Assembly: GCA_021824345.1 (NCBI GenBank) | Contig: JAKAKW010000002.1 | Span: forward strand, 86,552 to 150,551 | Origin: a bacterium | Lineage (GTDB): Bacteria; Patescibacteriota; Minisyncoccia; Phycocordibacterales; UBA9973 | Direction of reading: 5' to 3' | Length of the DNA: 64,000 bases | In this document: positions 1 through 64,000 of the stretch, in pieces | Layout of the letters: every line of letters starts with the position of its first letter | How positions within the stretch are numbered: the stretch's first letter is position 1 | Program-made: the position numbers and the translations under genes | The notes under the pieces: generated by a model | What the model saw: only the letters and a program-made list of their open reading frames with translations | The model's database searches: none | What the model was told of the DNA's origin: nothing

Positions 1-3
1 GAC

Positions 4-390
4 TTGCCGGACGATATTGAAGCTGTACAAGACGATATGTCCGGGAAAGTTATTGCTTGCGCGCACGGAGGAAAATGTAACCAATTATGCACAGAAGCGT
101 TTCGTATAATCGAAGACGAACTTGCCTTTTACCGCAAGATGAACTTGCCCTTGCCTCGTTTATGCCCGAATTGCCGTACCTTTGAGCGTCTAAAGCAAAG
201 AACTGGCATAGATTTGTACAAGAGTAAATGTCAGTGTGCAGGAGAGTATTCCAAAAACAGTGCATACAAAAACACAGTAGCTCATTCTCACGGCAACGAC
301 TCATGCTTGAATGAATTTGAGACCTGCTACGCCCCGGATCGCCCGGAAATCGTATATTGCGAATCTTGTTATCAGAAGGAAGTTTATTAA
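4..390 (+). CDS. C-terminal fragment (5' end outside window) of a Cys-rich zinc-ribbon repeat protein, paralogous to the next two genes
   Basis: Shares the C-terminal motif CxxC...F.I...E..FY.K..LPLPR.CP.CR ... EFETxYAPDRPEIVYCESCYQKEVY with ORFs 393..2156 and 2283..4010. Ends 3 nt before the next paralog starts. Confidence 0.5.
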   Translation: MPDDIEAVQDDMSGKVIACAHGGKCNQLCTEAFRIIEDELAFYRKMNLPLPRLCPNCRTFERLKQRTGIDLYKSKCQCAGEYSKNSAYKNTVAHSHGNDSCLNEFETCYAPDRPEIVYCESCYQKEVY

Positions 391-392
391 CC

Positions 393-2156
393 ATGCAAAA
401 CGAAACCAAAAATTGCCAGAATTGCAAAAATGATTTCATAATTGAGCCGAATGATTTCGGGTTTTACGAGAAGATTAAAGTTCCTCCGCCGACTTGGTGC
501 CCGGAGTGTCGGATGAAGCGCAGAATCATGTGGAGAAACGAAAAGACAATGCATCGCAACAAATGCGCCGCTACCGGAAAAACAGTTTTTTCTTCAATAA
601 GCCCTGAGTCTCCATACAAGATATATGACCGAGATTATTGGTGGAGCGACAAATGGGACCCTTTGGAATACGGCAGGGAAGTTGATTTTTCCAGGCCTTT
701 TCTGGAACAACTCAATGAGCTGATGCATGACGTTCCATGGTATAGCCGGTCGGTAATCAATAATGTAAAAAGCGATTATTGTATGAACGCCAGCTATTTA
801 AAGGATTGCTATCTTCTTTTTCACAGTTCAAAAAACGAGTCTTGCTATTACGGAGTGGGAATAAGCTTATCCAAAGACTGTTTTGACAATTCCTTTCTTG
901 AAAAATGCGAACTTTGCCATCAGTGCTTTTTTTGCACTAACTGCTATCAAGCATATTATTCCGTAGATTGTGAAAATTCCCAAGAATTGTTTCTTTGCCG
1001 AGACTGTATAAACTGCCATGACTGCTTCGGGTGTGCTGGTCTGAGAAATAAGCAATATCATATTTTCAATAAGCCGTTTTCTAAAGATGAGTACGAGGAA
1101 GAAAGGAAAAGGCTGTTAGGATCTTATAAAAGTTTTTTTAGCGTGCGCGAAAAAGCAATTGAAACGTGGCTCAAAGCGCCGGTCAAGTACGCGCACGAGA
1201 CACACAACCAAAATATTTCCGGAGATTATATAAATAATTCAAAAAACCTTTCAAAGTCGTATATTATGATCGACTCGGAAGACTGCAAGTATTGCCAAAA
1301 TGTTTTTCAGTCGCCCGGAGCGAAAAACTCATACGATTACAGTTTTTTCGGCCAGGGTGCTGAGCTGATTTACGAAGCGTGTTCCACCGGCATTCAGGTC
1401 TCCGAGATAAAATTTTCTTCTTTTATATATCCTGACGCCCAAAGGATAACATATTCGGTAATGTGCCCTTCGTCGAGAGATCTTTTCGGCTGTGTTAGTT
1501 TACGAAGCAAGCAGTACTGCATTTTAAATCGCCAATATTCCAAGGAAGAATATCTTGCGCTTGTTCCAAAAGTGATTGAGCACATGAATAATATGCCCTA
1601 CACAGACAAAAAAGGCAGGATATACCGTTATGGCGAATTCTTTCCGCCGGAGTTCTGTCCATTCGGATACAATGAAACGGTAGCCCAAGAGTATTTTCCC
1701 AAAACCAAGAAAGAGGCCGAAGAGGGAGGATGGCCTTGGATTGAACCAGACATGAAAGAATATGAGCCCGATCTTTCCTGGAAAAATATTCCCGACAAGG
1801 TTTCAGATAGCGGAATAGACATAACAGAAAAAGTAATTCTTTGCCAGTCTTGGGACGAGGAAGGTTCGGAAAAAGCTTTGGAACGAAATTGTTCTAAAGC
1901 ATTTAGGATAGTTTCGCGAGAATTTGAATTTTACAAAAAATACGATCTTCCCTTGCCGAGAAAATGTTTTTTCTGCAGACACTATGACAGGGGTAAGTTC
2001 CGAAATCCTCTGAAGCTCTGGCATAGACAATGTATGTGCACTCAAACCAGCCACGGGCACGCAGGCGATTGTAAAAACGAATTTGAAACAAGCTACGCCC
2101 CGGACCGTCCGGAAATCGTATATTGCGAATCCTGTTATCAGAAAGAAGTGTATTAA
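393..2156 (+). CDS. Large Cys-rich protein (~588 aa) with N- and C-terminal zinc-ribbon modules and two internal Cys-rich repeat modules. Function unknown.
   Basis: ATG at 393 avoids overlap with the upstream paralog. N-term is CQNCKNDFIIEPNDFGFYEKIKVPPPTWCPECRMKRR. Two internal modules each end in GCxxLRxKQYxIxNxxxSKxEY. C-term is ...RPEIVYCESCYQKEVY, identical in style to neighbours. About 10% Cys. Confidence 0.6.
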   Translation: MQNETKNCQNCKNDFIIEPNDFGFYEKIKVPPPTWCPECRMKRRIMWRNEKTMHRNKCAATGKTVFSSISPESPYKIYDRDYWWSDKWDPLEYGREVDFSRPFLEQLNELMHDVPWYSRSVINNVKSDYCMNASYLKDCYLLFHSSKNESCYYGVGISLSKDCFDNSFLEKCELCHQCFFCTNCYQAYYSVDCENSQELFLCRDCINCHDCFGCAGLRNKQYHIFNKPFSKDEYEEERKRLLGSYKSFFSVREKAIETWLKAPVKYAHETHNQNISGDYINNSKNLSKSYIMIDSEDCKYCQNVFQSPGAKNSYDYSFFGQGAELIYEACSTGIQVSEIKFSSFIYPDAQRITYSVMCPSSRDLFGCVSLRSKQYCILNRQYSKEEYLALVPKVIEHMNNMPYTDKKGRIYRYGEFFPPEFCPFGYNETVAQEYFPKTKKEAEEGGWPWIEPDMKEYEPDLSWKNIPDKVSDSGIDITEKVILCQSWDEEGSEKALERNCSKAFRIVSREFEFYKKYDLPLPRKCFFCRHYDRGKFRNPLKLWHRQCMCTQTSHGHAGDCKNEFETSYAPDRPEIVYCESCYQKEVY

Positions 2157-2225
2157 GATGAGCAAGCTAGGGCAGAGGGTAAACATCCGCCCTCTCCACC
2201 CTAGAGAAAATAACCTTGCAGGAGT

Positions 2226-2255
2226 TGCCTTTTTCTTCGAAACTATGGTATAATA
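2226..2255 (+). promoter_or_regulatory. Sigma70-like promoter (TTGCCT -35, 18-bp spacer, extended -10 TGGTATAAT) upstream of the third paralog
   Basis: Direct sequence reading. The -10 TATAAT is at 2250..2255 with TGG immediately upstream. Confidence 0.45.
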
Positions 2256-2282
2256 TAGCGTTAATAAGGGTATTGGCGCGCC

Positions 2283-4010
2283 ATGAATACTCAAGGAAAA
2301 AATTCCTCCCGAGGCGGGCCGCAAGTCTGCCGCAACTGCCGAAGAGAGTTCGTAATAGAACCTCCTGACTTGAAATTTTACCAAAATATAAAAGTTCCTC
2401 CGCCGACCTGGTGTCCGGAGTGCCGGATGGCCAGGCGTTTTTCATTTCAAAATACCTGGAGCTTATACTGGCGTAATTGCGACAAATGCGGAAAGAAAGC
2501 GCTGTCAACTTATCCGCCGGAAAAGAAAATAATCGCTTACTGTTCCGAGTGCTGGTGGGCGGACGATTGGGACGGCACGGAATACGGCATGGATTACGAT
2601 CCTAAAAAAACGTTTTTCGCGCAACTGACAGAATTGAAAGAGCGCACTCCTTTTATGATGTTGCAAAATGATCATGTCACTATCAAAAATTCCGAATATT
2701 CTTCCTATATTGGCTGGAGCCGCGATTGTTACTTGGTATTTTGGGCCGATTACTGCGACAACGTGTGTTATTCTTCCATTTTAAATGGCTTGCGCTTCAG
2801 TTCCGATTGCCTGCGGGGATTTGATTCAGAGCTCTGCTATGAATCCATCGGCTTTTCCGGCAATTACCGCACTTTCTTTTCCGACGAATGCGACAATTGC
2901 GTGGACGTATGGTTTTCCCGCAATTGTTATGGATGTACCAACTGTATTGCCTGTGTCAATCTGCGCGGGGCCTCCTATTGCATCTTCAATAAGAAATATT
3001 CAAAAAATGAATACGTGGAGGAGGTAAGGAAATTGGGATTAAACTCATGGAAAGCCTTGCGCGAATTGGAGAATAGAGCGCACGCCTTCTGGTTGGAAAG
3101 ACCGTACAGAGAATACAACGGGAACAGCTTGAATACTAATGTTTCGGGAGATTACGTGTACGAATCCAGAAATGCGAAGGATATGTACATAGTAAACGGC
3201 GCGGAAAATTGCCGATGGTGCCAGTTCATCACCGTGAAGCCGGCCAAAGATTGCCGCGACTACTCCGGATGGGGGAATAACACTTCTCTCATATATGAAA
3301 GCATTAATGTGGGAGAGGACAGTTACGGCGTACGTTTTTCCGGCATTTGCTGGGCGGACTGCTTAAACCTTGATTACTGCTACTTTTGCATATCCGCGAA
3401 GAACGCTTTCGGATGCGTGAATCTGAAAAGGAAAAATTACTGCATCCTAAACAAACAGTATCCGAAGGAGGAATTTTTCAAACTGCGCGAAAAAATAATT
3501 GAGGACATGAAGAAAAATCCATATACGGACAATATCGGACGCGAATTTCGATATGGAGAATTCTTTCCGCCGGAATTCAGTCCATATCCGTACAACAAAT
3601 CCAATGCCATGCGCTTTCTGCCAAAAACAAAGAGCCAGGCGCTACGGGAAGGGTACTCCTGGGAAGAAGAGGAAATACATAAATATGACACCACTATCGG
3701 ATCGGCGGATCTGCCGGACAGCTTGGAGAAAACGGATGAATCGGTGCTGGAAGAGGTGATAAAATGTCCGAATTGTCCGCGAGGGTACAAGATCGCCAAA
3801 CTCGAATTAGACCTATTGCGCAAGATGGGCCTGCCTCTTCCGCACGAATGCCCTCGTTGCCGGGAAGAGAAGCGCTTCGCCCGGCTGAACAAGCCGAAAT
3901 TCTTTGAGCGCAAATGCGCAAAGTGCGGGGAAAAGATCAGCACCGCCTTTTCTCCCGACCGTCCGGAGATCGTGTACTGCGAAAAGTGCTACCAAGCCGA
4001 ATTTCTTTAG
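2283..4010 (+). CDS. Third paralog of the Cys-rich zinc-ribbon repeat protein family (575 aa)
   Basis: Same N-terminal motif (CRNCRREFVIEPPDLKFYQNIKVPPPTWCPECRMARR), internal duplicated Cys-rich modules, and C-terminal CPNCPRGYKIAKLELDLLRKMGLPLPHECPRCR ... DRPEIVYCEKCYQAEFL. Own promoter TTGCCT-18-TGGTATAAT at about 2226..2255. Confidence 0.6.
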   Translation: MNTQGKNSSRGGPQVCRNCRREFVIEPPDLKFYQNIKVPPPTWCPECRMARRFSFQNTWSLYWRNCDKCGKKALSTYPPEKKIIAYCSECWWADDWDGTEYGMDYDPKKTFFAQLTELKERTPFMMLQNDHVTIKNSEYSSYIGWSRDCYLVFWADYCDNVCYSSILNGLRFSSDCLRGFDSELCYESIGFSGNYRTFFSDECDNCVDVWFSRNCYGCTNCIACVNLRGASYCIFNKKYSKNEYVEEVRKLGLNSWKALRELENRAHAFWLERPYREYNGNSLNTNVSGDYVYESRNAKDMYIVNGAENCRWCQFITVKPAKDCRDYSGWGNNTSLIYESINVGEDSYGVRFSGICWADCLNLDYCYFCISAKNAFGCVNLKRKNYCILNKQYPKEEFFKLREKIIEDMKKNPYTDNIGREFRYGEFFPPEFSPYPYNKSNAMRFLPKTKSQALREGYSWEEEEIHKYDTTIGSADLPDSLEKTDESVLEEVIKCPNCPRGYKIAKLELDLLRKMGLPLPHECPRCREEKRFARLNKPKFFERKCAKCGEKISTAFSPDRPEIVYCEKCYQAEFL

Positions 4011-4054
4011 AAAATTGCAAAAACAAGGCCTTTATGTTAGATTAGGGCATTGAT

Positions 4055-4570
4055 ATGGCAAAAACGAACATAAAATTCAGTCCGGTTAATATTGACGCGC
4101 GAAGGAAAATGGATTTCCATTCCGGAGATACCGTAAAAGTGTGGTCAAAGATCAAGGATGAAAAAGGGAAATTCCGCCTTCAAGCTTTTGAAGGAACGGT
4201 TTTGGCGCGAAAGCACGGCACTGAAGCGGGCGCCACTTTTACCGTGCGGAGGGTTGCTTCAGGGGTGGGAGTGGAAAGAATCTTTCCTCTTTTTTCTCCG
4301 CTGATAGACAAGATAGAGATTACGAAGAAGTCTCGTTCCCGCAAATCAAAGTTGTACTATGTGCGCACCAAGGCGGTAAAAGACGTGCGCAAGAAACTTC
4401 GCTCTACCACGTACCAGGCGGAAGAAGGAGAGTTTAACGAAGAGAAAGTTTCCGCTGAAGCCGAGAGCAAAAACGGAGAAGCGGAAACGAAAGGCGGAGA
4501 TTCAGCCGAAGATAAGAAAGAAAATACTAAGGACGCAGGCGCCGAAAAGAAGGAAAAAGCGGAAGCGTAA
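4055..4570 (+). CDS. rplS: Ribosomal protein L19 with a Lys/Glu-rich C-terminal extension
   Basis: FHSGDTVKVWSKIKDEKGKFRLQAFEGTVLARKHG...FTVRRVASGVGVERIFPLFSPLIDKIEI matches the L19 core. An extra ~55 aa acidic/basic tail is present. Promoter-like TTGCAA-17-TAGATT at about 4015..4043. Confidence 0.85.
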   Translation: MAKTNIKFSPVNIDARRKMDFHSGDTVKVWSKIKDEKGKFRLQAFEGTVLARKHGTEAGATFTVRRVASGVGVERIFPLFSPLIDKIEITKKSRSRKSKLYYVRTKAVKDVRKKLRSTTYQAEEGEFNEEKVSAEAESKNGEAETKGGDSAEDKKENTKDAGAEKKEKAEA

Positions 4571-4574
4571 AAAT

Positions 4575-4690
4575 GTGCTAAACTAGGTGCAAATGCGCGA
4601 GTGCTGAAACTTAGTAGACAGGCACGCTTGAGGTGCGTGTGTCGCAAGACGTGGGAGTGCAAGTCTCCCCTCGCGCACCGTAAAACAACA
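4575..4690 (+). ncRNA. Candidate structured RNA element (3' UTR of rplS or leader/sRNA) with nested stem-loops
   Basis: Long-range pairing gcgcgag (about 4604) with ctcgcgc (about 4670) encloses hairpins cacgc-ttgaggt-gcgtg and gggag-tgcaagt-ctccc. Followed immediately by an intrinsic terminator. Confidence 0.25.
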
Positions 4691-4693
4691 GAC

Positions 4694-4732
4694 CCCCGGC
4701 TTTCTTAAGAAAGCCGGGGGTTCTGGTATAAT
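4694..4732 (+). terminator. Intrinsic terminator hairpin (cccccggcttt/aaagccggggg, 11-bp stem) immediately followed by an extended -10 promoter (TGGTATAAT 4724..4732) for the ATPase gene
   Basis: Perfect inverted repeat 4694..4720 with loop cttaag. TATAAT at 4727..4732 sits 9 nt before the ATG at 4742. Confidence 0.6.
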
Positions 4733-4741
4733 ACACGTAAT

Positions 4742-7462
4742 ATGCAAAATGCTCCCGACAAGCGCGAGCCGGTAGAGCCATGGGCAATAACTGCCGAAGA
4801 GGCCGTTACGACCCTCGGTACTTCGGTCCAGAAAGGCCTTTCGGAAGAAGAGGCCCGAAGGCGCTTGTCCGTATACGGCGCAAACGTTTTTCTGGAGAAA
4901 GAAAAAATCGGGGTTTTTTCCATTTTCTTCAAGCAATTTTTGAGCCCGTTGATTTTTCTTTTGATCGGCGCCGCTTTTATCACCGGGTTTTTGAATGAAT
5001 GGGTGAACACTGCGGTAATATCTCTGGCGGTGCTTTTAAATGTGAGCTTGGGTTTCTGGAACGAATATCAAGCCGAACACACTTTGGAAAAACTCTCCGG
5101 CTATATCAAAGACCGCTCCAGAGTGATTCGCGGAGGAAAGGAGGAAGAGACGGATTCTTCGCTTCTGGTTCCGGGCGATATTGTGAAGCTTTCCTACGGC
5201 TCAAGAGTGCCGGCCGATATCCGCCTTCTTTCCGTGAATAATTTCCAGGCGGACGAGGCAGTGCTTACGGGAGAGTCTATACCCGTTTCTAAGTCTGAAG
5301 ATCCGGTGGATATTTCCGCGGAAGTGGCCGAACAGAAAAACATGGCCCATTCCGGCACTCTTTCAGTGCAAGGATTCGCCACGGGGGTAGTCTGCGCAAC
5401 CGGCAGCAATACCGAGATAGGAAAGATTGCCGGAATAGTTTCAAAAATTAACAGAGTGGAAACCCCGCTATCCCGCGGTGTGAGCCGGCTGGCTTGGCTT
5501 ATTTTCGGACTGGTGCTCGTTATCATGGGCGCGCTCATCGTCCTCGGCATTTCTAGGGGCGAGCCCTTGCTCACCATGCTGGTATTGTCCGCCGCCATCG
5601 CGGTGGGAGCCGTTCCGGAATCTCTGCCGATCGTGCTGACGGTCATTCTTTCCATCGGCTCCGCCCGCATAGCGGAAAAGAAAGGGGTGGTGCGGAAACT
5701 TTCCGCCGCCGAAACTCTCGGAAGCGCCACTCTCATTATGACGGACAAAACAGGCACTCTTACCCAGGCGGATATGCAGCTGACGGGGGTATATTCCGCG
5801 GAGGATATATTGTCGGAGAAAGCTTCCGGCAAGAGTTCGGGGCCTGACGCCGGGAAAGACGTAGAAGAAGCGAAGAGCAGGCGTTTTTCTCCGGCAGAAA
5901 TCAATCTTCTCCGCCAGTCGATTTTAAATCTGGACGTGCGGGTGGAAAACCCCGAGGAAGAAAAAAGCAAATGGAAGTTCCTCGGCCGGCCTTTTGAAGT
6001 AAATATCGCCAGGGCGTGCCTGGAACGGGGCATATCCCTTTCCGACATAGTTTCTTCGTCTTCTTCGCTCGTTCTGCCTTTCAATTCCACCAATAAATTT
6101 TCCGTTTCCGCCAAGGACGGCAGTTATGCGGTCATGGGCGCGCCGGACATACTGCTCAAACGCTCCAAAATATCCAAAGAAGATTATTTGAAACTGGAAT
6201 CATGGATAGAAAAGACCAGCGCCGAAGGGAAAAGGCTTATAGGCTTGGCAACCTTTCCCAAAAAAGAGGGACAGAAGCGGTTTTCTCCAGACGAAGCGAA
6301 AGACATGAAGTTTTTGGGCTGTTTCGTGTTTTTTGACCCGCCTCGTCCCGAAGTGGCCGAATCCATAAAAAATATCGAATCGCACGGAGTGAAAATGGTG
6401 CTGGTTACCGGCGACCTGAAGGGCACGGCTGTTTCTCTTGCCCGGGACATCGGCTGGAAAGTCGGCGAAGAGGAAGTGATTACCGGCGCAGACCTGCGCG
6501 CCCTGAAGGACGAAGAATTGCTTCCGGTGCTGCCGAAATTAAAGATCTTCGCCAGAGTAACCCCCGAAGACAAATTCCGCATAGGAGTGCTGTATCGGAA
6601 GCTTGGAGAAGTGGTGGCAATGACGGGGGACGGAGTGAATGACGCGCCGGCCTTAAAAGCGATGGACATAGGCATTTCTCTCGGTTCTGGATCGGATGTA
6701 GCAAAAAGCGCGGCCGACTTGGTGCTTCTGGATGATAATTTCCATACAGTGAGCATGGCTATAGAAGAGGGGAGGAAAATTTTGGCGAACATCCGCAAAG
6801 CTGTCATATATCTTATGTCCGGAGCCTTGGATGAAATATTCATCGTGGGAGGGAGTCTTCTCTTTTCCTTGCCATTGCCTTTGACGGCCATGCAAATAAT
6901 CTGGGTGAATCTTTTTACCGAGAGTTTGCCCGCTCTCGCTTTCGCTTTTGACGAAAACATGGATCATGAAAAATATGCAGGCAAGGATTTGAAGCTGATT
7001 TTTTCCAACGAAGTGAAGCTTCTGTGTTTTGGAGTGGGAATTTTCACTTCCACTTTGCTTTTCGTGCTGTACGACCTCTTGGATACGTATTGGCGCTTGC
7101 CTCTGCCCCAGGCTCGCAGCGTCTTCTTTGTGTGCTTTTCCTCTTATATCCTGTTTATCGCTTTTTCCTTTCGATCTCTTCACAAGCCGATCTTTTCTTA
7201 CAATCCTTTCTCCAACAAAAGATTGAATTGGAGCATCGGCATCGCGGTGGCCATACTTATCGCCACCATGACTGTTCCGTTTTTGAGGAATGCATTCGGA
7301 CTGGTGCCTCTGCCTGTTGCCTGGATTCCGCTGGTGCTTGTTTGGATATTGCTTAATGTGCTCTTGATGGAGGGCGCCAAATTCCTTTTTCGCCGCGGAT
7401 TCTTCGGCGGAAAGAAAAAGCGCGCAGCGGAAACTGTAAAAGCCTCATCAGTAAAAGTGTAA
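4742..7462 (+). CDS. P-type cation-transporting ATPase (P2-type, Ca2+/Mg2+-like)
   Basis: DKTGTLT phosphorylation motif, TGDGVNDAPALK hinge motif, and about 10 TM segments across 906 aa. Confidence 0.85.
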   Translation: MQNAPDKREPVEPWAITAEEAVTTLGTSVQKGLSEEEARRRLSVYGANVFLEKEKIGVFSIFFKQFLSPLIFLLIGAAFITGFLNEWVNTAVISLAVLLNVSLGFWNEYQAEHTLEKLSGYIKDRSRVIRGGKEEETDSSLLVPGDIVKLSYGSRVPADIRLLSVNNFQADEAVLTGESIPVSKSEDPVDISAEVAEQKNMAHSGTLSVQGFATGVVCATGSNTEIGKIAGIVSKINRVETPLSRGVSRLAWLIFGLVLVIMGALIVLGISRGEPLLTMLVLSAAIAVGAVPESLPIVLTVILSIGSARIAEKKGVVRKLSAAETLGSATLIMTDKTGTLTQADMQLTGVYSAEDILSEKASGKSSGPDAGKDVEEAKSRRFSPAEINLLRQSILNLDVRVENPEEEKSKWKFLGRPFEVNIARACLERGISLSDIVSSSSSLVLPFNSTNKFSVSAKDGSYAVMGAPDILLKRSKISKEDYLKLESWIEKTSAEGKRLIGLATFPKKEGQKRFSPDEAKDMKFLGCFVFFDPPRPEVAESIKNIESHGVKMVLVTGDLKGTAVSLARDIGWKVGEEEVITGADLRALKDEELLPVLPKLKIFARVTPEDKFRIGVLYRKLGEVVAMTGDGVNDAPALKAMDIGISLGSGSDVAKSAADLVLLDDNFHTVSMAIEEGRKILANIRKAVIYLMSGALDEIFIVGGSLLFSLPLPLTAMQIIWVNLFTESLPALAFAFDENMDHEKYAGKDLKLIFSNEVKLLCFGVGIFTSTLLFVLYDLLDTYWRLPLPQARSVFFVCFSSYILFIAFSFRSLHKPIFSYNPFSNKRLNWSIGIAVAILIATMTVPFLRNAFGLVPLPVAWIPLVLVWILLNVLLMEGAKFLFRRGFFGGKKKRAAETVKASSVKV

Positions 7463-7506
7463 TAGTGTGTAACATGTTTCTTGATAAATTACCACAGGGT
7501 AGAGTG

Positions 7507-7541
7507 TTTGCATTTTAAAATTTGCGGATTATAATATCCGC
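7507..7541 (+). promoter_or_regulatory. Promoter TTGCAT-16-TATAAT with a palindrome (gcggat TATAAT atccgc) centred on the -10
   Basis: ttgcat at 7507..7512, tataat at 7529..7534. The inverted repeat gcggat/atccgc flanks the -10 element. Confidence 0.4.
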
Positions 7542-8057
7542 ATGAATGAGATCAAATGCGCGATTTGCGGAAAAAAATTCATGAGAAAGAGATCCCAGAT
7601 ACTTCTGGCGAAGAAGCACTATTGCTCCACGGCCTGCCAGCGCATAGGACGGAGAACCGGGAAGACTATTGGATGCTTTGCTTGCGGCAAGGAGGTTTAT
7701 AAAAAAAGAGAATATTTATTAAGATCAAAAAGCGGCAAGAGTTTCTGCGGAAGAGCTTGCAGCAACGCTTACATAGGGTTGAATCAAAGAGCCAGCAATC
7801 ATCCAAATTGGACAACGGGCATATATTCTTATAGGGAAATAATGAAAAGGGAAAGCATTCGTCCGGGATGTATATTGTGCGGTAAAACAGACCCGAGGAT
7901 ATTATCCGTGCACCATATTGATAAAAATAGGAGTAACAACAAAAAGAGCAATTTGTCCTGGTTATGCAACAATTGCCATTTCCTGGTGCATCATTACAAA
8001 GAAGAGCGGAAAAAGTTTTTTGATTTAATAAAAAAACATGCCTACAGCACAGTGTAA
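7542..8057 (+). CDS. HNH endonuclease-family protein with two N-terminal CxxC...C...C zinc-ribbon repeats
   Basis: Repeated CxxCGKxF...KKHYCSxxC units. C-terminal HNH signature SVHHIDKNRSNNKKSNLSWLCNNCHFLVHH. Confidence 0.7.
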   Translation: MNEIKCAICGKKFMRKRSQILLAKKHYCSTACQRIGRRTGKTIGCFACGKEVYKKREYLLRSKSGKSFCGRACSNAYIGLNQRASNHPNWTTGIYSYREIMKRESIRPGCILCGKTDPRILSVHHIDKNRSNNKKSNLSWLCNNCHFLVHHYKEERKKFFDLIKKHAYSTV

Positions 8058-8544
8058 ATTTTGCAAAAAGAATTTTCATGTCAGTCCGTGGCGGATAAAA
8101 AGCGGATGGGGCATTTATTGCTCATTGGAGTGCAAATACCTTGGAAGCGCCTTCCAGAAAAAATTCTCCTGCTTCACTTGCGGGCAGGATGTTTTCAAAA
8201 CTCCTTCAAAAATAAGAAATTCAAAAAGCGGGAAATTTTTCTGCAGCAAGTCATGCCAGACAAAGTGGCGGAATGTTGTCTTTTCCGGAGAAAAGCACTC
8301 CGGTTACAAAGACGGGAAGCACACATACCGGAGGTTGCTAAAAAAAGCGGACAGAGCCCCAGAGTGCGAAATGTGCGGCACTCGCGACAGGCGCGTTTTA
8401 GCGGCCCATCATATTGACGAAAACCGGGCGCATAACGGTGTAAAGAACCTATCCTGGCTTTGTCACAATTGCCATAAATTGGTACATTATGATAATGTAG
8501 AGAAACAGAGATTTCTAAAAGAGCATAAAAAGAAATTCTCTTGA
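8038..8544 (+). CDS. Second HNH endonuclease-family paralog with the same zinc-ribbon + HNH architecture
   Basis: CKFCKKNF...YCSLEC, CFTCGQDV...FCSKSC, and AAHHIDENRAHNGVKNLSWLCHNCHKLVH. Overlaps the first paralog by 20 nt. Confidence 0.7.
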   Translation: MPTAQCKFCKKNFHVSPWRIKSGWGIYCSLECKYLGSAFQKKFSCFTCGQDVFKTPSKIRNSKSGKFFCSKSCQTKWRNVVFSGEKHSGYKDGKHTYRRLLKKADRAPECEMCGTRDRRVLAAHHIDENRAHNGVKNLSWLCHNCHKLVHYDNVEKQRFLKEHKKKFS

Positions 8545-8552
8545 CATAATAT

Positions 8553-8626
8553 GGTGGCCATGGTGTAGTGGTAACACAATAGCTTGTGGAGCTATTTTCT
8601 CCGGTTCGAGCCCGGATGGCCACCCA
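8553..8626 (+). tRNA. tRNA-His (anticodon GTG) with encoded G-1
   Basis: Manual fold. G-1 plus acceptor gtggcca/tggccac. D-arm gtgtagtggtaacac. Anticodon stem atagc/gctat with loop ttGTGga. T-arm tccgg-ttcgagc-ccgga. Discriminator C. Confidence 0.8.
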
Positions 8627-8694
8627 TTTTAAATTTTATCAATCTATTGGGGCAATATTATTCCACCCGGCGCTATTTCCTGTATAATTAATCC

Positions 8695-9162
8695 ATGCCG
8701 CCCGCAACCTCAATCAACACCCTGGATTTTATAGGGCTATTTATATTTCTCGCCGGATTTATCATCGGTCTCGGCGCGGTGACCGTCATAGACATTCACG
8801 GGTTTCTCGGCCGAAAATCATCCTACTGGACTGAAGCGACCACTCGAGCGCATAAAGTGACCAAGCCATTGATCTGGGCGGGGACAATTCTCGCCATTCT
8901 CGGCGGACTGATTTTCTACCGTAATGTTGCCTTCGCCGGCATCCCGCTCATTCATGCGCTCATCGCTCTCGTCCTAATCTTAAACGGCTGTTTCCTTTCA
9001 TTCAAAGTAAGCCCGTTTCTCCTCAAGCGGGAAAGGGAGGGAAAATCCGGAGAATTGCTTCCGAAGGAGTGGCAGAAAAAAATCATGGCAAGCCTTATAG
9101 TGTCCGACATCGGCTGGTGGGGAGGGCTGATCCTGCTTGTTTTCTATCTGCTTAATCGCTAA
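8695..9162 (+). CDS. Hypothetical 4-TM membrane protein
   Basis: Four hydrophobic helices. TATAAT at about 8681 precedes the ORF. No recognisable catalytic motif. Confidence 0.4.
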   Translation: MPPATSINTLDFIGLFIFLAGFIIGLGAVTVIDIHGFLGRKSSYWTEATTRAHKVTKPLIWAGTILAILGGLIFYRNVAFAGIPLIHALIALVLILNGCFLSFKVSPFLLKREREGKSGELLPKEWQKKIMASLIVSDIGWWGGLILLVFYLLNR

Positions 9163-9167
9163 AGCGC

Positions 9168-9680
9168 ATGAAAAAGAAAACCGTAAAAGTGAACGACAAA
9201 ATGCAGAAAGGGTATCGGTATGAATTGACCGAGCCGGCAGGACGGAATTTCCATCCGGATTTCAAGCCCGACCTTACCCCGAAGCAAATGCTCGCGCTCG
9301 GAGTTTTCGGCGGGAAGTACATGACGGACTGCAAAAAAGAATTTCCGAAGTCGTGGTTTACCCGCGCCAAGCTTTCTCCGAAACATCACGACGATACTTT
9401 GAACTACTTCCACAAACACGCCAGCCAACCGCTTAAGGTGTGGAAAGAGAAGGGGTGGATAAACAAGAAGCACGATCCGCGCGGATGGTTTCAGTGGTAT
9501 TGCCGGTATTACATGGGCCGGCGACTGCCAGAAGAAGACGCCCGGCAGATAAAACGCTGGAAAGCGATTCGGCGGCACATGGCTCAAATCACCAAGAATT
9601 GTCGGCCAGGCGACACGTCCTGCCGTCCCGGCCAGCGCCAAGCGCTTTTACACTGGGCATACGACAGTAGGAAAATATAA
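9168..9680 (+). CDS. Conserved hypothetical protein (motif DPRGWFQWYCRYYMGRR...DARQIKRWK)
   Basis: Intact 170-aa ORF with a Trp/Tyr/Arg-rich conserved-looking block. No domain I can name with confidence. Confidence 0.45.
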   Translation: MKKKTVKVNDKMQKGYRYELTEPAGRNFHPDFKPDLTPKQMLALGVFGGKYMTDCKKEFPKSWFTRAKLSPKHHDDTLNYFHKHASQPLKVWKEKGWINKKHDPRGWFQWYCRYYMGRRLPEEDARQIKRWKAIRRHMAQITKNCRPGDTSCRPGQRQALLHWAYDSRKI

Positions 9681-9696
9681 GCGCTGCGGCTGGACG

Positions 9697-10185
9697 CTAG
9701 GAAGCATGTTCCGCGAAGCGCGGATGTTTCTTATAGAAGTTATACTCGTGCCAAGTGAGCCAGATGATCAGGAGATCAAACAAAGAAAGAAGAATCAAGA
9801 AAGCTGAATGAGTGTAGCTATAGCGGTAAATTTGATATGCAATGAAAAGGAAGAGGACGACGATGGCTGTGGGGTATACCCACAGCTTTTTCTTTAAGAG
9901 GCCTGCGACAAGAAAAATTTTTACTACTCCGTGGATTAACAGATATGCCGCCCAGAAAAGCTGGGTGTGTCCGGAAAAGTAGGGGATAAGATTCCGCATG
10001 CCGTTGGCCACCATATCCGTAGGATTTTCCAGAAGCTCTCCGCGAGTGAGGGAAATGATGAGGGAAGTTACGCTTCCGGTAAAGAGGAACATTATTCCGC
10101 CCGCAATTTCCAAAAGAGAGTCCAAGCCTTTTATAAGAAGGCTGATTACGAATACTCGATGGATATTTTTTTCCCGCATCTTCAC
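9697..10185 (-). CDS. Hypothetical integral membrane protein (DUF2127-like, 4-5 TM)
   Basis: Hydrophobic helices throughout, with a GELLENPTD motif. Family assignment is tentative. Confidence 0.45.
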   Translation of the reverse strand: MKMREKNIHRVFVISLLIKGLDSLLEIAGGIMFLFTGSVTSLIISLTRGELLENPTDMVANGMRNLIPYFSGHTQLFWAAYLLIHGVVKIFLVAGLLKKKLWVYPTAIVVLFLFIAYQIYRYSYTHSAFLILLSLFDLLIIWLTWHEYNFYKKHPRFAEHAS

Positions 10186-10231
10186 TATTCTCCCATTTTA
10201 CACTTTTTCAAGCCGGATCCAAGCAATGAGC

Positions 10232-10261
10232 TTGACAGTATATACCCCCTGGGGGTATATT
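10232..10261 (+). promoter_or_regulatory. csoR promoter with embedded CsoR-type operator palindrome TATACCCCCTGGGGGTATA
   Basis: -35 TTGACA at 10232..10237, 18-bp spacer, -10 TATATT at 10256..10261. A perfect 19-bp GC-cored inverted repeat at 10241..10259 resembles known CsoR operators (ATACCC..GGGGTAT). Confidence 0.6.
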
Positions 10262-10267
10262 GGAAAC

Positions 10268-10564
10268 ATGAAATCGCATAAACACACGCATTCAACGGGT
10301 TCTGATTATGAAAAGAAAGCGATTCGCCGCCTGCGCATTGCCGAAGGACAGGTGCGGGGATTGGAAAAGATGCTCCTAGACGGCAAATATTGCATCGATA
10401 TTATTAATCAGTCCCAAGCCGTCAAAGAGGCTCTTGCAGGTTTTGAAAATTTAGTACTGGAGCATCACCTAAAAACTCATGTTGCCGAACAAATGAAAAA
10501 AGGAGAACAAGCGAAAGCGGCCAAAGAGATCCTGTCGGTCTACAAAATTTCAAGAAAAAAGTAA
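10268..10564 (+). CDS. csoR: CsoR/RcnR-family metal-sensing transcriptional repressor
   Basis: Matches the CsoR core RLRIAEGQVRGLEKMLLDGKYCIDIINQSQAVKEALAGFENLVLEHHLKTHV (Cys/His ligands). The true start is the internal ATG at 10268. The upstream part of ORF 9998.. overlaps the opposite-strand gene. Confidence 0.75.
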   Translation: MKSHKHTHSTGSDYEKKAIRRLRIAEGQVRGLEKMLLDGKYCIDIINQSQAVKEALAGFENLVLEHHLKTHVAEQMKKGEQAKAAKEILSVYKISRKK

Positions 10565-10567
10565 ACA

Positions 10568-12745
10568 ATGGATTGTTGCGAGCATAAAAAATCTGACAGT
10601 GAAGAACACGGCAACATGAGAGCAGTTTCCGGCGGGGCTATGTACGCCTGCCCGATGGATCCGGATGTGGTAAGCGACACGCCGGGTAAATGCCCGAAGT
10701 GCGGAATGGATTTAGTTTCCGTGGGGATGGAGCAGGCAGGAGGCATCGGCGGCCACGGCAAACAGGACGGCCATGCGGGGAATTCCATGCGCCCCCGGGG
10801 GGCGGAGCAGGATTTTAGGCTCAGATTTTTTATCACGCTGCCCTTCGTGCTTCTGGCGATGGCGCTATCGCTGAATATTCAGAAATGGCTGGGCTTCCAT
10901 TTTAATTTTTCCGGCCGGGATATCGTTCTTTTTCTAGACGGCGCCATTGTCTTCTTCTATGGAGGCTGGCCGTTTTTCAAAGCGTCAAAGGGGGAACTTT
11001 CCCAAAAGAATCCGGCCATGATGACGTTAGTGGCTTTTGGTATTACCGTCGCCTTCTTTTTTTCCATAGCCGCCACTTTTATGTTTTCCGGCGAATCCCT
11101 GTATTGGGAAATGGCCACTTTGATTTCGGTGTTTCTTCTTGGCCACTGGCTGGAAATGCGGGCGGTACGGGGAGCCACCGGCGCCCTCACCGAACTTGCC
11201 AAGCTCATACCTCCTTCCGCGCATCTTCTTAAAGGCGGAAGCACTTCCGAAGTGGAAACCGGACAGCTCTCCATCGGCGACAATATTTTGATTAAACCGG
11301 GAGAAAAAATTCCGATTGACGGAAAAGTGGCGGAAGGAGAAAGTTCCGTGAACGAAGCCATGATTACCGGGGAATCGCGCCCCGTCGCAAAAAAGGCGGG
11401 CGACGCGGTCATCGGGGGATCCATCAATCAGGACGGATCGCTCACGGTGCAAGTTTCAAAAACCGGGACCGACACCGCCGTCGCGCAGATAATGAAACTT
11501 GTGAGAGAAGCGCAGGGTTCCAAGCCGAATGTACAGCATTTGGCCGATAAAGCGGCGGCCGTATTGTTTTACGTAGCAGTTGCCGCAGGAGTTCTGGCCT
11601 TTGTTTTCTGGTTCTTTATTTTTCCGCAAGGAGCGATTTTTGCCGTTACGGTTGCCGTCGCGGCTGTTGTAGTTGCCTGCCCGCACGCGCTCGGCTTGGC
11701 AATTCCGACCGTTACTTCTATCACCGCCGCTCTTGGAGCGAGGAACGGCGTTTTAATAAAAGATATGAAAGGGCTGGAAATAGCCAGGAAATTGGACTAT
11801 GTTATTTTAGACAAAACGGGAACTTTAACTGAGGGAGAATTCGGAATTTCCGATATTGTTCTTGCGGATAATTCCACTGTCGGGGGTAAAAACGAACTCC
11901 TGCGGATGGCCGCCGCGGTTGAGGCGCCGTCAGAGCATTCAATAGCGAAGGCGATTGTCCGCAGAGCAAAAGAAAGAAATTTGCCAATTCCGGAAATCAA
12001 GGGATTCAAATCATTCCCCGGCAAAGGCGCAAAAGGAGAAACGGAAGGAAGAAATATTCTAGTCGGCAGTAAGGCGTTCTTGCTTGATCAAAAAATAGAG
12101 ATTACCGGGAATTTAAATTTCAATGAGACAGATACCCCGGCATATGTTGCGATAGGCAATGCGTTTGCCGGAACGATACTTCTATCGGATGCGGTTAGGG
12201 ATGAATCCAAAGAGGCGATTCAAAAACTGCATGCCTTGGGAATCAAAACCGCCATGCTTACCGGGGATACGCAAGAAGCGGCGGAGAAGGTTGGAAAAGA
12301 ACTGGGGATCGATAAGGTATTTGCCCATGTCCTGCCGGAAGACAAAGTAAATAAGGTAAAAGAATTGCAGGACGAAGGCAATATAGTGGCCATGGTGGGC
12401 GACGGAGTGAACGACGCGGCGGCGCTTGCCCAATCCCATGTCGGCATCGCCATCGGCGCCGGCACGGATGTGGCTATAGAATCGGCGGAGATTGTTCTCA
12501 TGAAGAGCAATCCGTTAGATATAGTCAAAGCCATAAAGCTCAGCCGGAAAACGAACCGTAAAATGCTGCAGAACCTCGCCTGGGCGGCGGGCTATAACGT
12601 ATTTGCTATTCCCATCGCCGCCGGAGCGCTTTATCCGTCTCTCGGCATTCTGCTTCGGCCAGAGTGGGCGGCGCTTTTAATGAGCGCTTCTTCGGTCATT
12701 GTGGTAATTAATGCGCTGTTTTTGCGCCGAGAGAAGCTGAGTTGA
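10568..12745 (+). CDS. copB: Heavy-metal (copper) P1B-type ATPase, CPH-motif (CopB-like)
   Basis: N-terminal CPMDPDVVSDTPGKCPKCGMDL metal-binding zinc-ribbon, His-rich stretch, TM motif ACPHALGLA (CPH), DKTGTLT, GDGVNDAAAL. Sits immediately downstream of csoR. Confidence 0.8.
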   Translation: MDCCEHKKSDSEEHGNMRAVSGGAMYACPMDPDVVSDTPGKCPKCGMDLVSVGMEQAGGIGGHGKQDGHAGNSMRPRGAEQDFRLRFFITLPFVLLAMALSLNIQKWLGFHFNFSGRDIVLFLDGAIVFFYGGWPFFKASKGELSQKNPAMMTLVAFGITVAFFFSIAATFMFSGESLYWEMATLISVFLLGHWLEMRAVRGATGALTELAKLIPPSAHLLKGGSTSEVETGQLSIGDNILIKPGEKIPIDGKVAEGESSVNEAMITGESRPVAKKAGDAVIGGSINQDGSLTVQVSKTGTDTAVAQIMKLVREAQGSKPNVQHLADKAAAVLFYVAVAAGVLAFVFWFFIFPQGAIFAVTVAVAAVVVACPHALGLAIPTVTSITAALGARNGVLIKDMKGLEIARKLDYVILDKTGTLTEGEFGISDIVLADNSTVGGKNELLRMAAAVEAPSEHSIAKAIVRRAKERNLPIPEIKGFKSFPGKGAKGETEGRNILVGSKAFLLDQKIEITGNLNFNETDTPAYVAIGNAFAGTILLSDAVRDESKEAIQKLHALGIKTAMLTGDTQEAAEKVGKELGIDKVFAHVLPEDKVNKVKELQDEGNIVAMVGDGVNDAAALAQSHVGIAIGAGTDVAIESAEIVLMKSNPLDIVKAIKLSRKTNRKMLQNLAWAAGYNVFAIPIAAGALYPSLGILLRPEWAALLMSASSVIVVINALFLRREKLS

Positions 12746-12746
12746 T

Positions 12747-13085
12747 ATGCATCTGAAAAATAAATTTAAAAAAATGACGGCGTTTCTGATTCTGGCAGTA
12801 TTTATAGCCGTCATTTTTTCTTCGGCTGTTTTCATGGCGCACAGCTCGTCGGCCAACTGTCCATTGTCGGCCACAGGCACCTCTCTGTGTCCTCTTGAGC
12901 CCGCCTTCTTGATTTTACACGAAGCTTTTTTGCAAAATGATTTTTTTAATCCAATAGCCGTTTGTCTGGTTTTCCTTCCTTTTTTGGTTTTTCCATTGCG
13001 TTTTCTGATTTCATTTGATTTTTCCGTCCGCCGGAGAACAATGCGTTGGCTTTCCCTTTTTGAGAACAGTCCCTCTTTCGTGTAG
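12747..13085 (+). CDS. Small hypothetical membrane protein, translationally coupled to the Cu-ATPase
   Basis: Starts 2 nt after the copB stop. Two hydrophobic segments and two Cys pairs. No known domain recognised. Confidence 0.3.
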   Translation: MHLKNKFKKMTAFLILAVFIAVIFSSAVFMAHSSSANCPLSATGTSLCPLEPAFLILHEAFLQNDFFNPIAVCLVFLPFLVFPLRFLISFDFSVRRRTMRWLSLFENSPSFV

Positions 13086-13177
13086 CGCAAAAAGGAAGCA
13101 ATTTCTTTTTTGCGTGTTTTAAATCCGCGCTGTCGAAGGTCGGATTTCTTTTAATTCATTCAAAACATATAAAAAAA

Positions 13178-13699
13178 ATGAAACCAAAAAAAATTATTAT
13201 TTCCCTCGGGATAGCTTTTATTCTTTTCGGGCTTGTCGTTTGGGGCAGGGTGGCAAGCAAGAGAGATACTGTGCCTTCAACCGGTCCTCTTCTCGGACAG
13301 GTTCTGCCCAATGAGGCCAGAAATCACGTGCCGGACGGAACTCAAGTAACTTATGATTCCAATCCTCCGGCAGGAGGCCCGCATTATGCGGAAACTGCGC
13401 ATGTCGGGATTTACGGCCGGGCTCCATCAGACGGATATCTTGTTCACAGCCTGGAACACGGGGCAGTCATAATATGGTATCAGCCCGGCCTGTCCGAAGC
13501 CGAGATTAAACAACTGAAAAATATATATGATTCCGTGCCGGTAAACAAAAAGATCATGGTGCCGAGGGAAAGCCTTAATGTTCCCGTAGCCCTGTCTTCA
13601 TGGGGAAGAGTTCTTAAGCTCTCTTCCATTAACGAATCCGAAATTAAAGAATTCATGGAGACCAATTACGATCGCGCCCCGGAGCAGGAATCAATATAA
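13178..13699 (+). CDS. DUF3105-family protein with N-terminal membrane anchor
   Basis: N-terminal TM helix. PPAGGPHY and LEHGAVIIWYQPG motifs resemble DUF3105. Confidence 0.45.
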   Translation: MKPKKIIISLGIAFILFGLVVWGRVASKRDTVPSTGPLLGQVLPNEARNHVPDGTQVTYDSNPPAGGPHYAETAHVGIYGRAPSDGYLVHSLEHGAVIIWYQPGLSEAEIKQLKNIYDSVPVNKKIMVPRESLNVPVALSSWGRVLKLSSINESEIKEFMETNYDRAPEQESI

Positions 13700-13757
13700 C
13701 CCGCAAAGTTTTTCTTTCCCGAACGGTTCGGGATGCATATTCGGTTCCGGAAACAAC

Positions 13758-13790
13758 CCGGAAGGAAGCAAAGCTTCCTTCCGGGTTTTC
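13758..13790 (+). terminator. Intrinsic terminator (cccggaaggaagc aaa gcttccttccggg + T-run)
   Basis: Perfect 13-bp inverted repeat followed by ttttcgtgtt. Confidence 0.6.
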
Positions 13791-13798
13791 GTGTTAGA

Positions 13799-14266
13799 AT
13801 GCCTTCTGTGAAGCATTTTGTTTCAAAAAACGAAAAAGACACTCGGACGGTTGCGAAGGAAATTCTGGATGAAATAATGAAGGACGGAAAGGAACGTTCC
13901 CGGGCCCTGGTAGTGGCCCTCTCCGGGAATCTTGGATCGGGTAAAACCGCTTTTACCAAGGCGGCTGCCCGCAATTTGGGAATAAAAAGCCGGATAACCA
14001 GCCCCACTTTCGTGATTATGAAGAGGCATTCCTTTTCTGCCGGAAAGGGATCAAAAGAATTCAAATTTTTTTTCCATATAGATGCCTATCGTCTAAGGAA
14101 TGAAAAGGAAATACTTAGCTTGGGATGGAAAGAAATTTCGGATGACAAAAACAACCTCATTTTCATTGAATGGCCGGAAAACATTCAAAAAGTTTTACCT
14201 CGCGGAGCGCGGCGCATAAGCGTCTCGGCAGACAAAACCGGCGCAAGGCATTTTAAATTTAAATGA
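13799..14266 (+). CDS. tsaE: tRNA t6A37 biosynthesis ATPase TsaE (YjeE)
   Basis: LSGNLGSGKTAFTK Walker A, SPTFVIM, HIDAYRL, and IEWPE motifs. Start set at the ATG after the terminator. Confidence 0.75.
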   Translation: MPSVKHFVSKNEKDTRTVAKEILDEIMKDGKERSRALVVALSGNLGSGKTAFTKAAARNLGIKSRITSPTFVIMKRHSFSAGKGSKEFKFFFHIDAYRLRNEKEILSLGWKEISDDKNNLIFIEWPENIQKVLPRGARRISVSADKTGARHFKFK

Positions 14267-14826
14267 ACAGAAAAAACGCGTGGAAAAATGAAAAATTGGC
14301 GGAAACGCTCTTGCAAGGAAAAATAGCGGTGATGCCCACCGATACTATTTACGGTATCGTGGCCAAAGCGGAAAATCGGGAAGCGGTGGAGCGCGTTTAT
14401 GCGGCAAGGGGAAGGGATAGCCGGAAGCCTTGCATAATTTTAATCGGCGAAGAAGAACAACTGGAAAAATTTTCGATAGCGCTGTCCGAAAAACAGAAAG
14501 CTGAATTGGGTAAATATTGGCCCGGACCGATCAGTATTGTTTTTAACTGCCCGGCGGAAAACCTGGAATACCTGCATCGGGGAACGAAAAGCCTGGCCTT
14601 CCGCCTACCGGCAAATTTAATGCTTCGCGAACTGCTTTTGAAAGCCGGTCCTCTTGTTGCGCCTTCGGCCAATACTGAAGGCGCGGCCCCCGCCCGCACC
14701 ATAGCGGAAGCCGAAAAATATTTCGGCGACTCGGTTGACTTTTATGCTGACGGCGGAACCTTGGAAGGCGCTCCGTCCCGGGTCGTAAAGTTGAACGCCG
14801 ACGGAAGAGCGGATATAATTAGATGA
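14263..14826 (+). CDS. tsaC: L-threonylcarbamoyladenylate synthase TsaC/YrdC
   Basis: PTDTIYGIVAKA, KPCIIL, WPGPISIVF, APSAN and YADGG motifs of the YrdC/Sua5 family. Confidence 0.75.
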   Translation: MNRKNAWKNEKLAETLLQGKIAVMPTDTIYGIVAKAENREAVERVYAARGRDSRKPCIILIGEEEQLEKFSIALSEKQKAELGKYWPGPISIVFNCPAENLEYLHRGTKSLAFRLPANLMLRELLLKAGPLVAPSANTEGAAPARTIAEAEKYFGDSVDFYADGGTLEGAPSRVVKLNADGRADIIR

Positions 14827-16154
14827 TGAATCAAGAGACTCCTTCTTCTTCCGTTTCCGAGGACGCTCCAAAAAATTCCGGCGGCCCGCTGGTGAAATTC
14901 CGCAAACATTATTGGAAGATACTTGGACCGGGGCTTACCACCGGCGCGGCGGACGATGATCCATCCGGCATTGCCACTTATTCGCAGATGGGAGCGCAGA
15001 ACGGTTTCGGCCTTGCCTGGCTGTCGGTCTTCCTTCTCCCGTTCATGGCCACGGTGCAGGAAATGTGCGCCCGCATAGGCTTGGCCACCGGAGCGGGGCT
15101 TGCTTACAATATCAAGCGCCATTATTCCCGGAAAGTTCTGATGTTCTCCACTTTCCTTCTTTTGTTCGCCAACGTGTTCAACATAGGCGCGGACCTGGGC
15201 GCCATGGCCAAGGCGACGGAACTTCTGGCGCCGGGCGCCAATTTCGTGCTTCTGATTTTTTTCTTCGCGATATTGTCTTTGGCCCTGCAGGTGTTCATAC
15301 CTTACAAAAAATATTCCAAATATCTCAAATATCTTTCTTTTGTGCTGATTGCTTATGTTTTATCCGCGGTATCCATCCGCATGGATTGGCCTTCCGTACT
15401 GCGCCACTTGGTAATACCGACCATAAGCTTTTCCAAGAGTGAAATAATTATCATTGCCGCCGCCTTCGGCACCACCATATCTCCTTATCTTTTTTTCTGG
15501 CAAACGGATCAGGAGATAGAAGAACAGATTGAACGGGGGGAAACGAGCGTTAAGTCCAGAAAGGCAGGGAACACTCCGGAGAAGATCAAAGATATGCGGG
15601 AAGACGTATGGTCCGGAATGGCTTTTTCAAATTTGATAATGTTTTTTATCATTGCCGCCTGCGCCGCCACCTTGTTTCCGAACGGCATTACAAACATAAA
15701 CACTGCGGCCGAAGCGGCCCTGGCCCTGCGGCCGTTTGCCGGCGATTTTGCGTATTTTCTCTTTGCTCTCGGCATTATAGGGACCGGTCTTCTGGCTATC
15801 CCGGTTCTGGCCGGGTCCGCCTCTTATGCCATTTCCGAATCAATGGGCTGGAAGTTCGGCCTATACCGCAAATTCAAACAGGCCGCTTCTTTTTACGGAG
15901 TAATAATCCTCGCCGTGGCGCTTGGCATTGCCATGAATTTTATCGGCCTTGATTCAATTAAAGCTCTCATATACTCAGCAGTGTTGAACGCCGTTGTTTC
16001 TCCCTTGGCGATTTTCTTCATTCTGCGCATCAGCGGCAATGGGAAAATAATGGGTCAATTCAAGAACAAGCCGATTGGAAACATCTTCGGCTGGATAACT
16101 TTTTTCGGAGCGGCTATACTAAGCGCTCTTTCAATATATTTTTTGATATGGTAA
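14823..16154 (+). CDS. NRAMP-family divalent metal transporter (MntH-like)
   Basis: GPGLTTGAADDDPSGIATYSQMGAQ motif (NRAMP DPGN-like), 11-12 TM segments, 443 aa. Confidence 0.65.
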   Translation: MMNQETPSSSVSEDAPKNSGGPLVKFRKHYWKILGPGLTTGAADDDPSGIATYSQMGAQNGFGLAWLSVFLLPFMATVQEMCARIGLATGAGLAYNIKRHYSRKVLMFSTFLLLFANVFNIGADLGAMAKATELLAPGANFVLLIFFFAILSLALQVFIPYKKYSKYLKYLSFVLIAYVLSAVSIRMDWPSVLRHLVIPTISFSKSEIIIIAAAFGTTISPYLFFWQTDQEIEEQIERGETSVKSRKAGNTPEKIKDMREDVWSGMAFSNLIMFFIIAACAATLFPNGITNINTAAEAALALRPFAGDFAYFLFALGIIGTGLLAIPVLAGSASYAISESMGWKFGLYRKFKQAASFYGVIILAVALGIAMNFIGLDSIKALIYSAVLNAVVSPLAIFFILRISGNGKIMGQFKNKPIGNIFGWITFFGAAILSALSIYFLIW

Positions 16155-16209
16155 ACAGTTAGTGCGGATGTCAAGGACGGAGGGCGACCCTCCTTCCTAA
16201 ACGAAAAAT

Positions 16210-17229
16210 ATGATGGTAAAAATTATTGAAAATTACGATTTGTCCAAGCTGAATACTTTCGGAGCGCCGGCGAAAGCGCGGTATTTCGCCGAAGTATCTT
16301 CGGAAGAGGAAGCGCGGGAACTATTTGGGAGCGAAATCTTCAAAAAAGAGAAAAAGCTTTTTATTGGCGGAGGCAGCAACATACTCTTTACTGAAGATTT
16401 TCCCGGCATCGTGGTCCGCGACAATTTGCGCGGAATTGAAATTATAAGTGAAAGCGAAGGAACTGCGAGAATAAAGGCGATGGGGGGAGAACCGTGGGCA
16501 GCCCTTGTTGATTTTTGCGCCGGACGAGGATGGTGGGGCGTGGAAAATCTATCCTTAATTCCCGGCACAGTCGGGGCGGCGCCCATGCAAAATATCGGCG
16601 CTTATGGAGCGGAGTTGAAAAATTCCCTTTACATGGTTGAAGCGCTTGACGTGCAAACGGGGGAGAAAAAAACTTTCCATAGAGACGAATGCGATCTCGG
16701 ATACCGCACCAGCATATTCAAAAGTTCGCTGAAAGGAAAATATTTCATCACCTCTGTCATCTTGGATTTGAAAAAGCATGGAGAAGCGAATACAAGCTAT
16801 CGCGTTCTTTCGGATTATTTGGAGGAAAAGAAAATAACCGTGCGCGGACCCAAAGACGTGAGCGACGCGGTGGCTGAGATACGGCGAAGCAAACTGCCCG
16901 ATCCGGCAAAGATCGGAAACGCCGGAAGCTTTTTCAAGAATATTTTTGTTTCCGAAGAAAAGCTCGCGGAGCTTCTTTCCCGCTTTCCGGACATGCGCTA
17001 TTTCCGGGAGGACGGAACGGCCAAGATACCCGCCGGCTGGCTGATTGAACAGTGCGGTTGGAAAGGGAAGAAGGTCGGCAGGGCGGGGGTGCACGACAAG
17101 CAAGCGCTGGTTTTGGTGAACCTTGGCGGGGCCGATGGAAAAGAAATAAAGCGCCTTGCGGAGATGATTATCCGCTCGGTGGAAGAAAAGTTCGGACTTC
17201 GGCTGGAAACGGAAGTGAATATCTGCTAA
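16210..17229 (+). CDS. murB: UDP-N-acetylenolpyruvoylglucosamine reductase MurB
   Basis: FAD-binding GGGSNILF and the C-terminal MurB domain. Confidence 0.8.
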   Translation: MMVKIIENYDLSKLNTFGAPAKARYFAEVSSEEEARELFGSEIFKKEKKLFIGGGSNILFTEDFPGIVVRDNLRGIEIISESEGTARIKAMGGEPWAALVDFCAGRGWWGVENLSLIPGTVGAAPMQNIGAYGAELKNSLYMVEALDVQTGEKKTFHRDECDLGYRTSIFKSSLKGKYFITSVILDLKKHGEANTSYRVLSDYLEEKKITVRGPKDVSDAVAEIRRSKLPDPAKIGNAGSFFKNIFVSEEKLAELLSRFPDMRYFREDGTAKIPAGWLIEQCGWKGKKVGRAGVHDKQALVLVNLGGADGKEIKRLAEMIIRSVEEKFGLRLETEVNIC

Positions 17230-17261
17230 TATTCAAATATTAGGAATAATTTTTCAAACTA

Positions 17262-17813
17262 ATGAGTGCCAAAACAACCATTATCACGGCCCTAGCGGTA
17301 ATAGCGGTGGTCGTCATCGCAGTGTGGGCTTTTGTAGCCATTAATAAGGACAACAAGGAAGGGCCTGCCATTGCAGCCGACATGTCCGGAAATGCTTCCG
17401 GATCAAACGACAATTCCGGAACTTCCTCCCAATCGTTCGTACCTCATATTGATGGAGTGGATATAACCGTGCTGAAAGAAGGGACCGGCTCTTCGGCTCA
17501 AGCCGGCGACACCGTTTCGGTGAACTATACGGGGAGACTTTCCGACGGAACAGTTTTTGATTCCAACACCGATCCGAAATTCAGCCATGTGGAGCCTTTT
17601 ACCTTCACTCTCGGCGAAGGCCAAGTTATAAGAGGATGGGATGAGGGAGTTGTCGGAATGAAAGTCGGCGAAGAAAGAAAACTGGTTATCAGCCCCAATT
17701 ACGCCTATGGATCCGGCGGAATAAAAGGAATCATTCCGCCGAATTCCACTCTGACTTTTGATGTCACTATGTTATCAGTAAACAGCGGATCCTCCGCAAA
17801 AAGTTCGCAATAA
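17262..17813 (+). CDS. FKBP-type peptidyl-prolyl isomerase, membrane-anchored/secreted
   Basis: N-terminal TM helix. FKBP core GDTVSVNYTGRLSDGTVFDS...FTLGEGQVIRGWDEGVVGMKVGE. Confidence 0.8.
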   Translation: MSAKTTIITALAVIAVVVIAVWAFVAINKDNKEGPAIAADMSGNASGSNDNSGTSSQSFVPHIDGVDITVLKEGTGSSAQAGDTVSVNYTGRLSDGTVFDSNTDPKFSHVEPFTFTLGEGQVIRGWDEGVVGMKVGEERKLVISPNYAYGSGGIKGIIPPNSTLTFDVTMLSVNSGSSAKSSQ

Positions 17814-17817
17814 GAAT

Positions 17818-18630
17818 ATGGAAATACCAAACACACATAAAAAAATTCTCTTTTATGTTTTTACCGCTTTTTTGGCGGTGTTGACCGTTTATTTCGCGGC
17901 GCAGGCGGTTTTTGCCATTAAATATTCCGGATCCTCGGACAAGTCGGTCGAACACACGATCACCGTTTCCGGGCACGGAGAGGTGGATGCTTCTCCCGAC
18001 ATCGCCAATATAAGCTTTACCATCATGAAGGACGCAAAGACGGTTAAAGATGCCCAGGATCAGGTTGCTCAAATTGAAAAGAAGGCGCTGGAACTGTTGA
18101 AAGCGGACGGGGTGGAAGAAAAGGATATAAAGACTTCAAGCGCTTCATTTAGTCCCAAATATGAGTATGTGTATTCTTCCCTCGCTCTTCCTTGCGGACA
18201 GTACGGCTGTCCTCCCAGGCCCGGTAAAAATGTCATTACAGGTTATGAGGCGTATGAGACAATCAGCGTAAAAGTTCGAAACATAGACAGTACCGGAAAG
18301 ATCATCCAAGATCTCGGAGGAACGGGAGTATCCGATTTGAACGGGCCCAACTTCGCGATTGACAAAGAAGATGCGATCAAAGCCGAAGCCAGAAGCAAGG
18401 CTATCGCCGATGCCCAATCAAAAGCGAAAGAACTTGCGAAGGAACTGGGAGTGAGCTTGTCCGGCGTGGCTAATTTCAGCGAGTCGGGCAACAATGTTTA
18501 TCCGGTGATGTACAAGAGCGCAGCGATCGGCGCCGGAGCCATGGATTCCGCGTCGCCCGTTCCCGCCCAGCTTCCCAGGGGCCAAAATACGGTCACTTCC
18601 GACGTAACAATCACTTACGACTTCAAATAG
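17818..18630 (+). CDS. SIMPL-domain (DUF541) secreted protein
   Basis: N-terminal signal/TM. TITVSGHGEV...SFTI fold signature of SIMPL/26-kDa periplasmic immunogenic protein family. Confidence 0.6.
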   Translation: MEIPNTHKKILFYVFTAFLAVLTVYFAAQAVFAIKYSGSSDKSVEHTITVSGHGEVDASPDIANISFTIMKDAKTVKDAQDQVAQIEKKALELLKADGVEEKDIKTSSASFSPKYEYVYSSLALPCGQYGCPPRPGKNVITGYEAYETISVKVRNIDSTGKIIQDLGGTGVSDLNGPNFAIDKEDAIKAEARSKAIADAQSKAKELAKELGVSLSGVANFSESGNNVYPVMYKSAAIGAGAMDSASPVPAQLPRGQNTVTSDVTITYDFK

Positions 18631-18640
18631 CTTCTCGCTC

Positions 18641-18668
18641 AAGGGCGGAGGATTACCCTCCGCCCTTG
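18641..18668 (+). terminator. Terminator hairpin gggcggagg-attac-cctccgccc
   Basis: 9-bp GC stem. The same motif recurs after rpsG at 27626. Confidence 0.45.
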
Positions 18669-18705
18669 GTGTTTGACTTTTTGCCTGAAAAGAGTATATT
18701 CAAAA

Positions 18706-18730
18706 AAGCCCCCTGCGGGGGCTTTTTTGA
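18706..18730 (+). terminator. Intrinsic terminator (aaaaaagccccc-tgc-gggggcttttttg)
   Basis: GC stem flanked by A-run and T-run. Confidence 0.6.
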
Positions 18731-18736
18731 AGAGGA

Positions 18737-18916
18737 ATGTCGAAAATAAAAAATTATTTGAAGGAAATAAAGGCGGAGCTGGTCCATGTGGTATGGCCGA
18801 GCAGGAAACAGACGGTTTATTACACCATTTTGGTGATCGTCCTTTCCATCGTGGTGGCGTACTTTTTGGGCCTCTTTGATTTTATTTTCCTCCGAGGATT
18901 GCAGCTGCTGGTATAG
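18737..18916 (+). CDS. secE: Preprotein translocase subunit SecE (59 aa, absent from ORF track because <60 aa)
   Basis: Manual translation MSKIKNYLKEIKAELVHVVWPSRKQTVYYTILVIVLSIVVAYFLGLFDFIFLRGLQLLV. Classic KEVxxELxKVxWPxRKE signature plus single TM. Located directly upstream of nusG. Confidence 0.8.
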   Translation: MSKIKNYLKEIKAELVHVVWPSRKQTVYYTILVIVLSIVVAYFLGLFDFIFLRGLQLLV

Positions 18917-18929
18917 CGGCCATTGAAAT

Positions 18930-19478
18930 ATGTCCAAACAAGAGGCACAAGGCGTCAGAAATTGGTACGCCATTCATACTTACTCCGGATACGAAAACGT
19001 GGTCCTGCGAAATTTGAAACAGCGCATAGATTCTTTGATGATGCATGACAAGATTTTCAATGTGATCGTGCCGGTGGAAAAGAAGATCAAGATTAAAGGA
19101 GGCAAAAGGGTGGAAGTGGAGGAAAAAATATACCCCGGCTATGTTTTGGTGGACATGATAGTAACCGACGATTCATGGTACGTGGTAAGAAATACTCCGA
19201 GAGTGACCGGCTTCGTGGGAGCGGGAGTGAATCCTGTTCCGTTGAAGAAAGAGGAAGTGGATTATTTGTTCAAGAAAATGGAAGGAGGCGGATCCGTCAA
19301 GCACAAGATTGACCTGGCGGAAGGGGAACTGGTGACCATTACGGACGGCCCCTTCAGGGATTTGGAAGGCCGGGTGGAGTCGGTGGACCAGGAACGCGGA
19401 AAAGTAAAAGTGCTGGTTTCCATGTTCGGCCGGGAAACTCCGGTAGAGCTGGATTTCTTGCAAGTTAAGAAGACATAG
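18930..19478 (+). CDS. nusG: Transcription antitermination factor NusG
   Basis: NGN domain (WYAIHTYSGYEN) and KOW domain (GELVTITDGPFRDLEGRV). Confidence 0.9.
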   Translation: MSKQEAQGVRNWYAIHTYSGYENVVLRNLKQRIDSLMMHDKIFNVIVPVEKKIKIKGGKRVEVEEKIYPGYVLVDMIVTDDSWYVVRNTPRVTGFVGAGVNPVPLKKEEVDYLFKKMEGGGSVKHKIDLAEGELVTITDGPFRDLEGRVESVDQERGKVKVLVSMFGRETPVELDFLQVKKT

Positions 19479-19506
19479 GTTAATCTATGGCTAATCACAT
19501 AAAATT

Positions 19507-19932
19507 ATGGCAAAGAAAATAATCAAAAAAATAAAGCTTCAGATTCCGGCCGGAAAAGCGACCCCCGCTCCTCCGCTTGGACCCGCTCTCGGACAGGCCG
19601 GCATAAACATCGGCGATTTCGTGACCAAGTTTAATGCGGCTTCCCAAAAGATGGCCGGAGACATAGTTTCCGTTTCAGTCTCGGTATTTGAAGATCGAAC
19701 GTATGATTTTATAATCAAAACACCGCCCGTTTCCGGATTGATCTTGAAAGCGGCGGGTATCGAGAAAGGTTCGGGCAAGAACGCCCTCAGTAAAGCCGGA
19801 AAGATTACCAGAAAGCAGGCGGAAGATATTGCGGAAAAGAAAATGCCGGATTTGAATGCCAAAGATATGGACGGCGCCGTGCGCATCGTTGCCGGATCCG
19901 CCCGCTCAATGGGAGTGGAAGTTGAAAATTAA
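19507..19932 (+). CDS. rplK: Ribosomal protein L11
   Basis: PAGKATPAPPLGPALGQAGINIGDFVTKFN L11 signature. Confidence 0.9.
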   Translation: MAKKIIKKIKLQIPAGKATPAPPLGPALGQAGINIGDFVTKFNAASQKMAGDIVSVSVSVFEDRTYDFIIKTPPVSGLILKAAGIEKGSGKNALSKAGKITRKQAEDIAEKKMPDLNAKDMDGAVRIVAGSARSMGVEVEN

Positions 19933-19941
19933 AAGTTTATC

Positions 19942-19975
19942 AAAGAAGGAAGCTCTGCTTCCTTCTTTCTTTTTA
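19942..19975 (+). terminator. Intrinsic terminator after rplK (12-bp stem aaagaaggaagc/gcttccttcttt + T-run)
   Basis: Perfect inverted repeat followed by ctttttaaaaag. Confidence 0.65.
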
Positions 19976-19980
19976 AAAAG

Positions 19981-20697
19981 ATGAAAAAATATTTTACCAA
20001 GCGAAATGTTTTGTTTGTCATAATCTTCGCGGTTCTCGGGTTTCTCGCTCTGCAGATTCCGTTTACGGAGCTGGCCGGCTCCGGAGCGAAGTTTACCATT
20101 TACGACGCTTTTGCTCCGATTGCCGGATCTTTCATAGGGGCGGTGCCGGGGCTTATCGCCGTGCTTCTGATGGAACTGGCGAATTTCTTCATGCACGGGG
20201 CGGTAGTTTCGGATGCGGGAACCATTATCCGTTTCCTTCCCATGCTTTTTGCCGTAGCCTATTTCGCCCGCAAAGGAAAATTTAATATCATCATTCCGAT
20301 CATCGCCATAATCGCCTGGAACCTTAACCCGGTCGGCCGAAGCGTTTGGTACTATTCCATGTTTTGGACCATTCCGATTTTTGCATATTTCCTGAGAGAC
20401 AAGTTTCTTCTGGCCCGGTCTTTCGGAGCCACTTTCACCGCTCACGCCGTAGGCGGGGCTCTCTGGATATGGTTCTTCAATCTGCCGGCGGCTGTTTGGA
20501 TTGCTCTCATTCCGGTGACGGCCATAGAGCGCACCATTTTCGCTCTCGGCATATCGGCATCTTTCGTGGTGGTGGGCAATGCTCTTGCGTACCTGGAAAA
20601 GAAGCATATCGTGAATCTCGGATTTCTGGCAGAAAAGAAATATATCCTGCCGTCTCTGCGCTATGAATCAAACGCGCAAAACACAAATAACGCCTAA
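19981..20697 (+). CDS. Hypothetical polytopic membrane protein (possibly ECF-transporter S-component-like)
   Basis: Six predicted TM helices across 238 aa. Functional call is speculative. Confidence 0.35.
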   Translation: MKKYFTKRNVLFVIIFAVLGFLALQIPFTELAGSGAKFTIYDAFAPIAGSFIGAVPGLIAVLLMELANFFMHGAVVSDAGTIIRFLPMLFAVAYFARKGKFNIIIPIIAIIAWNLNPVGRSVWYYSMFWTIPIFAYFLRDKFLLARSFGATFTAHAVGGALWIWFFNLPAAVWIALIPVTAIERTIFALGISASFVVVGNALAYLEKKHIVNLGFLAEKKYILPSLRYESNAQNTNNA

Positions 20698-20710
20698 ATT
20701 CACGGCTTAC

Positions 20711-21208
20711 ATGGCCGTGAGTATTGACGGCGTTTTGGCCGAAAACGGGAAAAGCGGGAACCGTTGGACCAGCCGGGAAGACCAGGCTTTTTTTCAAAAA
20801 GCGCTTTCCAAACACGACGGTTTTGCGACCGGATACAATACATTTAAAATCGCCGAAAAGAAGGTGAAGAAAAGGAGGAACGTATTGGTCTTCACTTCCA
20901 AGAAAAGAAATAAAGGAGTTCCGGAATCGGTGACTTTTGCCGACCCGAAGCGTTTCAGTCCGCGCAAATTCTTTACCGGCCGGGGATGCAAAAATGTGGC
21001 CGTGCTCGGAGGGCCCGGGGTGTACGCGTATTTTTTGGAACATGGTCTTTTGGATGAATTGTTCATTACCGTCGAGCCCTATGTATTCACCAAGGGGGTG
21101 CCGATGTTTTTCGGCTCGAAATTCAAAGCGCATTCATTTGTTTTGAAATCCGCCAGACGGTTGAATAAAAACGGGACTTTGCTTTTAAAGTACAAACATG
21201 CAAGTTAA
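20711..21208 (+). CDS. Dihydrofolate reductase-like protein (RibD C-terminal/DHFR family)
   Basis: MAVSIDGVLA...NVLVFTS...VAVLGGPGVYAYFLEHGLLDELFITVEPYVFTKGVPMF matches the DHFR/RibD_C fold signature. Start moved to the internal ATG to avoid overlap. Confidence 0.55.
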   Translation: MAVSIDGVLAENGKSGNRWTSREDQAFFQKALSKHDGFATGYNTFKIAEKKVKKRRNVLVFTSKKRNKGVPESVTFADPKRFSPRKFFTGRGCKNVAVLGGPGVYAYFLEHGLLDELFITVEPYVFTKGVPMFFGSKFKAHSFVLKSARRLNKNGTLLLKYKHAS

Positions 21209-21902
21209 AGCCATTAAAACCGCGGTTTTTCGGGAAAATGAGGATTTGATCCGATTTATTTTGCGCTATGTGAAAAAGCTTCCGGAAAAATCCATTTTGG
21301 TTGTGACGTCCAAAATAATCGCTTTGTCCGAAGGCCGGACAGTGGAGCTTAAAGATGAAAAACAAAAGGCCAGGATAATCAAAAAAGAAAGCGAATTTGC
21401 AATAAAAACAAAGAGGGCCTGGCTGACAATCAAAGACGGGGCGGTTATGGCCTCCGCCGGCGTGGATGAATCCAACGCGGCTGGCAAATTGATTCTTCTG
21501 CCGAGGAACAGCTTTGTTTCCGCGGAAATGATCCGCAACGAGCTCATGAAAAAATTCAAAGTGCAAAAGCTCGGAGTGCTTGTGACCGACAGCCGGACTT
21601 TTCCATTGCGCGCCGGCATTGTGGGCATGGCCCTGGGCTACGCGGGGTTCAAAGGAATCCGCGATTACCGCGGAACTGGGGACATCTTCGGCAGGAAATT
21701 AAAAATGTCCAGAACCAACGTTGCCGATTCTCTTGCCGCTGCCGCAGTGCTTTGCATGGGAGAGGGGAAAGAGAGGCAGCCGCTTGCGATACTAGAAGAC
21801 GCTCCGGCGGTTTTCTCTCAAACAATAAATCCGAAAGAAATACTCATAAATCCGAAGATAGATTTGTATTTGCCATTTTTTAGGCGTATATTAAGGAAAT
21901 GA
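21198..21902 (+). CDS. CofE-like F420-0:gamma-glutamyl ligase-family protein
   Basis: VVTSKIIALSEGR...ASAGVDESNA...LLP...VLVTDSRTFPLRAGIVGMALGYAGF is typical of the CofE/F420_ligase family. The organism is unlikely to make F420. Confidence 0.5.
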   Translation: MQVKAIKTAVFRENEDLIRFILRYVKKLPEKSILVVTSKIIALSEGRTVELKDEKQKARIIKKESEFAIKTKRAWLTIKDGAVMASAGVDESNAAGKLILLPRNSFVSAEMIRNELMKKFKVQKLGVLVTDSRTFPLRAGIVGMALGYAGFKGIRDYRGTGDIFGRKLKMSRTNVADSLAAAAVLCMGEGKERQPLAILEDAPAVFSQTINPKEILINPKIDLYLPFFRRILRK

Positions 21903-22381
21903 AAAATGCTAGGCCGTCTTGGGACGAATATTTCTTGGGCATGGCGGATTATGTCGGCAGCCGGGGCACCTGCGATCGCGGGCGGAACGGATGCGTGATC
22001 GTTCGCGACAAAAGAGTGATTTCCACCGGATATGTTGGTTCTCCTCCCGGACTGCCGCATTGCGATGACGTCGGGCATGAAATGCATAAAGTGACAAACG
22101 AGGACGGCACCGATTCCATGCATTGCGTTCGCACGGCGCACGCGGAAATGAACGCCATTGCCCAGGCTGCGCGGTTCGGAGTTTCCGTCGGCGGGGGAAC
22201 CTTATATACCAAGATGACGCCCTGTTACACTTGCGCCAAAGCGATTATCACCGCCGGCATCAAGCGGGTGGTAAGCGAAAAAGATTATCATGCGAGTAAA
22301 AGAAGCAAGGAAATTTTAAAGGAAGCCGGAGTAGAGCTGGACATTATCAATAACGAAGTCGAGAAATACGACAATCAATAA
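21899..22381 (+). CDS. dCMP deaminase (cytidine/deoxycytidylate deaminase zinc-binding family)
   Basis: HAEMNAI and PCYTCAKAI zinc-ligand motifs, in a ComEB/dCMP deaminase-like arrangement. Confidence 0.75.
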   Translation: MKNARPSWDEYFLGMADYVGSRGTCDRGRNGCVIVRDKRVISTGYVGSPPGLPHCDDVGHEMHKVTNEDGTDSMHCVRTAHAEMNAIAQAARFGVSVGGGTLYTKMTPCYTCAKAIITAGIKRVVSEKDYHASKRSKEILKEAGVELDIINNEVEKYDNQ

Positions 22382-22382
22382 C

Positions 22383-22712
22383 ATGGTTGACCTGAAAAAA
22401 ATGCAGAAGGAAGCGATGGAAAACAAGGTGAAGCATGGCTTCAATACCACGGACATCGCCCTGGAATTCTGCCATGCCCACGAAGAGCTTTCAGAGGCTT
22501 TCCATAAGTTCAACAAAAACGAGGAAGGAGTGGCGGAAGAGCTGGCGGACGTAATGATTTTCCTCCTCGGACTGTGCGAAATACTCGGTTTTGATCTTGA
22601 GAAGGAGGTGGTGGGCAAGATGGAAAAGAACAAAAACAGAGAATACGAAAAGAAGAAATCTCCCGATGGTAAAGATGTGTTTATCCGGATCAGGACGCCG
22701 GAAGATCCTTAG
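22383..22712 (+). CDS. MazG-like nucleotide pyrophosphohydrolase
   Basis: EELSEAF...EELADVMIFLLGLCEILGFDLE MazG/NTP-PPase helix signature. Confidence 0.65.
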   Translation: MVDLKKMQKEAMENKVKHGFNTTDIALEFCHAHEELSEAFHKFNKNEEGVAEELADVMIFLLGLCEILGFDLEKEVVGKMEKNKNREYEKKKSPDGKDVFIRIRTPEDP

Positions 22713-22749
22713 CACGAAAAAAGGAAGCCTGGCTTCCTTTTTTCGTGCT
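22711..22749. terminator. Bidirectional terminator (19-bp perfect inverted repeat agcacgaaaaaaggaagcc/ggcttccttttttcgtgct) between convergent MazG and folA
   Basis: Perfect palindrome with internal A-run/T-run. The folA stop codon overlaps the stem end. Confidence 0.65.
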
Positions 22750-23230
22750 AGCTCCTTTCATATAAGACAAAAGAATACGGATGCGGATTTTCTTCGTCGG
22801 CCGGAAAATCTTCCCGGCTTTTTTCTTTCCATTCGGGGCCGATTTCCGGGAAGTATGTATCCGCGTCCGGAAACTCCGCTTCCACGCGGGTGATGTAAAG
22901 CCTTTCTGCCTTCGGCAGAAACAGCCTATATATCTGTCCTCCGCCGATTACGAAGTTTTCTTCTTTTTTATCCAGTTTTTCCAGCGCTTCTTCGGGAGAG
23001 TAAACAATTTCCGTTCCCGAAGCTTCAAAATTTTTGTCGCGGGTAAGGATGATGTTCCGCCTGTTCGGCAGGGGGCGGCCGAGCGACTCATATGTCTTCT
23101 GTCCCATGATTACCGGGTGTCCGGAAGTGGTTTTGCGGAAATGCTTCATGTCCGCGCTCATATGCCAAAGCAGGGCATTATTCTTCCCAAGCTCGTTATT
23201 CTTCCCAATTGCCGCAATAATTGAAAGCAT
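22748..23230 (-). CDS. folA: Dihydrofolate reductase FolA
   Basis: MLSIIAAIGKNNELGKNNALLWH...IMGQKTYESLGRPLPNRRNIILTR...VIGGGQIY is a classic DHFR. Start at the internal ATG 5 nt after the thyA stop. Confidence 0.85.
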   Translation of the reverse strand: MLSIIAAIGKNNELGKNNALLWHMSADMKHFRKTTSGHPVIMGQKTYESLGRPLPNRRNIILTRDKNFEASGTEIVYSPEEALEKLDKKEENFVIGGGQIYRLFLPKAERLYITRVEAEFPDADTYFPEIGPEWKEKSREDFPADEENPHPYSFVLYERS

Positions 23231-23234
23231 GATT

Positions 23235-24116
23235 TTATACCGCAATCTCAAACGGAATGCGGGGATAGCTTTCATAGCCGATCACTTTTGAATCTTCCGC
23301 ATGCCAGTCAAAGATTGATTTCCAGTTTTCAGTTTCAAGCTTTGGCAGGGGATATTTCTTCGGGTCTCGGGAGAGCTGTTCCTTGGCTCCTTCCATGTGG
23401 TTTTCATAAATGTGCACATCTCCAAGAAACCCGACGAGTTTTCCTTCCTTGAATCCTGATTCTTTGGCGAGAAGGTGCAGAAGAAGGGCATAGCTTGCTA
23501 TGTTAAAAGGCAGCCCAAGCATGGTATCCACCGAGCGCTGGTTCCACATAAGGTTCAGCTTGTCGCCTATGGTGGTTACCTGGAAAGAATAGTGGCAGGG
23601 CGGCAGAGCCATCTCGCCAAATTGCTGGGGATTCCAGGCGGAAACTATCATCCTCCGATCTCGCGGATTGGTCTTCAAGGTTTCCACAATTTTTTTCAAC
23701 TGATCCACTCCCTTACCCGTGTAATCTGTATCGTAGCTTTCATACGGAGCGTTGAAATGCCTCCACTGGAATCCGTAAATGGGCCCCAGGTCGCGTTCTT
23801 CCATCATTTTTTTCTTGGACGCTTCGTCGTGCCCGTAGGGCGCTTTCTGCGGTTTGGCCCATTCATCCCAGATGTGATTATTTCGATCACGGAGCCAGTT
23901 CTTGTCCGTGACTCCATTTATAAAAAATTCAAGTTCTGAAGCAATCAGCCGAAACGGCATTTTTTTTGTAGTCAGGAGGGGGTACCCATCCGACATGTCA
24001 TGTTCAAATATCGCCCCGGCCATGGTGTATGCTCGTTCTCCGGTTCTTGTTTCCACTAATTCGCCTTTGTTCAAAACCGTCTTTACTATATCCAAATATG
24101 CTTTCATGTCCTCCAT
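23235..24116 (-). CDS. thyA: Thymidylate synthase ThyA
   Basis: RTGERAYTMAGAIFEHDMSDGYPLLTTKK, the LPPCH equivalent, and a C-terminal ThyA core. Confidence 0.9.
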   Translation of the reverse strand: MEDMKAYLDIVKTVLNKGELVETRTGERAYTMAGAIFEHDMSDGYPLLTTKKMPFRLIASELEFFINGVTDKNWLRDRNNHIWDEWAKPQKAPYGHDEASKKKMMEERDLGPIYGFQWRHFNAPYESYDTDYTGKGVDQLKKIVETLKTNPRDRRMIVSAWNPQQFGEMALPPCHYSFQVTTIGDKLNLMWNQRSVDTMLGLPFNIASYALLLHLLAKESGFKEGKLVGFLGDVHIYENHMEGAKEQLSRDPKKYPLPKLETENWKSIFDWHAEDSKVIGYESYPRIPFEIAV

Positions 24117-24309
24117 TATAACAGAATCGGAAAAGGCTCTGCTATATTTTTATGTTGACAATATATCATATGTATGATATGCTCTAAGCATCATTCTCAC
24201 GGGCGCCGCGGAAGTGCGGCGCCCGCTATTATTTAACGAGACTGACGCTTGTGGAAATCAACTAAGACTTTCGTGTCGGGTGATTGATATCCATGACACA
24301 AAAGAAAGT

Positions 24310-25632
24310 ATGATAAACAAACGTGGGTTTTCGCGCCCCGCCAGGGCGGGGCGCGGTTCATCTTCCCGTTTTTCAAGGGGAAGCGCCGGGAGCAATGCCG
24401 GCAAGACAGCAGGCGGAGGCAAGCCCTTTCGCCGCTTTGGCAATTCAAATTTTAAGAGAGGAGGCAGGCGCGCTCCGGCCGGAGGCAGGAGGGGATCCGG
24501 AAAACGTTTCGGCGCCGAGCGCATAGACTTTTCCCGTTTCGTAAAAAAGGCCGAATATGCGGAAGAAAAGGCTTATATTCCCGAACATTCGTTCGCTGAT
24601 TTTAATTTTTATGATCAGGTGGAAAAAAATCTGGCAAAAAAAGGATTTTCAGGCCCGAGACCCATACAGGATCAGGCGATACCGAAAGTGCTTGAGGGCA
24701 GAGACGTTTTCGGCTTGGCCAATACAGGCACCGGGAAAACCGCCGCCTTCCTCCTTCCTTTGATAGATAAAATTTTAAAGGGCAAATCCGATGGCCGAAT
24801 GGGATTGAACAAAGTGCTCATAATGGCCCCCACCCGAGAGCTTGCCATGCAGATAGAATCCGATTTCCGCGAGCTGGCCTACGGGCTTGGAATTTTTTCC
24901 GCCGTATGCGTGGGAGGTTTGCCGATAACCAGGCAGATAAGGGAAATAGGCAGAGGGGTTACTTTCATTATAGGAACTCCGGGCCGGCTGAAGGATTTGA
25001 TAAAAAGAAAAAAACTCGATCTATCCAAATGCCAATATGTCGTCTTGGATGAAGCCGACAGGATGCTGGATATGGGATTCCGCCCGGACATGGTTTCCAT
25101 TTTGGGAGGAGTTCCGAAAGAGCGCCAAACTCTTTTCTTTTCCGCCACTCTTTCGCCGGAAATAAAAAAACTGACCGTCGAATTTCTAAGAGATCCGGTT
25201 TCAATTTCAGTGCTTTCCGGCGAAACTGCGAAGAACATAGATCAGGATATAATCCGCGCCAAGACGAAGGAAGAAAAACTGGAGAAGCTCCATGATGTGC
25301 TGAACAAGAAGGGGGCCGACAAGGTACTTATTTTCCGCGAGATGAAGCATAGCGTGGATTCTCTCACCAGAGAGCTGTCGGAAAGAGGGTTCAAAGTCGG
25401 CTGCATTCACGGCAACAAACGGAGCAGGGAACGCATACGCACCCTGGATTTATTCAAGCAGGATCATATTAAAATTCTGATAGCCACGGACGTTGCCGCC
25501 CGGGGTCTGGATATTCCGGACGTCACACATGTCATAAACTACGACATACCGCAGAATTACGAAACGTACATCCACCGTATCGGCCGTACCGGCCGGAGCG
25601 GCAAAAAAGGCATCGCTTTGACATTCATATAA
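24310..25632 (+). CDS. DEAD-box ATP-dependent RNA helicase with N-terminal Arg/Gly-rich region
   Basis: Q-motif (FADFNF, GFSGPRPIQ), GLANTGTGKT, PTRELA, VLDEADRMLDMGF (DEAD), SAT, HRIGRTGR. The RG-rich segment precedes the core. Start chosen at the ATG with RBS aaagaaag downstream of a GC hairpin (24200..24225). Confidence 0.85.
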   Translation: MINKRGFSRPARAGRGSSSRFSRGSAGSNAGKTAGGGKPFRRFGNSNFKRGGRRAPAGGRRGSGKRFGAERIDFSRFVKKAEYAEEKAYIPEHSFADFNFYDQVEKNLAKKGFSGPRPIQDQAIPKVLEGRDVFGLANTGTGKTAAFLLPLIDKILKGKSDGRMGLNKVLIMAPTRELAMQIESDFRELAYGLGIFSAVCVGGLPITRQIREIGRGVTFIIGTPGRLKDLIKRKKLDLSKCQYVVLDEADRMLDMGFRPDMVSILGGVPKERQTLFFSATLSPEIKKLTVEFLRDPVSISVLSGETAKNIDQDIIRAKTKEEKLEKLHDVLNKKGADKVLIFREMKHSVDSLTRELSERGFKVGCIHGNKRSRERIRTLDLFKQDHIKILIATDVAARGLDIPDVTHVINYDIPQNYETYIHRIGRTGRSGKKGIALTFI

Positions 25633-25633
25633 C

Positions 25634-25666
25634 AAAAAAGCGGGAGGCAAGGCCTCCCGCTTTTTT
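25634..25666. terminator. Bidirectional intrinsic terminator (aaaaaagcgggaggc aag gcctcccgctttttt)
   Basis: 9-bp GC stem with A-run upstream and T-run downstream. Serves the convergent helicase and rpmB. Confidence 0.65.
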
Positions 25667-25680
25667 GTTATATATTTTAT

Positions 25681-25926
25681 TTATTTCACTACTCCCGCCT
25701 TTTTCAGGGTGGAATAGACTCCGTTTTTCTTGATGGTGCGCAGGCCGCGGGCGGAAACGGTGATAATTACCGATTTTTTCAGTTCCGGGACATAAACTTT
25801 CTTTTTTTGCAGATTCAAGTACTTCCTGGCCTTTCCGGTCGGATTGAATTTGGTGGCGCGGGTGCGGTTGGAATATCCGCCGCCCACGAAAGAATTTTTC
25901 TTTGTTATCGCGCAGCTTTTCGCCAT
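25681..25926 (-). CDS. rpmB: Ribosomal protein L28
   Basis: MAKSCAITKK...FNPTGKARKYLNLQKKKVYVPELKKSVIITVSARGLRTIKKNG L28 signature. Start at the internal ATG with GGAAA RBS. Confidence 0.8.
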   Translation of the reverse strand: MAKSCAITKKNSFVGGGYSNRTRATKFNPTGKARKYLNLQKKKVYVPELKKSVIITVSARGLRTIKKNGVYSTLKKAGVVK

Positions 25927-26009
25927 AGCGGTTTCCATGCTATCATGAAAGAGCGAGGAATGCAATGCGGATCGATTTTCCGCGCTTTTCCGGCAGATTT
26001 TTTAAATCC

Positions 26010-26630
26010 ATGCAAGCAGCCGATACTATATTTTTCATAATCATCCTGATAGTCTCCGTAGTGATTCACGAGATCTCGCACGGCTATGTGGCCGAGCTTT
26101 TCGGCGACGATACGGCCAGGCGGGCCGGCCGGCTTACTCTCAATCCTCTGAAGCACCTGGATATGTTCGGATCAATAATACTGCCATTGCTTCTGGTAAT
26201 TTTACAGTCCCCGTTTCTTCTGGGGTGGGCAAAGCCCGTGCCGTATAATCCGCTGAACTTGTCCAATCGAAAGTGGGGGACCTTCTGGGTATCGGCTGCC
26301 GGAGTGTTGGCGAATTTTTTCATAGCGATATTTTTCGGGATATTGCTCCGGTTTTTGGTGTCGGGCGGAGCGCCGGCTCAAGCTATTTTTATTCTTTCTT
26401 CCATCGTTCTCATGAACCTCGGACTTGGAATTTTCAATCTCATTCCGATTCCGCCCCTGGACGGGTCCAAACTGCTTTTCTCCGTTTTGCCGGACTCCGC
26501 ATATCCGACCTTGGTGTTCTTGGAAAGATATTCGCTGATAATCTTAGTGGCCTTCGTATTTTTGCTGTCCAGCTATCTGTTCCCCGTAATGTCCTATCTT
26601 TACACCCTGATTACCGGCATCGTCCTGTAA
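26010..26630 (+). CDS. Site-2 protease (M50 family) integral membrane zinc metalloprotease
   Basis: HEISHG (HExxH) in TM1 and NLIPIPPLDGSK (LDG motif). Start could also be 25965. Confidence 0.7.
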   Translation: MQAADTIFFIIILIVSVVIHEISHGYVAELFGDDTARRAGRLTLNPLKHLDMFGSIILPLLLVILQSPFLLGWAKPVPYNPLNLSNRKWGTFWVSAAGVLANFFIAIFFGILLRFLVSGGAPAQAIFILSSIVLMNLGLGIFNLIPIPPLDGSKLLFSVLPDSAYPTLVFLERYSLIILVAFVFLLSSYLFPVMSYLYTLITGIVL

Positions 26631-26698
26631 TATTTGCATTTTCCGCACTGTTATAGTATATTCTAGCGAAGAGTCGTAGGACTCTTTTGTTTTAATTT

Positions 26699-27121
26699 AT
26701 GCCTACCATAAACCAACTGGTAAAAAGAAAAAGAAAGAAAGTGGCAAGCAAGCCCAAAACTGTCGCTTTAGAGCGCGGCTTCAATTTCTTGAAGAACAAG
26801 CCCGTTTTTTATCCTTCTCCGTTCAAGCGGGGAGTCTGCACCAAGGTGACCACTACCACTCCCAAAAAGCCGAACTCCGCCCTGCGAAAGATCGCCAGGG
26901 TTCGCCTGACCAACGGCATGGAAGTGACCGCATATATTCCCGGCGAAGGGCATAACCTGCAGGAACACTCCGTAGTACAGCTCCGCGGAGGGCGCGTAAA
27001 GGACTTGATCGGCGTGCGATATCATATCGTCCGCGGCGTTTTGGACACCCAGGGCGTGGAAAAGCGCCGGCAGAGCCGTTCCCTTTACGGCAACAAGAAG
27101 CCGAAAGAAGCGAAGAAATAA
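26699..27121 (+). CDS. rpsL: Ribosomal protein S12
   Basis: PTINQLVK...[10 protein letters not shown]...[38 protein letters not shown]. Promoter TTGCAT ... TATAGTAT at about 26634..26661. Confidence 0.95.
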
Positions 27122-27136
27122 TTTTCAAAGAATATC

Positions 27137-27607
27137 ATGCGCAGAGCAATCAAGAACAAAAATATCACCCCTCCCGATTTCGTATACAATTCTCCCAAGC
27201 TGGAGAAATTCATAAACTACGTCATGTGGTCCGGGAAGAAAGAAACCGCCCGCGGAGTGGTTTATGACGCTTTTGACATAATCAAAGAAAAAACCGGCAA
27301 TCCGAATCCTCTGGAAGTGTTTGATTTGGCCTTGAAGAACGCCGGTCCCGCTTTGGAAGTGCGTTCCAAGCGAATCGGCGGAGCGAACTACCAGGTGCCG
27401 AGGGAAGTGCGGCCGGAGAGAAAGCTTGCTCTGGCTATGCGCTGGATTCGGGACGCCGCCCGCGGAGGAAAGGGAAAGCCCATGCGGGAAAAGCTGGCGG
27501 AAGAACTGATCGCCGCAAGCAAGAACGAAGGAGCCGCCATCAAGAAGAAAGACGATACTCACCGCATGGCAGAAGCGAACAAAGCTTTCGCCCACTTCGG
27601 CTGGTAA
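27137..27607 (+). CDS. rpsG: Ribosomal protein S7
   Basis: S7 core [26 protein letters not shown]...[18 protein letters not shown]. Confidence 0.95.
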
Positions 27608-27625
27608 TATAGACAACAGAACAGC

Positions 27626-27693
27626 GGAGGGTTACCCTCCGCCCTGCCTCCGCCCTGTAATGCCAGAGATCCCCGGTTGGGGATTTTTTCGTT
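27626..27693 (+). terminator. Two tandem hairpins after rpsG: gcggaggg-ttac-cctccgc, then atcccc-ggtt-ggggat + T-run
   Basis: The first hairpin repeats the GGCGGAGG..CCTCCGCC motif seen at 18641. The second is followed by ttttttcg. Confidence 0.5.
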
Positions 27694-27745
27694 TGACAGG
27701 AAAAGAAAAAAGAGTAAGGTGAAAGCGAATAAGCTTGGAGGAAAT

Positions 27746-27985
27746 ATGTTTGTAATAGTTGAAAGCAAAATTCCCGAAGAATTGTTAAATTTTTTACTGC
27801 ATCATCTTGCAAATTTAACAAAAGGGATGACAGCCGTAGATGAAGAAGAGGCTGTCAAAAAAAATATTCCTGGTCTCATTAAGAAATTTGATGAGGAAAA
27901 TGGCACAAATTATTCGAATGATTCTTTGAATCTGCATGCTATCAAAAATGCAGTTTTGAAGAATTTTCACGGGGATCGATTTTGA
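27746..27985 (+). CDS. Small AT-rich hypothetical protein inserted between rpsG and fusA
   Basis: Strong RBS ggagga 7 nt before the ATG at 27746. 79 aa, no known motif. Local AT content is higher than the flanks. Confidence 0.4.
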   Translation: MFVIVESKIPEELLNFLLHHLANLTKGMTAVDEEEAVKKNIPGLIKKFDEENGTNYSNDSLNLHAIKNAVLKNFHGDRF

Positions 27986-28137
27986 GTTTACCGAGGCATA
28001 CAAATAAGTCCTCGGTTTTAATTTGCAAAAAAGAGCCATATAATATATATTATAGCCGGCGCACAAGGCGCTTTTTTACTTATAAATTAGATAAGCGCGG
28101 CGAGAGGTAAGGCTTCCCGCCGGCAAAAAGTTTTCAT

Positions 28138-30285
28138 ATGGAAAGAGACTATCCTCTGGAAAAAGTAAGGAATATTGGAATAATCGCGCATATCGACGCG
28201 GGAAAGACCACCACCACGGAGCGGGTGCTTTTCTATACGGGCGTTTCCCATAAAATCGGAGAAGTGCACGAAGGGGACACCGTCACCGACTGGATGGAAC
28301 AGGAGCGCGAGCGCGGAATCACCATTACTTCCGCCGCGGTTACCTGCTTCTGGGTTCCCACTTACACGGGAGGAGATGTTTCCAAAAAGCATCGTTTTAA
28401 TATCATTGACACACCAGGGCACATTGACTTTACCGTGGAGGTGAAGCGGTCTCTGCGCGTTTTGGACGGCGCAGTGGTGGTTTTCGACGGAGTGGCCGGA
28501 GTGGAACCGCAGTCCGAGACCAACTGGCGCTACGCGGACGAGGCCAAAGTTCCGCGCATCTGCTTCATAAACAAACTGGACCGCACCGGCGCTTCTTTTG
28601 AACATTCTTTCTCCACTATTTTGAATCGCCTAACCAAGAAAGCGGTGCGCATGCAGATTCCCATCGGCCTGGAAGACAAGCATGAAGGGGTGGTGGACCT
28701 GCTTAACATGAAGGCATATTACTTTGAGGGGGAAATGGGAAGCGTGGTGCGTGAAGCGGAAATTCCCGAAGAGCTCAAGGCTGAAGCGGAAAAATATCGC
28801 AACGAATTGATTGAGAAAATAGTGGAACAGGACGACACGATAATGAATGAATATCTGGAAGGCATGATGCCGGAAATGCCGACCTTGAAGAAGCTTTTGC
28901 GCAAGGGAGTGATCGCCAATGAAATTTTCCCGGTTTACGCAGGGTCCGCTTTAAAGAACAAAGGCGTACAGCTGGTATTGGATGCAGTCGTAGACTATCT
29001 GCCTTCTCCCTTGGATGTTCCGCCGATTGACGGAGTAAATCCGGAAACCGACGAGCCTGACGTTCGCCATGCTTCCGATTCAGAACCTTTCTCCGCCCTG
29101 GCTTTCAAGGTGGCCACCGACCCGTTCGTGGGCCAGCTCATATTTTTCCGGGTATATTCCGGAACTCTTGCCGCGGGATCGTACGTGTATAATCCGCGCA
29201 CCCGCAACAAAGAACGCATCGGCCGAATCGTACGAATGCACGCCAATGACCGCGAAGAGGTGAAGAAGGTTTACGCCGGAGAAATTGCGGCCGCGGTAGG
29301 CTTGAAAGATACCATCACTTCCGACACTCTTTGCGATGAAGAGCGCCCGATTGCTCTGGACCGAATAGTCTTCCCCGAGCCTGTCATTTCCATGCGCATT
29401 GAACCCAAGACTAAGGCTGACCAGGAAAAAATGGGATTGGCTTTGAACCGATTGGCGCAAGAGGACCCGACTTTCCGGGTGTCCAGCGACAACGAGGCGG
29501 GGGAGACCATTATTTCCGGCATGGGAGAATTGCATTTGGAAATTATCGTAGACCGTTTGAAGCGGGAATTTTCAGTGGAAGCAAATGTGGGCAAGCCGCA
29601 GGTGGCTTACCGCGAGACCATTACCGGGAATTCCGAAGCGGAAGGCAAATACATCAAGCAGTCCGGCGGACGCGGAAACTACGGCCACGTAAGGATAAAG
29701 ATTGCTCCGATGAAGGCGATGACCAAGGAAGAAGAGGAAGACTTACCCAAGAACACCAAGCGCTCAGCCGGATTTGAATTTATAAACAGCATCAAGGGAG
29801 GAGTGATTCCGCAGGAATATATTCCCGCTTGCGAAAAGGGGTTTAGAGAAGGCTTGGACCGCGGAGTATTGGCGGGATTCAAAATGGTAAATGTATCCGT
29901 AGATCTTTGGGACGGATCGTATCACGAAGTGGACTCCAACGAAATGGCATTCAAAATCGCCGCTTCCATGGCTGTGCAAGACGCCTGCAAGCGCGCCAAG
30001 CCTGTGATTCTTGAACCGATGATGAAAGTGGAAGTGGTTACTCCCGACAAGTTCATGGGAGACGTTACCGGCAACCTTTCTTCCAAACGCGGGATCATAG
30101 AAGGCATGGAAGACCGCGGAATGAACAAGGTAATAAACGCGGTAGTGCCTCTTTCCGAAATGTTCGGCTATATGACCAATCTGCGTTCCATGACCGAAGG
30201 ACGCGCTTCCTTTACTATGGAATTCTTGCGCTACGACATCGTGCCCCAGAACGTGGCGGACACTATCATTGCGGACAGAAAATAA
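28138..30285 (+). CDS. fusA: Elongation factor G
   Basis: [24 protein letters not shown] and the full 5-domain EF-G. Confidence 0.95.
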
Positions 30286-30300
30286 TAAATATGAAAGAGA

Positions 30301-30330
30301 AACCCCGGAGTGTTCCTCCGGGGTTTTTTG
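30301..30330 (+). terminator. Intrinsic terminator after fusA (aaccccggag-tgttc-ctccggggtt + T-run)
   Basis: 10-bp stem followed by tttttg. Confidence 0.65.
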
Positions 30331-30346
30331 ATGTATACTGCAATAT

Positions 30347-30994
30347 ATGAGCCTAGAAAAGCCGGAAAAACAAACTCCAGAAGAGCAAAATAAAAGGCTG
30401 GAAGAACACAAGGCAAAAATAGTGGAAGAACTGTCTTCCTTTGCGGTAAAGCATGGCAATCCTTTGTATTTTGAGGACTTCGGATCCAGCTCCCTATTTG
30501 CAAATAATCAAGAAATAAAAATCAAAGATGGAGCCCTAAAGGGTCTTGATGAAAATGAAAGGAAAACAGTTGAAAATTTTACGAATATACTCAGTTACTT
30601 CATAGCTTGTCCTATTTTTACAGATGAATTTCATGAGAAGCATAGAAATCTTCAAGATTTATCCGTTTATTGGCGATATAATTGGGAACAAGATAATCTA
30701 TCTGAGTTGGGTAAGGAAGCGAAAACATATTATCATTCCAATCGTCTTTCCGGAGGCAAATGCGTTGGGGCAATAGGCGCGATTTTTATATTAAAGGAAT
30801 TGATATCTGATCCGGAAATAAAAAATAAAATCCCTGATATTTCTGAAAATGTATACAATGCTTTCCTAAAAAGGGACAATGGAGACGAAACAAAAGAATA
30901 TGATAGTTACTCCGATCAAAAGAAAATACAGATTGTACGAGAATTGACAGCCCTGGCTAAAGAGACTCTGGACTCGCTGGTAGAAAAGGATTAA
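30347..30994 (+). CDS. AT-rich hypothetical protein (215 aa) inserted in the str operon
   Basis: Intact ORF with no recognisable domain. Sits between fusA and tuf, where these are normally adjacent. Low GC relative to neighbours. Confidence 0.45.
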   Translation: MSLEKPEKQTPEEQNKRLEEHKAKIVEELSSFAVKHGNPLYFEDFGSSSLFANNQEIKIKDGALKGLDENERKTVENFTNILSYFIACPIFTDEFHEKHRNLQDLSVYWRYNWEQDNLSELGKEAKTYYHSNRLSGGKCVGAIGAIFILKELISDPEIKNKIPDISENVYNAFLKRDNGDETKEYDSYSDQKKIQIVRELTALAKETLDSLVEKD

Positions 30995-30996
30995 AT

Positions 30997-32061
30997 ATGC
31001 TTTATATTCCTTTCTACGATCCGGAAAAATCCTACGAAGAGAACTTCATCGACGGTCCCTTCGGCGCATTCGCGGACGGAAAAAAATATGAGAACGAGGG
31101 AAAGCCGAAGTACGATTTTTTCGGGGCTCCGGTATATGCGCCCTTCGGCATCCCGGCGGGCCCGCTCATAAACACTAAGTTTGCCAAAGCTGCCCTGGAT
31201 AAAGGTTTTGATATCGTTACATATAAGACAGTGCGCAGCGGAAAATACCCCACTCATCCGTGGCCCAATGTGCTTTCGGTGAAGGTGGACGGCGATTTGA
31301 CCATTGAAAAAGCGGGTGAAAAGCTTGTTGCGGGCCGTGACTATTCTGAGCCGCTTTCAATCACCAACTCCTTCGGGGTGCCGTCGTTTGAGCCCGAATT
31401 CTGGCAGAAAGATATTGCCGAGCTTATAAAATATGCAAAACCGGGACAGGCGGTAGTGGGAGCTTTCCAGGGGACCAAGAAAGAAAGACAGGGAAAGGAT
31501 GCTTACATTCAAGATTTTCGGGACGTCGCTCTTCTCATGAAAGAGACTGGGGTGAAAGTAATGGAAGTGAATCTCAGCTGTCCGAATGAAGGAACCGCGA
31601 ACCTGCTTTGTTACGACATCTCGCGGAGCGCGGAGGTGGCAAGGGCGATAAAGGAAGAAATAGGGGATATCCCGCTCATTGTGAAAACAGGATATTTCAG
31701 AGATGATACCGAACTTGAGAATTTTGCGAAGGAAGTAGGCGGAATCGCGGATGGAATTTCCGCCATCAATACCATTCCCGCAGAAATTGTGGATGAAAAC
31801 GGCGGGCAGGCCCTGCCCGGAGAGGGGAGACAGAAAAGCGGTGTATGCGGGCATGCCATAAAATGGGCGGGCCTGGATATGGCGCGCCGGCTTGCCGGAC
31901 TGCGCGAAAAGCTCGGGTACCGATTCAAGATAATAGGGGTAGGCGGAGTATCTTCCCCCGCGGATTTTCAGGAATACAGGCAAGCCGGCGCCGATTACGT
32001 CATGTCCGCCACCGGCGCCATGTGGAATCCGCATTTAGCTCAGGAAATAAAAGAATCTTAG
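30997..32061 (+). CDS. Dihydroorotate dehydrogenase-family (PyrD/DHPD-like) flavoprotein
   Basis: TIM-barrel signatures: VNLSCPN, IVKTGYF, DGISAINT, IGVGGVSSPADFQEYRQAGADYVMSATG. Confidence 0.65.
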   Translation: MLYIPFYDPEKSYEENFIDGPFGAFADGKKYENEGKPKYDFFGAPVYAPFGIPAGPLINTKFAKAALDKGFDIVTYKTVRSGKYPTHPWPNVLSVKVDGDLTIEKAGEKLVAGRDYSEPLSITNSFGVPSFEPEFWQKDIAELIKYAKPGQAVVGAFQGTKKERQGKDAYIQDFRDVALLMKETGVKVMEVNLSCPNEGTANLLCYDISRSAEVARAIKEEIGDIPLIVKTGYFRDDTELENFAKEVGGIADGISAINTIPAEIVDENGGQALPGEGRQKSGVCGHAIKWAGLDMARRLAGLREKLGYRFKIIGVGGVSSPADFQEYRQAGADYVMSATGAMWNPHLAQEIKES

Positions 32062-32085
32062 TTTCTTATTGCTTGATAATTTGGG

Positions 32086-32225
32086 CCGGGTAAATATTTG
32101 TCTTTGAGCGGGTTGTGTGGCCGAGCGGGCACGGTTCGAGCGTAGGCGAAAGAGCGAGGCCGAGCCCTCGAGCCGGCTCGCTGGGCCGGCGAGAAAAGCG
32201 AAGAGGCAGAATATTTACCCGGCTC
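32086..32225. repeat. Intergenic element bounded by 14-bp perfect inverted repeats (gccgggtaaatatt / aatatttacccggc) enclosing about 105 bp of GC-rich sequence
   Basis: Direct inspection. The interior carries gccgagc/ttcgagcg motifs shared with other IR-flanked elements in this window. Confidence 0.5.
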
Positions 32226-32235
32226 TCTCATCCGT

Positions 32236-32263
32236 TTGACAATATTCCTCAATCTGCTAATAT
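32236..32263 (+). promoter_or_regulatory. tuf promoter TTGACA-16-TAATAT followed by a ~165-nt leader
   Basis: ttgaca at 32236..32241, taatat at 32258..32263. The leader contains the hairpin ggcaac...gttgcc with a T-run. Confidence 0.5.
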
Positions 32264-32430
32264 GGTGGCAACTGCACTTTCGCGGTTTTTTTGTTGCCAA
32301 TTTTACAAACTGGCGTAAAAAGCTCCCGAAAATGCTTTAAATTATCAATTATTATTAATCACATAGTTAGTGGCCCGGACTTAGCGACTGGTTCTCGTAC
32401 GTTAAGTCAGAGCTGTTAGCTAAAAAAGCT

Positions 32431-33624
32431 ATGGCAGAAGAATTTAAAAGAGACAAGCCCCACATTAACGTGGGCACCATCGGACACGTGGACCACGGGA
32501 AAACCACGCTGACCGCGGCCATTCTCCATGTTTTGGACATGGCCGGAAAGCAAGTCCGCCTGAAAGGAGTGGACCAGATCGACAACGCGCCGGAGGAAAA
32601 GGCGCGCGGGATCACCATTAATATTTCCCACAACGAATATTCCACTGATACCCGGCACTATGCTCACATTGACGCCCCGGGACACGCGGACTATATCAAA
32701 AACATGATAACCGGCGCGGCCCAGATGGACGGCGCTATCCTGGTAGTGGCCGCCACCGACGGAGCCATGCCTCAGACTCGCGAACACGTGCTTCTGGCCC
32801 GCCAAGTGGGAGTGCCGAAGATCATAGTGTTCATGAACAAGTGCGACATGGTTGACGATAATGACATGTTGGACATGGTGGAAGAGGAAATACGCGATTT
32901 GCTCACCAAGCAGAATTTTGACGGCGCAAACGCTCCGGTCATCCGCGGTTCCGCTCTGAAAGCTCTGGAGGCGAAGGATGTAAACGATCCTTGGGCTCAG
33001 AAAGTGCTTGAGCTGGTAAACGCTCTTGATACTTACATTCCTGTTCCTGAACGAGACACTTCCAAACCGTTTCTTATGCCCGTGGAGGACATTTTCTCCA
33101 TTGAAGGCCGGGGAACCGTGGTTACCGGAAAGATTGAACGCGGAGTTGTGAAAGTGGGTGAAGAAGTGGAAATCGTAGGTATTCGCCCCACCCAGAAGGC
33201 TACCATTACCGGGATTGAAATGTTCAACAAGAACCTGCAAGAAGGCATGGCTGGCGACAACGCCGGAGTGCTTTTGCGCGGATTAAAGAAAGAGGATGTC
33301 GCTCGCGGACAGGTTCTGTCCAAGCCGGGTACCGTTACTCCGCATGATAATTTCACCGCTGAAGTGTATGTTCTGAAGAAAGAGGAAGGCGGACGCCACA
33401 CTCCGTTCTTTAACGGTTACAAGCCTCAGTTCTACATTCGTACTACGGACGTGACCGGAGAAGTGACCCTGGCAGAGGGCACGGAAATGGTAATGCCCGG
33501 CGATACCGTGAATGTGACCGTGAAGCTGGTAACCCCTGTCGCTCTTGAGGAACAGCAAAGGTTTGCCATCCGCGAAGGAGGCAAGACTGTAGGCGCCGGA
33601 GTAGTCACCAAGATTCTGGGATAG
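32431..33624 (+). CDS. tuf: Elongation factor Tu
   Basis: [25 protein letters not shown] and the full EF-Tu. Confidence 0.95.
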
Positions 33625-33644
33625 GAATCTGAATAAAGAAAAGA

Positions 33645-34091
33645 ATGCCAACATCGGATACAAAAAGCAAAAAGCCGGCCAAGCCGGCGGACGGTTCCGC
33701 TCGCAGCGCTTCTCAAAATGAAGGAGAAGGAAGCAAGCGCTCAAAAGGCGCTAAGGGCTCCAAAGAGGCGAAGAAAGCGGACGGTCATGTCATATTGCGC
33801 ATCAGGGTACGCGCTTACGAGAGCAAGATCCTGGATGCGTCCGTAAAGCAGATCATAGACACTGCGGCCCGCTATGATGCGGAAATCGTAGGTCCGGTGC
33901 CCCTGCCTACAGAAATAAAAAAGTACACGGTGAACCGCGCTTCTTTCGTATATAAAAATTCCCGGGAACAGTTTGAAATTCGGGTGCACAAACGGTTGAT
34001 AGACATAGTGAATCCAAATCCGAATACGGTAGAGGCTCTGACCAATATGTCCCTGCCTTCCGGAGTGGATATTGACGTGAAAATGCTATAG
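33645..34091 (+). CDS. rpsJ: Ribosomal protein S10 with ~45-aa Lys/Ser-rich N-terminal extension
   Basis: Core IRIRVRAYESKILDASVKQIIDTAARYDAEIVGPVPLPT...RLIDIVNP. Confidence 0.9.
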   Translation: MPTSDTKSKKPAKPADGSARSASQNEGEGSKRSKGAKGSKEAKKADGHVILRIRVRAYESKILDASVKQIIDTAARYDAEIVGPVPLPTEIKKYTVNRASFVYKNSREQFEIRVHKRLIDIVNPNPNTVEALTNMSLPSGVDIDVKML

Positions 34092-34093
34092 AC

Positions 34094-34720
34094 ATGAAAT
34101 TCATACTTGGCACAAAAGAAGAGATGACCGAGTATTTCGCCGAAGACGGAAAAGTGTTTCCGGCTACCGTGATCTCTGCCGGCCCCATTACCGTCACCAA
34201 GGTGAAAACCGCGGAGTCTGACGGGTACGACGCCGTGCAAGTCGGATTCGGAAAGAAAAATCAAGGAAAGACAGGCAAAGCCGAAAAGGGACGCGCGAAG
34301 GACGGCGTAAATTTCCGCTATGTTCGGGAATTTAGGATAAAGGGAAGCGGGGAGCCCGCTTTAAAAGCCGGAGATGTCATCACCGCAGGCGATATATTTA
34401 AAGCGGGGGATAAAGTGCGGGTGTCCGGAACTTCCAAAGGAAAAGGATTTCAAGGAGTGGTGAAGCGCCACGGTTTCCATGGCGGTCCCCGTTCCCATGG
34501 ACAGAAGCATTCCGAAAGAGAGCCGGGTTCTATCGGCGGAGGGTTGAGAAACAAAGTGCCGAAGGGAAAAAGAATGGCCGGCCGAATGGGAGGAGACAGA
34601 ATCACTCAAAAGAATCTTGAGGTGGTGCTGGTGGAAAAAGACAGCAATCTTCTTCTGGTAAAAGGAGCGGTTCCCGGAGTTCGCGGAAGCTTGATTGAAA
34701 TAGTTGATACGGGCAAATAA
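34094..34720 (+). CDS. rplC: Ribosomal protein L3
   Basis: L3 signature including FKAGDKVRVSGTSKGKGFQGVVKRHGF. Confidence 0.95.
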   Translation: MKFILGTKEEMTEYFAEDGKVFPATVISAGPITVTKVKTAESDGYDAVQVGFGKKNQGKTGKAEKGRAKDGVNFRYVREFRIKGSGEPALKAGDVITAGDIFKAGDKVRVSGTSKGKGFQGVVKRHGFHGGPRSHGQKHSEREPGSIGGGLRNKVPKGKRMAGRMGGDRITQKNLEVVLVEKDSNLLLVKGAVPGVRGSLIEIVDTGK

Positions 34721-34730
34721 TTTTAAAATC

Positions 34731-35390
34731 ATGGAAGCGAAAGTTTACAACAAAGAAGGAAAGGAAAGCGGAACGGTCTCTCTGCCCGAGAAGGTTTTCG
34801 GCGCAAAGTGGCGCCCCGATCTGGTGCATCAAGCGGTCATGGGAATGAAAAGCAATGAGCGCGCCGGAACCGCCGATGCAAAAGGGCGCGGAGAAGTTTC
34901 CGGCGGAGGCAAAAAGCCCTGGCGGCAGAAAGGAACCGGACGGGCGCGGCACGGCTCCATTCGGAGTCCCATCTGGGTCGGGGGAGGAGTGACTCATGGT
35001 CCATTGTCGGAAAAAAATTACAATCGGAAAGTTTCCAAAAAGATGCGCGTTGAAGCCTTGTATTCGGTACTCTCAAAGAAGCTCAAGGAAGGGGAAATCT
35101 TTTTCATAGATTCCCTGGCAATTTCTTCCGGCAAGACAAAAGATGCCGACAAGACGGTGCTTAACCTATCTAAAATCTCCGGGTTGGAACCGCTGCATTC
35201 TTCCAAGAAAAAGCGCGCTCTTGCCACATTGTTTGAAAGCGACGAGAAAACAAAAAAAAGCTTCCGCAATCTCGCCCAGCTGCAAGTATCTTCTCTGAAA
35301 AATCTTAATCCGAAGGAGGCTCTTGATTACAAATTCATTCTGATAGAGAAGCCGGAAGACAGCGCCAAGTTTTTGGCGTCGAGGAAGTAA
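34731..35390 (+). CDS. rplD: Ribosomal protein L4
   Basis: L4 core KPWRQKGTGRARHGSIRSPIWVGGGVTHGP. Start at ATG 34731. Confidence 0.9.
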   Translation: MEAKVYNKEGKESGTVSLPEKVFGAKWRPDLVHQAVMGMKSNERAGTADAKGRGEVSGGGKKPWRQKGTGRARHGSIRSPIWVGGGVTHGPLSEKNYNRKVSKKMRVEALYSVLSKKLKEGEIFFIDSLAISSGKTKDADKTVLNLSKISGLEPLHSSKKKRALATLFESDEKTKKSFRNLAQLQVSSLKNLNPKEALDYKFILIEKPEDSAKFLASRK

Positions 35391-35399
35391 TTAAATTTT

Positions 35400-35678
35400 A
35401 TGATTGAAGCTATAAAAATAATAAAAAATCCGAGAATCACCGAAAAAGCGTCCGCAGGCTACGCGGCCGGCGCGTACTCTTTTGAGGTTGCCCCTTCCGC
35501 CGGGAAAAAAGAAGTGATGAAGGCGATTTTTGAAATATACAAAATCCGGCCGGTGCGGGTGAACATTTTGCGGATTCCGAAGAAAAAAGTTTTTTCAAAG
35601 GGCAAGCGCGGGGTTAAAAGCGGAGGAAAAAAAGCCATAGTTTATCTTAAGGAAGGGGATAAGATAGATTTGATATAA
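35400..35678 (+). CDS. rplW: Ribosomal protein L23
   Basis: L23 fold, conserved position and size. Confidence 0.85.
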   Translation: MIEAIKIIKNPRITEKASAGYAAGAYSFEVAPSAGKKEVMKAIFEIYKIRPVRVNILRIPKKKVFSKGKRGVKSGGKKAIVYLKEGDKIDLI

Positions 35679-35682
35679 AAAG

Positions 35683-36528
35683 ATGAAAAAGTACAGACCG
35701 ACAACCAAATCAAGAAGACAGGCTACCAACGTCACTTATCGGGGCGTGCTTACAAAGGCTGCGCCGGAGAAGTCGCTGACCCGCGGATTCCGCCGGGCGG
35801 TGGGCCGAAACAGCCAGGGACGCATTACCGTCCGGCACAAAGGTTCCGGGCACAAGCGCCTGTACCGGGAAGTGGATTTTAAATATGACAAGATTGATGT
35901 TCCGGCCAAGATCAAAAGCGTGGAATATGATCCGAATCGTTCCGCTTTTATAGGGTTGGCCGTATATAAAGACGGAGAAAAGAGATATGTGGTCCTGCCG
36001 AAGTCGGTGAAGCCCGGAGACTCTTTTGTTGTTTCCCCGAAGGCGGAGCTTTCTTTCGGCAATCGTCTTCCGCTTCGAAACATTCCGGTCGGCACCTTTG
36101 TGCACAACGTTGAGCTAAAACCCGGAGGCGGAGCGAAAATCGCCCGCGGGGCGGGAGTTTTTGCCCAAGTGGTGGCAAATGCGGACGGCTACACCAACTT
36201 GAAGATGCCTTCTTCTGAAGTGCGAAAAGTGAAAGAAGAATGCTACGCCTCAATCGGCACTGTCTCCAATGAAGAGCATCATCTGGAAAATTACGGCAAA
36301 GCCGGACGTTCCCGCTGGAAAGGCATTCGCCCTACGGTGCGCGGAACGGCCATGAACCCGGTAGACCATCCATACGGAGGGGGAGAAGGCCGGCAAGGAC
36401 GAGGCATAAAGCGCCCGAAGACCCTTTGGGGTAAAGTTACCGGCGGCCGGAAGACCCGACACCCTAAAAAGTATTCAGACTCATTTATCGTTTCTCGGCG
36501 GGTGAAAAAGGGAAGGAAGAAGTCTTAA
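35683..36528 (+). CDS. rplB: Ribosomal protein L2
   Basis: L2 signatures GRNSQGRITVRHKGSGHKR and NPVDHPYGGGEGR. Confidence 0.95.
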   Translation: MKKYRPTTKSRRQATNVTYRGVLTKAAPEKSLTRGFRRAVGRNSQGRITVRHKGSGHKRLYREVDFKYDKIDVPAKIKSVEYDPNRSAFIGLAVYKDGEKRYVVLPKSVKPGDSFVVSPKAELSFGNRLPLRNIPVGTFVHNVELKPGGGAKIARGAGVFAQVVANADGYTNLKMPSSEVRKVKEECYASIGTVSNEEHHLENYGKAGRSRWKGIRPTVRGTAMNPVDHPYGGGEGRQGRGIKRPKTLWGKVTGGRKTRHPKKYSDSFIVSRRVKKGRKKS

Positions 36529-36600
36529 AAGTTGACTTTATCCGCCGTTCTGCTATTATGGAACAAGCTCGGAAACGAGCTTGTTTTCGTATGTACTCAA

Positions 36601-36951
36601 ATGACTAGATCAATCAAGAAAGGAATATATGTGGATGAAAAGCTCTTGGCAAAAATCAAGGGTAAAAATCCCCTCTCTACTCCGGTTATCAAGACCTGGA
36701 AAAGAGCAAGCCAGATTTCACCGGAAATGGTGGGATTTACTTTCGGGGTGCACAATGGAAAAACCCATATAGAAGTGCTGGTAAGCGAAGATATGGTTGG
36801 TCACCGCCTCGGGGAATTTTCTCCCACCAGGAAGTTTATAAAGCACGGCGGAAAGATGCAGAAGGAATTGGAACAGAAGAAGAAAGAGGCGGAAATAGCC
36901 CAGGCAAAGGCGGCCACGGCGGCATCGGACGCGGCGGGCAGTAAGAAATAA
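36601..36951 (+). CDS. rpsS: Ribosomal protein S19 with Lys/Glu/Ala-rich C-terminal extension
   Basis: MTRSIKKG...[28 protein letters not shown]...[18 protein letters not shown]. Confidence 0.9.
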
Positions 36952-36959
36952 ACACAAAG

Positions 36960-37361
36960 ATGAAAGCATCTCTCAAAAATTACAGGCATTCTCCCCGCAA
37001 GGTCCGCAAAGTGACGGATTTGGTAAAGGGCAAGGCATTTAACGCGGCAGTCGCGGAACTTGACCGCCTTCCAAAGCGCGCAGCTTTCCCGGTAAGGAAG
37101 CTCATAATGTCCGCGGCGGCCAACGCGGCCGAGAAGGGGACGGAAAAGGAAAATCTTTTCATAAAAGACATTCGAGTTGATGAAGGAACGGTTTTGAAAC
37201 GCATGGTGCCCAGAGCCATGGGCCGGGGAGTGATAATCAAAAAGCGTTCCAGCAGGATTTCCGTCCTTCTGGGAGAAAAATCGCCCGCTCGTTCCGAAGG
37301 AAAGAACAATAAAAAGAAAATGACGGATAAGATAAAAAAAATAGGAAAAAAACATGAGTAA
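36960..37361 (+). CDS. rplV: Ribosomal protein L22
   Basis: L22 core with basic C-terminal tail. Confidence 0.9.
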   Translation: MKASLKNYRHSPRKVRKVTDLVKGKAFNAAVAELDRLPKRAAFPVRKLIMSAAANAAEKGTEKENLFIKDIRVDEGTVLKRMVPRAMGRGVIIKKRSSRISVLLGEKSPARSEGKNNKKKMTDKIKKIGKKHE

Positions 37362-38031
37362 AATAGTGCATCCATACGCCCATAGGTTGACCATATTGAG
37401 AGACTGGAAGTCCCACTGGTTTGCCGATCGTGGAAAATATCGGGAATATTTGAAAGGCGACGTTCTTCTTCGGGAGTATCTTGAAAAGAGGCTGCGCGGG
37501 ATGTATGTGTCTTCGATAGAAATTGAAAGAAATCAGAAAACCACTCGCTTCATTCTGAGAACTTCCCGTCCCGGGCTTATTATCGGCAGAAGCGGAGAAG
37601 GAGCGGCCAAGCTCAAAGCGGACATCGTAAAAAAAATGGAGAAGCTGAATCTTCCCAAAACAGAAGATTTTAAACTGGAAATCGTGGAAGTGGCCAATCC
37701 GGAAGCGGATGCCTCCATAGTCGCGTACATGGTCGCGGAGGGTTTGGAAAAAAGAATGCCGTATAGAAGGGTGGTCAAGCAGACTCTTGAGAAAGTGATG
37801 GCCACCCAAGGAGTGGAAGGAGCCAAGATAGTGGTTTCCGGACGCCTTGGCGGAGCGGAAATCTCCCGTACGGAAGAGCTGAAGCGCGGTTCCATACCGC
37901 TTCAGACTTTCCGCGCGGACATAGATTTCAAAAGAGAGCGCGCGGTTTTGCCTTATGGCACCATCGGCATAAAGGTTTGGATTTACCGCGGAAAAGTTTT
38001 TGCAGACAAGAAAAAAGAAGTGAAGATTTAA
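37354..38031 (+). CDS. rpsC: Ribosomal protein S3
   Basis: KH domain and S3 C-terminal domain (VSGRLGGAEISRTE). Confidence 0.95.
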   Translation: MSKIVHPYAHRLTILRDWKSHWFADRGKYREYLKGDVLLREYLEKRLRGMYVSSIEIERNQKTTRFILRTSRPGLIIGRSGEGAAKLKADIVKKMEKLNLPKTEDFKLEIVEVANPEADASIVAYMVAEGLEKRMPYRRVVKQTLEKVMATQGVEGAKIVVSGRLGGAEISRTEELKRGSIPLQTFRADIDFKRERAVLPYGTIGIKVWIYRGKVFADKKKEVKI

Positions 38032-38044
38032 TAAATATAAAGCC

Positions 38045-38473
38045 ATGTTATTGCCCAAAAAAGTAAAATACAGGAAATGGCAGACGGGACGCCTGAATCC
38101 TAAGAAAATTTCCCCTGAGACTCGCGGCACCAGTCTTTCTTTCGGATCCTTCGGGCTGAAAGCGGAAACCGCTTCCCGCGTGCGCTCCAACCAGATAGAG
38201 TCGGCGAGAAAAGTAGTGGCAAGAACGCTTACCAAGACGGGCAAGTACTGGATTCGCATATTTCCAGATCGTCCCTATACCGCCAAAGCGGCGGAGGTGG
38301 GAATGGGCAAGGGAAAAGGGGATCCTCAAGGATACTGCGCCGAAGTTATGCCCGGGCGGATAATATTTGAAGTGGATGGAGTGGAAGAGCCGGTGGCAAA
38401 GGAAGCCCTGCGCAAAGCCGGTTCCAAACTTCCCATGAAGACAAGAATAGTTTCCAGAATCGAAAACAAGTAA
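38045..38473 (+). CDS. rplP: Ribosomal protein L16
   Basis: LLPKKVKYRKWQTGR ... L16 signature. Confidence 0.95.
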   Translation: MLLPKKVKYRKWQTGRLNPKKISPETRGTSLSFGSFGLKAETASRVRSNQIESARKVVARTLTKTGKYWIRIFPDRPYTAKAAEVGMGKGKGDPQGYCAEVMPGRIIFEVDGVEEPVAKEALRKAGSKLPMKTRIVSRIENK

Positions 38474-38474
38474 T

Positions 38475-38693
38475 ATGAAAAAGAAAGAGGAAAATTTAAA
38501 ATCATTCAGCGCGGAGGAATTGAAAAAGCGCCTGAGCGAGCTCGAGGAAAAAATGCGCTCCCTGAAGTTCAAAGCGGAAGGCGCTAAATCCAAGAACGTA
38601 AAAGAGGGAAGGAATCTGCGAAAGGAAATCGCCCGCACCCTTACCGAAATGAGTGATCCGAAGCGCAAACAAAACAGCCATGGAAAAAAATAA
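38475..38693 (+). CDS. rpmC: Ribosomal protein L29
   Basis: [19 protein letters not shown]29 helix signature. Confidence 0.85.
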
Positions 38694-38910
38694 ACAAACC
38701 TTAAAAGGCACGGTGGTAGGCGACAAGATGGATAAAACCGTCGTGGTTTCAGTGTCGCGCTTCGTGAAGCACCCGAAATACGGAAAATATTACAAGATAA
38801 GCAAAAAGTATAAGGCGCACGATCCGGAAAACAAATGCAAAGTCGGAGACAAAGTGGAAATATCTCCCTGCCGTCCGATTTCAAAGGACAAGAGATTCCG
38901 GGTAGTTTAA
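38680..38910 (+). CDS. rpsQ: Ribosomal protein S17
   Basis: [68 protein letters not shown]. Start coordinate approximate (plus or minus 1-3 nt). Confidence 0.9.
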
Positions 38911-38925
38911 TCTAATAGAAAAATC

Positions 38926-39297
38926 ATGATACAGACGGAAACATTGGTAAAAATAACGGATAACGCCGGAGGCACGGTGGGCAAGGTTTTTAAAATTCTC
39001 GGCAGTTCCAAGAAGCGCTACGCTTCCATAGGAGAGAAGGTTATAATCTCGGTCAAATCAGCCAGTCCGCGCAAGTTGGTGAAAAAGAAAGACGTGCACC
39101 AGGCGGTGGTGGTGCGCACCCGCGAAGCGTATCGGAGAAAAGACGGTTCTTACATTCGCTTTGACGACAACGCGGTAGTGCTTTTGGAAAAGGGGAAAAT
39201 GGACCCGAAAGCCGGGCGCATTTTCGGTCCCATTCCCAGAGAATTGGCGGAAAAAGGATATCAGAAAATAGTATCTCTGGCGCCGGAAGTAATTTAA
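38926..39297 (+). CDS. rplN: Ribosomal protein L14
   Basis: MIQTETLVKITDNAGG L14 signature. Confidence 0.95.
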   Translation: MIQTETLVKITDNAGGTVGKVFKILGSSKKRYASIGEKVIISVKSASPRKLVKKKDVHQAVVVRTREAYRRKDGSYIRFDDNAVVLLEKGKMDPKAGRIFGPIPRELAEKGYQKIVSLAPEVI

Positions 39298-39304
39298 TAC
39301 ATAA

Positions 39305-39523
39305 ATGAACATAAAAAAAGGAGACAATATAATAATTATCGCAGGCAAAGACCGGGGCAAAAAAGGAAAAGTGGCCCGGGCGCTTCCAAAGGAAAACAAG
39401 GTGATAGTGGAAGGCGTAAATTTGTATAAGAAGCACCGCCGAGCGAAAACAACCAACGATAAAGGATCGGTGAGCGAGATTCCCATGCCCATGCACGTTT
39501 CAAACGTGAAGAAAGTAGATTAA
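39305..39523 (+). CDS. rplX: Ribosomal protein L24
   Basis: KOW motif IKKGDNIIIIAGKDRGKKGKV. Confidence 0.9.
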   Translation: MNIKKGDNIIIIAGKDRGKKGKVARALPKENKVIVEGVNLYKKHRRAKTTNDKGSVSEIPMPMHVSNVKKVD

Positions 39524-40083
39524 TGCAAAAAGACATGAAACATTTATCTGTAAAAGAAAAAGAAGCGGAAGCCTTTGAAAAACTGAAGGGTGTTTTCCAT
39601 TACAAAGCGAAAATGTCCGCGCCAAAGGTGGTTAAAGTGGTGGTAAGCGTCGGAACCGGAACAAGACAGAAAGCGAACAAGGACACGAATGAATTTGTCA
39701 TCGGGCGGCTGGCCAAAATCACCGGCCAGCGCGGGGCATTGCGCGGAGCCAAAAAATCAGTGTCTTCTTTCAAAATAAGGCAGGGAGATTCCATCGGAGC
39801 GGTGGTCACTTTGCGCGGAAAAAGAATGTACTCTTTTCTGGAGAAGCTTCTGAATGTGGCTTTGCCCAGAACCAAGGACTTTCGCGGAATCAGCCGCAAG
39901 GCGGTGGATGACGTAGGCAACCTTACCATCGGAATTCGCGAACATACCATTTTTCCGGAAACCGCCGATGAAGATATCCGAGACGTATTCGGGCTGTCCG
40001 TAACTTTGGTCTCTACCGCTAAGGATAAAAAAGAGGGCCTGGCCTTCTTTGAACTTTTGGGCGTGCCATTCAAAAAAGAATAA
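39523..40083 (+). CDS. rplE: Ribosomal protein L5
   Basis: L5 core LAKITGQRGALRGAKKSVSSFKIRQGDSIGAVVTLRG. Confidence 0.95.
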   Translation: MQKDMKHLSVKEKEAEAFEKLKGVFHYKAKMSAPKVVKVVVSVGTGTRQKANKDTNEFVIGRLAKITGQRGALRGAKKSVSSFKIRQGDSIGAVVTLRGKRMYSFLEKLLNVALPRTKDFRGISRKAVDDVGNLTIGIREHTIFPETADEDIRDVFGLSVTLVSTAKDKKEGLAFFELLGVPFKKE

Positions 40084-40116
40084 TTTATTAAATGGTTTGA
40101 TTGAGGTATAATAGCT

Positions 40117-40542
40117 GTGTATACAGCGACCATGGATCCCAAACCATCTTTTGATCAAGAAATAAGCGAAGCTGTACAGCAGTTTGAGACAGAATCAACG
40201 GAAAAACCGGCGCCTTTCGGCAATGAAGGAGCAGAGGCTTCTTCATTGTACCCGCCTCATGCCTCTGTTTCTCAGTCTTCCATTGAAAAGCCTTCGGGCA
40301 TGATCGGGATGGTGATGAAACTCTCCAGCGGAACGGTGAAAACAAGAAAGCAGGCGAATGCGGCGATGTTGATATTCGTAGTTTTGTCGGCGGTTATAAC
40401 TTTGTTTTTACTAACCGGAGGCTTTGCGGGCAAGGCTCCAAACACGACGCCGATATATCAAGAAGATTTGACCCCTACAGCCAGGGCAACTATACCTGGA
40501 AGCGTGCTCAAAACAATACCTTACAAAAATGGGAATAAATGA
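40117..40542 (+). CDS. Hypothetical single-pass membrane protein (acidic/Ser-rich N-domain) preceding a pilin gene
   Basis: One TM helix (AAMLIFVVLSAVITLFLL). No known domain. Overlaps the pilin ORF by 14 nt. Confidence 0.35.
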   Translation: MYTATMDPKPSFDQEISEAVQQFETESTEKPAPFGNEGAEASSLYPPHASVSQSSIEKPSGMIGMVMKLSSGTVKTRKQANAAMLIFVVLSAVITLFLLTGGFAGKAPNTTPIYQEDLTPTARATIPGSVLKTIPYKNGNK

Positions 40543-41026
40543 TTCACAACTGGAAAGAGGTTTCACTCTAATAGAGCTTTTGGTTGTTATAGCAATAATA
40601 GGCGTTTTGGCTTCCGTGGTTCTTGCGAGTCTTACTTCTGCGAGGGAAAAGGCAAAAATAGCAAAGGCTCAATCTGAAATGCGGCAAGTAGTGCAAGCCA
40701 TTATCATAGCCCAAGGGGAACAAGGCAAGCCTCTTCTCGTATTTGCGCCGAATTCAAACTGCGGCCAATGTTATTGCGCTGACATAAATTCCACTTCGTG
40801 TAAAAATAATTGGGTGACCGCCTTGCAACAAATTCAGGACGCAACCAACGGACTGGTTACGGGGTTGACGGCAATGAAGTATGATCCATGGGGACATCCC
40901 TATCTTATTGACGCAAACCAATATGAAGGCGGGTCCAGCGCTTGTTTGAACGCCGATGGTTTTGGGGTATATGGCCAAGGCATACCCAATGCCCCTTCAA
41001 TTCCGCTCAGCCCGGTGTGTCCTTAA
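40529..41026 (+). CDS. Type IV pilin / pseudopilin with class-III (prepilin) signal peptide
   Basis: Leader MGINDSQLERG then FTLIELLVVIAIIGVLASVV (G-1, F+1, E+5 N-methylation motif). The C-terminal domain has Cys pairs. Confidence 0.75.
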   Translation: MGINDSQLERGFTLIELLVVIAIIGVLASVVLASLTSAREKAKIAKAQSEMRQVVQAIIIAQGEQGKPLLVFAPNSNCGQCYCADINSTSCKNNWVTALQQIQDATNGLVTGLTAMKYDPWGHPYLIDANQYEGGSSACLNADGFGVYGQGIPNAPSIPLSPVCP

Positions 41027-41172
41027 CAGCAAATTATCAAGAATCAATAAGAAGCGCCAACGCATCAGATACAGGCAAGTATCAGGTCGGCTACGGTTGG
41101 AGCCGCTCCGGCCGGGATTAGCAGGACGAATTAGCTGGGTGACCGGGGCGAGTTTGAACAATAGCCGTATTT

Positions 41173-41320
41173 GACTTTGCGGCATATTTTGCTAATATGG
41201 CATCCAAGGGAGCGATGCTCCGTTTAATCCGCTTTTCTCCTTTAATTTTCGCTTTCCGGGAGGGTTAAAGGAAAAAAGCGAGATATTGCGGAGCAAGCTT
41301 TCCTCTTTTTATCACGTACC
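41173..41320 (+). promoter_or_regulatory. Promoter TTGACT-16-TAATAT plus ~120-nt structured leader upstream of rpsZ
   Basis: The leader contains a 16-bp stem with one mismatch (cgcttttCtcctttaa / ttaaaggaaaaaagcg) and a smaller ggagcgatgctcc hairpin. Confidence 0.4.
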
Positions 41321-41321
41321 C

Positions 41322-41507
41322 ATGGCAAAAACATCGGTTATAGCCAGATCAAAAAAGAAGCCTAAATTTTCAACCCGGGCGAAAAACCGGTGTTTTCGCT
41401 GCGGCCGAGGCAAGGGATATATGCGGGATTTCGGACTGTGCCGAATATGTTTCCGGGAATATGCCAATGAGGGAAAGCTTCCCGGAGTAAGAAAGTCTTC
41501 GTGGTAA
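41322..41507 (+). CDS. rpsZ: Ribosomal protein S14 type Z (zinc-binding, 61 aa)
   Basis: [46 protein letters not shown] with the CxxC...CxxC zinc motif. Start at the internal ATG 41322. Confidence 0.85.
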
Positions 41508-41520
41508 CAAGAACAAAAAG

Positions 41521-41907
41521 ATGGATCCGATAGCAAACATGATAATAATGATAAAGAATGGGAACGCCGCCGGACAGGAGTCTGTGTTTTTGCCGTATTC
41601 AAAAATGAAAGCGGCCATAGCCGAATGCTTGAAGAAAGAGGGATACGTGGGCGAGGTTGCCAAAAAGACGAAAAAGAATCGTTCGGTGCTGGAAGTGAAG
41701 CTCGTGTATGAAGGCAAGATCCCCAAGATAACTCACGCGGAAAGAATTTCCAAACAGTCCAAGCGGGTGTATTTCGGCGTGAAGGAGCTTTATCCGGTAC
41801 GGGGAGGCAATGGCCTTCTGGTGCTTTCCACCCCCAAAGGAATTCTCGGAGGAAAAGATGCGCGCAAAGAGCATGTCGGAGGCGAAGCTCTTTTCAAGTT
41901 GTGGTAA
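41521..41907 (+). CDS. rpsH: Ribosomal protein S8
   Basis: MDPIANMIIMIKNGNAA S8 signature. Confidence 0.95.
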   Translation: MDPIANMIIMIKNGNAAGQESVFLPYSKMKAAIAECLKKEGYVGEVAKKTKKNRSVLEVKLVYEGKIPKITHAERISKQSKRVYFGVKELYPVRGGNGLLVLSTPKGILGGKDARKEHVGGEALFKLW

Positions 41908-41929
41908 GAAAAAACCAAAGCAAAAAAAT

Positions 41930-42463
41930 ATGTCAAGAATAGGAAAAAGAGAAATACCGATACCGACAGGAATAAAAATTTCCCAAGAGGGGACTTTCTT
42001 TACCGTGACCGGGCCGAAGGGATCCTTGAAAAAGTCTTTTCGCGACGATATAACCATAACCATTGGAGAAAAGGCCGTCTCTTTGAAAGCGAAGCGAAAT
42101 GACAAATTTTCCAAATCGCTGTGGGGAACGTATGCCGCCCATATCAAAAATATGATCAAGGGCGTGCAGGAGCCATATCAAAAGAAACTTATTTTGGAAG
42201 GAGTGGGATTCAAGTCGGAAGTGGCGGGAAAGGAAATGAAATTCGCTCTCGGGTTCTCTCATCCGGTAATCGTACCCATTCCCGAAGGCATTACCGCAGC
42301 CGCGGAAAAAAACAACATCACCATTACCGGCATTGACAAGGAGCTGGTGGGAAGCTTTGCCGCCGGCATCAGAGCTCTTAAAAAAGCTGAACCGTATAAA
42401 GGCAAAGGCATGAGGTATGAGGGTGAGGTCGTGAGAAGGAAGCAAGGCAAGAAGACGGCATAA
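41930..42463 (+). CDS. rplF: Ribosomal protein L6
   Basis: MSRIGKREIPIPTGIKI... two L6 repeats. Start at the internal ATG 41930. Confidence 0.9.
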   Translation: MSRIGKREIPIPTGIKISQEGTFFTVTGPKGSLKKSFRDDITITIGEKAVSLKAKRNDKFSKSLWGTYAAHIKNMIKGVQEPYQKKLILEGVGFKSEVAGKEMKFALGFSHPVIVPIPEGITAAAEKNNITITGIDKELVGSFAAGIRALKKAEPYKGKGMRYEGEVVRRKQGKKTA

Positions 42464-42467
42464 AATT

Positions 42468-42809
42468 ATGCAGAAAAAAGACGAAAAAAGAATACGCTTG
42501 AAAAGGAAGATTCGGTCCAAAATCCAGGGTACCGCGGGACATCCGCGCTTGTCCGTTTTTCGTTCCAACAAATTTATTTACGCTCAGGTAATAGACGATA
42601 CGGCCGGCAAAACCATTGCCGAAGCGAGCGACATAAAAATAAATGAGGGTACAAAGGTGGAGCGAGCGAAGAAGGTGGGCGCCATGATAGCGGAAAAATG
42701 CGTAAAGGCCGGAATAACCAAAGTGGTATTTGACCGGAACGGCTTCAAGTATGCCGGAAGGATTAAATTGGTAGCTGACTCGGCCAGAGGCGCCGGGCTT
42801 AAGTTTTAA
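42468..42809 (+). CDS. rplR: Ribosomal protein L18
   Basis: HPRLSVFRSNKFIYAQVIDD L18 signature. Confidence 0.9.
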   Translation: MQKKDEKRIRLKRKIRSKIQGTAGHPRLSVFRSNKFIYAQVIDDTAGKTIAEASDIKINEGTKVERAKKVGAMIAEKCVKAGITKVVFDRNGFKYAGRIKLVADSARGAGLKF

Positions 42810-42817
42810 TAAAAAAA

Positions 42818-43402
42818 ATGGAAGAGAAAGAAGAAAAAAAAGAAGAACGGGGAGAAAGAGGCAGGAGGAACGGCGGAAGATCCGATCGGGGCAGAATGGG
42901 CCGGCCGAAGCCGGAATTTGACCAGAAGATCCTGGATATACGCCGGGTTACCCGCGTGGTGGCCGGAGGCCGGAGGTTTTCTTTCAGCGTATACCTTGCC
43001 GCCGGAGACAGGCGCGGATCGGTCGGAGTCGGGCTTGGAAAGGCCGGAGACACGTCTCTTGCCATCAACAAAGCTCTTCGCAACGCGAAAAAGAACATGG
43101 TAACCTTGAAGCTCACCAAAACAATGTCTCTTCCTTACGAAATGAAAGCCAAATTCGGCAGCGCCAAAGTTGTGCTTATGCCGAACAAAGGGCGCGGTTT
43201 GGTGGCCGGCACGGTGGTGCGCGACATTGTAAATTTGGCCGGCATGAAGGACGTGACCAGCAAAGTGATTTCCAATTCAAAGAACAAGCTGAACAACGCC
43301 AAGGCGGTGATGAAAGCTCTCGCCCCCGTTTCCGTAAAATATGAGAAAAAATCTGCTCGTCCCGCCTCAAGGAGCGCGGAAAAGGAACAGGAAAGAAAAT
43401 AA
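42818..43402 (+). CDS. rpsE: Ribosomal protein S5 with Glu/Arg/Gly-rich N-terminal extension
   Basis: RRVTRVVAGGRRFSFSVYLAAGDRRGSVGVGLGKAGDTSLAINKA S5 core. Confidence 0.9.
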   Translation: MEEKEEKKEERGERGRRNGGRSDRGRMGRPKPEFDQKILDIRRVTRVVAGGRRFSFSVYLAAGDRRGSVGVGLGKAGDTSLAINKALRNAKKNMVTLKLTKTMSLPYEMKAKFGSAKVVLMPNKGRGLVAGTVVRDIVNLAGMKDVTSKVISNSKNKLNNAKAVMKALAPVSVKYEKKSARPASRSAEKEQERK

Positions 43403-43414
43403 TTTTTAACGATC

Positions 43415-43726
43415 ATGCAGATACACGAACTAAAAAGACAGCATAAAAACAAAAAGGACCGCATAGTGGGCCGGGGAGGCAAGCACGCCAAGCAATCCGG
43501 CCGCGGAGGCAAGGGCCAGACCGCCCGAGCCGGCAATAAACGCCGGCCGGAGCTGCGCGACATCATCAAGCGCTTGCCCAAGCGCCGAGGGTACAGGTTT
43601 CATTCCCGCCGGAAAGAAGTGATTATTAAAAAAGACGGTACGGGAACCGGAACGAGCAAGGCCGATTCTTTCTCCGCCATTCGCAAGCAAACCGGCCAGA
43701 AAGGGGGTAAAATAAAGTTTAAGTAA
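43415..43726 (+). CDS. rplO: Ribosomal protein L15 (short form, 103 aa). No L30 gene between rpsE and rplO.
   Basis: GRGGKHAKQSGRGGKGQTARAGNKRRP...KRLPKRRGYRF matches the L15 N-terminal core. The rpsE-rplO gap of 12 nt leaves no room for rpmD. Confidence 0.75.
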   Translation: MQIHELKRQHKNKKDRIVGRGGKHAKQSGRGGKGQTARAGNKRRPELRDIIKRLPKRRGYRFHSRRKEVIIKKDGTGTGTSKADSFSAIRKQTGQKGGKIKFK

Positions 43727-43730
43727 GCCA

Positions 43731-44999
43731 ATGACTTTCTGGGAAAAAGTAAAATTGATTTGGACAGACAAGGCTTTGCGCAAAAAAGTTCTTTTTGTGC
43801 TTTTTTCCCTGATTATTTTTCGCCTTTTGGCCACCATACCGATTCCGGGCATTGATACGGTGGCCCTTTCCAGATTTCTTTCAAACAATCAGTTCTTCGG
43901 CATACTGAACATTTTTGCCGGAGGCGGGCTTTCCAATCTTTCCATTATCATGCTGGGGGTGGGGCCGTACATTACAAGCTCCATTATCATGCAGCTTCTG
44001 ACAATCATGGTGCCTTCGCTAAAGAGGTTGTATGAAGAGGAAGGAGAAGCCGGAAGGCGCAGATTCACCCAATACTCCCGCCTTCTCACCGTTCCCTTGG
44101 CAATCATCCAGGGTTACAGCCTTTTGGCCATTTTGCAGAAGCAGAATATTTTGGTAAATCTCACCGCTTTTGAACAGTTCATGAACATAGTAATCGTGGT
44201 GGCCGGAGCGATGCTGGTTACCTGGATAGGAGAGTTGATGTCCGAGTTCGGCGTCGGCAACGGCGTGTCCTTGCTCATTTTCGCCGGTATCGTGGCCCGC
44301 ATTCCTGCGGATGTGAGCCAGCTCGCATTTTCCTTTGATCCTTCGCAGGTACCTCTTTTGATAATGTTTATAGTGGCGGGCGTTCTGATCACGGCCGGGG
44401 TGGTGGTGGCTACCGAAGCGGAACGTCCCGTGCCCGTAACTTACGCCAAACAAGTGCGCGGAATGAAAATGTACGGGGGCGGTTCCACTTATCTTCCGTT
44501 GCGGGTAAACCAGGCCGGAGTTATTCCAATCATTTTTGCCTTGTCCATCTTGCTTTTTCCTCAGATGATAGGCAACTTCCTGGCCGGTTCTTCCAATGCC
44601 ACGGTCGCGGCAATCGCCGCTTGGCTTTCCAATTTCTCCCAGACTTCTCTTTCGTACGCCGTCCTATACTTCATTCTCGTGTTTCTGTTTACTTACTTTT
44701 ACACCGCTGTCACTTTTGATCCTGAATCTCTTTCCAAAAATTTACAGAAAAACGGAGCCTTTATCCCCGGCATCCGTCCCGGGCATTCCACCCAGGAGTA
44801 TATTTCCAGGGTGCTTAGCCGGGTAACATTCCTCGGCGCAATATTTCTCGGTGTTGTCGCTATTCTGCCTTTGGCCATGCAGGCTATTACCGGCATTACC
44901 GCTCTGGCTCTCGGAGGCACGGCGCTCTTGATCGTGGTGGCGGTATTAATAGATCTGATCAAGAAAATTGATGCTCAGATCTCCATGAGGGAGTACTAA
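43731..44999 (+). CDS. secY: Preprotein translocase subunit SecY
   Basis: 10 TM helices and SecY signatures (GIMPYITASIIMQLL-like IIMQLLT). Confidence 0.95.
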   Translation: MTFWEKVKLIWTDKALRKKVLFVLFSLIIFRLLATIPIPGIDTVALSRFLSNNQFFGILNIFAGGGLSNLSIIMLGVGPYITSSIIMQLLTIMVPSLKRLYEEEGEAGRRRFTQYSRLLTVPLAIIQGYSLLAILQKQNILVNLTAFEQFMNIVIVVAGAMLVTWIGELMSEFGVGNGVSLLIFAGIVARIPADVSQLAFSFDPSQVPLLIMFIVAGVLITAGVVVATEAERPVPVTYAKQVRGMKMYGGGSTYLPLRVNQAGVIPIIFALSILLFPQMIGNFLAGSSNATVAAIAAWLSNFSQTSLSYAVLYFILVFLFTYFYTAVTFDPESLSKNLQKNGAFIPGIRPGHSTQEYISRVLSRVTFLGAIFLGVVAILPLAMQAITGITALALGGTALLIVVAVLIDLIKKIDAQISMREY

Positions 45000-45088
45000 A
45001 TAGTTTTATTTGACTGGTAAAGCTATTATATGTTATAATCACAGCAAAAGTGATATCATTAATAGTTCTAAAAACTGAAAGGAAAATT

Positions 45089-45367
45089 ATGAAGACTTTC
45101 TTTTATGCCTTGCCGTTATCGGAACATATATTTAGGGGCAATGTTCCCAATATGAATGTTTTATTGGCAAAATTTATGGGGTGGGCAGAGCAATTTGGTA
45201 TTAATTCTGACGAATCCATTGCGGTGTGGTTTGATGGTCGTTTTGACGACCATATCCCGCTTGAGGGATTTGGTTCGGGAATGAAAAATAATATCAACAA
45301 ATTTGCTCAATCTGCCAGAGAAAAGCTTCCGAAAGAGGCTAATATGATTGATTTAACTGATTATTAA
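45089..45367 (+). CDS. AT-rich hypothetical protein (92 aa)
   Basis: RBS aaaggaaaa then ATG at 45089. Followed by the intrinsic terminator at 45397..45426. No known domain. Confidence 0.4.
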   Translation: MKTFFYALPLSEHIFRGNVPNMNVLLAKFMGWAEQFGINSDESIAVWFDGRFDDHIPLEGFGSGMKNNINKFAQSAREKLPKEANMIDLTDY

Positions 45368-45396
45368 AAATATGGTTAATAGCCATATTTTGTCTT

Positions 45397-45426
45397 AAAC
45401 CCATAGTTTATTCTATGGGTTTTTTA
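45397..45426 (+). terminator. Intrinsic terminator (aaacccatag-tttattc-ctatgggttt + T-run)
   Basis: 10-bp stem followed by ttttt. Confidence 0.6.
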
Positions 45427-45611
45427 ATGGCATTCAACGTTTTAGACAGGTTGCAAAAGCTTGTGATAATGCTAATCTTTATATATGCGAAAACGGCTCA
45501 AAAAGAAGCTTCACAGTTGTGCGCTATGCAAACCTCACAAAATGAAATGGAGTTTGCGCTGGGAAGCAAAGGAATTTGGCCTATTAAAAGAATTTTAAAA
45601 ATATAAAAAAT

Positions 45612-46139
45612 ATGCGAGAGTATAAACAGTCTACTATTGAAGTAATTATCACCGGCGGTACTATTGATTCTTATTACGAAGGAGCGAAAGATACCGCTGT
45701 ACCGTTGAAATTATCTTCCATTCCTCTCTTTTTCAAACTTATTAAACCAGAGGATAATGTATTTTTTAAAAAGGTTTGCATGAAAGACAGCCGGCAGTTG
45801 AATGGCAATGATTTAAAGAAAATACGTGAGGTTATTAATAAATCCAAATCAAAACTGTTTATTGTCACCCATGGAACGTATACCATGCCTGACACAGCCC
45901 GTTTTTTGGCAACAAACCTAAAAAGAAAAGATTGCACGGTTATTCTTACCGGCTCAATGATTCCGCTTACGGGATTTGCGCCCTCCGATGCTCCGTTTAA
46001 TTTAGGATATTCTTTTGCGATGGTCAAAACGCTTAAACCTGGGATATATGTGTGCATGAATGGAAGAATATTCGATCCAATGGAAGTAGCAAAAAGAATT
46101 TCTGCTGGAAAGTTTGTCTCGGTACTTGGTGAAAATTAG
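45612..46139 (+). CDS. Asparaginase-family protein, N-terminal catalytic domain only (175 aa)
   Basis: ITGGTIDS, FIVTHGTYTMPDTARFL, and LTGSMIPLTGFAPSDAPFNL resemble type I L-asparaginase / GatD N-domain motifs (TGGTIA, HGTDTM, GSMRP..SDGP). Confidence 0.55.
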   Translation: MREYKQSTIEVIITGGTIDSYYEGAKDTAVPLKLSSIPLFFKLIKPEDNVFFKKVCMKDSRQLNGNDLKKIREVINKSKSKLFIVTHGTYTMPDTARFLATNLKRKDCTVILTGSMIPLTGFAPSDAPFNLGYSFAMVKTLKPGIYVCMNGRIFDPMEVAKRISAGKFVSVLGEN

Positions 46140-46747
46140 CTTTTATCTTTTCGGTATTTCTCGATAACTTTCTCGATATCTTTTGTCACCTTAGGAATCG
46201 GCTGATTGCCGTTTATTTTTTTCATTTTACCGAGGCTTTCAAAATACTTTACAGTTTTGCTGACTTGTTTTTTGTGGTAGTCAATCCTGGCCTTTATTAT
46301 TTTGTCGTCATCCAACACTTTGTATATCGCTTTCATATTGCCGGCCTTCCGGGCTCGCGACCTGCGGTATACCTCCCTGTCCGGCAGGGTAATGTAAAAA
46401 GCAAAGAAGTCTTCCTTCTTAGACTCCATGATTTTCTTCAAAAGCTGGGCTTCCGGCTTGAGCCGGGGGTTGCCGATAAAAATCAAGTCTTTCCCTTTCG
46501 GTTTTTTGCCTATTTCATGCACTAAAAATTTTTTCATAAGTGCTACCGGCGCCGGTTTCCCTTGCCCGGTGGTTCTACGCACCCATGCTCCGTCTTGGCT
46601 TTTTTCTTTCATTAACTTGCGCCAATGTACCCCCGATTCTACCGGCCTAAGAGAATATTTTTTCATCAAAATATTTGCCTGGGTCTCCTTGCCAGAAGTA
46701 ATCATCCCCAGAAGCACGATATTGAACCCCAATCTCTCTTTTTTCAT
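46136..46747 (-). CDS. Divergent nucleoside-monophosphate (adenylate) kinase-family paralog
   Basis: P-loop variant GMITSGKETQ. NMP-kinase-like core with basic C-terminal tail. Start at internal ATG (MKKERLGFNIVLLG). Confidence 0.45.
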   Translation of the reverse strand: MKKERLGFNIVLLGMITSGKETQANILMKKYSLRPVESGVHWRKLMKEKSQDGAWVRRTTGQGKPAPVALMKKFLVHEIGKKPKGKDLIFIGNPRLKPEAQLLKKIMESKKEDFFAFYITLPDREVYRRSRARKAGNMKAIYKVLDDDKIIKARIDYHKKQVSKTVKYFESLGKMKKINGNQPIPKVTKDIEKVIEKYRKDKS

Positions 46748-46810
46748 GATGTGCCAATGATATATCAAATACCTTGATTTTTCAAGCTGTTTCTTGTATT
46801 CTAGAACCAT

Positions 46811-47398
46811 ATGCAACCGCAAACTTTCGTGTTTTTCGGCATCGTGGGGTCCGGAAAAGGGACCCAGGTAAAGCTTTTAACCGAATATCTTAAAAAGGAA
46901 GACAATAAAGAAACGGTCTACGCTTATCCCGGGGCTGAATACAGAAAGCTTATGGAAAGCGGAAGCTTTACCGCCACATTAATAAAAGATTCGATCAATC
47001 GCGGAGAACTCCAGCCAGACTTTTTGACCGATGCAATTTTCACCAACATTCTCACTGCCGAGCTTTCTCCCGAAAAGCACCTTATCGCCGACGGATATCC
47101 GCGGACAGTGAAGCAATCCGAAGTTTTTGAAAAGGCGATGAAGTTTTTCAAACGGGAAAATATTAAAATTATTTACATTGAATTGAGCAAGGATGAAGCG
47201 ATGAAACGGAACCTCTTGCGCGGCAGGGAAGACGATACCAAGGAGGGGCTGGAGAAGCGTTTTGACGAATACGTTAACAATGTGGTCCCGGCCATGGAAT
47301 ATTTGAAGGGCAAGCCCGGATATGAAGCTTTTTCCATAAACGGGGAGCAGAGCATAGAAAACGTGCATAAGGATATAGTCAAAGCCCTGGGATTTTAA
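46811..47398 (+). CDS. adk: Adenylate kinase
   Basis: GIVGSGKGTQ P-loop, ADGYPRT, and LID region RGREDD. Confidence 0.85.
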   Translation: MQPQTFVFFGIVGSGKGTQVKLLTEYLKKEDNKETVYAYPGAEYRKLMESGSFTATLIKDSINRGELQPDFLTDAIFTNILTAELSPEKHLIADGYPRTVKQSEVFEKAMKFFKRENIKIIYIELSKDEAMKRNLLRGREDDTKEGLEKRFDEYVNNVVPAMEYLKGKPGYEAFSINGEQSIENVHKDIVKALGF

Positions 47399-47413
47399 AG
47401 AAGACTCCAAAAG

Positions 47414-48094
47414 ATGCAGGATACAATCATAATTTCATTGGGCGGATCCCTCATAGTGCCCGACGCAATTGATGAGGGATTTCTGAGGGAATTTAGAGAC
47501 CTGATTCTTGCGCAAACCAAGCTTGGAAAAAAATTCGTGATAACCACCGGCGGGGGAAAGGTGTGCCGGCGGTATCAGGAAGCGGCCGCGGAAATCTCCG
47601 GGGCTTCGGATGTGGATAAGGATTGGATAGGCATAGCGTCTCTTAAACTGAACGCCGAGCTGGTGCGGGTGGTTTTCGGAGAGCATGCATATGAAAATGT
47701 AGTTTTCAATTTATCCGAAAAACCCGAAACTGAGAAGCCGATAATAATCGGAGCGGCATATGAGCCCGGGCACAGCACGGATTGGGATATGGTTCTGGCC
47801 GCCAAGACATTCGGAGCAAAAAAGGCGGTGAATCTTTCCAACGTGGATTACGTCTATGATTCCGATCCCCGAAATAATCCCGATGCCAAAAAATTTGAAA
47901 GTATTTCCTGGTCTGAGTACCGAAAGCTGATTCCTGAAGATTGGAATCCCGGCCTTTCCACTCCCTTTGACCCCATAGCCGCCAAGGAAGCGGAATCATC
48001 CGGCATCGAGGTGTCCATCATGAATGGCAAGCCGCTGGACAATTTCGCTGAATATCTTAGAGGAGGAAAATTTAAAGGGACTGTAATAAAATAA
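47414..48094 (+). CDS. pyrH: Uridylate (UMP) kinase, archaeal-like amino-acid-kinase-family form
   Basis: IIISLGGSLIVP and TTGGGKVCR motifs, typical of the short archaeal-type PyrH. Confidence 0.7.
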   Translation: MQDTIIISLGGSLIVPDAIDEGFLREFRDLILAQTKLGKKFVITTGGGKVCRRYQEAAAEISGASDVDKDWIGIASLKLNAELVRVVFGEHAYENVVFNLSEKPETEKPIIIGAAYEPGHSTDWDMVLAAKTFGAKKAVNLSNVDYVYDSDPRNNPDAKKFESISWSEYRKLIPEDWNPGLSTPFDPIAAKEAESSGIEVSIMNGKPLDNFAEYLRGGKFKGTVIK

Positions 48095-48096
48095 AG

Positions 48097-48216
48097 TGGA
48101 ACCATGAGAACAATTTTTGTAGGGGGTTTCGAGCGCGGCGGCGCGAGAATTTCAGGGATTTTTTCAGCAGAAAAAATCCCGTACCCGGAAAAAATTTGTT
48201 CTCATGGTTCCACGTA
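48097..48216. repeat. Intergenic element exactly filling the pyrH-map gap. 18-bp perfect terminal inverted repeats (gtggaaccatgagaacaa / ttgttctcatggttccac) around a GC palindrome and the hairpin gggattttttcagcagaaaaaatccc.
   Basis: Direct inspection. The 33-nt core gggattttttcagcagaaaaaatcccgtacccg is identical to the reverse complement of 58213..58245. Confidence 0.6.
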
Positions 48217-48222
48217 TTCATA

Positions 48223-48990
48223 ATGATTATTATCAAAACACCCGAGGAAATAGAAATAATGCGTGAAGGCGGGAAGCGCCTTGCGGAAGTGCTCAACAAG
48301 GTAAAAGCTAAAGTAAGGCCCGGAATTTCCACCAAAGAACTGGATGATTATGCCTTTAGGCTGGTAAAGGAGATGGGCGACCGGCCGGCATTTTTAAATT
48401 ATCAGGCCGATGGCGCGGGCAGACCGTATCCGGCCAGCTTGTGCGTTTCAGTGGAAGACGAGGTGGTGCACGGCATTCCAAAGACAGGCAGAATATTGAA
48501 AGAGGGGGACATAGTGTCTCTCGATTTCGGCATTGTGCACCGAGGTCTTTTCACCGATTCGGCGATTACTGTTCCAGTGGGTTCTATCAGTCCGGCCAAG
48601 GAAAAGCTTCTCCGGGCCACTGAAGAAGCCTTGTATGTTGGCATTGACGCTGCTCGTGGAGGAAAGAAAGTGGGAGATATAGGCTACGCCATTGAAAGCT
48701 TTGTGAAAACTTACAAATACGGAATTGTGGACATTCTTTCCGGCCACGGGGTGGGCAGGGAGCTGCATGAAGATCCGTATGTGCCCAATTTCGGCAGAAA
48801 AGGCACCGGCGAGCTTTTAAAACCCGGACAGACTCTAGCCATCGAGCCGATGCTGAATATGGGGGTAAAGGAAGTGATTTTTGACGATGACGGATGGACC
48901 TTTCGCACCGCGGACGGGAAACCATCCGCCCATTTTGAACATACTATTCTCATCACCGACGGCGATCCGGAAATTTTAACAAAAGCGTAG
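48223..48990 (+). CDS. map: Methionine aminopeptidase type I
   Basis: Pita-bread fold motifs: VHGIP, DIVSLDFG, GHGVGRELHEDP. Start at the ATG after the repeat element. Confidence 0.9.
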   Translation: MIIIKTPEEIEIMREGGKRLAEVLNKVKAKVRPGISTKELDDYAFRLVKEMGDRPAFLNYQADGAGRPYPASLCVSVEDEVVHGIPKTGRILKEGDIVSLDFGIVHRGLFTDSAITVPVGSISPAKEKLLRATEEALYVGIDAARGGKKVGDIGYAIESFVKTYKYGIVDILSGHGVGRELHEDPYVPNFGRKGTGELLKPGQTLAIEPMLNMGVKEVIFDDDGWTFRTADGKPSAHFEHTILITDGDPEILTKA

Positions 48991-49059
48991 GCATGCGGGG
49001 CCGTTGCCGTCAGAGCCTTTCCTTGTAGGCAGTCGTAACGTGTTATAATAAATCCAATC

Positions 49060-51831
49060 ATGGAAGAACTGTCCCTGAAAGAAATGCCTAAATTCAAGAC
49101 TCCGGAAGAGGAGCTCTCGTATCTGCGCGCTCAAGTGGCGAACAGAGAGAAAGCGCTAATAAATAGCGGGCACTTTGAACACGCAAACGAAAATGCCGCC
49201 CAAGACGTGCTTTCCGAATACAAGAAAATTCCGCTTGAAAAGGCGGTGCACAAAGACAGCGCCATTTCCAAGGAAGAAAAAGAAAACATCGTACTTTCGC
49301 TCAAGCCTGAAGCGCACGACTCCGTGATGGAGGAATTGCTCGGAGTAGTTTTGGAGAAAGGCATAAAAAACGCGCTTTCCGTGGTGGAAGCCATGAACAA
49401 TCCGCACATAGACGATGATTTTCATCGCGTGCTGATCCAATATTTAAAGACCGGCAATATTCCTTTTCCTTTCAAAGAGGGGGCTCCGCTGTACAAAGCT
49501 CTGCATATGACCTTATTTGAAATCACCTTGCCTCCTCCGGAAGATGAAGGCGGAAAAGAAAAGGGATTCAAGGAATTCATCGGCGCCATGGAGCAATTTT
49601 ATGCGGGTATGGCTTCCATTTCTCAGGGAAAAAACAACGAGTTTGGAAACTATTTCGTTCTGGAGGTGGCGCTCTCCGGCGACAGCGACGAGGTGGTGGT
49701 ATATGCCGCCGTACCGGACCAATTTCTTTCACTTTTTGAAAAACAGATTCTCGCTTACTATCACGCCGCCAAAGTGCGCGAAGTGAAAGACGATTACAAT
49801 ATTTTCAACGAGAAAGGAGTGGCGGTCGGCGCTTACGCGGAGCTTACCGAGAAAGCGGTCATGCCGCTTAAGACCTACGACAACATTGAACACGATCCCA
49901 TGAACACCATTCTGAACGTTTTTTCCAAGCTGGCCACTGTAGGCGAAGGCGCGGCTATCCAGATCGCGGTGGCTCCGGCCGGAGAGAAATACATAAACGA
50001 GTTCCATAAAATTTTAGACGACGTTAAAGGGGGCATGTCCGTGAAGCATGCCAACGACAATTTGTACAAATTCAACAAAGCTTTCCTTCGCATCTCGAAG
50101 GAAATTGTTTTTGGAACAAAGAATAATGAAAATGCCGGCGAAAACAAGGAATTGAGCGCTCCGGGCAGGAGAGCGGTAGACGAAGGAGCTGCGGAAAAGA
50201 TCGGGAACAAAATGAAATCCAGCATCATGAAGGCGAACATAAGAGTGCTGGCTTCCGCCCCCACCGAAATGCGCGCCAACTCCATCCTGCAGGAAATAGA
50301 ATCATCCTTTAACCAGTTCGCCGAGCCGGCCAGTAATTCCTTGTATTTCCGAAAATGTTCCGGCGGAAAGCTCAAACAGCTTTTTCATGATTTTTCCTAC
50401 CGCACGTTTTCAAAGGATGAGGCCCTTCCGTTAAACCTCAAAGAACTTTCTTCCATTTTTCATTTTCCGGTGGGTGTTGGGGCCATGCCCCAGCTTCGAG
50501 AGGCCAGATCCGGCATCGCTCCCGCTCCGATCCAAATGGGCAAGGAGGGCATACTGCTTGGCATAAACAGCTATCGGGGCAAAGACACGGAAGTGCGCAT
50601 GGGCAAGGAAGACCGCATGCGGCATTTCTATGTGATCGGACAAACCGGCACCGGAAAAACGAACGTGATGCTGAATATGATTACCCAAGATATAAAGAAC
50701 GGAGACGGAGTGTGCTATATAGACCCGCATGGCACGGACATCCAGACTATTCTCTCGCGCATTCCGAAGGAGCGGGTGGACGACGTGATCTACTTTGATC
50801 CTAGCTATATTGCCCGGCCCATGGGCTTGAACATGCTTGAGTATGATCCGAAATATCCCGAGCAGAAAACTTTCGTGGTGAACGAAATGATGAACATCTT
50901 TAACAAGCTTTTTGACATGAAAGTGGGAGGAGGACCTATGTTCGAGCAGTATTTCCGAAACTCGGCGTTTCTGGTGATGGAAGACCCCGATTCTGGTTCC
51001 ACTTTGCTTGAAATTACCCGTGTCTTGGCGGATAAGGATTTTCGGGATATGAAACTGGAACGCTGCAAGAATCCGATCATCAAGCAGTTCTGGGTTTCCG
51101 CTGAGCAGACCACCGGAGACCAATCTTTGGCCAACTTTGTTCCATATATTTCATCTAAGTTTGACAACTTCATTTCCAACGACATCATGCGTCCGGTGGT
51201 GCTTCAGCAAAATTCCGTTTTTAACTTTCGTAAAATAATGGACGAAAAAAAGATTCTCCTGGTGAATCTTTCAAAAGGGCGCTTGGGAGAGATAAACTCA
51301 AATTTGATCGGGCTGGTGCTGGCCGGCAAAATCCAGATGGCGGCCCTGTCCCGGGTGGACATGTTCGGCCAGAAGATGAACGACTTCTATCTTTATATTG
51401 ACGAATTCCAGAATGTTACCACCGATTCCATTTCCTCTATCCTTTCAGAGGCGCGGAAATACCGCCTGTCTCTTAATATCGCCCACCAGTACATAAATCA
51501 GCTGGAAGAGGGGATAAAGAACGCGGTATTTGGAAACGTCGGATCTATGGCGGTATTCCGAGTAGGCGCCGAGGATGCCCAATTCCTTGAACCGAAGTTC
51601 AAGCCGACTTTCAGCGCCCGCGACATCACCCGGTTGGAAAACTACAACGCTTACATGAATATGTTGATAAACGGAGAGCCTTCCAAGCCATTCAATATGA
51701 AGACTCTTCCGCCGGAAAAGGGCAATTCGGAGATAGTGCAGAGCCTAAAGGAGCTTTCGTACATGAAATACGGCCGGGATAGGGAAGAAGTGGAAAAAGA
51801 AATTATGGCCCGATACGAGTCAGCTCAGTAA
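49060..51831 (+). CDS. VirD4/TraG/TraD-like type IV coupling-protein ATPase fused to a ~500-aa N-terminal region of unknown function
   Basis: C-terminal half has Walker A GQTGTGKT, a CYIDPHGTD (DPKG-like) motif, and Walker B LYIDEFQN, typical of the TraG-D_C/T4SS-DNA-transfer family. The N-terminal half has no recognisable motif. Confidence 0.6.
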   Translation: MEELSLKEMPKFKTPEEELSYLRAQVANREKALINSGHFEHANENAAQDVLSEYKKIPLEKAVHKDSAISKEEKENIVLSLKPEAHDSVMEELLGVVLEKGIKNALSVVEAMNNPHIDDDFHRVLIQYLKTGNIPFPFKEGAPLYKALHMTLFEITLPPPEDEGGKEKGFKEFIGAMEQFYAGMASISQGKNNEFGNYFVLEVALSGDSDEVVVYAAVPDQFLSLFEKQILAYYHAAKVREVKDDYNIFNEKGVAVGAYAELTEKAVMPLKTYDNIEHDPMNTILNVFSKLATVGEGAAIQIAVAPAGEKYINEFHKILDDVKGGMSVKHANDNLYKFNKAFLRISKEIVFGTKNNENAGENKELSAPGRRAVDEGAAEKIGNKMKSSIMKANIRVLASAPTEMRANSILQEIESSFNQFAEPASNSLYFRKCSGGKLKQLFHDFSYRTFSKDEALPLNLKELSSIFHFPVGVGAMPQLREARSGIAPAPIQMGKEGILLGINSYRGKDTEVRMGKEDRMRHFYVIGQTGTGKTNVMLNMITQDIKNGDGVCYIDPHGTDIQTILSRIPKERVDDVIYFDPSYIARPMGLNMLEYDPKYPEQKTFVVNEMMNIFNKLFDMKVGGGPMFEQYFRNSAFLVMEDPDSGSTLLEITRVLADKDFRDMKLERCKNPIIKQFWVSAEQTTGDQSLANFVPYISSKFDNFISNDIMRPVVLQQNSVFNFRKIMDEKKILLVNLSKGRLGEINSNLIGLVLAGKIQMAALSRVDMFGQKMNDFYLYIDEFQNVTTDSISSILSEARKYRLSLNIAHQYINQLEEGIKNAVFGNVGSMAVFRVGAEDAQFLEPKFKPTFSARDITRLENYNAYMNMLINGEPSKPFNMKTLPPEKGNSEIVQSLKELSYMKYGRDREEVEKEIMARYESAQ

Positions 51832-51911
51832 ATTGCAAAAATGCTGTTTTTTTGGTAATATGTCTGTATTACAACCACAGCATCAGCTGTTTTTTATTTA
51901 TGAATTAAGAT

Positions 51912-52496
51912 ATGAAACACCCGAAAGAAGAAAAAACGTTTGTAATGGTTAAGCCGGACGGAGTACGCAAAGGCTTGATAGGCCAGGTAATCAGCCGTTT
52001 TGAACAGCGAGATCTGAAGATTGTGGCGCTTGAAATGTTCCAGCCCACCCATGAGCAGATTCATGATCATTATCCCAAGGACGAAGCTTGGATTACTCGC
52101 CTCGGAGAGAAAACCAAATCGACCTATGAAAAATACGGATATGACCTGATCGCCGATTTCAACACGGAAGACGCGGCCCAAATCGGCCCGGAAGTTAGAA
52201 CCTGGCTGGTTGACTACATGAAATCCGCGCCTTTAGTCAAAATGGTGGTGCAGGGCGTTCATGCAGTGGATATCGTGCGCAAGCTTGCGGGCGATACCCT
52301 TCCGTATCGTGCGGCCGTAGGTACTATTAGAGGGGATTTTTCCATTGATTCTCCGGTGCTTGCCAACAAAGAAAAAAGAGCGGTGGCGAATATAATCCAT
52401 TGTTCGGAAACTCCCGAAGAAGCGGAACACGAAATCCAACATTGGTTCGGGAAGGCAGTTTTGCACGAATACAAGCGCTTCGGAGTGGACGAATAG
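51912..52496 (+). CDS. ndk: Nucleoside diphosphate kinase with ~40-aa insertion
   Basis: KTFVMVKPDGVRKGLIGQVISRFEQRDLKIVALEM and GTIRGDF signatures with active-site His. Insertion between residues about 55 and 95. Confidence 0.8.
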   Translation: MKHPKEEKTFVMVKPDGVRKGLIGQVISRFEQRDLKIVALEMFQPTHEQIHDHYPKDEAWITRLGEKTKSTYEKYGYDLIADFNTEDAAQIGPEVRTWLVDYMKSAPLVKMVVQGVHAVDIVRKLAGDTLPYRAAVGTIRGDFSIDSPVLANKEKRAVANIIHCSETPEEAEHEIQHWFGKAVLHEYKRFGVDE

Positions 52497-52516
52497 TCTC
52501 AAATTTTGCGTAATAT

Positions 52517-52556
52517 GGCGGGCTGTGGAAAATTATTTCCACAGCCCGCCTTTTTT
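52517..52556 (+). terminator. Intrinsic terminator after ndk (15-bp stem ggcgggctgtggaaa/tttccacagcccgcc + T-run)
   Basis: Perfect inverted repeat followed by ttttttat. Confidence 0.7.
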
Positions 52557-52654
52557 ATCTTGTATTTTAAGTTCAGCCCGGGTTGGGAATATTCAGAAAC
52601 AAAAAAACTTGCTCGTCCAGTTGCAAGTTCTTGCAGTTTGTCTATACTGAAAGT

Positions 52655-52822
52655 AGGGTTATTTTCAATTATTACCTAGTACACAATCTATAGGGAGCCT
52701 CGATCGCCCCTTGCTGTGGCATAGGGCGTCTGACACCCACGTGGCTATCAGGCTACGGTAATACATTGGAAATAACCCTAAGAAAGAATCCGCATTTTAT
52801 CCCGCCCCGCGGGATTTTTTCT
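52655..52822 (+). ncRNA. Candidate stand-alone structured ncRNA (~170 nt; 6S-RNA-like architecture) with own promoter and terminator
   Basis: Promoter TTGCAA (52621) -16- TATACT (52643). 5' agggttattttcaattattacc pairs with 3' ggtaatacattggaaataaccct (52655.. with ..52779) around an internal structured region. Ends with terminator atcccgc-ccc-gcgggat + tttttt (52799..52820). No ORF. Confidence 0.4.
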
Positions 52823-52887
52823 TTTTCCGGGAGTTTTTCCCTTTTTCCGTTATATATTTTCTCAAAATCGTTTATAATAATCTTAAT

Positions 52888-54252
52888 ATGCAAAATAAGG
52901 CAAAAATAACGTTCTGCGGGGGAGTAGGCGCCGTCACCGGCGCCAATTTCCTGCTTGAGGCGGACGGGAAAAAAATTCTTGTGGATTGCGGGCTGACGCA
53001 GTCGGAAAAGCTGGCAGACGAAACGAACTGGGCCCCTTTTCCTTATGACCCGAAAGAGATAGACATTCTTTTTGTCACTCATGCTCATATAGACCACGTG
53101 GGCCGGATTCCCAAGCTCATGAACGAGGGATTTCGCGGGCAGATTTTTTCCACTCCGCCCACCATGGATCTGGCCAAGCCCATGCTGGACGATACGGCCG
53201 GTATTCTGGACAAAAGCGACAAGTACGGCTTGGACAAAATATATTCCGAGGAAAACATAAAAAAATCTTTTTCCTTTTGGAAAGGAGCGGACTATCACGA
53301 AAAAATTCCGATTACGGACAATCTGGAAGCCGCCTTTTACAATGCCGGACACATTCTCGGTTCGGCTATGGTTCTTTTCACATACAATGGGAAAAAAATA
53401 ATGTTCACAGGGGATTTGGGCAACAGCCCGTCTCCTCTTTTGCCCGACACCGACAACGTGAAAGGCGTGGATTATCTGGTAATGGAAAGCGTATACGGCG
53501 ATCGGAATCATGAATCTCGGGAAGACCGCCGAAGGATGCTGGAGGAGGTGATTGAAGACAATTATCACCGCAAGGGTACTCTGGTCATACCGACTTTTTC
53601 CCTGGAACGCTCCCAAGAACTCCTGTTTGAGATGAACAATCTGGTGGAAGAAAACCACATACCCGAGATGCCCGTATTTTTGGACTCTCCGCTGGCCATA
53701 CGCTTGACGGAGGTTTTCCAGAAGTATAAGGGATATTTCAACGAGAATGCGCAGAAATTCATGATAGAAGACCCGAACCTTTTCAAATTCCCCGGATTGC
53801 GCTTCACTTTGAACGCGGAAGAGTCAAAAATGATAGACGAAACTTCCGGTCCGAAAATAATCATCGCGGGCAGCGGCATGTCAAGCGGAGGGCGAGTAGT
53901 GTACCACGAGCAGAAGTATCTTCCCGATCCGAACAACACTCTGTTGCTCATCGGCTATCAATCCGTGGGCACCCCGGGCAGGCTGATCCAGGAGGGCGTA
54001 AAAACGGTAAAAATAGCGGGGGAATACGTGCACATGCGGGCGCATTTGGCTTACATATACGGGTATTCCGGCCATAAGGATTCAGACCACCTGCTGGGCT
54101 TCATCCAGGATATGCGCGAATCGCTTAGAAAAGTGTTCGTGGTGATGGGGGAGCCGAAATCTTCCATGTTTCTGGTGCAAAAAATGCGGGATAATTTGGG
54201 AATTGAAGCATACGCGCCCGAACAAGGGGACAGCGCGACCTTGGATTGCTGA
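52888..54252 (+). CDS. Metallo-beta-lactamase/beta-CASP ribonuclease (RNase J-like)
   Basis: HAHIDHVG MBL motif, beta-CASP motifs, 454 aa. Confidence 0.75.
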   Translation: MQNKAKITFCGGVGAVTGANFLLEADGKKILVDCGLTQSEKLADETNWAPFPYDPKEIDILFVTHAHIDHVGRIPKLMNEGFRGQIFSTPPTMDLAKPMLDDTAGILDKSDKYGLDKIYSEENIKKSFSFWKGADYHEKIPITDNLEAAFYNAGHILGSAMVLFTYNGKKIMFTGDLGNSPSPLLPDTDNVKGVDYLVMESVYGDRNHESREDRRRMLEEVIEDNYHRKGTLVIPTFSLERSQELLFEMNNLVEENHIPEMPVFLDSPLAIRLTEVFQKYKGYFNENAQKFMIEDPNLFKFPGLRFTLNAEESKMIDETSGPKIIIAGSGMSSGGRVVYHEQKYLPDPNNTLLLIGYQSVGTPGRLIQEGVKTVKIAGEYVHMRAHLAYIYGYSGHKDSDHLLGFIQDMRESLRKVFVVMGEPKSSMFLVQKMRDNLGIEAYAPEQGDSATLDC

Positions 54253-54255
54253 GCA

Positions 54256-54411
54256 AAGCGGCGGTCATGGCAGCGCTTCTCAAAAGCACGCATAAAACTC
54301 TGCTGAGTTTTTGCTCTGCTCGTCGCTCAAGGGAATCATAGCCGGAGTACCGGCTTGATTCCCTAAGCTCCTGCGCAAGGCTTTTCTCAAAGTCTGCCAT
54401 GACCGCCACTT
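54256..54411. repeat. Intergenic element bounded by 13-bp inverted repeats (gcggtcatggcag / ctgccatgaccgc) with internal hairpin gggaatca-tagccggagtaccggct-tgattccc
   Basis: Direct inspection. The internal ttctcaaaag motif is duplicated. Confidence 0.45.
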
Positions 54412-54444
54412 TTAGAAAACATTCATATTGTGTATAATTAGCGC

Positions 54445-55056
54445 ATGCAAAACAATCCGGAAGAGAATTTATTCCAGAAACACGGGCATGACCAGATAAA
54501 AATCTGCGTTTCGGGCGCGGCGGAGACGGGGCATTGCGGAATGGGAGCGCTGGAAAAGGCCAAAGAGCTTGGCAAAGAGATAGTGCGGCAAGGGGCGATA
54601 TTGGTCACCGGCGCCACCACCGGCTTTCCTTTCTGGTCTGCCATGGGCGCCAAAGAGGCGGGCGGAATATCCGTCGGATTTTCTCCGGCTTCCACGGAAA
54701 GAGAGCATGCCGAAGTTTATAAGCTTCCGCTGGATTACATGGATATGATCGTATATACCGGCTTCGGCTATCCCGGGCGGGACCTCCTTCTTACCCGATC
54801 CGTGGACGCTGTGATCTGTGGCTGCGGACGCATCGGCACCATCCACGAATTCACCGTGGCTTTTGAAGACGGCAAGGTGATAGGAATTTACGAAGGGCCC
54901 TGGGACATGGGAGACGAACTTAAAGAGATTTTGGAAAAAAGCCACCGGCCGAACGCGAAAGTAGTGGCCGGAAGCGACCCCAAAAAACTGGTGGCGGACG
55001 TAATCGCCCTGGTAAAGGAAATGAAGCTCAAGGAGTACAACGTGGTGAACGTCTAG
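54445..55056 (+). CDS. LOG/TIGR00725-like Rossmann-fold nucleotide-binding protein
   Basis: ICVSGAAETGH...LVTGATTGFP...VICGCGRIGTIHEF pattern resembles the LOG family (lysine-decarboxylase-like). Tentative. Confidence 0.4.
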   Translation: MQNNPEENLFQKHGHDQIKICVSGAAETGHCGMGALEKAKELGKEIVRQGAILVTGATTGFPFWSAMGAKEAGGISVGFSPASTEREHAEVYKLPLDYMDMIVYTGFGYPGRDLLLTRSVDAVICGCGRIGTIHEFTVAFEDGKVIGIYEGPWDMGDELKEILEKSHRPNAKVVAGSDPKKLVADVIALVKEMKLKEYNVVNV

Positions 55057-55583
55057 CCTCTTCCATATAAAACAGTCTTAAGCTCAGGGTATTTTTTAAA
55101 GTTAAGATCGGCGAAAAATTCTTCCCTGTTATCGTAAAAAAATATTTCCTCGCCGGGGTTCTTCTCGCATATCTCCTCGACGGCCTTTTTTTTACTGTTC
55201 GGCACTATTATTATTTCTTTAAATAAAGGAGCGACGCAGCTCAGGTTTATCTTGTCTTCCTGAAACTTCTTATCTCCGTTCGTCACCAGATAGCAGTTTT
55301 CTTTTCCCGCCCGGCGCGCTTTTTCCGCCATTTCCTCGTTTATCAATTCCGGACATTTTTCCATTATTTCTTCATAAAGCCGTTCAATCGAGCCGGGTTC
55401 TCCGCCGCGGAAAATTTTTCGTAAAAAATTTTTCAAGGAAAATTCGCTTGCTCTATCGCCTTTATATAAATCTTCCGCTTCGGGACGAGGAATCCCGGCT
55501 TCTTCTATGCGTGAAAACATCCAGTCTTTGAACTCGGGGGTATTTTTGAAAAGCACGTCGTCAAAATCCAAAATCAATTTCAT
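55053..55583 (-). CDS. HAD-superfamily hydrolase
   Basis: Motif I LILDFDDVLF (DxDxV). Start at the internal ATG. Confidence 0.5.
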   Translation of the reverse strand: MKLILDFDDVLFKNTPEFKDWMFSRIEEAGIPRPEAEDLYKGDRASEFSLKNFLRKIFRGGEPGSIERLYEEIMEKCPELINEEMAEKARRAGKENCYLVTNGDKKFQEDKINLSCVAPLFKEIIIVPNSKKKAVEEICEKNPGEEIFFYDNREEFFADLNFKKYPELKTVLYGRG

Positions 55584-56575
55584 CTTTTCTTCTTGATTAT
55601 TTCCTCCACGCACTTGGCGATCTTTTGCGAATCATGGCGGATGAAGCTTCTAAATTTCTGCCGCGAATCATTTTTGTCGTATTTTACCAGTACATGGGAA
55701 ATCAAAGGTCTGCGAACGGCTCGGGAATCTGAAAGATCATCCTTCACCAGAACACCGTCTCCTTCCTTGAGCTTATATCGGCGGACCTGCGCCGGAGAAG
55801 GGGACTGGCTGTTAATTAATATTATGTCTATGGGACGGCCGAGATACTTTTCGGTGTTTTTAACGTAGTCGCTCGCTTTCCAATGAAGAGTATGCCCCTT
55901 CTTGTTTGTCAGGTTTACCGGCAAAATAATTTTTGCCTTGGTCCTGCCAATGGCTTCCTTGAAGCCGGGAACGATCAGATTGGGCACCAGAGATTCAAAA
56001 TAAGTGCCCGGGCCTATGATGATGTAATCAGCGCGCAAAATGGCTTTCTTTGCGTTCGGATTCAATTGAACCCTGGAAGAAAAATAAATTTTTTTCAATC
56101 CTCTCTTTTGAAAATTCGCTTTGTCTACTTCTATCTGCCCGCAGATGGAATGGCCGTCGCCGAGCTGAGCGCATAAATCAGTCTTGTTCTTGGTGACTGG
56201 CACGACCATGCCTTTTACTTTCAGTATTTCCGAGGCCACTTCAACCCCTTTGCCGAAATCGCCGGTGACCTTTTCCAGAGTTGCCAAGAGAATATTGCCG
56301 AAACTGTGGCTTTTCAGCTTTCCGTCGTCAAAACGGTAGTTCATCATTTTGCGCACCGTGTCCGTGTGCTCGGAAAGGGCCACCAAGCATTGGCGCACAT
56401 CCCCCGGCGGCAGCACGCCCAATTCGTCCCGAAGGATGCGGGTGGACCCTCCATTGTCCGCCATGGATACAACAGCCGTGAGGGAAACATCCTTCAGGTT
56501 TTTCAGCCCCGAAAGGACGGTATAGCTTCCCGTTCCGCCCCCTACGGTCACTATGTTTTTTATTTTTAGCGGCAT
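55580..56575 (-). CDS. YvcK/CofD-family (UPF0052) gluconeogenesis-factor-like protein
   Basis: VTVGGGTGSYTVLSGL and VVSMADNGGSTRILRDELGVLPPGDVRQCLVAL signatures. Confidence 0.7.
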   Translation of the reverse strand: MPLKIKNIVTVGGGTGSYTVLSGLKNLKDVSLTAVVSMADNGGSTRILRDELGVLPPGDVRQCLVALSEHTDTVRKMMNYRFDDGKLKSHSFGNILLATLEKVTGDFGKGVEVASEILKVKGMVVPVTKNKTDLCAQLGDGHSICGQIEVDKANFQKRGLKKIYFSSRVQLNPNAKKAILRADYIIIGPGTYFESLVPNLIVPGFKEAIGRTKAKIILPVNLTNKKGHTLHWKASDYVKNTEKYLGRPIDIILINSQSPSPAQVRRYKLKEGDGVLVKDDLSDSRAVRRPLISHVLVKYDKNDSRQKFRSFIRHDSQKIAKCVEEIIKKKR

Positions 56576-56623
56576 GTCAAATGAATCAGCCGCTCCGGCC
56601 TTATGGCCGGAGCGGCTGACCGA

Positions 56624-56968
56624 TTACTTTACGCTCTTGAGAATTCTGGCGAAAGTCTCCGGATTGTTTTCCGAAAGATCCGCGAGAATTTTTCTATCCA
56701 GCATTATTTTCTTCTTTGAGAGAGCACCGATCAGCTTGGAATAGCTCATTCCGCTTTGTCTGGAACCGGCGTTTATCTTGATATTCCAAAGCTTCCGATT
56801 AAAAGATTTCTTGTCTTTTCGGTGAGCGAAAGCATAAGCCCCGGCGTGCAAAAGCGCGTCCTTGGCCATTCTTTCTTTCTTGCTGCGGCCGTGGCGGAAG
56901 CCTTTGGCCTGTTTAAGCACGCTTCTCCTTCTTTTTAGGGCGTGCACTCCTTTTTTTACTCTGGTCAT
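56624..56968 (-). CDS. rplT: Ribosomal protein L20
   Basis: MTRVKKGVHALKRRRSVLKQAKGFRHGRSK L20 signature. Confidence 0.9.
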   Translation of the reverse strand: MTRVKKGVHALKRRRSVLKQAKGFRHGRSKKERMAKDALLHAGAYAFAHRKDKKSFNRKLWNIKINAGSRQSGMSYSKLIGALSKKKIMLDRKILADLSENNPETFARILKSVK

Positions 56969-57003
56969 GCTTGTTTATTAAAAAATTATGTTCGGCCGTC
57001 TAT

Positions 57004-57189
57004 CTAATTGAAGGGCAGGAGGTGGCTCTTGTCCTTGTTTTTAATTTTGAATTCACTGCCTTTCCGTCCCGAAAGTTGTACAGTGCGGGATTGCTTTGCA
57101 TTGAAATGATTGAAGCCGGGCTTTCGAGCGATTATCTTGCCCTTTTTTGTCAGTTTCAATCTCTTTGTGTACGATTTATTGGTTTTCAT
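57004..57189 (-). CDS. rpmI: Ribosomal protein L35
   Basis: MKTNKSYTKRLKLTKKGKIIARKPG L35 signature. Confidence 0.85.
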   Translation of the reverse strand: MKTNKSYTKRLKLTKKGKIIARKPGFNHFNAKQSRTVQLSGRKGSEFKIKNKDKSHLLPFN

Positions 57190-57699
57190 TTATTTTGCCT
57201 TTTCTATGGTAACGGCCAAACCCTTTGGACCCTTTTTATACGGATCCGATATCTTGTAATTTTCAGTAATAAGGTGCAGAACTCGGTCTAGACGTTCTCG
57301 GAGGAATCCTTCCTCCATATATTTAGATCTGCCCGTCAAGAACAGTTCTATTTTTATCCTATGCCCTTCCGCAAGCCACTTGGAAGCGGTTTTCGCTTTA
57401 AGGGCAAGGTCGTGTTCGCCGGTGCCTATCTTTACCTGTATTGACTTCGTTTCGCTGGGCTTTCCACCGCCCTGCTTCATCTTTTTCTGCTTCTTGCTGG
57501 CTTCGTATTGATACCTGCCGTAGTCCATTATTTTGGCTACCGGCGGTACCGCATTGGGTGATATTTCAATCAAATCCAGGCCTTTTTCCTCGGCTGCCTT
57601 CAGGGCGTCTTTAAAGCTCAAAACGCCTAGATTGCCGCCCTGGTCGTCTATTACCCGGAGCTCTTTGGCCCTTATTTGATTGTTTATTCTTTCCCGCAA
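57190..57699 (-). CDS. infC: Translation initiation factor IF-3
   Basis: INNQIRAKELRVIDDQGGNLGVLSFKDALKAAEEKGLDLIEISPNAVPPVAKIMDYGRYQYE. Confidence 0.9.
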   Translation of the reverse strand: MRERINNQIRAKELRVIDDQGGNLGVLSFKDALKAAEEKGLDLIEISPNAVPPVAKIMDYGRYQYEASKKQKKMKQGGGKPSETKSIQVKIGTGEHDLALKAKTASKWLAEGHRIKIELFLTGRSKYMEEGFLRERLDRVLHLITENYKISDPYKKGPKGLAVTIEKAK

Positions 57700-57786
57700 G
57701 AGCTGTACATTAAAATTCCCTCAAAGGGGAATTAGTATTGCCAAGTCTAGCGTATTTGGGAAGGAAAGTCAATTGTAATAAAATCA

Positions 57787-58184
57787 TGTGGAGATGGGGG
57801 AAATCGAATCCCCGTGCAAGAGGCTGCGGAAGGAAGGTCTACATGCTTAGCGCGCTTTTTGATTTGAGCCGGCGGATTCTTAAGCGAGCCAAATATCCGC
57901 GAGCCGATTCCTTAAGGTTTGGAGAGAGACCAGGAAAAATCTCTTCCTATCCCGATAATGTTACACCTCGCCCAATCTATCGGAAGTTGAAAGGGGAGAC
58001 GCCGGCGTTCTTAAGCGAAAGCCGGAGCGAAAGCGAAGTCCTTCGCACCGAAGTACGGAGAGACCATTGCCATCACCTTGGAAGTCAATTTTGCAATTAA
58101 CTGTTTGGGCGAAGTTTTGCGAGTTTACGCCCATTCTCGGCATGCATTCGGGCCGCCGGCCTATTGTCTATGCCTGGCATCCCC
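57787..58184 (-). ncRNA. ssrA: tmRNA (SsrA), ~398 nt, adjacent to smpB
   Basis: 5' end GGGGAUG and 3' end GGGGAUUCGAUUUCCCCCAUCUCC-A-CA form a tRNA-Ala-like acceptor stem with G3:U wobble and T-arm. An internal reading frame reads GCG AAG GAC UUC GCU UUC GCU CCG GCU UUC GCU UAA (tag (A)KDFAFAPAFA), stop near plus coordinate 58008. Confidence 0.7.
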
Positions 58185-58185
58185 A

Positions 58186-58340
58186 TGCTTGTGGCGTCGA
58201 GGGTTTTGGTATGTTCTTTTACGGGTACGGGATTTTTTCTGCTGAAAAAATCCCCGAAGTTGGCTCGCCGCCGCCTGCCTGCCGGCAGGCAGGCTCGCCA
58301 AACCTCCTCCAAAAACATACCAAAACCCTCGCCTGCCAAC
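58186..58340. repeat. Intergenic element between ssrA and smpB. 17-bp inverted repeats (gagggttttggtatgtt / aacataccaaaaccctc) around the hairpin gggattttttctgctgaaaaaatcccc and GC palindrome gcctgcctgccggcaggcaggc.
   Basis: Shares a 33-nt identical core in reverse orientation with the element at 48097..48216. Confidence 0.6.
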
Positions 58341-58362
58341 TTTATATGTGACGAGTTTTGCG

Positions 58363-58809
58363 TCAATAATCTTTCAAGGTTCTGCGAAGCTCCCGCTCGG
58401 TTTCCCGCTTCTTTATAGTCTCGCGCTTGTCGCGCTTCTTTTTTCCGCGCACCACGGCCATCCCGAGTTTGATCTTCTTGCCTTTATTATACACTGCCAA
58501 AGGCACTATTGTCAAACTTTTGTCCTTTTCGCCGGAGGCCAATTCCATAATCTCTTTCCTGGTGAGAAGAAGCTTTCGGTTGCGCAGAGGATCATAATCG
58601 GCCCCGGCGTTTTTCGGCTGGAAAGGAGTAATGTTCGCGTTTATCAGAAACGCCTCGCCTCCGCGGACAATGACGAAAGAGCCGTCCAGGGACATTTTGC
58701 CCTCGCGGACAGATTTCGCTTCCATGCCTGAGAGCTCAATACCCGCCTCGTATTTATCAAGCATCTCGTATTCAAAGCGCGCTTTTCTGTTTTCCGCATA
58801 ATTTGCCAT
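58363..58809 (-). CDS. smpB: SsrA-binding protein SmpB
   Basis: MANYAENRKARFEYEMLDKYEAGIELSGMEAKSVREGKMSLDGSFV SmpB signature. Confidence 0.9.
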   Translation of the reverse strand: MANYAENRKARFEYEMLDKYEAGIELSGMEAKSVREGKMSLDGSFVIVRGGEAFLINANITPFQPKNAGADYDPLRNRKLLLTRKEIMELASGEKDKSLTIVPLAVYNKGKKIKLGMAVVRGKKKRDKRETIKKRETERELRRTLKDY

Positions 58810-58832
58810 ACGTCAATTCTAGCACATAGTAA

Positions 58833-58948
58833 AGCCGGAGAAGATATAAATTTATGCGATGGTTTGGCCGAGCTTCCAGCTCCGCAGGAGCAAAATTTTG
58901 GCGAGGAGAGCCGAGGACCTCGCGGAAATTTATATCTTTTCCGGCTTC
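58833..58948. repeat. Intergenic element upstream of ftsH bounded by ~21-bp inverted repeats (agccggagaagatataaattt / aaatttatatcttttccggct, 1 mismatch) with GC-rich interior (ggccgagc motif)
   Basis: Direct inspection. Same architecture as the other IR-flanked elements. Confidence 0.45.
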
Positions 58949-58988
58949 TTTAATTTCATTCGGGGCGTTTTCATGCTATACTCGCAGA

Positions 58989-61900
58989 ATGGATTTCAAT
59001 CTTAGAAACAGCCAGGAGCCGAAAATGAAAGGAAAAAAACCTCCGGAAAGAGGTCCTGGTTTTGCTGGCAGCATCGCCTCGGTGATTCTTATCTTTATGA
59101 TAATCACCGCCATATATCTTTTGATTTCGGACGCTTCCCAGCCGGTTCCCGCCATTCCCATTTCCCAGGTTGCGGAAGATGTTTCTTCCGGCGCGGTGCA
59201 AAAGATAGAAGTGCAGGGGAACGATCTTACGGTCACTTACAAGGACAAGGAAGTGAAAAAATCAAAGAAAGAGACGGAAACTTCCTTAACCGACACTCTG
59301 TCAAACTACGGAGTGAGCAAGCAGGTGCTTGACGCCACCGAGATAGACATTCAAGAACCGGACGGATTCGGGTACTGGGCGATAAACATTCTGCCGTATC
59401 TTCTGCCCATTATCTTCATCGTGATTTTCTTCTGGTACATTTCCCGGCAGGTTAAAGGGGCCGGCATGCAGGCGTTCACCTTCGGCCAGTCCAAGGCGCG
59501 CATTACCGATCCTTCCGACAAGAACAATCGCATCACTTTCAAAGACGTGGCCGGATGCAAAGAAGCGAAAGAAGAACTGAAGGAAATTGTGGATTTTTTG
59601 AAAAACCCCAAAAAGTTCCTGGATATCGGAGCGCGCATACCCAAAGGAGTGATTCTTACGGGAGCGCCCGGAACCGGCAAGTGCGTCAATGGCGATACAT
59701 TGATACAAACATCCAAAGGCCTTGTTGCAATAGAAGATGTGCCGAAATACTTTTCAGTAAATTCAGATAATACAGTGGAAGGGTTAAGAGTGATAACTAT
59801 TGACCCGAAGAACGGGACTTTAAAAACCACGGATGCTTCGCATTGGTATTCTTTAGGGGAGCAAGAAACTGTTGCCATAAAGACGGAATCGGGAATGTTT
59901 TTGGAAGGTACGCCGGAACACCCTATCATCGTAGTTGATAAAGATACAGGCCATTTTGTTTTCAAAAAATTAGCTGATATAACAACCGACGACTGGTGCG
60001 TGGTGGGCTCCCGGACGGAGGTATTCGGAACGCATACAAAAATTCCAGGCCCGGAAACCGCTTATATACTTGGTGTTTTGACGGGTGACGGATGCATGAC
60101 CATTAAAGGCAGAATAGTTCTTTCCACTATTGATAAAGAGATTTTGAGCCGGGTGCAAGATAATGTTAAGAGATTGTTCGGCGAGGAGTTTTCAAAAATT
60201 TCCGCCCATAAATGCGATTATCAGCTTTCAAATAGCAAGGCAAAGAATGCGTTATTGTCTTTTGGACTTTCAGAAACATACGCGAAAAATAAGAGGATTC
60301 TTGAGTGGGTTCGTTTTGCTCCCAAAGAGCACATAAGCAATTTCCTGCAAGGATTGTTTGATACCGATGGCACGGTTGAAAAGAGCGGAAGCGTAAGTTT
60401 GTCCAGCGCCAGCGAACACTTAATAAGAGAAGTGCAATTTATGCTTCTTAATCTCGGCATAGTGACCAGAAGGTATGAGCGCCAGAAGAAATACAACAAT
60501 CAACTCCAATACTACATTGTTATTTATGGAGATTTTGTGCAGTCTTTTCAGAACCAAATAGGGTTTTCAGTTGTCAGGAAAAAAGAAAGATTGGAAAAAA
60601 TTTGCCTCAAACAGCGAAATACAAATGTAAATGTCATACCTTCGCAAGGCAAGTCTATTCACATGGTCTGGAAACAGGCGGTAGCCACCTCAGGAATGGT
60701 TTTTAATAGGGAATTTTATAATCAATCTATTTATAAAAATTTCAAACGATACGTTTCGGGAGAACGGATGCCTTCCCTTAAAGGGATGTCAATATTTCTC
60801 GAAGGAACATCTCGCATTTCACCGTATATAAACGAAATGCCCGAGGTGGCGCATTTGAAAAGCTTGTCTTCCGGTAATTTTTTCTTTAGTAAAATTGATT
60901 CCATTAGCCGAGGCAGGAACAAAGTATATGATCTTACTGTACCGGTAACCCATAATTTTTTGGCCAATGGATTTTTTAATCATAACACCATGCTGGCCAG
61001 GGCCATCGCGGGCGAAGCGAGCGTGCCCTTCTACCATCTTTCCGGTTCGGAATTCGTGGAAATGTTCGTGGGCGTGGGCGCCAGCCGGGTGCGGGATCTT
61101 TTCCGGGTGGCCAAGAAATCCGCTCCGGCCATAATATTCATTGATGAAATTGACGCCATCGGCAGAACCCGCGGAGGGGGATTCGGAGGAAGCAATGACG
61201 AACGCGAGCAGACCTTGAACCAAATTCTGGTGGAAATGGACGGCTTCGAGCCGAACGAGAAGCTGATCGTGATTGCGGCCACCAACCGGCCGGATGTTCT
61301 TGACCCTGCCTTAATACGTCCCGGACGCTTTGACCGCAAAGTGGTGCTGGATCTTCCGGATCGCAACGACCGCGAAGAAATTCTGAAAATTCACGCCCAG
61401 AAAAAGCCCTTGGCGGAAGATGTGAATCTGCATCTTGTCGCCGAGCGTACCCCGGGCTTTTCCGGCGCCGATCTTTACTCTTTAATGAATGAAGGCGCCA
61501 TTCTGGCCGCCCGGGAAAACCGCAAAAAAGTGTTCCAATTTGACCTGATCCGGGCGATTGAAAAAGTAATGCTGGGTCCGGAACGCAAAAGCCACCTGCT
61601 TTCCAAGAAAGAAAAAGAAATTACCGCCTATCATGAAGCCGGGCACGCTATCGTGGCCTCGGTATTGCCTCACGCGGATCCGGTGCACAAAGTTTCCATA
61701 ATCGCCCGCGGACGCGCCGGGGGATATACGCTTAAGCTTCCTCTGGAAGAACGTCGATTGCAATCTCGGAAAGAATTCATTGACGATATCGCCATGTCGC
61801 TCGGAGGATATGCCGCGGAAAAAATGATGTTTGGGGATATTACTACCGGACCGTCCAGCGATCTGCAGATGGCCACGAACCTAGCCCGGGCCATGGTCAC

Positions 61901-62219
61901 TCGCTTCGGCATGTCCGACAGCATCGGCCCGGTCACCTGGGCGGAAGGAGAAGGAAAGCCGGGCTGGGGAGAACTTCGGGAAGATTCCCGTTCGGAAAGC
62001 GTGGCCGCGAAGATTGACGATGAAGTTTCCAGAATCGTGAATGATGGCATAAAAACGGCGCAAAAAGTGCTGAAGGATCACAAGAAAGCCTTCACTGCCA
62101 TTGCCAAGAAGCTTATCGAAGTGGAAACTTTGGAACGGGACGAATATGAAAAAATTCTCATCGCCCACGGCATAGAGCTGAAAAAGAAGGACGAGCCGGA
62201 GGTGGTCATAGAAGGCTAA
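58989..62219 (+). CDS. ftsH: ATP-dependent zinc metalloprotease FtsH, interrupted in-frame by a 435-aa intein within the Walker A motif
   Basis: Two TM helices and periplasmic domain. [12 protein letters not shown] then intein then [18 protein letters not shown]+ second region of homology. HEAGHAIV zinc motif. Start at ATG 58989 (the ORF track begins upstream in the leader). Confidence 0.85.
59682..60986 (+). mobile_element. Intein with LAGLIDADG homing-endonuclease domain inserted between Lys and Thr of the FtsH P-loop (GPPGTGK | T)
   Basis: Begins CVNGDTLI (block A, Cys1). TPEH (block B). Two LAGLIDADG motifs ([24 protein letters not shown]). Ends [21 protein letters not shown] followed by +1 Thr. 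Insert is AT-richer than flanking ftsH. Confidence 0.8.
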
Positions 62220-62351
62220 AAATATCATGGCAAAGCGTGAACTAAAAAAATTGCGATAGAGCTGAGACTTGCCGGACATAGCTACAGCCAGATCAGAGGA
62301 CAAGTAAAAGTAAGTAAAAGCACTTTAAGCTATTGGCTTGCGGATTATCCG

Positions 62352-62888
62352 TTGTCGGAAGAAAGAATAAGAAAACTCAGAGATAATAGTCCCATTAGAA
62401 TTGAGCACTACATAAATACCATGCGGGCAAAACGTGAAGCAAGGTTTGCTTCCGCCTATTCTGAAATTTCAAAAGTTTTAAAAAAGTTTTCTAAGAGAGA
62501 AATAATCATAGCAGGATTCTTTTTGTACTGGGCTGAAGGCAATAAGACAAGAAATGCTTCTTTCGGCCTTACTAATACCGATCCAAATATGTTGAAATTC
62601 TATATTAGATGGATGGAACTTTTAGGCGTAAAGAAAAGCCAGATGAAAGTGCACTTGCATCTTTATTCAGATATGAACATAGAAAAACAGAAAAAATTTT
62701 GGTCCGACACGCTTTCCATTCCTCTTTCTCAATTTCGAAAACCTTATATAAAAAATACCTGTTCTAGCTCCATAACTTATAAAAATGGATTTGGCCAAGG
62801 AACTTGTTCTGTCCTTGTGGAAGGCGCAAGGCTATCCGAAAAAATACTGATGGGAGTAAAATATGTGCAAGAAAATTCATTAATTTAA
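62352..62888 (+). CDS. AT-rich hypothetical protein, probably the downstream part of a frameshifted HTH-domain gene beginning at ATG 62227
   Basis: ORF starts at TTG. The same frame upstream reads IAIELRLAGHSYSQIRGQVKVSKSTLSYWL (helix-turn-helix) but has no ATG. An ATG at 62227 (MAKRELKK) joins this frame by a -1 shift in an A7 run at 62244..62250. Confidence 0.4.
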   Translation: MSEERIRKLRDNSPIRIEHYINTMRAKREARFASAYSEISKVLKKFSKREIIIAGFFLYWAEGNKTRNASFGLTNTDPNMLKFYIRWMELLGVKKSQMKVHLHLYSDMNIEKQKKFWSDTLSIPLSQFRKPYIKNTCSSSITYKNGFGQGTCSVLVEGARLSEKILMGVKYVQENSLI

Positions 62889-62949
62889 AGCTTAAAGAAA
62901 AATTATACGGTTGCGATAAATAAATAAAAGAGTTAGGATAGGGCATATT

Positions 62950-63023
62950 CCGCCCGTAGCTCAGTTGGTAGAGCAAGCGACTTATACTCGCTGTTAGCCT
63001 TGGTTCGAGTCCAAGCGGGCGGA
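62950..63023 (+). tRNA. tRNA with anticodon TAT (UAU; isoleucine-AUA-decoding type), C1:G72 acceptor, 3' A-CA
   Basis: Manual fold. Acceptor ccgcccg/cgggcgg. U8 A9. D-arm gctc-agttggta-gagc. Anticodon stem agcga/tcgct with loop cTTATAc (U33, A37). T-arm cttgg-ttcgagt-ccaag. 6-nt variable region. Confidence 0.6.
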
Positions 63024-63026
63024 CAA

Positions 63027-64000
63027 TCATTCAAAATGAAACTCCTTGGTTTTTTCTTCGGCGATTTTGCGGAGCAGGGGATGGCTTGAAAGCCCTTGAT
63101 CTTCGCCGATCAGCCGGACTGCTTCGGTTCTGGCCGCTTCCACCATCTTTAGATTTTTGATCGCTTCCATAGCAAGGTCCGAAACGCCCCATTGCTTTCC
63201 GCCGGAAAGTTCTCCGGCTCCGCGCAGGGACAGGTCCATTTCCGCCAGTTCGAATCCGCTTTTCGCGCTTTTTAGGGCGCGCAACCGGCTCATTGTCTTG
63301 TCCGATTTCGCTTCCGCGAATACGTAGCAGTACGCCTGATGGGTACTGCGCAAAACCCTTCCGCGCAATTGGTGCAATTGAGCCAGCCCGAAGCGTTCCG
63401 CTCCCTCAATGATTATCACCGTGGCGTTCGGAACGTTTACGCCCACTTCCACCACTGAAGTGGCGCAAAGAATGCGCAGTCGGCCTTCGGCAAAATCTTT
63501 CATCACTTCCTCTTTCTTCTGCTTGCCCATCTTGCTGTGCAATACTCCGATTTCATATTCCGGAAAGACTTCTTTTTTCAAACGCTTCGCTTCGGCTACG
63601 GCCGATTTCGCTTGCAAAGCCAGCTCCTTCGCCGGATCAGGCTCGAATATGCGCGGGCAGATGACGTAGGCTTGCCGGCCGGCCGAGAGTTCCTTGCGCA
63701 CTTTTTCATAGATGTTCTCCCGCTTGTCCGGCGATACGATTTCGGTGATGATTTCCTTCCGGCCGGCCGGCATCTCATCCAAGAGCGTCAGATCCAAATC
63801 TCCGTAAATGGTGAGGGCCAGGGTCCGGGGAATGGGAGTGGCGGTCATGGAAAGCAAGTGCGGAGCGGTTCCGTCTTTGCGCACCAGCTTGCGGCGCTGG
63901 GCCGTGCCGAAACGGTGCTGCTCGTCTATCACCGCAAAGGCCAGATTTTTAAACTTTACCGATTTTTGAATGAGGGCGTGAGTGCCGATGAGTATGGGAA
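63027..64000 (-). CDS. recG: ATP-dependent DNA helicase RecG, C-terminal portion (gene continues past window end)
   Basis: IIDEQHRFG (DExH box), SMTATPIPRTL, and helicase C-terminal motifs HQLRGRVLR. The reading frame stays open to coordinate 64000. Confidence 0.8.
   Translation of the reverse strand, partial: PILIGTHALIQKSVKFKNLAFAVIDEQHRFGTAQRRKLVRKDGTAPHLLSMTATPIPRTLALTIYGDLDLTLLDEMPAGRKEIITEIVSPDKRENIYEKVRKELSAGRQAYVICPRIFEPDPAKELALQAKSAVAEAKRLKKEVFPEYEIGVLHSKMGKQKKEEVMKDFAEGRLRILCATSVVEVGVNVPNATVIIIEGAERFGLAQLHQLRGRVLRSTHQAYCYVFAEAKSDKTMSRLRALKSAKSGFELAEMDLSLRGAGELSGGKQWGVSDLAMEAIKNLKMVEAARTEAVRLIGEDQGLSSHPLLRKIAEEKTKEFHFE

Follow-up and report, generated by a model that had tools for sequence, protein, structure and literature searches.

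A probable folate-salvage and thymidylate-supply locus with a CofE-family, probably FolC2-type ligase in a Patescibacteria (CPR) bacterium

Gene content and shared terminator-like hairpin

The locus described here belongs to a Patescibacteria (CPR) bacterium, near Nomurabacteria, and lies within a 64-kb stretch of DNA that was analysed as a whole (hereafter, the window). Five tightly packed plus-strand genes converge on a thyA-folA pair, the two units meeting at a perfect palindrome (Table 1). Six of these genes had been named, with their orientations, in the first-pass annotation, and all six are borne out by the open reading frames, by Pfam and NCBIfam matches and by independent gene calls on public contigs. 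The co-directional unit that it delineated is also real, but comprises five genes instead of four, with a membrane-protein gene to be added as the first of the operon. Within this unit, the gene for the RibD_C-like reductase overlaps that of the CofE-like ligase by 11 nt, the latter overlaps the dCMP deaminase gene by 4 nt, and the MazG-like gene starts 1 nt past the deaminase stop. The unit is bordered upstream by a hairpin followed by a T-run, which looks like a terminator or an attenuator. The whole block is flanked by nusG-rplK and a DEAD-box helicase gene, amid ribosomal and translation genes.

Table 1. Features of the locus, in positions of the window.
Feature	Position	Strand	Remarks
Hairpin then CTTTTT	19942..19968	+	terminator-like site between rplK and the membrane-protein gene
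Membrane protein, 238 aa	19981..20697	+	first operon gene; predicted ECF S-component-like fold
Second reductase, Thermotoga maritima DHFR type	20663..21208 (alternative start 20711)	+	Pfam RibD_C 56.6 bits
CofE-family gamma-glutamyl ligase	21198..21902	+	Pfam F420_ligase 136.5 bits, residues 6-199
dCMP deaminase	21899..22381	+	Pfam dCMP_cyt_deam_1 84 bits
MazG-like all-alpha nucleoside-triphosphate pyrophosphohydrolase	22383..22712	+	Pfam MazG-like 33.2 bits, MazG 25.4 bits
Palindrome, 41 nt, perfect	22710..22750		common to both convergent units
FolA, canonical dihydrofolate reductase	22748..23275	-	Pfam DHFR_1 200.5 bits
ThyA, canonical thymidylate synthase	23235..24116	-	Pfam Thymidylat_synt 313.7 bits

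The palindrome is made of two 20-nt arms (22710-22729 and 22731-22750) that are 100% complementary and separated by a 1-nt spacer; its outermost triplets are the TAG stop codons of the MazG-like gene and of folA. Its folding energy is -33.9 kcal/mol (z = -8.1 relative to shuffled sequences, 0/200 of which fold as well). Since the core, GGAAGCC-N-GGCTTCC, is flanked by A6 and T6, both strands read a GC stem and then a U-run, and the element is, by its sequence, a bidirectional intrinsic-terminator-like hairpin. A perfect 19-bp bidirectional terminator shared by the two units had been proposed earlier; the palindrome is real and perfect, and only its length needed correction, the arms being slightly longer.

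Reductases and pyrimidine nucleotide enzymes

Two reductases are encoded at the locus. The second one, i.e., the RibD_C-like protein of the operon, passes the Pfam RibD_C model (56.6 versus 24.1 bits) and just misses DHFR_1 (21.8 bits for a cut-off of 25). Its best solved relative is the dihydrofolate reductase (DHFR) of T. maritima (1CZ3/1D1G, E 2.3e-24), to which it is 38% identical over its full length (E 2e-29), while identity with the FolA of the window is only 22%. A role as the RibD reductase of the riboflavin pathway was considered and rejected, given a best score of 32 bits under RibD and pyrimidine-reductase models whose cut-offs range from 150 to 274, and the closer relationship to T. 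maritima DHFR. The earlier description of a second DHFR-like gene beside folA can thus be refined to a DHFR homologue of the Thermotoga type that is not a riboflavin reductase. In the alignment with the T. maritima enzyme, the W-x-S-x-E-D motif keeps its acidic residue and an Arg is retained at the E. coli R57 position; in contrast, the GRPLP segment is replaced and the R44 equivalent is a Tyr. It also differs from the T. maritima enzyme in that it co-exists with a canonical FolA and shares its operon with a putative transporter and a ligase. For this reductase, 20663 is a more probable translation start than 20711, because the Pfam match begins at residue 11 and residues 12-16 (KFTAY) fall on the first beta-strand of the T. 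maritima enzyme.

For FolA, the Pfam DHFR_1 match begins at residue 16, and the true start of the gene is probably at 23230 (160 aa), 4 nt past the thyA stop. Of note, complementation has shown CPR folA genes to be functional, and folA, glyA or folD occurs in most CPR (PMC11974145). ThyA exceeds the cut-off of TIGR03284 (281.5 bits for a cut-off of 108).

As to the two nucleotide enzymes of the operon, the deaminase scores 128.7 bits with a ComEB-type model versus 38.7 bits with RibD, and its translation displays the HAE and PCxxC zinc motifs. Its PDB relatives include the dCMP deaminases 1VQ2, 2W4L, 4P9C and, as best match, 2HVV from Streptococcus mutans (E 1e-30); the reaction assigned to it is the conversion of dCMP to dUMP. 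The MazG-like protein matches the pyrophosphatase 4QGP (E 2.7e-5) and dCTP pyrophosphatase 1 (E 0.014), and its substrate would be dCTP and/or dUTP, yielding the monophosphate.

The CofE-family ligase and its neighbours across CPR

The highest-scoring NCBIfam model for the ligase is TIGR04132, defined as "putative folate metabolism gamma-glutamate ligase", with 203.8 bits over residues 1-231 of 234. This family name covers the type of enzyme that takes the place of FolC in Chlamydia (CT611/FolC2). The score is below the curated cut-off of 350 bits, and the protein is therefore better seen as part of a sister group or separate clade than as a certified member of that family. TIGR04132 is also the best model for all 22 of the 22 CPR homologues that were aligned, as well as for 11 more distant representatives (159-261 bits). 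At E<=1e-3, the clade of the window ligase amounts to 2,175 cluster representatives and is much larger than that of TIGR04132.

Most homologues of this protein are publicly annotated as "coenzyme F420-0:L-glutamate ligase", and one may ask whether it is a genuine CofE, extending the glutamate tail of a coenzyme F420 that would be self-made or scavenged from neighbours. [quoted passage not shown] Even F92 of A. fulgidus CofE, which stacks on the F420 ring, is kept aromatic, as an invariant Trp (W75). The contacts to the chromophore are kept only in part, however: G153-R154-C155 aligns with T134-F135-P136 of the ligase, and the R234 region is unaligned. The alignment to solved CofE ends near residue 199, and the C-terminal 35 residues are unrelated to CofE. 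In addition, the ligase falls under the cut-offs of all CofE models (140 versus 180.65 bits for TIGR01916, 132.9 versus 274 for NF009809, and 120 versus 304 for NF009810), and these scores are lower than that of the folate-type model.

The genomic evidence points in the same direction. Searching the 64-kb window for F420 biosynthesis genes returned none of cofC, cofD, cofG or cofH. The sole PF01933 ("CofD") match of the window, at 55580-56575, which might have favoured F420 synthesis, was rejected as CofD, since it scores 266 bits with the YvcK model TIGR01826 (cut-off 196) and only 22.5 bits with the true CofD model (cut-off 257); as this was the only such match, there is no F420 pathway in the window. 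Moreover, F420 genes were never found as neighbours of the ligase at loci from 80 CPR species, where folate and thymidylate genes are found instead, and the F420 producers given in a review of the coenzyme's distribution do not include CPR (PMC8498797). Taken together, these data make a genuine CofE extremely improbable.

In these 80 loci, the ligase is accompanied by FolA in 52, MazG in 48, ThyA in 47 and the dCMP deaminase in 46 cases, and four loci carry ThyX in place of ThyA and FolA; the second reductase is present in 20. The co-occurrence of the cassette with thyA-folA, raised as a question by the first-pass annotation, is thus confirmed: the arrangement recurs in dozens of CPR species and is not due to chance. 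The slot directly upstream of the ligase is occupied by a Vut_1 transporter in 52/80 loci and by the membrane-protein family of the window in 7/80. Otherwise it is biosynthetic, with a CT610-type 4-aminobenzoate (pABA) synthase in five loci or FolB in two. The identity of the CPR pABA synthase is supported by matches to PDB 9PJ4 (E 4e-33) and to CT610 itself (1RCW, E 6e-30), and FolP stands beside it in four loci (DHPS 294 bits, above the cut-off). The most constant partner of the ligase is the vitamin-type transporter, the Vut_1-ligase pair being kept where all other neighbours differ. Two kinds of fusion proteins were also found, one of Vut_1 with the ligase, on five contigs, and one of the ligase with a RibD_C/DHFR domain, encoded two genes upstream of SHMT.

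Because CPR genomes are compact, adjacency alone is weaker evidence here than in larger genomes, and the grouping could be an accident of genome compaction that brought unrelated housekeeping genes together between nusG-rplK and the helicase gene. The position of the block among ribosomal and translation genes would fit with this, as would the unrelated nature of the other ligase neighbours in distant CPR lineages (CorA, DsbA/VKOR, permeases). Such an accident nevertheless appears very improbable when set against the overlapping start and stop codons inside the operon, the recurrence of the block in many genera, the two independent fusions, and replacements that make functional sense, i.e., ThyX for ThyA and FolA, or biosynthesis genes for the transporter.

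A precedent for a CofE homologue acting on folate exists in Chlamydia, where CT611 (FolC2) rescues an E. coli folC mutant by complementation, its gene adjoining CT610 in the chlamydial folate operon (PMC1971073; PMC4161248). The window ligase resembles C. trachomatis CT611 (COG1478 folylglutamate synthase) in its CofE-family fold, its full-length TIGR04132 match, its link to folA and its occurrence in a group outside the listed F420 producers; furthermore, in some CPR species a CT610-type pABA synthase and FolP are the immediate neighbours of the ligase, an arrangement shared with the chlamydial operon. It differs in its sub-threshold score and separate, much larger clade, in a context of salvage (a transporter, and no folP, folK or folB) as opposed to de novo synthesis, and in being co-operonic with a dCMP deaminase and MazG. 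Canonical FolC, the Mur-ligase family DHFS/FPGS, is likened to the window ligase by the reaction and folate-retention role proposed for the latter, while its fold is unrelated to that of CofE-family ligases. It uses ATP. In contrast, CofE uses GTP (PMC1971073). No canonical FolC (COG0285) was seen within the 64-kb window.

The window ligase is thus most likely a FolC2-type folylpolyglutamate (and possibly also dihydrofolate) synthase, with folate as its presumed substrate and, as judged from sequence comparison, a divergent representative of a known kind of enzyme that is commonly mis-annotated as CofE. The earlier suggestion of a folate-like rather than F420 substrate is in this respect supported, by the TIGR04132 score, the conserved synteny, the fusions and the FolC2 precedent, but it is not a new idea, as it corresponds to the known FolC2 case. 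Nucleotide gamma-glutamylation, put forward as another option, found no support.

Membrane protein and proposed folate salvage

The first gene of the operon encodes a membrane protein with no Pfam or NCBIfam match at E<=0.01 and no sequence match in the PDB. It has about 1,200 homologues and, among the 120 listed, none has a Pfam domain and all are named "hypothetical". Its AlphaFold model is of medium confidence (pLDDT 72, pTM 0.67), and the 15 best Foldseek matches of this model in the PDB are all ECF S-components (RibU, BioY, FolT, ThiT, PanT), albeit with modest scores (best E 4.9e-3, best target-normalised TM 0.68). The protein is thereby predicted to adopt an S-component-like six-helix fold and to be a putative folate or vitamin uptake protein. 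It is not homologous to Vut_1, whose slot it holds relative to 52 related loci, and it has sequence-level membership neither in the ECF S-components nor in the Vut_1/YhhQ family; genes for EcfA, EcfT and Vut_1 were all absent from the window.

The Vut_1 connection also raises the question of what is imported. Characterised Vut_1/COG1738 proteins carry the queuosine precursors preQ0, preQ1 and queuine rather than folate (PMC5372724), and CPR Vut_1 passes the generic TIGR00697 "queuosine precursor transporter" model. With such a transporter as its most constant, sometimes fused partner, the ligase could glutamylate some other imported carboxylate, related to 7-deazaguanine and queuosine or to another vitamin, the proximity of thyA-folA being secondary. 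This is improbable in our opinion. To our knowledge, preQ0, preQ1 and queuine carry no carboxylate that an acyl-phosphate ligase (the chemistry of CofE and FolC) could activate. Transporter-less loci have FolP and pABA synthase, or FolB, in the corresponding slot, and the fusion with a DHFR-like domain, with SHMT nearby, speaks for folate as well. Lastly, neither the upstream regions of 11 loci nor the window contained a preQ1 riboswitch. No THF riboswitch was found either, which weighs against the folate reading.

Folate thus remains the preferred substrate, and the locus is likely to serve thymidylate supply in this genome-reduced CPR bacterium, by combining folate salvage, dUMP supply and the convergent ThyA-FolA pair. 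Folate would be imported by the vitamin-type membrane protein and reduced by the Thermotoga-type DHFR, and the CofE-family ligase would add gamma-glutamates, as FolC2 does in Chlamydia instead of FolC, so that the cell retains the cofactor and its folate enzymes accept it. In parallel, the MazG-like pyrophosphatase would turn dCTP or dUTP into the monophosphate and the dCMP deaminase would produce dUMP. ThyA would then convert dUMP to dTMP and FolA would recycle the resulting dihydrofolate, the two DHFRs presumably having separate tasks. Both transcription units would terminate at their common bidirectional hairpin.

More tentatively, and as a possibility that we hold to be serious but still short of probable, the locus may represent a CPR device for importing and trapping folate, in which a vitamin-type carrier and a CofE-family folylpolyglutamate synthase are coupled, the latter glutamylating the cofactor on entry. 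The carrier would belong either to Vut_1/COG1738 or to the S-component-like family, and a Thermotoga-type DHFR would join them where folate is imported in a form that has to be reduced. In some organisms, carrier and synthase are one fused polypeptide. If true, this device would give COG1738, for which only queuosine precursors are known to date, a new class of substrate and would define a new family of folate transporters, and its ligase would provide much of the CPR with its missing FolC.

Layout of the folate and thymidylate block

The operon is compact, lies on the plus strand and converges on a minus-strand thyA-folA pair (table), as determined from ORFs, Pfam, NCBIfam and gene calls on identical public contigs. 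The first-pass annotation had already recognized this convergence, although with four co-directional genes, and there are five once the unannotated membrane protein is included. Junctions between the plus-strand genes comprise overlaps of 11 and 4 nt and a gap of 1 nt. On the opposite strand, the true start of folA is probably 23230, 4 nt past the thyA stop. A perfect palindrome is shared by the two units, as proposed earlier, but its arms measure 20 nt instead of the 19 bp first given. The two TAG stop codons form its ends, its folding energy is -33.9 kcal/mol (z = -8.1), and its GC core lies between A6 and T6, so that either strand reads as a hairpin followed by a U-run. Upstream, a second hairpin, which has a GGAAGC core in common with the palindrome, might act as a terminator or attenuator of transcription entering the operon.

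The block is flanked by nusG-rplK on one side and by a DEAD-box helicase gene on the other, with rpsL-rpsG-fusA and a large ribosomal-protein operon nearby. Within the latter, two small genes separate rplE from rpsH. Elsewhere in the window are found an intein-split ftsH gene and the end of a tandem array of paralogues.

Features of the operon block and of other genes mentioned in the text (window coordinates)
Feature	Position	Strand	Match or description
Tandem array (end)	about 393-4010	+	at least five paralogous genes of about 580 aa, without Pfam domain, extending upstream of the window
Hairpin	19942-19968		12-bp hairpin and CTTTTT, between rplK stop and membrane-protein ATG, 12 nt before the ATG
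Membrane protein, 238 aa	19981-20697	+	no family match
Reductase	20663-21208	+	Pfam RibD_C
CofE-family ligase	21198-21902	+	Pfam F420_ligase, 136.5 bits
dCMP deaminase	21899-22381	+	S. mutans dCMP deaminase 2HVV, E 1e-30
MazG-like pyrophosphatase	22383-22712	+	Pfam MazG-like
Palindrome	22710-22750		common to both units
FolA	22748-23275	-	Pfam DHFR_1
ThyA	23235-24116	-	Pfam Thymidylat_synt
DHO_dh-domain protein, 354 aa	30997-32061	+	at most 71 bits against dihydroorotate/dihydropyrimidine dehydrogenase cut-offs of at least 269
Two small genes	about 40117-41026	+	between rplE and rpsH; one with a prepilin N-methylation motif
YvcK-family protein, 331 aa	55580-56575	-	Pfam 'CofD'; TIGR01826
FtsH protease gene	58854-62219	+	split by an intein with a LAGLIDADG homing-endonuclease domain (Pfam)

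A probable folate-type rather than F420-type assignment

The close homologues are without exception from Patescibacteria (CPR), for the most part from metagenome-assembled genomes of Nomurabacteria/Paceibacteria. Over residues 1-231 of 234, the CofE-like ligase scores 203.8 bits with TIGR04132, the NCBIfam model for a 'putative folate metabolism gamma-glutamate ligase', against 120-140 bits with the true CofE models, and the models rank in this order for each of the 22 aligned CPR homologues as well as for eleven more distant cluster representatives. The window ligase nonetheless falls under the curated cut-offs of TIGR04132 and CofE models alike. By profile, its nearest relative is FolC2, the CT611 protein of Chlamydia, a COG1478/CofE homologue that is encoded inside a folate operon and rescues an E. 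coli folC mutant (PMC1971073; PMC4161248). A like function is proposed here but, as the TIGR04132 cut-off is failed, the protein is filed as a divergent member of the FolC2 kind and not as a certified one, a placement that stands on profile scores.

In a comparison with A. fulgidus CofE, the DxSN, TD(S/T) and MGEG motifs, which we take to be the CofE metal/GTP site, align between the two proteins. Of the published contacts to the F420 chromophore, F92 corresponds to an invariant Trp in the ligase alignment and G153-C155 to T-F-P, while the R234 region has no alignment to the window ligase; judged from the alignment, these contacts thus appear to be retained only in part. The earlier suggestion that this CofE homologue acts on a folate-like substrate is strengthened by its top-ranking model, its folate-gene neighbours and the FolC2 precedent, the substrate itself being what we infer from them.

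The search for F420 genes that had been advised was run within the 64-kb window and returned none. In the Pfam lists, which span about 400 to 64000 of the window, there is no cofC, cofG or cofH, and no FolC-type Mur ligase either. Their sole 'CofD' match is a member of the YvcK family (TIGR01826, 266.4 bits for a cut-off of 196; true CofD, 22.5 bits against 257), an easy false positive in searches of this type. In a review of F420 distribution, CPR bacteria are not named among the producers (PMC8498797).

The combination of a RibD_C protein, a deaminase and a CofE homologue could also be read as a riboflavin or deazaflavin pathway. This reading was rejected, as the deaminase is, from its NCBIfam and PDB matches, a dCMP deaminase, and the reductase is of the T. 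maritima DHFR type. The latter shares 38% identity over its full length with the characterized T. maritima enzyme and only 22% with the window FolA, while RibD models reach at most 32 bits for cut-offs of at least 150; it is thus a second, distantly related DHFR and not a riboflavin-pathway reductase, in line with the DHFR-like gene initially noticed beside folA. Its start had been placed at 20711 but is more probably 20663, because the sequence ahead of the Met at this position already codes for the first beta-strand of the DHFR fold. The MazG-like protein is similar to small all-alpha NTP pyrophosphatases, among them dCTP pyrophosphatase 1. Further downstream, the DHO_dh-domain protein is, from its profile scores, a divergent flavoenzyme, and the genome probably lacks de novo pyrimidine synthesis.

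Conserved neighbourhood, transporter pairing and fusions

When one genome per species was scanned, a relative was present in 281 genomes. For the 80 best loci, nearly all labelled CPR and a few with other or generic labels, the window proteins were mapped and all locus genes clustered. Most often, the genes run NusG, L11, transporter, optionally the second reductase, ligase, dCMP deaminase and MazG; FolA and ThyA come next, on the other strand, and then the DEAD-box gene. Since many contigs stop within the block, counts are lower bounds: FolA is found in at least 52 of the 80 loci, MazG in at least 48, ThyA in at least 47, dCMP deaminase in at least 46 and the second reductase in at least 20. 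The association of the cassette with thyA-folA, which had been put forward for checking, thus recurs in other genomes. FolA and the second reductase coexist in at least 16 loci, and the latter is hence an addition and not a replacement.

Several positions show substitutions. ThyX, which makes no dihydrofolate, occupies the ThyA/FolA position in four loci devoid of both (related CPR loci L032:8731-10080, L043, L053 and L068), as a 449-aa ThyX-domain protein of twice the usual length and with a weak ThyX score (Pfam Thy1, 61 bits; TIGR02170, 21.9 bits, under cut-off). Directly upstream of the ligase, a Vut_1 (PF02592) transporter is present in 52 loci and the membrane family of the window in seven, all seven of which also carry the second reductase. 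Where this slot lacks a transporter, folate biosynthesis genes are found instead: a CT610-type 4-aminobenzoate synthase in five loci (PDB matches 9PJ4, E 3.7e-33, and CT610 1RCW, E 6e-30, with PqqC at just 8e-6), adjoined in four of the five by dihydropteroate synthase (294.5 bits, above cut-off), and FolB in two. All three substitutions, namely ThyX, the alternative occupants of the transporter slot and biosynthesis genes in place of a transporter, are functionally sensible, and the loci with 4-aminobenzoate synthase and FolP mirror the chlamydial folKP-folA-folC2-ct610 association.

Other variations were observed. The ThyA of the conserved slot (loci L005-L082) falls into three types, with 30-32%, 38-47% and 65-84% identity to the window ThyA, which suggests repeated in-place gene replacement. 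In seven related loci (L013:7210-7761 and six others), a P-loop (AAA_17) nucleoside/nucleotide-kinase-like gene sits at the MazG position behind the dCMP deaminase, possibly as an alternative route to dCMP. Directly behind the CofE-like gene, 18 CPR loci (L017:5852-6856 and 17 others) encode an ATP-grasp amino-acid ligase, absent from the window. It resembles cyanophycin synthetase and GshAB most, in their ATP-grasp domain, and RimK, MptN and CofF more weakly, a hint that the glutamate tail may be modified further.

In distant, non-syntenic CPR loci, the other ligase neighbours are unrelated (CorA, DsbA/VKOR, permeases), so that the transporter-ligase pair alone is universal; the Vut_1-ligase pair is kept in lineages where all other neighbours have changed. 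A homologue search over 1.84 billion cluster representatives yielded 2,175 ligase relatives at E<=1e-3, and three fusion proteins are found among the best 150. The first joins Vut_1 to the ligase (463 aa; P0285, L087:6001-7392) and occurs on five contigs from several samples. As the C-terminus of E. coli YhhQ is cytoplasmic (PMC5372724), a ligase fused to the Vut_1 C-terminus would face the cytoplasm. The second (453 aa; P0385, L090:619-1980) joins the ligase to a RibD_C/DHFR domain (DHFR_1, 30 bits, above cut-off), with serine hydroxymethyltransferase encoded two genes downstream, and the third (P0282) carries a cytidylyltransferase-like domain.

The membrane protein of the window is without a sequence match in Pfam, NCBIfam or PDB. 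Its homologues number about 1,200 and, among the matches listed, lack Pfam domains and are named only 'hypothetical'. The AlphaFold model of the window protein is of medium confidence (pLDDT 72, pTM 0.67), and the best 15 PDB matches of this model are all ECF S-components (RibU, BioY, FolT, ThiT, PanT), with a best E of 4.9e-3 and TM up to 0.68. Profile-profile comparison with Vut_1 was negative (probability 0.2%), arguing against a divergent Vut_1; the two families are thus seemingly non-homologous occupants of one functional slot. Neither a THF nor a preQ1 riboswitch was detected ahead of the transporter genes, whether in the window or in 11 loci.

Proposed pathway and significance

While the gene identities, their order, conservation and fusions are observed, we infer all substrates in the following scheme. 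In its folate arm, the membrane carrier would import a folate, which the Thermotoga-type DHFR would reduce and to which the CofE-family ligase would add gamma-glutamates, allowing cofactor retention; in lineages with FolP and 4-aminobenzoate synthase, the ligase may attach the first glutamate too. In the nucleotide arm, the MazG-like protein would hydrolyse dCTP or dUTP and the deaminase would act on dCMP, together providing dUMP, from which ThyA would make dTMP while FolA regenerates tetrahydrofolate.

The main idea, the FolC2 case known from Chlamydia, is already established, and the annotation error is widespread. Named homologues of the ligase mostly carry the label 'coenzyme F420-0:L-glutamate ligase', while at least one pipeline labels a homologue 'dihydrofolate synthase / folylpolyglutamate synthase'. 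CofE labels can skew ecological interpretation: a 2026 groundwater virome paper took a 'cofE' gene, which may or may not be a clade member, as influencing methane flux (PMC12960796). No relatives were found on viral contigs in IMG/VR. A recent survey of CPR folate metabolism (PMC11974145) covers folA, glyA and folD without mentioning folC or any such transporter candidate, and our literature search found neither work on folC or CofE in CPR nor a published description of the ligase, its transporter pairing or the fusions in these bacteria. If the clade is recognized as FolC2-type, the polyglutamylation step of CPR folate metabolism would be filled. The coupling of transporter and ligase is a concrete, testable lead, and their pairing and fusion provide concrete candidates for folate acquisition by obligate symbiont CPR bacteria.

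Follow-up and report, generated by a model that had tools for sequence, protein, structure and literature searches.

What kind of element fills the gap between a pyrH-like kinase gene and map, and why does the same sequence recur in the gap between ssrA and smpB? A preliminary description had proposed either a conserved structured RNA or a mobile element that acquires its stem from the flank. The window, that is, the whole stretch of 64 kb that was analyzed, is compact, with about 80 genes, and its right edge cuts through a RecG gene. Homologues of its pyrH and SLOG genes assign it to Paceibacterota, a part of the CPR. The nearest genome, GCA_027428395.1 (loci L017 and L021), is fully syntenic, its pyrH and SLOG being 75% and 88% identical to those of the window; the syntenic loci further off are L024, L026, L101, L103, and L104. 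Two more loci enter the comparison: L100, whose pyrH is 74% identical to that of the window, and L002, which is the MAG WY5.bin123. The LepA of WY5.bin123 has no relative above 78% identity, indicating a separate Paceibacterota lineage, and since the nearest LepA reaches only 78%, the copy found in L002 allows no useful empty-site comparison.

Two elements of the window share a two-hairpin core

The features around the two gaps are as follows.

47414-48094, pyrH-like kinase gene, flanking E1
48096-48118, plus strand, left closing arm of E1 (copy A1), 18 nt perfect (48096-48113) and a T-run pairing with an A-run on the right side
48119-48187, plus strand, type-A core of E1, 69 nt, including the 33-mer at 48155-48187
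48196-48213, plus strand, right closing arm of E1, in which TTGTTCTCATGGTT resembles the local L017 sequence at the same site
48223-48990, map, flanking E1
57786-58184, minus strand, tmRNA gene (ssrA), Rfam 112 bits over the full model
58198-58215, minus strand, closing arm of E2 (copy A2), the 3' arm on the element's own (minus) strand
58222-58310, minus strand, type-A core of E2, 89 nt, with P3 and tail identical to E1
58314-58331, minus strand, closing arm of E2, the 5' arm on the minus strand, starting just downstream of the ssrA promoter-like site
58339-58366, minus strand, promoter-like site TTGACG-16-TAAAGT, overlapping the smpB stop codon and ending 8 nt before E2
58363-58809, minus strand, smpB, flanking E2

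The 33-mer GGGATTTTTTCAGCAGAAAAAATCCCGTACCCG occurs exactly at 48155-48187 on the plus strand and at 58222-58254 on the minus strand; there is no other window match with up to three mismatches, and none is expected by chance (100 shuffles). The preliminary description was therefore right that the same 33-mer lies at two sites in opposite orientation, and also right about the two gaps and their flanking genes. E1 (48096-48213) begins 1 nt past the pyrH stop codon and stops 9 nt short of the map ATG, while E2 (58198-58331, minus strand) is located between smpB and the tmRNA gene, their lengths being 118 to 134 nt. The tmRNA gene itself (57786-58184, minus strand) is missed by ARAGORN, though Rfam gives it 112 bits. 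Each element had been described as closed by its own perfect inverted repeat (IR) of different sequence, and both repeats are indeed 18/18 and unrelated to each other: 48096-48113/48196-48213 in E1, which can be extended to 30 nt at 87%, and 58198-58215/58314-58331 in E2, which can be extended to 21 nt at 95%.

The homology of E1 and E2 exceeds the 33-mer and, in the alignment, spans the entire interior between the arms. The E1 core consists of a GTAG head, a GGG that pairs with a 3' CCC, hairpin P2, hairpin P3, and a GTACCCG tail. P2 (UUC-GA-GCGC-GGCG-GCGC-GA-GAA) contains tandem G-A pairs, and P3 (GGGATTTTTTC-AGCA-GAAAAAATCCC) is an A/T hairpin with a C-AGCA-G loop. In E2, the lower stem of P2 co-varies (UUGGC/GCCAA), the GA/GA internal loop is the same as in E1, and an extra 18-nt palindrome is found. 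The GC-rich palindrome reported for each element was recovered as GCGC-GGCG-GCGC in E1, and E2 additionally has CTGCCTGCCGGCAGGCAG (58273-58294). The predicted fold of both is a long closing stem around two hairpins, with RNA z values of -9.6 and -9.9 for E1 and E2, respectively; as single-stranded DNA, either strand gives a fold z of -8.7 to -9.7, and the strands fold equally well.

A 39-codon open reading frame spans E1 on direct reading; a coding role was rejected because the shared core falls in a different frame in E2. Likeness to a hammerhead, a k-turn, or group II domain V was rejected by eye, the consensus motifs being missing.

The type-A core recurs in other genomes

An exact hairpin scan of GTDB species representatives, to which the genome of the window does not belong, yielded one further copy, A3, in MAG WY5.bin123. 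The 33-mer is thus present at more than the two sites of the window, with this third exact copy in a separate lineage. The A3 core is identical to the A1 core at 66 of 69 positions, and its arms form a third, unrelated pair. In L100, copy A5 places a type-A core in the same pyrH-map gap as A1, inverted relative to the genes; its arms are a fourth pair, and its P3 loop is altered (A1 versus A5, 63/70). A4, a diverged copy in L026, is located 3' of the tmRNA terminator; it has exactly the same P2 as A3, GAGCGCGACGGCGCGAG, and its P3 stem co-varies (TTTCGCC/GGCGAAA) beneath the unchanged C-AGCA-G loop.

The consensus of the type-A core comprises the GTAG head, GGG...CCC, P2 with tandem G-A pairs in a Y-GA-R context, P3, and the GTACCCG tail, measuring 67 to 89 nt without arms and 107 to 134 nt with them. 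The head tag, which is unpaired in the predicted folds, reads GTAG in A1, A3, and A5, GGAG in A2, and ATAG in A4. The five copies have five unrelated arm pairs, and the core was found in four different assemblies or MAGs. How similar two copies are depends neither on the relatedness of their hosts nor on the site: A1 most resembles A3, in another host and at another site, and is less like A5 (same site) and A2 (same genome). The cores are much better conserved than the surrounding host sequence.

Wider scans delimit this distribution. All 14 loci from a loop-degenerate hairpin scan of the JGI metagenomes are unrelated terminator-like hairpins, and all 72 loci from IMG/VR scans with the type-B block (see below) and the type-A P2 are chance or coding matches. 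Profiles of both families run with nhmmer against the Paceibacterota loci compared gave no hidden copies. Low-GC relatives (31 to 41% GC) have no such elements; families A and B were seen in a subset of the higher-GC Paceibacterota, and the 64-kb window holds two type-A copies and one type-B copy.

A second family and other inverted-repeat segments

The window contains seven loci with a perfect IR of at least 13 nt around a spacer of 40 to 160 nt, against 0.23 expected. Three segments of the window, at 54256, 58833, and 32086, had been described as relatives of E1 and E2. Their long-range IR architecture is borne out, with arms at 54255-54287/54380-54412 (33 nt at 79%), 58832-58859/58920-58947 (28 nt at 89%), and 32085-32098/32210-32223 (14/14); a shared type-A core is not, since all three lack it and nhmmer retrieves only E1 and E2.

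54255-54412, plus strand, type-B element, copy B1, between the beta-CASP and SLOG genes
58832-58947, plus strand, E4, a GC-rich insert with IR ends, separating the divergent genes smpB and ftsH
32085-32223, plus strand, E5, IR-bounded (14/14) and GC-rich, downstream of a DHODH-like gene

B1 has outer arms at 54258-54273/54394-54409, a hairpin with a C-UGCU-G loop at 54294-54311, and a long second hairpin. It defines a family of its own: B2, in the same beta-CASP-SLOG gap of the nearest relative (L017/L021), has a homologous interior, inverted with respect to the same flanks, and unrelated outer arms, and B3, the second type-B copy of L021, lies in the smpB-ssrA gap, where the window carries type A. 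RNAalifold folds the three copies into a three-way junction; of its 59 pairs, 32 have double changes, and the outer stem is entirely different in all three. Type B measures 113 to 134 nt without arms, and its CGTC is internal, not terminal. The loop C-UGCU-G, which reads C-AGCA-G on the other strand, is found on top of six different stems in the two families together. A conserved core with copy-specific perfect stems, as claimed in the preliminary description, is therefore a property of five type-A and three type-B copies in four genomes. E4 has no core in common with type A or B, and both E4 and E5 are singletons, with no relatives in the sequences searched.

Other repeats were noted in the same regions. 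Within the coding region of the DHODH-like gene (window 31884-31991), a 13-nt perfect IR (GCGCCGGCTTGCC/GGCAAGCCGGCGC) flanks a spacer of 81 nt; it can alternatively be drawn with 27-nt imperfect arms and 54 nt between them, and its interior contains GGGTACC and GGGGTAGG, with a weak type-A nhmmer match (E = 1.1). It could be the relic of an element within a gene, or a chance resemblance. Copies of a third intergenic repeat family, GGGGACAGGTCGGGAATATTCTTTCCCGGGGTGTCTCGCAGGCT, lie in three gaps of the nearest relative (L017 266-320, 11538-11576, and 14462-14494), and WY5.bin123 has one (L002 4741-4774); the window has none. The DUF8128-NDK gap of L017 is composite and includes a type-B fragment.

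Presence, absence, and orientation at orthologous sites

The occupancy of three gaps could be compared directly.

smpB-ssrA gap: type A (E2) in the window, type B (B3) in L021, empty in L024 and L026
smpB-ftsH gap: E4 in the window, absent from L021, L024, and L026
beta-CASP-SLOG gap: B1 in the window, B2 (inverted) in L021, no type A or B in L024, L026, L101, L103, and L104

In L024 and L026, only 25 to 60 nt separate the smpB stop codon from the tmRNA 5' end, and the promoter-bearing flanks of E4 are well conserved between the window and L021. The FtsH protein beside E4 (58980-62219) has an intein with a LAGLIDADG homing endonuclease; the FtsH proteins of L021, L024, L026, and L101 are 635 to 640 amino acids long and hence without intein.

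The pyrH-map gap of L017 is core-less; it has a perfect spacer-less 19+19 palindrome over the pyrH stop codon, plus a direct repeat. This palindrome (L017 10672-10709) encodes the last five codons and the stop of pyrH (TCQVD*), and the L017 PyrH is 3 residues longer than that of the window (229 versus 226 amino acids), the palindrome reshaping the coding end.

Both orthologous pairs, A1/A5 in the pyrH-map gap and B1/B2 in the beta-CASP-SLOG gap, are flipped although the genes on either side are the same. Of the copies located between co-directional genes, A1, A2, and B2 have the AGCA strand in sense orientation, and A5, B1, and B3 have it in antisense orientation. All A and B copies are intergenic, and A1, A2, A3, A5, B1, B2, and B3 begin 1 to 32 nt past a stop codon. 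In three assemblies of the relative at 99.8% identity, the elements show no differences and have the same orientation, so that the elements must be real and flipping is not rapid. Three gaps are filled in both the window and the nearest relative, an overlap that is not significant (rough hypergeometric P of about 0.1). Copies thus come, go, or replace one another, in either orientation, at intergenic positions that tolerate them: behind stop codons, ahead of promoters, and in the interval from a promoter to a processed RNA.

Every copy has private closing arms

The eight A and B copies have eight unrelated arm pairs. The conserved terminal inverted repeats that are the hallmark of MITEs are missing, as had been stated, and the termini differ copy by copy. 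Six arm pairs were searched with up to three mismatches and had no second occurrence in the loci searched, which for E1 and E2 were the window, L002, L017, L020, L021, L024, and L026; the arms of A4 and A5 were compared by reading and alignment only. The arms are 18 to 24 bp long, with 0 to 2 unpaired nt between them and the core. The predicted outer helices are nearly all Watson-Crick (22/22, 20 plus one G-U, 21 plus one, 21/21, and 18/18), and G-U pairs are nearly absent among more than 150 arm base pairs; compensation at the RNA level would be expected to leave more of them. Direct reading of the flanks revealed no direct repeats beside the arms of any copy and thus no target-site duplication.

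Among 32 comparisons of arms with relatives, only the E1 right arm gave a clearly significant result, matching the local L017 sequence (14/15, P ≤ 0.001); the match is compatible with an ancestral right arm of which the left arm would be the inverted copy. It is the only one of about 16 arms that is traceable to local sequence, and neither E4 arm is visible in the empty sites of relatives.

The tmRNA 3' end is partly duplicated just past its terminator in L021 (13333-13430), L026 (about 15745-15880), and L024 (12526-12700). The duplicate is inverted in L021 and L026, where it looks like a palindrome extension, and direct in L024, where it looks like an integration scar.

Transcription context and the structured-RNA reading

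The promoter-like site at the smpB stop codon keeps its position in the relatives with empty sites, and -35/-10-like sequences were recognized by eye right before the tmRNA 5' end in L026 and before B3 in L021. With these promoter-like sites upstream, E2 and B3 are parts of the pre-tmRNA leader, the removal of which by RNase P is expected. The SLOG promoter-like site starts right at the end of both B1 and B2, and no promoter or terminator belonging to the elements themselves was found. A perfect consensus promoter, TTGACA-18-TATAAT (12/12), is located within the smpB coding sequence (window 58486-58515, minus strand) and points at ssrA. Elsewhere in the window, an apparent small RNA gene lies between the NDK and beta-CASP genes (52628-52830), composed of a promoter-like TTGCAG..TATACT, a stem TAGGGTTATTTTCAAT/ATTGGAAATAACCCTA (52654-52669/52765-52780), and then a terminator CCCGCCCCGCGGGATTTTTTC; this region is conserved in L017 at about 15330-15500 and has no Rfam match even in E-value mode.

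As RNA, the AGCA strand folds 5 to 15 kcal/mol better than its complement in all seven A and B copies examined, an advantage that may reflect only its G+T richness. Rfam 15 in gathering mode has no match for the elements, and its E-value mode returned only generic miRNA-hairpin matches far below threshold, or none.

One explanation of these data is a conserved structured RNA that acts in cis and is co-transcribed with its neighbors as a module for processing or stability, for instance as an RNase III site between cistrons or in the pre-tmRNA leader; its closing stem would need only to pair while the core binds a protein. Several features would suit such a module: the elements lie inside transcription units (E1 between pyrH and map, E2 and B3 between the ssrA promoter-like site and the tmRNA), their 18- to 24-bp stems match the substrate size of RNase III, and stems co-vary under a C-AGCA-G loop that is conserved above six different stems, with tandem G-A pairs in a Y-GA-R context, a better-folding AGCA strand in 7/7 copies, and cores more conserved than their flanks. 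However, between co-directional genes sense and antisense placements of the AGCA strand are equally frequent (three each), the members of both orthologous pairs point in opposite directions, the elements are patchy among relatives with conserved synteny, and one and the same gap may hold different cores; furthermore, the arms nearly lack G-U pairs in more than 150 bp, and the elements have neither a promoter or terminator of their own nor an Rfam match. Taken together, the patchy sites, core exchange, random orientation, independence from host relatedness, and scarcity of G-U pairs in the arms speak against a conserved RNA, whether cis-regulatory or processed. Of the two readings first proposed, this one emerges as the weaker, and we consider it unlikely.

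Mobile branched-palindrome repeats as the favored explanation

We lean, with slightly better than even confidence, toward the A and B elements being mobile branched-palindrome DNA repeats of a REP- or MITE-like kind, the arms and core flips of which arise by DNA-level processes. The earlier idea of a mobile element that acquires its stem from the flank fits the data better than the RNA reading, with the reservation that only the E1 right arm was traced locally. The elements would be T-shaped, three-way-junction, non-coding repeats, with at least two families (A and B) circulating in higher-GC Paceibacterota, and each copy would combine a conserved two-hairpin core of 70 to 130 nt with a private closing IR of 18 to 24 bp. 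Within the cores, loops and junctions are conserved and stems co-vary. These cores are probably mobile but non-autonomous, as REP/REPIN or MITE units are, and an enzyme whose gene lies elsewhere would recognize them in folded single-stranded form; the GTAG head and the missing target duplications make a Y1/HUH transposase the obvious choice. The closing arms would not be carried between sites but would be made and kept perfect by template switching or IR recombination, and the same arm-homogenizing process would invert the spacer, so that both orthologous pairs come to be flipped. Any effect at the RNA level (a leader or 3' hairpin, an RNase III site) would be a by-product.

Both parts of the proposed arm-forming process have precedents. 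Template switching between IR arms has been shown to homogenize the arms and invert the spacer (PMC8604942), and a single template-switch event can create a perfect hairpin (PMC8794818).

With respect to the enzyme, tblastn searches of the window, L002, L021, and L026 gave no homologue of Y1_Tnp. The relative L101, which is without elements, encodes a 220-amino-acid Y1_Tnp protein next to its NDK gene (2777-3439), scoring 29.5 bits with Pfam and only 24 of the 80 bits required by the NCBIfam model REP_Tyr_transpos. By its sequence, the protein appears IS200-like and weakly RAYT-like, and we take it as a lead to a candidate class of enzymes that would mobilize hairpin repeats in the phylum.

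A point against mobility is that core conservation this high is also expected of a functional RNA. The gaps filled in both the window and its nearest relative could hold ancient selected residents instead of recording repeated insertion. The arms, in turn, could stem from an inverted duplication during insertion or later, or else from cores inserting at the tips of palindromes. The most specific version, a mobile element of a kind not described before in bacteria, is improbable as a whole: its T-shaped core would move as single-stranded DNA, build a private stem at each landing site by fold-back or template-switch synthesis or choose a palindrome apex, flip-flop as parvoviral terminal repeats do, and spread horizontally among CPR lineages.

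Alternative origins of the inverted arms

The order of events might also be reversed, with cores mobilized as single-stranded DNA inserting at the apex of pre-existing perfect palindromes, in which case the private stems would be the split target and excision would restore a spacer-less palindrome. Insertion sequences that target REP hairpins are known (PMC1525189). Such insertion would explain why the arms adjoin the core with 0 to 2 unpaired nt, why target duplications are missing, and why either orientation and either core type can occur at one site. Perfect palindromes of 15 to 22 bp are common in these intergenic regions, and L017 has its spacer-less 19+19 palindrome, which is not a terminator, exactly where the window and L100 carry type A. 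Yet the empty sites corresponding to E4 and E2 in L021, L024, and L026 show no palindrome; the empty palindromes are terminator-like, with a GC-rich center and A/T tracts outside, whereas the element arms are AT-rich beside the core; and the mobilizing enzyme would still be only a candidate. We therefore regard this origin as improbable, somewhat more so than a structured RNA.

A programmed invertible DNA switch (inverton), in which the IRs are recombinase sites and flipping regulates the neighboring genes, is very improbable. It would agree with the IR-bounded form and with interiors inverted between related genomes at two sites, but there is no promoter-like site within the elements, no recombinase gene near the elements in the relatives' gene tables, and no recombinase among the scanned window proteins (about a quarter of the window's genes). 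The three 99.8%-identical assemblies have one orientation, and the unrelated arm sequences of the copies mean that there is no common recombinase site. Finally, chance similarity or an assembly artifact, for which nothing but the metagenomic origin of the sequence speaks, is hardly conceivable given zero chance 33-mers expected, a fold z of -9 to -10, type-B elements identical in three separate assemblies, and a type-A core in four assemblies or MAGs.

Comparison with known repeat families

The closest counterparts of these elements are the REP/BIME and REPIN-RAYT systems. Like them, the A and B copies are extragenic and mostly located just downstream of open reading frames; they are palindromic and GC-rich compared with the genome, their stems co-vary while the loops are kept, and there is no target duplication. 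Further common traits are several families per genome, families shared by several species, and units that fold into larger structures. REPs bear an unpaired GTAG or CGTC tag at one terminus; GTAG heads three of the five type-A cores, GGAG or ATAG the other two, and the CGTC of type B is internal. There are also clear differences. A REP unit is a single imperfect palindrome of 20 to 40 bp with a stem of 6 to 13 bp and a short loop, whereas the cores of the A and B elements comprise 69 to 130 nt with two hairpins and a three-way junction, and every A or B copy has in addition a private closing stem of 18 to 24 bp. Their apparent density is low (two type-A copies in 64 kb), whereas REPs are numerous within a genome. 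REPs also go with a single-copy cognate RAYT gene, which encodes a Y1 HUH transposase and usually has repeats on its flanks; no RAYT gene was seen in the window. GTAG-tagged REPs were defined in a survey (Di Nocera et al. 2013, PMC3733652) among whose named taxa, in its available text, the CPR does not appear.

The A and B elements also invite comparison with MITEs, in that they show presence/absence polymorphism at orthologous sites (three gaps). Bacterial MITEs (Correia/NEMIS, ERIC, RUP, and BOX) are short, non-coding, and intergenic, form long hairpins, vary in presence and absence, and are co-transcribed. They have family-wide conserved terminal inverted repeats and target-site duplications; unlike them, the A and B elements have termini unique to each copy and no target duplication.

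Among organelles, the double-hairpin elements of Allomyces provide a mitochondrial comparison. Repetitive hairpin-forming elements of mitochondria are, in the available part of their description (Erpenbeck et al. 2009, PMC2800124), likewise small and GC-rich, invade time and again the few intergenic spacers of a compact genome, and occur in scattered taxa, and in both cases the mobilizing enzyme has yet to be named. Their hosts are organelles and their sequences are unrelated to ours; private stems and core flipping are not mentioned in that part of the description.

Template switching (Abraham & Hazkani-Covo 2021, PMC8604942; Monttinen & Loytynoja 2022, PMC8794818) explains perfect Watson-Crick arms that differ between copies and lineages as well as spacer inversion between orthologous sites. 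It is, however, a mutational mechanism and not an element family, and it leaves the conserved cores and their spread unexplained. Arms of 18 to 24 nt around a spacer of 70 to 130 nt also seem larger than the usual template-switch events.

Parvovirus and AAV ITRs are T-shaped hairpins of about 120 to 145 nt with two inner palindromes and a flip/flop interior. As an analogy only, they share with the A and B elements an outer stem enclosing two small palindromes and an interior in two orientations. They differ in being viral termini that prime replication, whereas A and B are internal to a bacterial chromosome, have no Rep gene, and are unrelated in sequence.

Small palindromic intergenic repeats are a known kind of element, not reported before for CPR bacteria in the literature searched, which held no earlier description of CPR repeats or MITEs. 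With no Rfam family or paper found that describes these elements, the view that they form a class undescribed in this lineage stands.

Significance

These data indicate that hairpin-repeat families, at least two and probably more, turn over in the few intergenic spacers of compact CPR genomes, the pre-tmRNA leader included. The combination of conserved cores, private Watson-Crick stems, and flips would give a natural, datable record of template switching building and maintaining long hairpins. For RNA-motif discovery, the elements are a caveat, because they display "covariation" without necessarily being RNAs. They are usable as markers of strain and lineage history, and they point to a candidate enzyme in Paceibacterota that would recognize single-stranded DNA.

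What the first reader, a model, noticed from the sequence alone, without database searches (positions are those of the whole stretch)
49060..51831. Large VirD4/TraG-like coupling ATPase with a novel ~500-aa N-terminal domain, sitting where infA-rpmJ-rpsM-rpsK-rpoA normally follow map
After map the conserved alpha-operon genes are missing from this position. Instead there is a 923-aa protein. Its C-terminal half has Walker A GQTGTGKT, a DPHG motif and Walker B DEFQN, as in type IV secretion/conjugation coupling proteins or DNA translocases. Its N-terminal half matches nothing I recognise. Together with the pilin in the spc cluster, this may be part of a DNA-uptake or cell-cell transfer machinery typical of episymbiotic CPR. 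There is no integrase, relaxase or VirB4 nearby, so it does not look like a conventional conjugative element.
Basis: partly seen in the sequence, partly recalled or inferred. Interest (0 to 1): 0.55.

Follow-up and report, generated by a model that had tools for sequence, protein, structure and literature searches.

The report
Chromosomal coupling-protein-like ATPase of Patescibacteria
The 923-residue protein after map is real, but it belongs to a known, Patescibacteria-wide family of conjugation-type "coupling protein" ATPases (Pfam DUF8128 plus a TrwB/VirD4-like motor). Here it is a soluble, chromosomally fixed core gene of unknown cellular role, not part of a mobile element.

Summary
The ORF at 49060-51831 (+, 923 aa) and its motifs are confirmed: GQTGTGKT, DPHG and DEFQN. 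The C-terminal half is a T4CP-like P-loop motor. Sequence profiles match TrwB and DotL best, and the predicted fold matches TrwB with TM 0.66.

The "novel" N-terminal half is not novel. Residues ~143-470 are Pfam DUF8128 (PF26449). Their predicted fold matches only the VirB4 (TrwK) ATPase of the R388 type IV secretion system. Residues 1-141 match a small protein that other Patescibacteria encode just upstream of a membrane-anchored form of the same ATPase, so this looks like a gene fusion that replaced the anchor.

In Bacillus plasmids the same two-domain protein heads a conjugation operon. It sits next to a relaxase gene and is separate from a true VirB4, so the family's ancestral role is coupling protein.

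In 80 Nomurabacteria/Paceibacteria species genomes the order map-ATPase-ndk is nearly invariant. The protein is as conserved as SecY and IF3 (median 76% identity). It is therefore a domesticated core gene.

A 2025 paper already counted such orphan T4CP homologues across Patescibacteria. The cellular function remains unknown. Verdict: new variant of a known kind, moderate interest.

The parts
49060..51831 (+). Complete ORF, 923 aa: DUF8128-type T4CP-like ATPase, soluble form
   Evidence: ORF list. The identical protein P0001 carries PF26449 + PF10412. No hydrophobic segment: the highest 19-residue Kyte-Doolittle mean is 1.27.
49060..49482 (+). aa 1-141: helical N-terminal module, homologous to a separate small protein encoded just upstream of the membrane-anchored paralogue or orthologue in other Patescibacteria (inferred gene fusion)
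   Evidence: AF2 predicts helices 15-131. An HMM of this module hits the upstream small proteins L084_130 (26.9 bits), L090_140 (16.0) and L088_164 (13.9). BLASTP of the window module against L084_130 gives E 5e-6. The module and an N-terminal TM helix are mutually exclusive among full-length representatives: 25 against 12, none with both.
49486..50469 (+). aa 143-470: DUF8128 (PF26449), alpha/beta domain with a predicted VirB4-N-terminal-domain-like fold; a disordered loop at aa ~337-373
   Evidence: Pfam label. AF2 pLDDT is mostly 85-97. In Foldseek against PDB the top 9 hits are all R388 TrwK/VirB4, E 1.2e-4 to 1.1e-3, probability 0.99-1.0, followed by noise. BFVD: Bacillus phage JL and phage G gp156, E ~5e-17.
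50545..51714 (+). aa 496-885: P-loop nucleotide-binding domain of the T4CP/VirB4/HerA/FtsK clade
   Evidence: Pfam TrwB_AAD_bind, DUF87 and TraG-D_C. NCBIfam TraD and CD1115 VirD4-like, below their cutoffs. Family profile against PDB sequences: TrwB 4.5e-8, DotL 5.6e-6. Foldseek: TrwB TMt 0.66, rmsd ~5 A.
50638..50661 (+). Walker A GQTGTGKT (aa 527-534)
   Evidence: G527, T529, G530, G532 and K533 are invariant in 60 family members.
50722..50733 (+). DPHG motif (aa 555-558)
   Evidence: D555, P556 and G558 are invariant; H557 is at least 90% conserved.
50857..51207 (+). aa ~600-716: all-alpha insertion between Walker A and Walker B, in the position of the all-alpha domain of TrwB
   Evidence: AF2 helices 602-714. 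The whole C-terminal domain superposes on TrwB-deltaN70, which includes the all-alpha domain. The functional equivalence is inferred.
51400..51414 (+). Walker B DEFQN (aa 781-785)
   Evidence: D781, E782 and N785 are invariant.
51445..51492 (+). SEARKY...IAHQY (aa 796-811): conserved Arg/Lys and Gln block after Walker B. Candidate arginine finger and sensor, by analogy with HerA, VirB4 and T4CP
   Evidence: E797, R799, K800, Y801 and Q810 are invariant in 60 sequences. The role is inferred, not tested.
48196..48990 (+). map (methionine aminopeptidase), the conserved upstream neighbour
   Evidence: Peptidase_M24. map lies directly upstream in nearly all related loci.
51912..52496 (+). ndk, the conserved downstream neighbour
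   Evidence: PF00334 NDK. ndk follows the ATPase in about 69 of 80 loci.
52517..52550 (+). Strong terminator-like hairpin (15-bp stem plus T-run) after ndk. It is the first strong one downstream of map, which suggests a map-ATPase-ndk transcript
   Evidence: Consensus scan only. Between the ATPase and ndk there is only a 5-bp stem (51877-51890).

Best explanation
The gene encodes a domesticated, chromosomal member of the DUF8128-type coupling-protein (T4CP-like) ATPases.

This is a monoderm conjugation-derived family with two domains: an N-terminal domain with a VirB4-NTD-like fold (DUF8128), and a TrwB/VirD4-like P-loop motor carrying an all-alpha insertion.

In most Patescibacteria the protein is tethered by one N-terminal transmembrane helix, and a ~130-165-aa helical protein is encoded directly upstream. 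In the Nomurabacteria/Paceibacteria lineage of this window that small partner appears to have been fused to the N-terminus in place of the anchor. The result is a soluble 920-aa protein, fixed between map and ndk and conserved as strongly as SecY or IF3.

Inferred mechanism:
- It assembles into a ring, as TrwB, VirB4 and HerA do.
- It uses ATP hydrolysis (intact Walker A and B, conserved Arg/Gln block) to feed a polymer substrate, most likely nucleic acid, into or out of an envelope translocon.
- The DUF8128 domain and the fused helical module dock it to partners, most plausibly the relaxase-less chromosomal T4SS that these genomes encode elsewhere.

Shown: the family assignment, the domain anatomy, the fusion signal and the core-gene status. 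Inferred: ring assembly, the substrate, the direction of transport and the T4SS partnership.
For: - T4CP-like motor by sequence and fold: Pfam and NCBIfam hits, family profile against PDB sequences with TrwB 4.5e-8 and DotL 5.6e-6, and Foldseek to TrwB with TMt 0.66.
- DUF8128 is annotated on the identical protein and on all homologues.
- VirB4-like fold of the N-terminal domain, and of the whole two-domain protein.
- In Bacillus plasmids the homologue has DUF8128 (HMM E 9e-25 and 5e-31) plus the C-terminal domain (1.6e-47). It is the first gene of an operon that continues with a replication-relaxation protein, TcpE, a separate 848-aa VirB4-like ATPase and conjugal transfer proteins. That is the coupling-protein position.
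- A small upstream partner is present in 5 of 5 TM-form loci, and in 3 of them it is homologous to window aa ~80-135. The TM helix and the N-terminal module are mutually exclusive.
- Synteny is conserved in 80 species genomes. Median identity is 75.9%, against SecY 75.3, IF3 75.4, map 67 and adk 63.
- Literature (PMC12102498, main text and Table S3): 5,713 T4CP homologues in 2,918 Patescibacteria genomes, only 148 near virB4. The three Nomurabacteria genomes listed carry two t4cp1 hits plus a separate VirB2/VirB3/TrsD/VirB4 cluster.
Against: - No T4SS, relaxase or membrane-partner gene lies next to it in the window or in the 80 related loci.
- The protein has no membrane anchor, so any docking to a translocon is hypothetical.
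- All NCBIfam T4CP models are hit far below their cutoffs (45 bits against 366).
- The t4cp homologue of Ca. Southlakia epibionticum was reported as non-essential, while the other T4SS genes were essential (PMC12102498). This argues that T4CP homologues may work independently of the T4SS.
- T4CP homologues occur in more genomes (2,918) than VirB4 does (2,417).
- The similarity to the VirB4 N-terminal domain rests on a predicted structure with low TM-scores (0.30-0.34). hhalign gives it no support (probability below 1%).
Confidence: 0.6

Rival explanations
1. It is a divergent VirB4-type ATPase, that is, a T4SS assembly or pilus-biogenesis motor rather than a coupling protein. Its N-terminal domain would bind VirB3/VirB8-like partners, as in R388.
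For: The best full-length fold matches are R388 TrwK/VirB4 (E 1.4e-13, about 900 aligned columns). The N-terminal domain matches only VirB4 chains. The TM-form resembles the known VirB3-VirB4 fusions in having an N-terminal TM helix (the resemblance is from general knowledge).
Against: - Neither the protein nor its family profile gives any sequence match to VirB4.
- hhalign against Firmicutes VirB4 matches only at Walker A.
- Family members carry T4CP Pfam domains (PF02534, PF10412, PF12696) and never VirB4 ones.
- The Bacillus plasmids encode this protein and a separate true VirB4 in the same operon.
- Patescibacteria genomes have their own VirB4 clade elsewhere.
Confidence: 0.15
2. It is an FtsK/SpoIIIE-like or other housekeeping DNA pump, for chromosome segregation or DNA processing, unrelated to secretion. 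That would explain its place among housekeeping genes.
For: It belongs to the same ATPase superfamily. It sits in a housekeeping array and is conserved like a ribosomal protein. In TM-form loci an FtsQ-like POTRA_1 gene lies a few genes upstream in 2 of 5 cases.
Against: No FtsK_SpoIIIE or FtsK_gamma Pfam hit and no TM domain. Nomurabacteria genomes carry separate FtsK/TcpA-type (t4cp2) genes (Table S3). The closest sequence and fold relatives are TrwB, DotL and VirB4.
Confidence: 0.1
3. It is a HerA-like helicase of a repair or anti-phage defence system (HerA-NurA, MADS mad8, Sir2/DUF4297-HerA type).
For: DUF87/HerA hits. PADLOC mad8 E 6e-11 and HerA models. Foldseek hits to HerA, E 1.8e-11.
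Against: - No nuclease or effector partner is adjacent.
- The position is invariant in 80 species, which is unlike variable defence islands.
- The N-terminal domain matches VirB4 and no HerA chain in the PDB fold search, so there is no sign of a HerA HAS-barrel.
- T4CP matches are stronger than HerA matches with the family profile.
Confidence: 0.07
4. It is a remnant of an integrated conjugative element or plasmid.
For: Distant homologues lie in Bacillus conjugation modules and in phages.
Against: The flanks are the same in about 75 of 80 species genomes. GC content is 0.47-0.49, like the surrounding sequence. There is no integrase, relaxase or repeats. Purifying selection is strong.
Confidence: 0.03

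Closest known systems
Patescibacteria 'orphan' T4CP (VirD4-type, CONJScan t4cp1) homologues described by Quinonero-Coronel et al. 2025 (PMC12102498)
   Same: Both are chromosomal, far from virB4, without a relaxase and near-universal in the phylum. Nomurabacteria genomes carry two such genes plus a separate T4SS cluster.
   Different: In the parts of that paper read here, the main-text passages on T4CP and part of Table S3, I saw no mention of the DUF8128 domain, the two architectures (TM-anchored or fused-partner soluble) or the fixed map-ndk position. I could not check directly that this protein is one of their t4cp1 hits.
TrwB (R388) / VirD4 / DotL type IV coupling proteins
   Same: P-loop domain with an all-alpha insertion. 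They are the best sequence-profile matches (TrwB 4.5e-8, DotL 5.6e-6), and the fold match has TMt 0.66. The homologue in Bacillus plasmids sits next to a relaxase.
   Different: No N-terminal transmembrane domain. An extra ~330-aa DUF8128 domain and a fused ~140-aa helical module. No relaxase or T4SS genes nearby. Scores are far below the curated T4CP family cutoffs.
VirB4 / TrwK (R388 T4SS inner-membrane-complex ATPase)
   Same: Two-domain architecture with an N-terminal alpha/beta domain and a C-terminal ATPase. It is the only PDB fold match of the N-terminal domain and the top match of the full-length model.
   Different: No detectable sequence similarity outside Walker A. It is not encoded with VirB3, VirB6 or VirB8. 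A separate true VirB4 co-exists with it in the Bacillus plasmids and in Patescibacteria.
Bacillus plasmid 'DUF87 domain-containing protein' (for example WP_121549396.1 on NZ_CP032854.1) and Bacillus phage G gp156 / phage JL / CP-51 proteins (phrog_5156)
   Same: The same DUF8128 plus ATPase architecture without a TM segment (the TM check covered the plasmid proteins only). Matches: HMM E 9e-25 to 5e-31 for DUF8128 and 1.6e-47 for the C-terminal domain, phrog_5156 E 8e-86, BFVD E ~5e-17.
   Different: Only 21-27% identical. They are encoded on mobile elements. They lack the N-terminal helical module and have different C-terminal extensions.

Membership tests
DUF8128 (Pfam PF26449) family | Match to the PF26449 profile | tested here: met
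   The precomputed Pfam annotation of the identical protein P0001 and of all listed homologues includes PF26449. It is named DUF8128. The local Pfam copy did not report it, so the model is presumably absent from that copy.
VirD4/TraG/TrwB type IV coupling proteins (T4CP) | P-loop NBD of the T4CP clade with Walker A and B | tested here: met
   Motifs located. PF10412 scores 24.8 bits against a cutoff of 20.5, and PF12696 scores 22.8 against 22. TrwB and DotL are the best PDB sequence matches of the family profile. Fold TMt is 0.66 to TrwB.
VirD4/TraG/TrwB type IV coupling proteins (T4CP) | All-alpha domain inserted between Walker A and Walker B | tested here: inconclusive
   AF2 predicts an all-helical insertion at aa 602-714, and the domain superposes on TrwB-deltaN70. 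Residue-level equivalence to the TrwB all-alpha domain was not examined.
VirD4/TraG/TrwB type IV coupling proteins (T4CP) | N-terminal transmembrane anchor | tested here: not met
   No hydrophobic segment: the highest 19-residue hydropathy is 1.27. Related ~800-aa forms have one N-terminal TM helix.
VirD4/TraG/TrwB type IV coupling proteins (T4CP) | Reaches curated family thresholds (NCBIfam TraD or VirD4 models) | tested here: not met
   TIGR03743 scores 45.1 bits against a cutoff of 366, TIGR03754 scores 38.1 against 648, and NF045973 scores 31.3 against 250.
VirD4/TraG/TrwB type IV coupling proteins (T4CP) | Encoded with a relaxase and/or T4SS (Mpf) genes | tested here: not met
   None in the window or in the 80 related loci. 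The feature is met only by distant Bacillus plasmid homologues.
VirD4/TraG/TrwB type IV coupling proteins (T4CP) | Substrate recruitment to a T4SS, hexamer formation, DNA-dependent ATPase activity | not testable with these tools
   Needs biochemistry or genetics.
VirB4 ATPases | N-terminal domain plus C-terminal ATPase architecture and fold | tested here: met
   Predicted structures only. The N-terminal domain matches TrwK at E 1.2e-4, probability 1.0, TMq 0.34. The full-length model matches at E 1.4e-13 over about 900 columns. The target ranges of the alignments were not shown.
VirB4 ATPases | Sequence membership (VirB4/CagE/TrbE profiles) | tested here: not met
   No VirB4 family in the Pfam or NCBIfam hits and no VirB4 chain in the profile search against PDB. 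hhalign against 9 Firmicutes VirB4 sequences gives an N-terminal-domain probability below 1%, and the C-terminal domains match only at Walker A.
VirB4 ATPases | Adjacent VirB3, VirB6 and VirB8 genes | tested here: not met
HerA helicases | HAS-barrel N-terminal domain and a NurA or effector partner | tested here: not met
   In the PDB fold search the N-terminal domain matches only VirB4 chains and no HerA. A HAS-barrel was not looked for directly. No nuclease neighbour. NF040819 scores 16.8 bits against a cutoff of 970.
FtsK/SpoIIIE translocases | Multi-TM N-terminus, FtsK_SpoIIIE motor and gamma (KOPS-binding) domain | tested here: not met
   No such Pfam hits and no TM segment.

The most novel reading that the evidence does not exclude
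DUF8128-type ATPases are a third, previously unrecognised branch of the VirB4/VirD4 motor family: a coupling-protein-like motor that keeps a VirB4-like N-terminal domain, and so a possible evolutionary intermediate.

In Patescibacteria this branch would have been recruited as an essential housekeeping importer or exporter of nucleic acid (host DNA or RNA) feeding nucleotide salvage. That would fit its fixed position beside adk, a UMP-kinase-like gene, ndk, a beta-CASP RNase and a SLOG/LOG-like gene, and its ribosomal-protein-level conservation.

The soluble fused-partner form would be a new way of coupling such a motor to the envelope without a membrane anchor.
Probability: 0.15. Interest if true: 0.8.

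Novelty: new variant of a known kind. Interest (0 to 1): 0.45.

Why it matters
Patescibacteria are ultrasmall epibionts that must obtain nucleotides and other building blocks from their hosts. In the one genetically tractable species their T4SS is essential, yet its substrate and motor logic are unknown.

This protein family is the near-universal "orphan coupling protein" of the phylum. Four results here give concrete handles for experiments and for T4SS evolution studies:
- the family has a VirB4-like N-terminal domain;
- it has a conserved small partner, which is fused to the ATPase in this lineage;
- it has a conjugative ancestor in monoderm plasmids;
- in one large order it is conserved like a ribosomal protein at a fixed chromosomal site.

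None of this reveals a new kind of system. The family is already in Pfam and has already been flagged in the literature.

Tried and rejected
- **hhalign, DUF8128 against VirB4 N-terminal domains.** I aligned the N-terminal domains of 9 Firmicutes plasmid VirB4 proteins. The probability was below 1%, so the VirB4-NTD relationship is supported by predicted structure only. The C-terminal domains matched only around Walker A (92%).
- **Pfam scan of the 60-member alignment.** I relied on the precomputed Pfam columns instead.
- **Literature search for 'DUF8128'.** No papers found.
- **Integrated plasmid or ICE.** Rejected on synteny and composition.
- **Defence-system reading from the PADLOC mad8/HerA hits.** Rejected, because the locus is invariant and has no effector gene.
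- **Functional link to the pilin in the spc cluster.** Rejected. The pilin is of the type IV-pilin kind, and a prepilin motif is present upstream of rpsN in only 6 of the 80 related loci.
- **Which of the two t4cp1 hits is this gene?** I could not tell from Table S3 which of the two t4cp1 hits per Nomurabacteria genome corresponds to the gene after map.
- **tmRNA.** ARAGORN found none near smpB, but Rfam did.
Full report
**Observation**

Motif positions come:
- Walker A GQTGTGKT, aa 527-534
- DPHG, aa 555-558
- Walker B DEFQN, aa 781-785

The gene lies 69 nt downstream of map and 80 nt upstream of ndk. The window runs from nusG/rplK through the S10 and spc ribosomal clusters, secY, adk and map. 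It has no infA, rpmJ, rpsM, rpsK, rpsD or rpoA (ORF list; six-frame motif scan). It has no integrase, relaxase or VirB4. GC content across the gene (0.47-0.49) matches the flanks.

**The C-terminal half**

Pfam gives marginal but above-threshold hits to TrwB_AAD_bind, DUF87 and TraG-D_C. NCBIfam gives sub-threshold hits to conjugative TraD and VirD4-like models. A profile of 60 family members searched against PDB sequences puts the coupling proteins first: TrwB at 4.5e-8 and DotL at 5.6e-6. HerA scores near 0.01 and no VirB4 chain appears.

The AlphaFold2 model of the full protein has mean pLDDT 80.5. It superposes on TrwB-deltaN70 with TM 0.66 normalised to TrwB, at about 5 A rmsd. It has an all-helical insertion (aa ~602-714) between Walker A and Walker B, where TrwB carries its all-alpha domain. 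The protein reaches no curated T4CP equivalog threshold.

**The N-terminal half is not novel**

Every homologue, including the identical public protein, carries the precomputed Pfam domain PF26449, labelled DUF8128. An exhaustive HMMER search with residues 1-495 found 1,010 clusters at 50% identity.

An AlphaFold2 model of residues 1-500 has mean pLDDT 81.7, with the DUF8128 core mostly above 90. Searched against the PDB with Foldseek, its nine best hits are all chains of the R388 T4SS ATPase TrwK/VirB4 (E 1.2e-4 to 1.1e-3, probability 0.99-1.0). The list then drops abruptly to noise.

The full-length model also ranks TrwK/VirB4 first (E 1.4e-13, about 900 aligned columns), ahead of HerA and TrwB. 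So the overall architecture is that of VirB4: an N-terminal alpha/beta domain plus a C-terminal ATPase.

Three caveats apply:
- TM-scores are low (0.24-0.34).
- The target ranges of the alignments were not displayed.
- hhalign of DUF8128 against an alignment of nine Firmicutes VirB4 N-terminal domains was not significant (probability below 1%).

The VirB4-NTD relationship is therefore a structural prediction, not a sequence-level result.

**Two architectures and a fusion**

Alignment of diverse representatives and a domain census show two mutually exclusive forms:
- Proteins of about 800-840 aa. They begin with a single strongly hydrophobic helix followed directly by DUF8128.
- Proteins of about 910-930 aa, like the window protein. 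They have no hydrophobic segment and instead carry a ~140-aa helical N-terminal module.

In all five TM-form loci examined, a gene for a 130-164-aa protein without Pfam domains lies immediately upstream, in one case overlapping the ATPase start codon.

An HMM of the window family's N-terminal module hits three of these small proteins: 26.9, 16.0 and 13.9 bits, with E 4.5e-8 to 4.6e-4 against about 225 sequences. The other two are weak. Pairwise BLASTP of the window module against the best one gives E 5e-6 over the conserved H-D...KG...N-P-H..D..H block.

I infer that the window protein is a fusion of this small partner to the ATPase, with loss of the anchor. The statistics are modest. The positional evidence (5 of 5 loci) and the mutual exclusivity (25 against 12, none with both) strengthen the inference.

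**Where the family comes from**

tblastn against plasmids found 323 records. In Bacillus subtilis plasmids of 24.7 and 64.7 kb, the homologue is an 886- or 913-aa "DUF87 domain-containing protein". It matches the Patescibacteria-derived DUF8128 HMM (E 9e-25 and 5e-31) and the C-terminal-domain HMM (E 1.6e-47 and 5.3e-37), and it has no TM segment.

It is the first gene of an operon with this order: replication-relaxation (relaxase-type) protein, conjugal transfer protein, TcpE (VirB3-like), a separate ~850-aa ATP-binding protein, and a large conjugal transfer protein. That separate ATPase retrieves the VirB4-position ATPases of Clostridium perfringens, Enterococcus and other Firmicutes plasmids, several of them beside TcpE or conjugal-transfer genes.

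So in monoderm conjugation modules the DUF8128 protein occupies the coupling-protein position next to the relaxase and co-exists with a true VirB4. Bacillus phages (G gp156, JL, CP-51, Slash) also encode it.

**What it is in this genome**

A scan of one genome per species returned 80 loci, all from Nomurabacteria/Paceibacteria-type MAGs, at 63-79% identity. In almost all of them the order is spc cluster - secY - adk - (UMP-kinase-like) - map - ATPase - ndk - beta-CASP metallo-beta-lactamase - SLOG/LOG-like - (rplT rpmI infC, reverse).

Median identity of the ATPase to the window protein is 75.9%. That equals SecY (75.3) and IF3 (75.4), and exceeds map (67.0) and adk (63.1).

The first strong terminator-like hairpin after map lies behind ndk, at 52517-52550 (a consensus scan only). 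This is a vertically inherited core gene under strong purifying selection, not a mobile element.

**Literature**

Quinonero-Coronel et al. 2025 (PMC12102498) report the following:
- 5,713 T4CP homologues in 2,918 of 3,035 Patescibacteria genomes, of which only 148 are near virB4.
- Relaxases are almost absent.
- The t4cp of Ca. Southlakia epibionticum is non-essential, unlike the other T4SS genes.

Their Table S3 lists two t4cp1 (VirD4-type) hits for each of three Nomurabacteria genomes. It also lists two adjacent t4cp2 (TcpA/FtsK-type) hits and a separate VirB2/VirB4/TrsD/VirB3 cluster. The Microgenomatia genomes on the same page have a single t4cp1.

This fits a pan-phylum TM-form plus a lineage-specific soluble paralogue, but I could not map accessions to confirm it. 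In the parts of the paper I read, the DUF8128 domain, its fold and the two architectures were not mentioned. A text search for "DUF8128" found no paper.

**Mechanism**

Shown:
- an intact, highly conserved P-loop motor of the T4CP/VirB4 clade
- a VirB4-like predicted N-terminal domain
- a fused conserved helical module
- no membrane anchor
- core-gene status

Inferred, by analogy with TrwB, VirB4 and HerA:
- The protein forms a ring and couples ATP hydrolysis to the movement of a polymer, most likely nucleic acid.
- The N-terminal domain and the fused module mediate docking or regulation, in the way small partner proteins act on other coupling proteins.
- The most plausible partner is the chromosomal, relaxase-less T4SS encoded elsewhere in these genomes.

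T4CP homologues occur in more genomes than VirB4 does, and one of them is non-essential. The alternative of a T4SS-independent role therefore stays open. The neighbourhood is rich in nucleotide-salvage genes (adk x2, UMP-kinase-like, ndk, beta-CASP RNase, SLOG). Recent proposals hold that Patescibacteria feed on host nucleic acids. Together these make an import-for-salvage role an attractive speculation, but the synteny may simply be inherited.

**Rivals**

- A true VirB4: fold evidence is for it; sequence, co-occurrence and context are against it.
- An FtsK-like segregation pump: separate FtsK-type genes exist, and there are no FtsK domains here.
- A HerA-type repair or defence helicase: there is no partner nuclease, and the locus is invariant.
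- An element remnant: the synteny refutes it.

**Verdict**

The "novel N-terminal domain" is a catalogued domain of unknown function with a T4SS-ATPase-like fold, and the family has already been flagged in the literature.

What this analysis adds:
- the VirB4-like prediction for DUF8128
- the partner-fusion and anchor-loss architecture
- the conjugative ancestry in Bacillus plasmids
- the ribosomal-protein-level conservation at a fixed site

Classification: new variant of a known kind. Interest is moderate.

Noticed in passing
window 58854-62219 (+): The ftsH gene (1121 aa) is interrupted directly after the Walker A GAPGTGK by an intein with a LAGLIDADG homing-endonuclease domain (Pfam Intein_splicing, LAGLIDADG_3 on the public copy).
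   Followed up: partly
window 40117-41026 (+): A 141-aa protein with one hydrophobic segment and a 165-aa type IV-pilin-like protein (N_methyl motif, E 1.8e-8) are inserted between rplE and rpsN inside the spc ribosomal cluster. A prepilin motif upstream of rpsN recurs in only 6 of the 80 related loci.
   Followed up: partly
window 46136-46822 (-) and 46811-47398 (+): Two divergent adenylate-kinase genes lie back to back, with start regions overlapping by 12 nt. The reverse-strand copy is present in only a subset of relatives.
   Followed up: no
window 45612-46139 (+): A 175-aa protein consisting only of an asparaginase N-terminal domain lies between secY and adk. It is absent from most related loci.
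   Followed up: no
window 57786-58184 (-): A tmRNA gene (Rfam RF00023, 112.5 bits) lies next to smpB. ARAGORN did not detect it.
   Followed up: yes
window 357-4010 (+) and 7542-8544 (+): Two tandem ~575-600-aa paralogues have treble-clef zinc-finger ends, and two tandem ~170-aa Cys-rich HNH-like proteins follow. Their function is unknown.
   Followed up: no
L081 9473-9964, L084 9612-10004, L088 6277-6771, L089 6523-6993, L090 6563-6985: A conserved small (130-164 aa) acidic, helical protein without Pfam domains lies immediately upstream of every TM-anchored DUF8128 ATPase examined. PMT_2-type membrane glycosyltransferase-like genes and an FtsQ-like POTRA_1 gene recur nearby.
   Followed up: partly
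Bacillus phage G gp155/gp156 (BFVD G3MBM1, G3MBM2); JN638751.1 90952-93210: Phage G encodes two adjacent proteins that both match the DUF8128 fold: gp156 with the ATPase (E 6e-17) and gp155 (E 6e-7). This suggests duplication or a split form in phages.
   Followed up: no
L001, L009, L019, L024 and other loci: Many TPA-assembled MAGs titled 'uncultured Candidatus Saccharibacteria bacterium' carry a locus 63-79% identical and fully syntenic with the Nomurabacteria/Paceibacteria loci. Their taxonomic label looks doubtful.
   Followed up: no
window 49038-49043, upstream of the ATG at 49060: A perfect TATAAT box lies 16 nt upstream of the start codon and there is no obvious Shine-Dalgarno sequence. 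This could be an internal promoter giving a very short leader. It was seen in the sequence only; the promoter scan did not call it.
   Followed up: no
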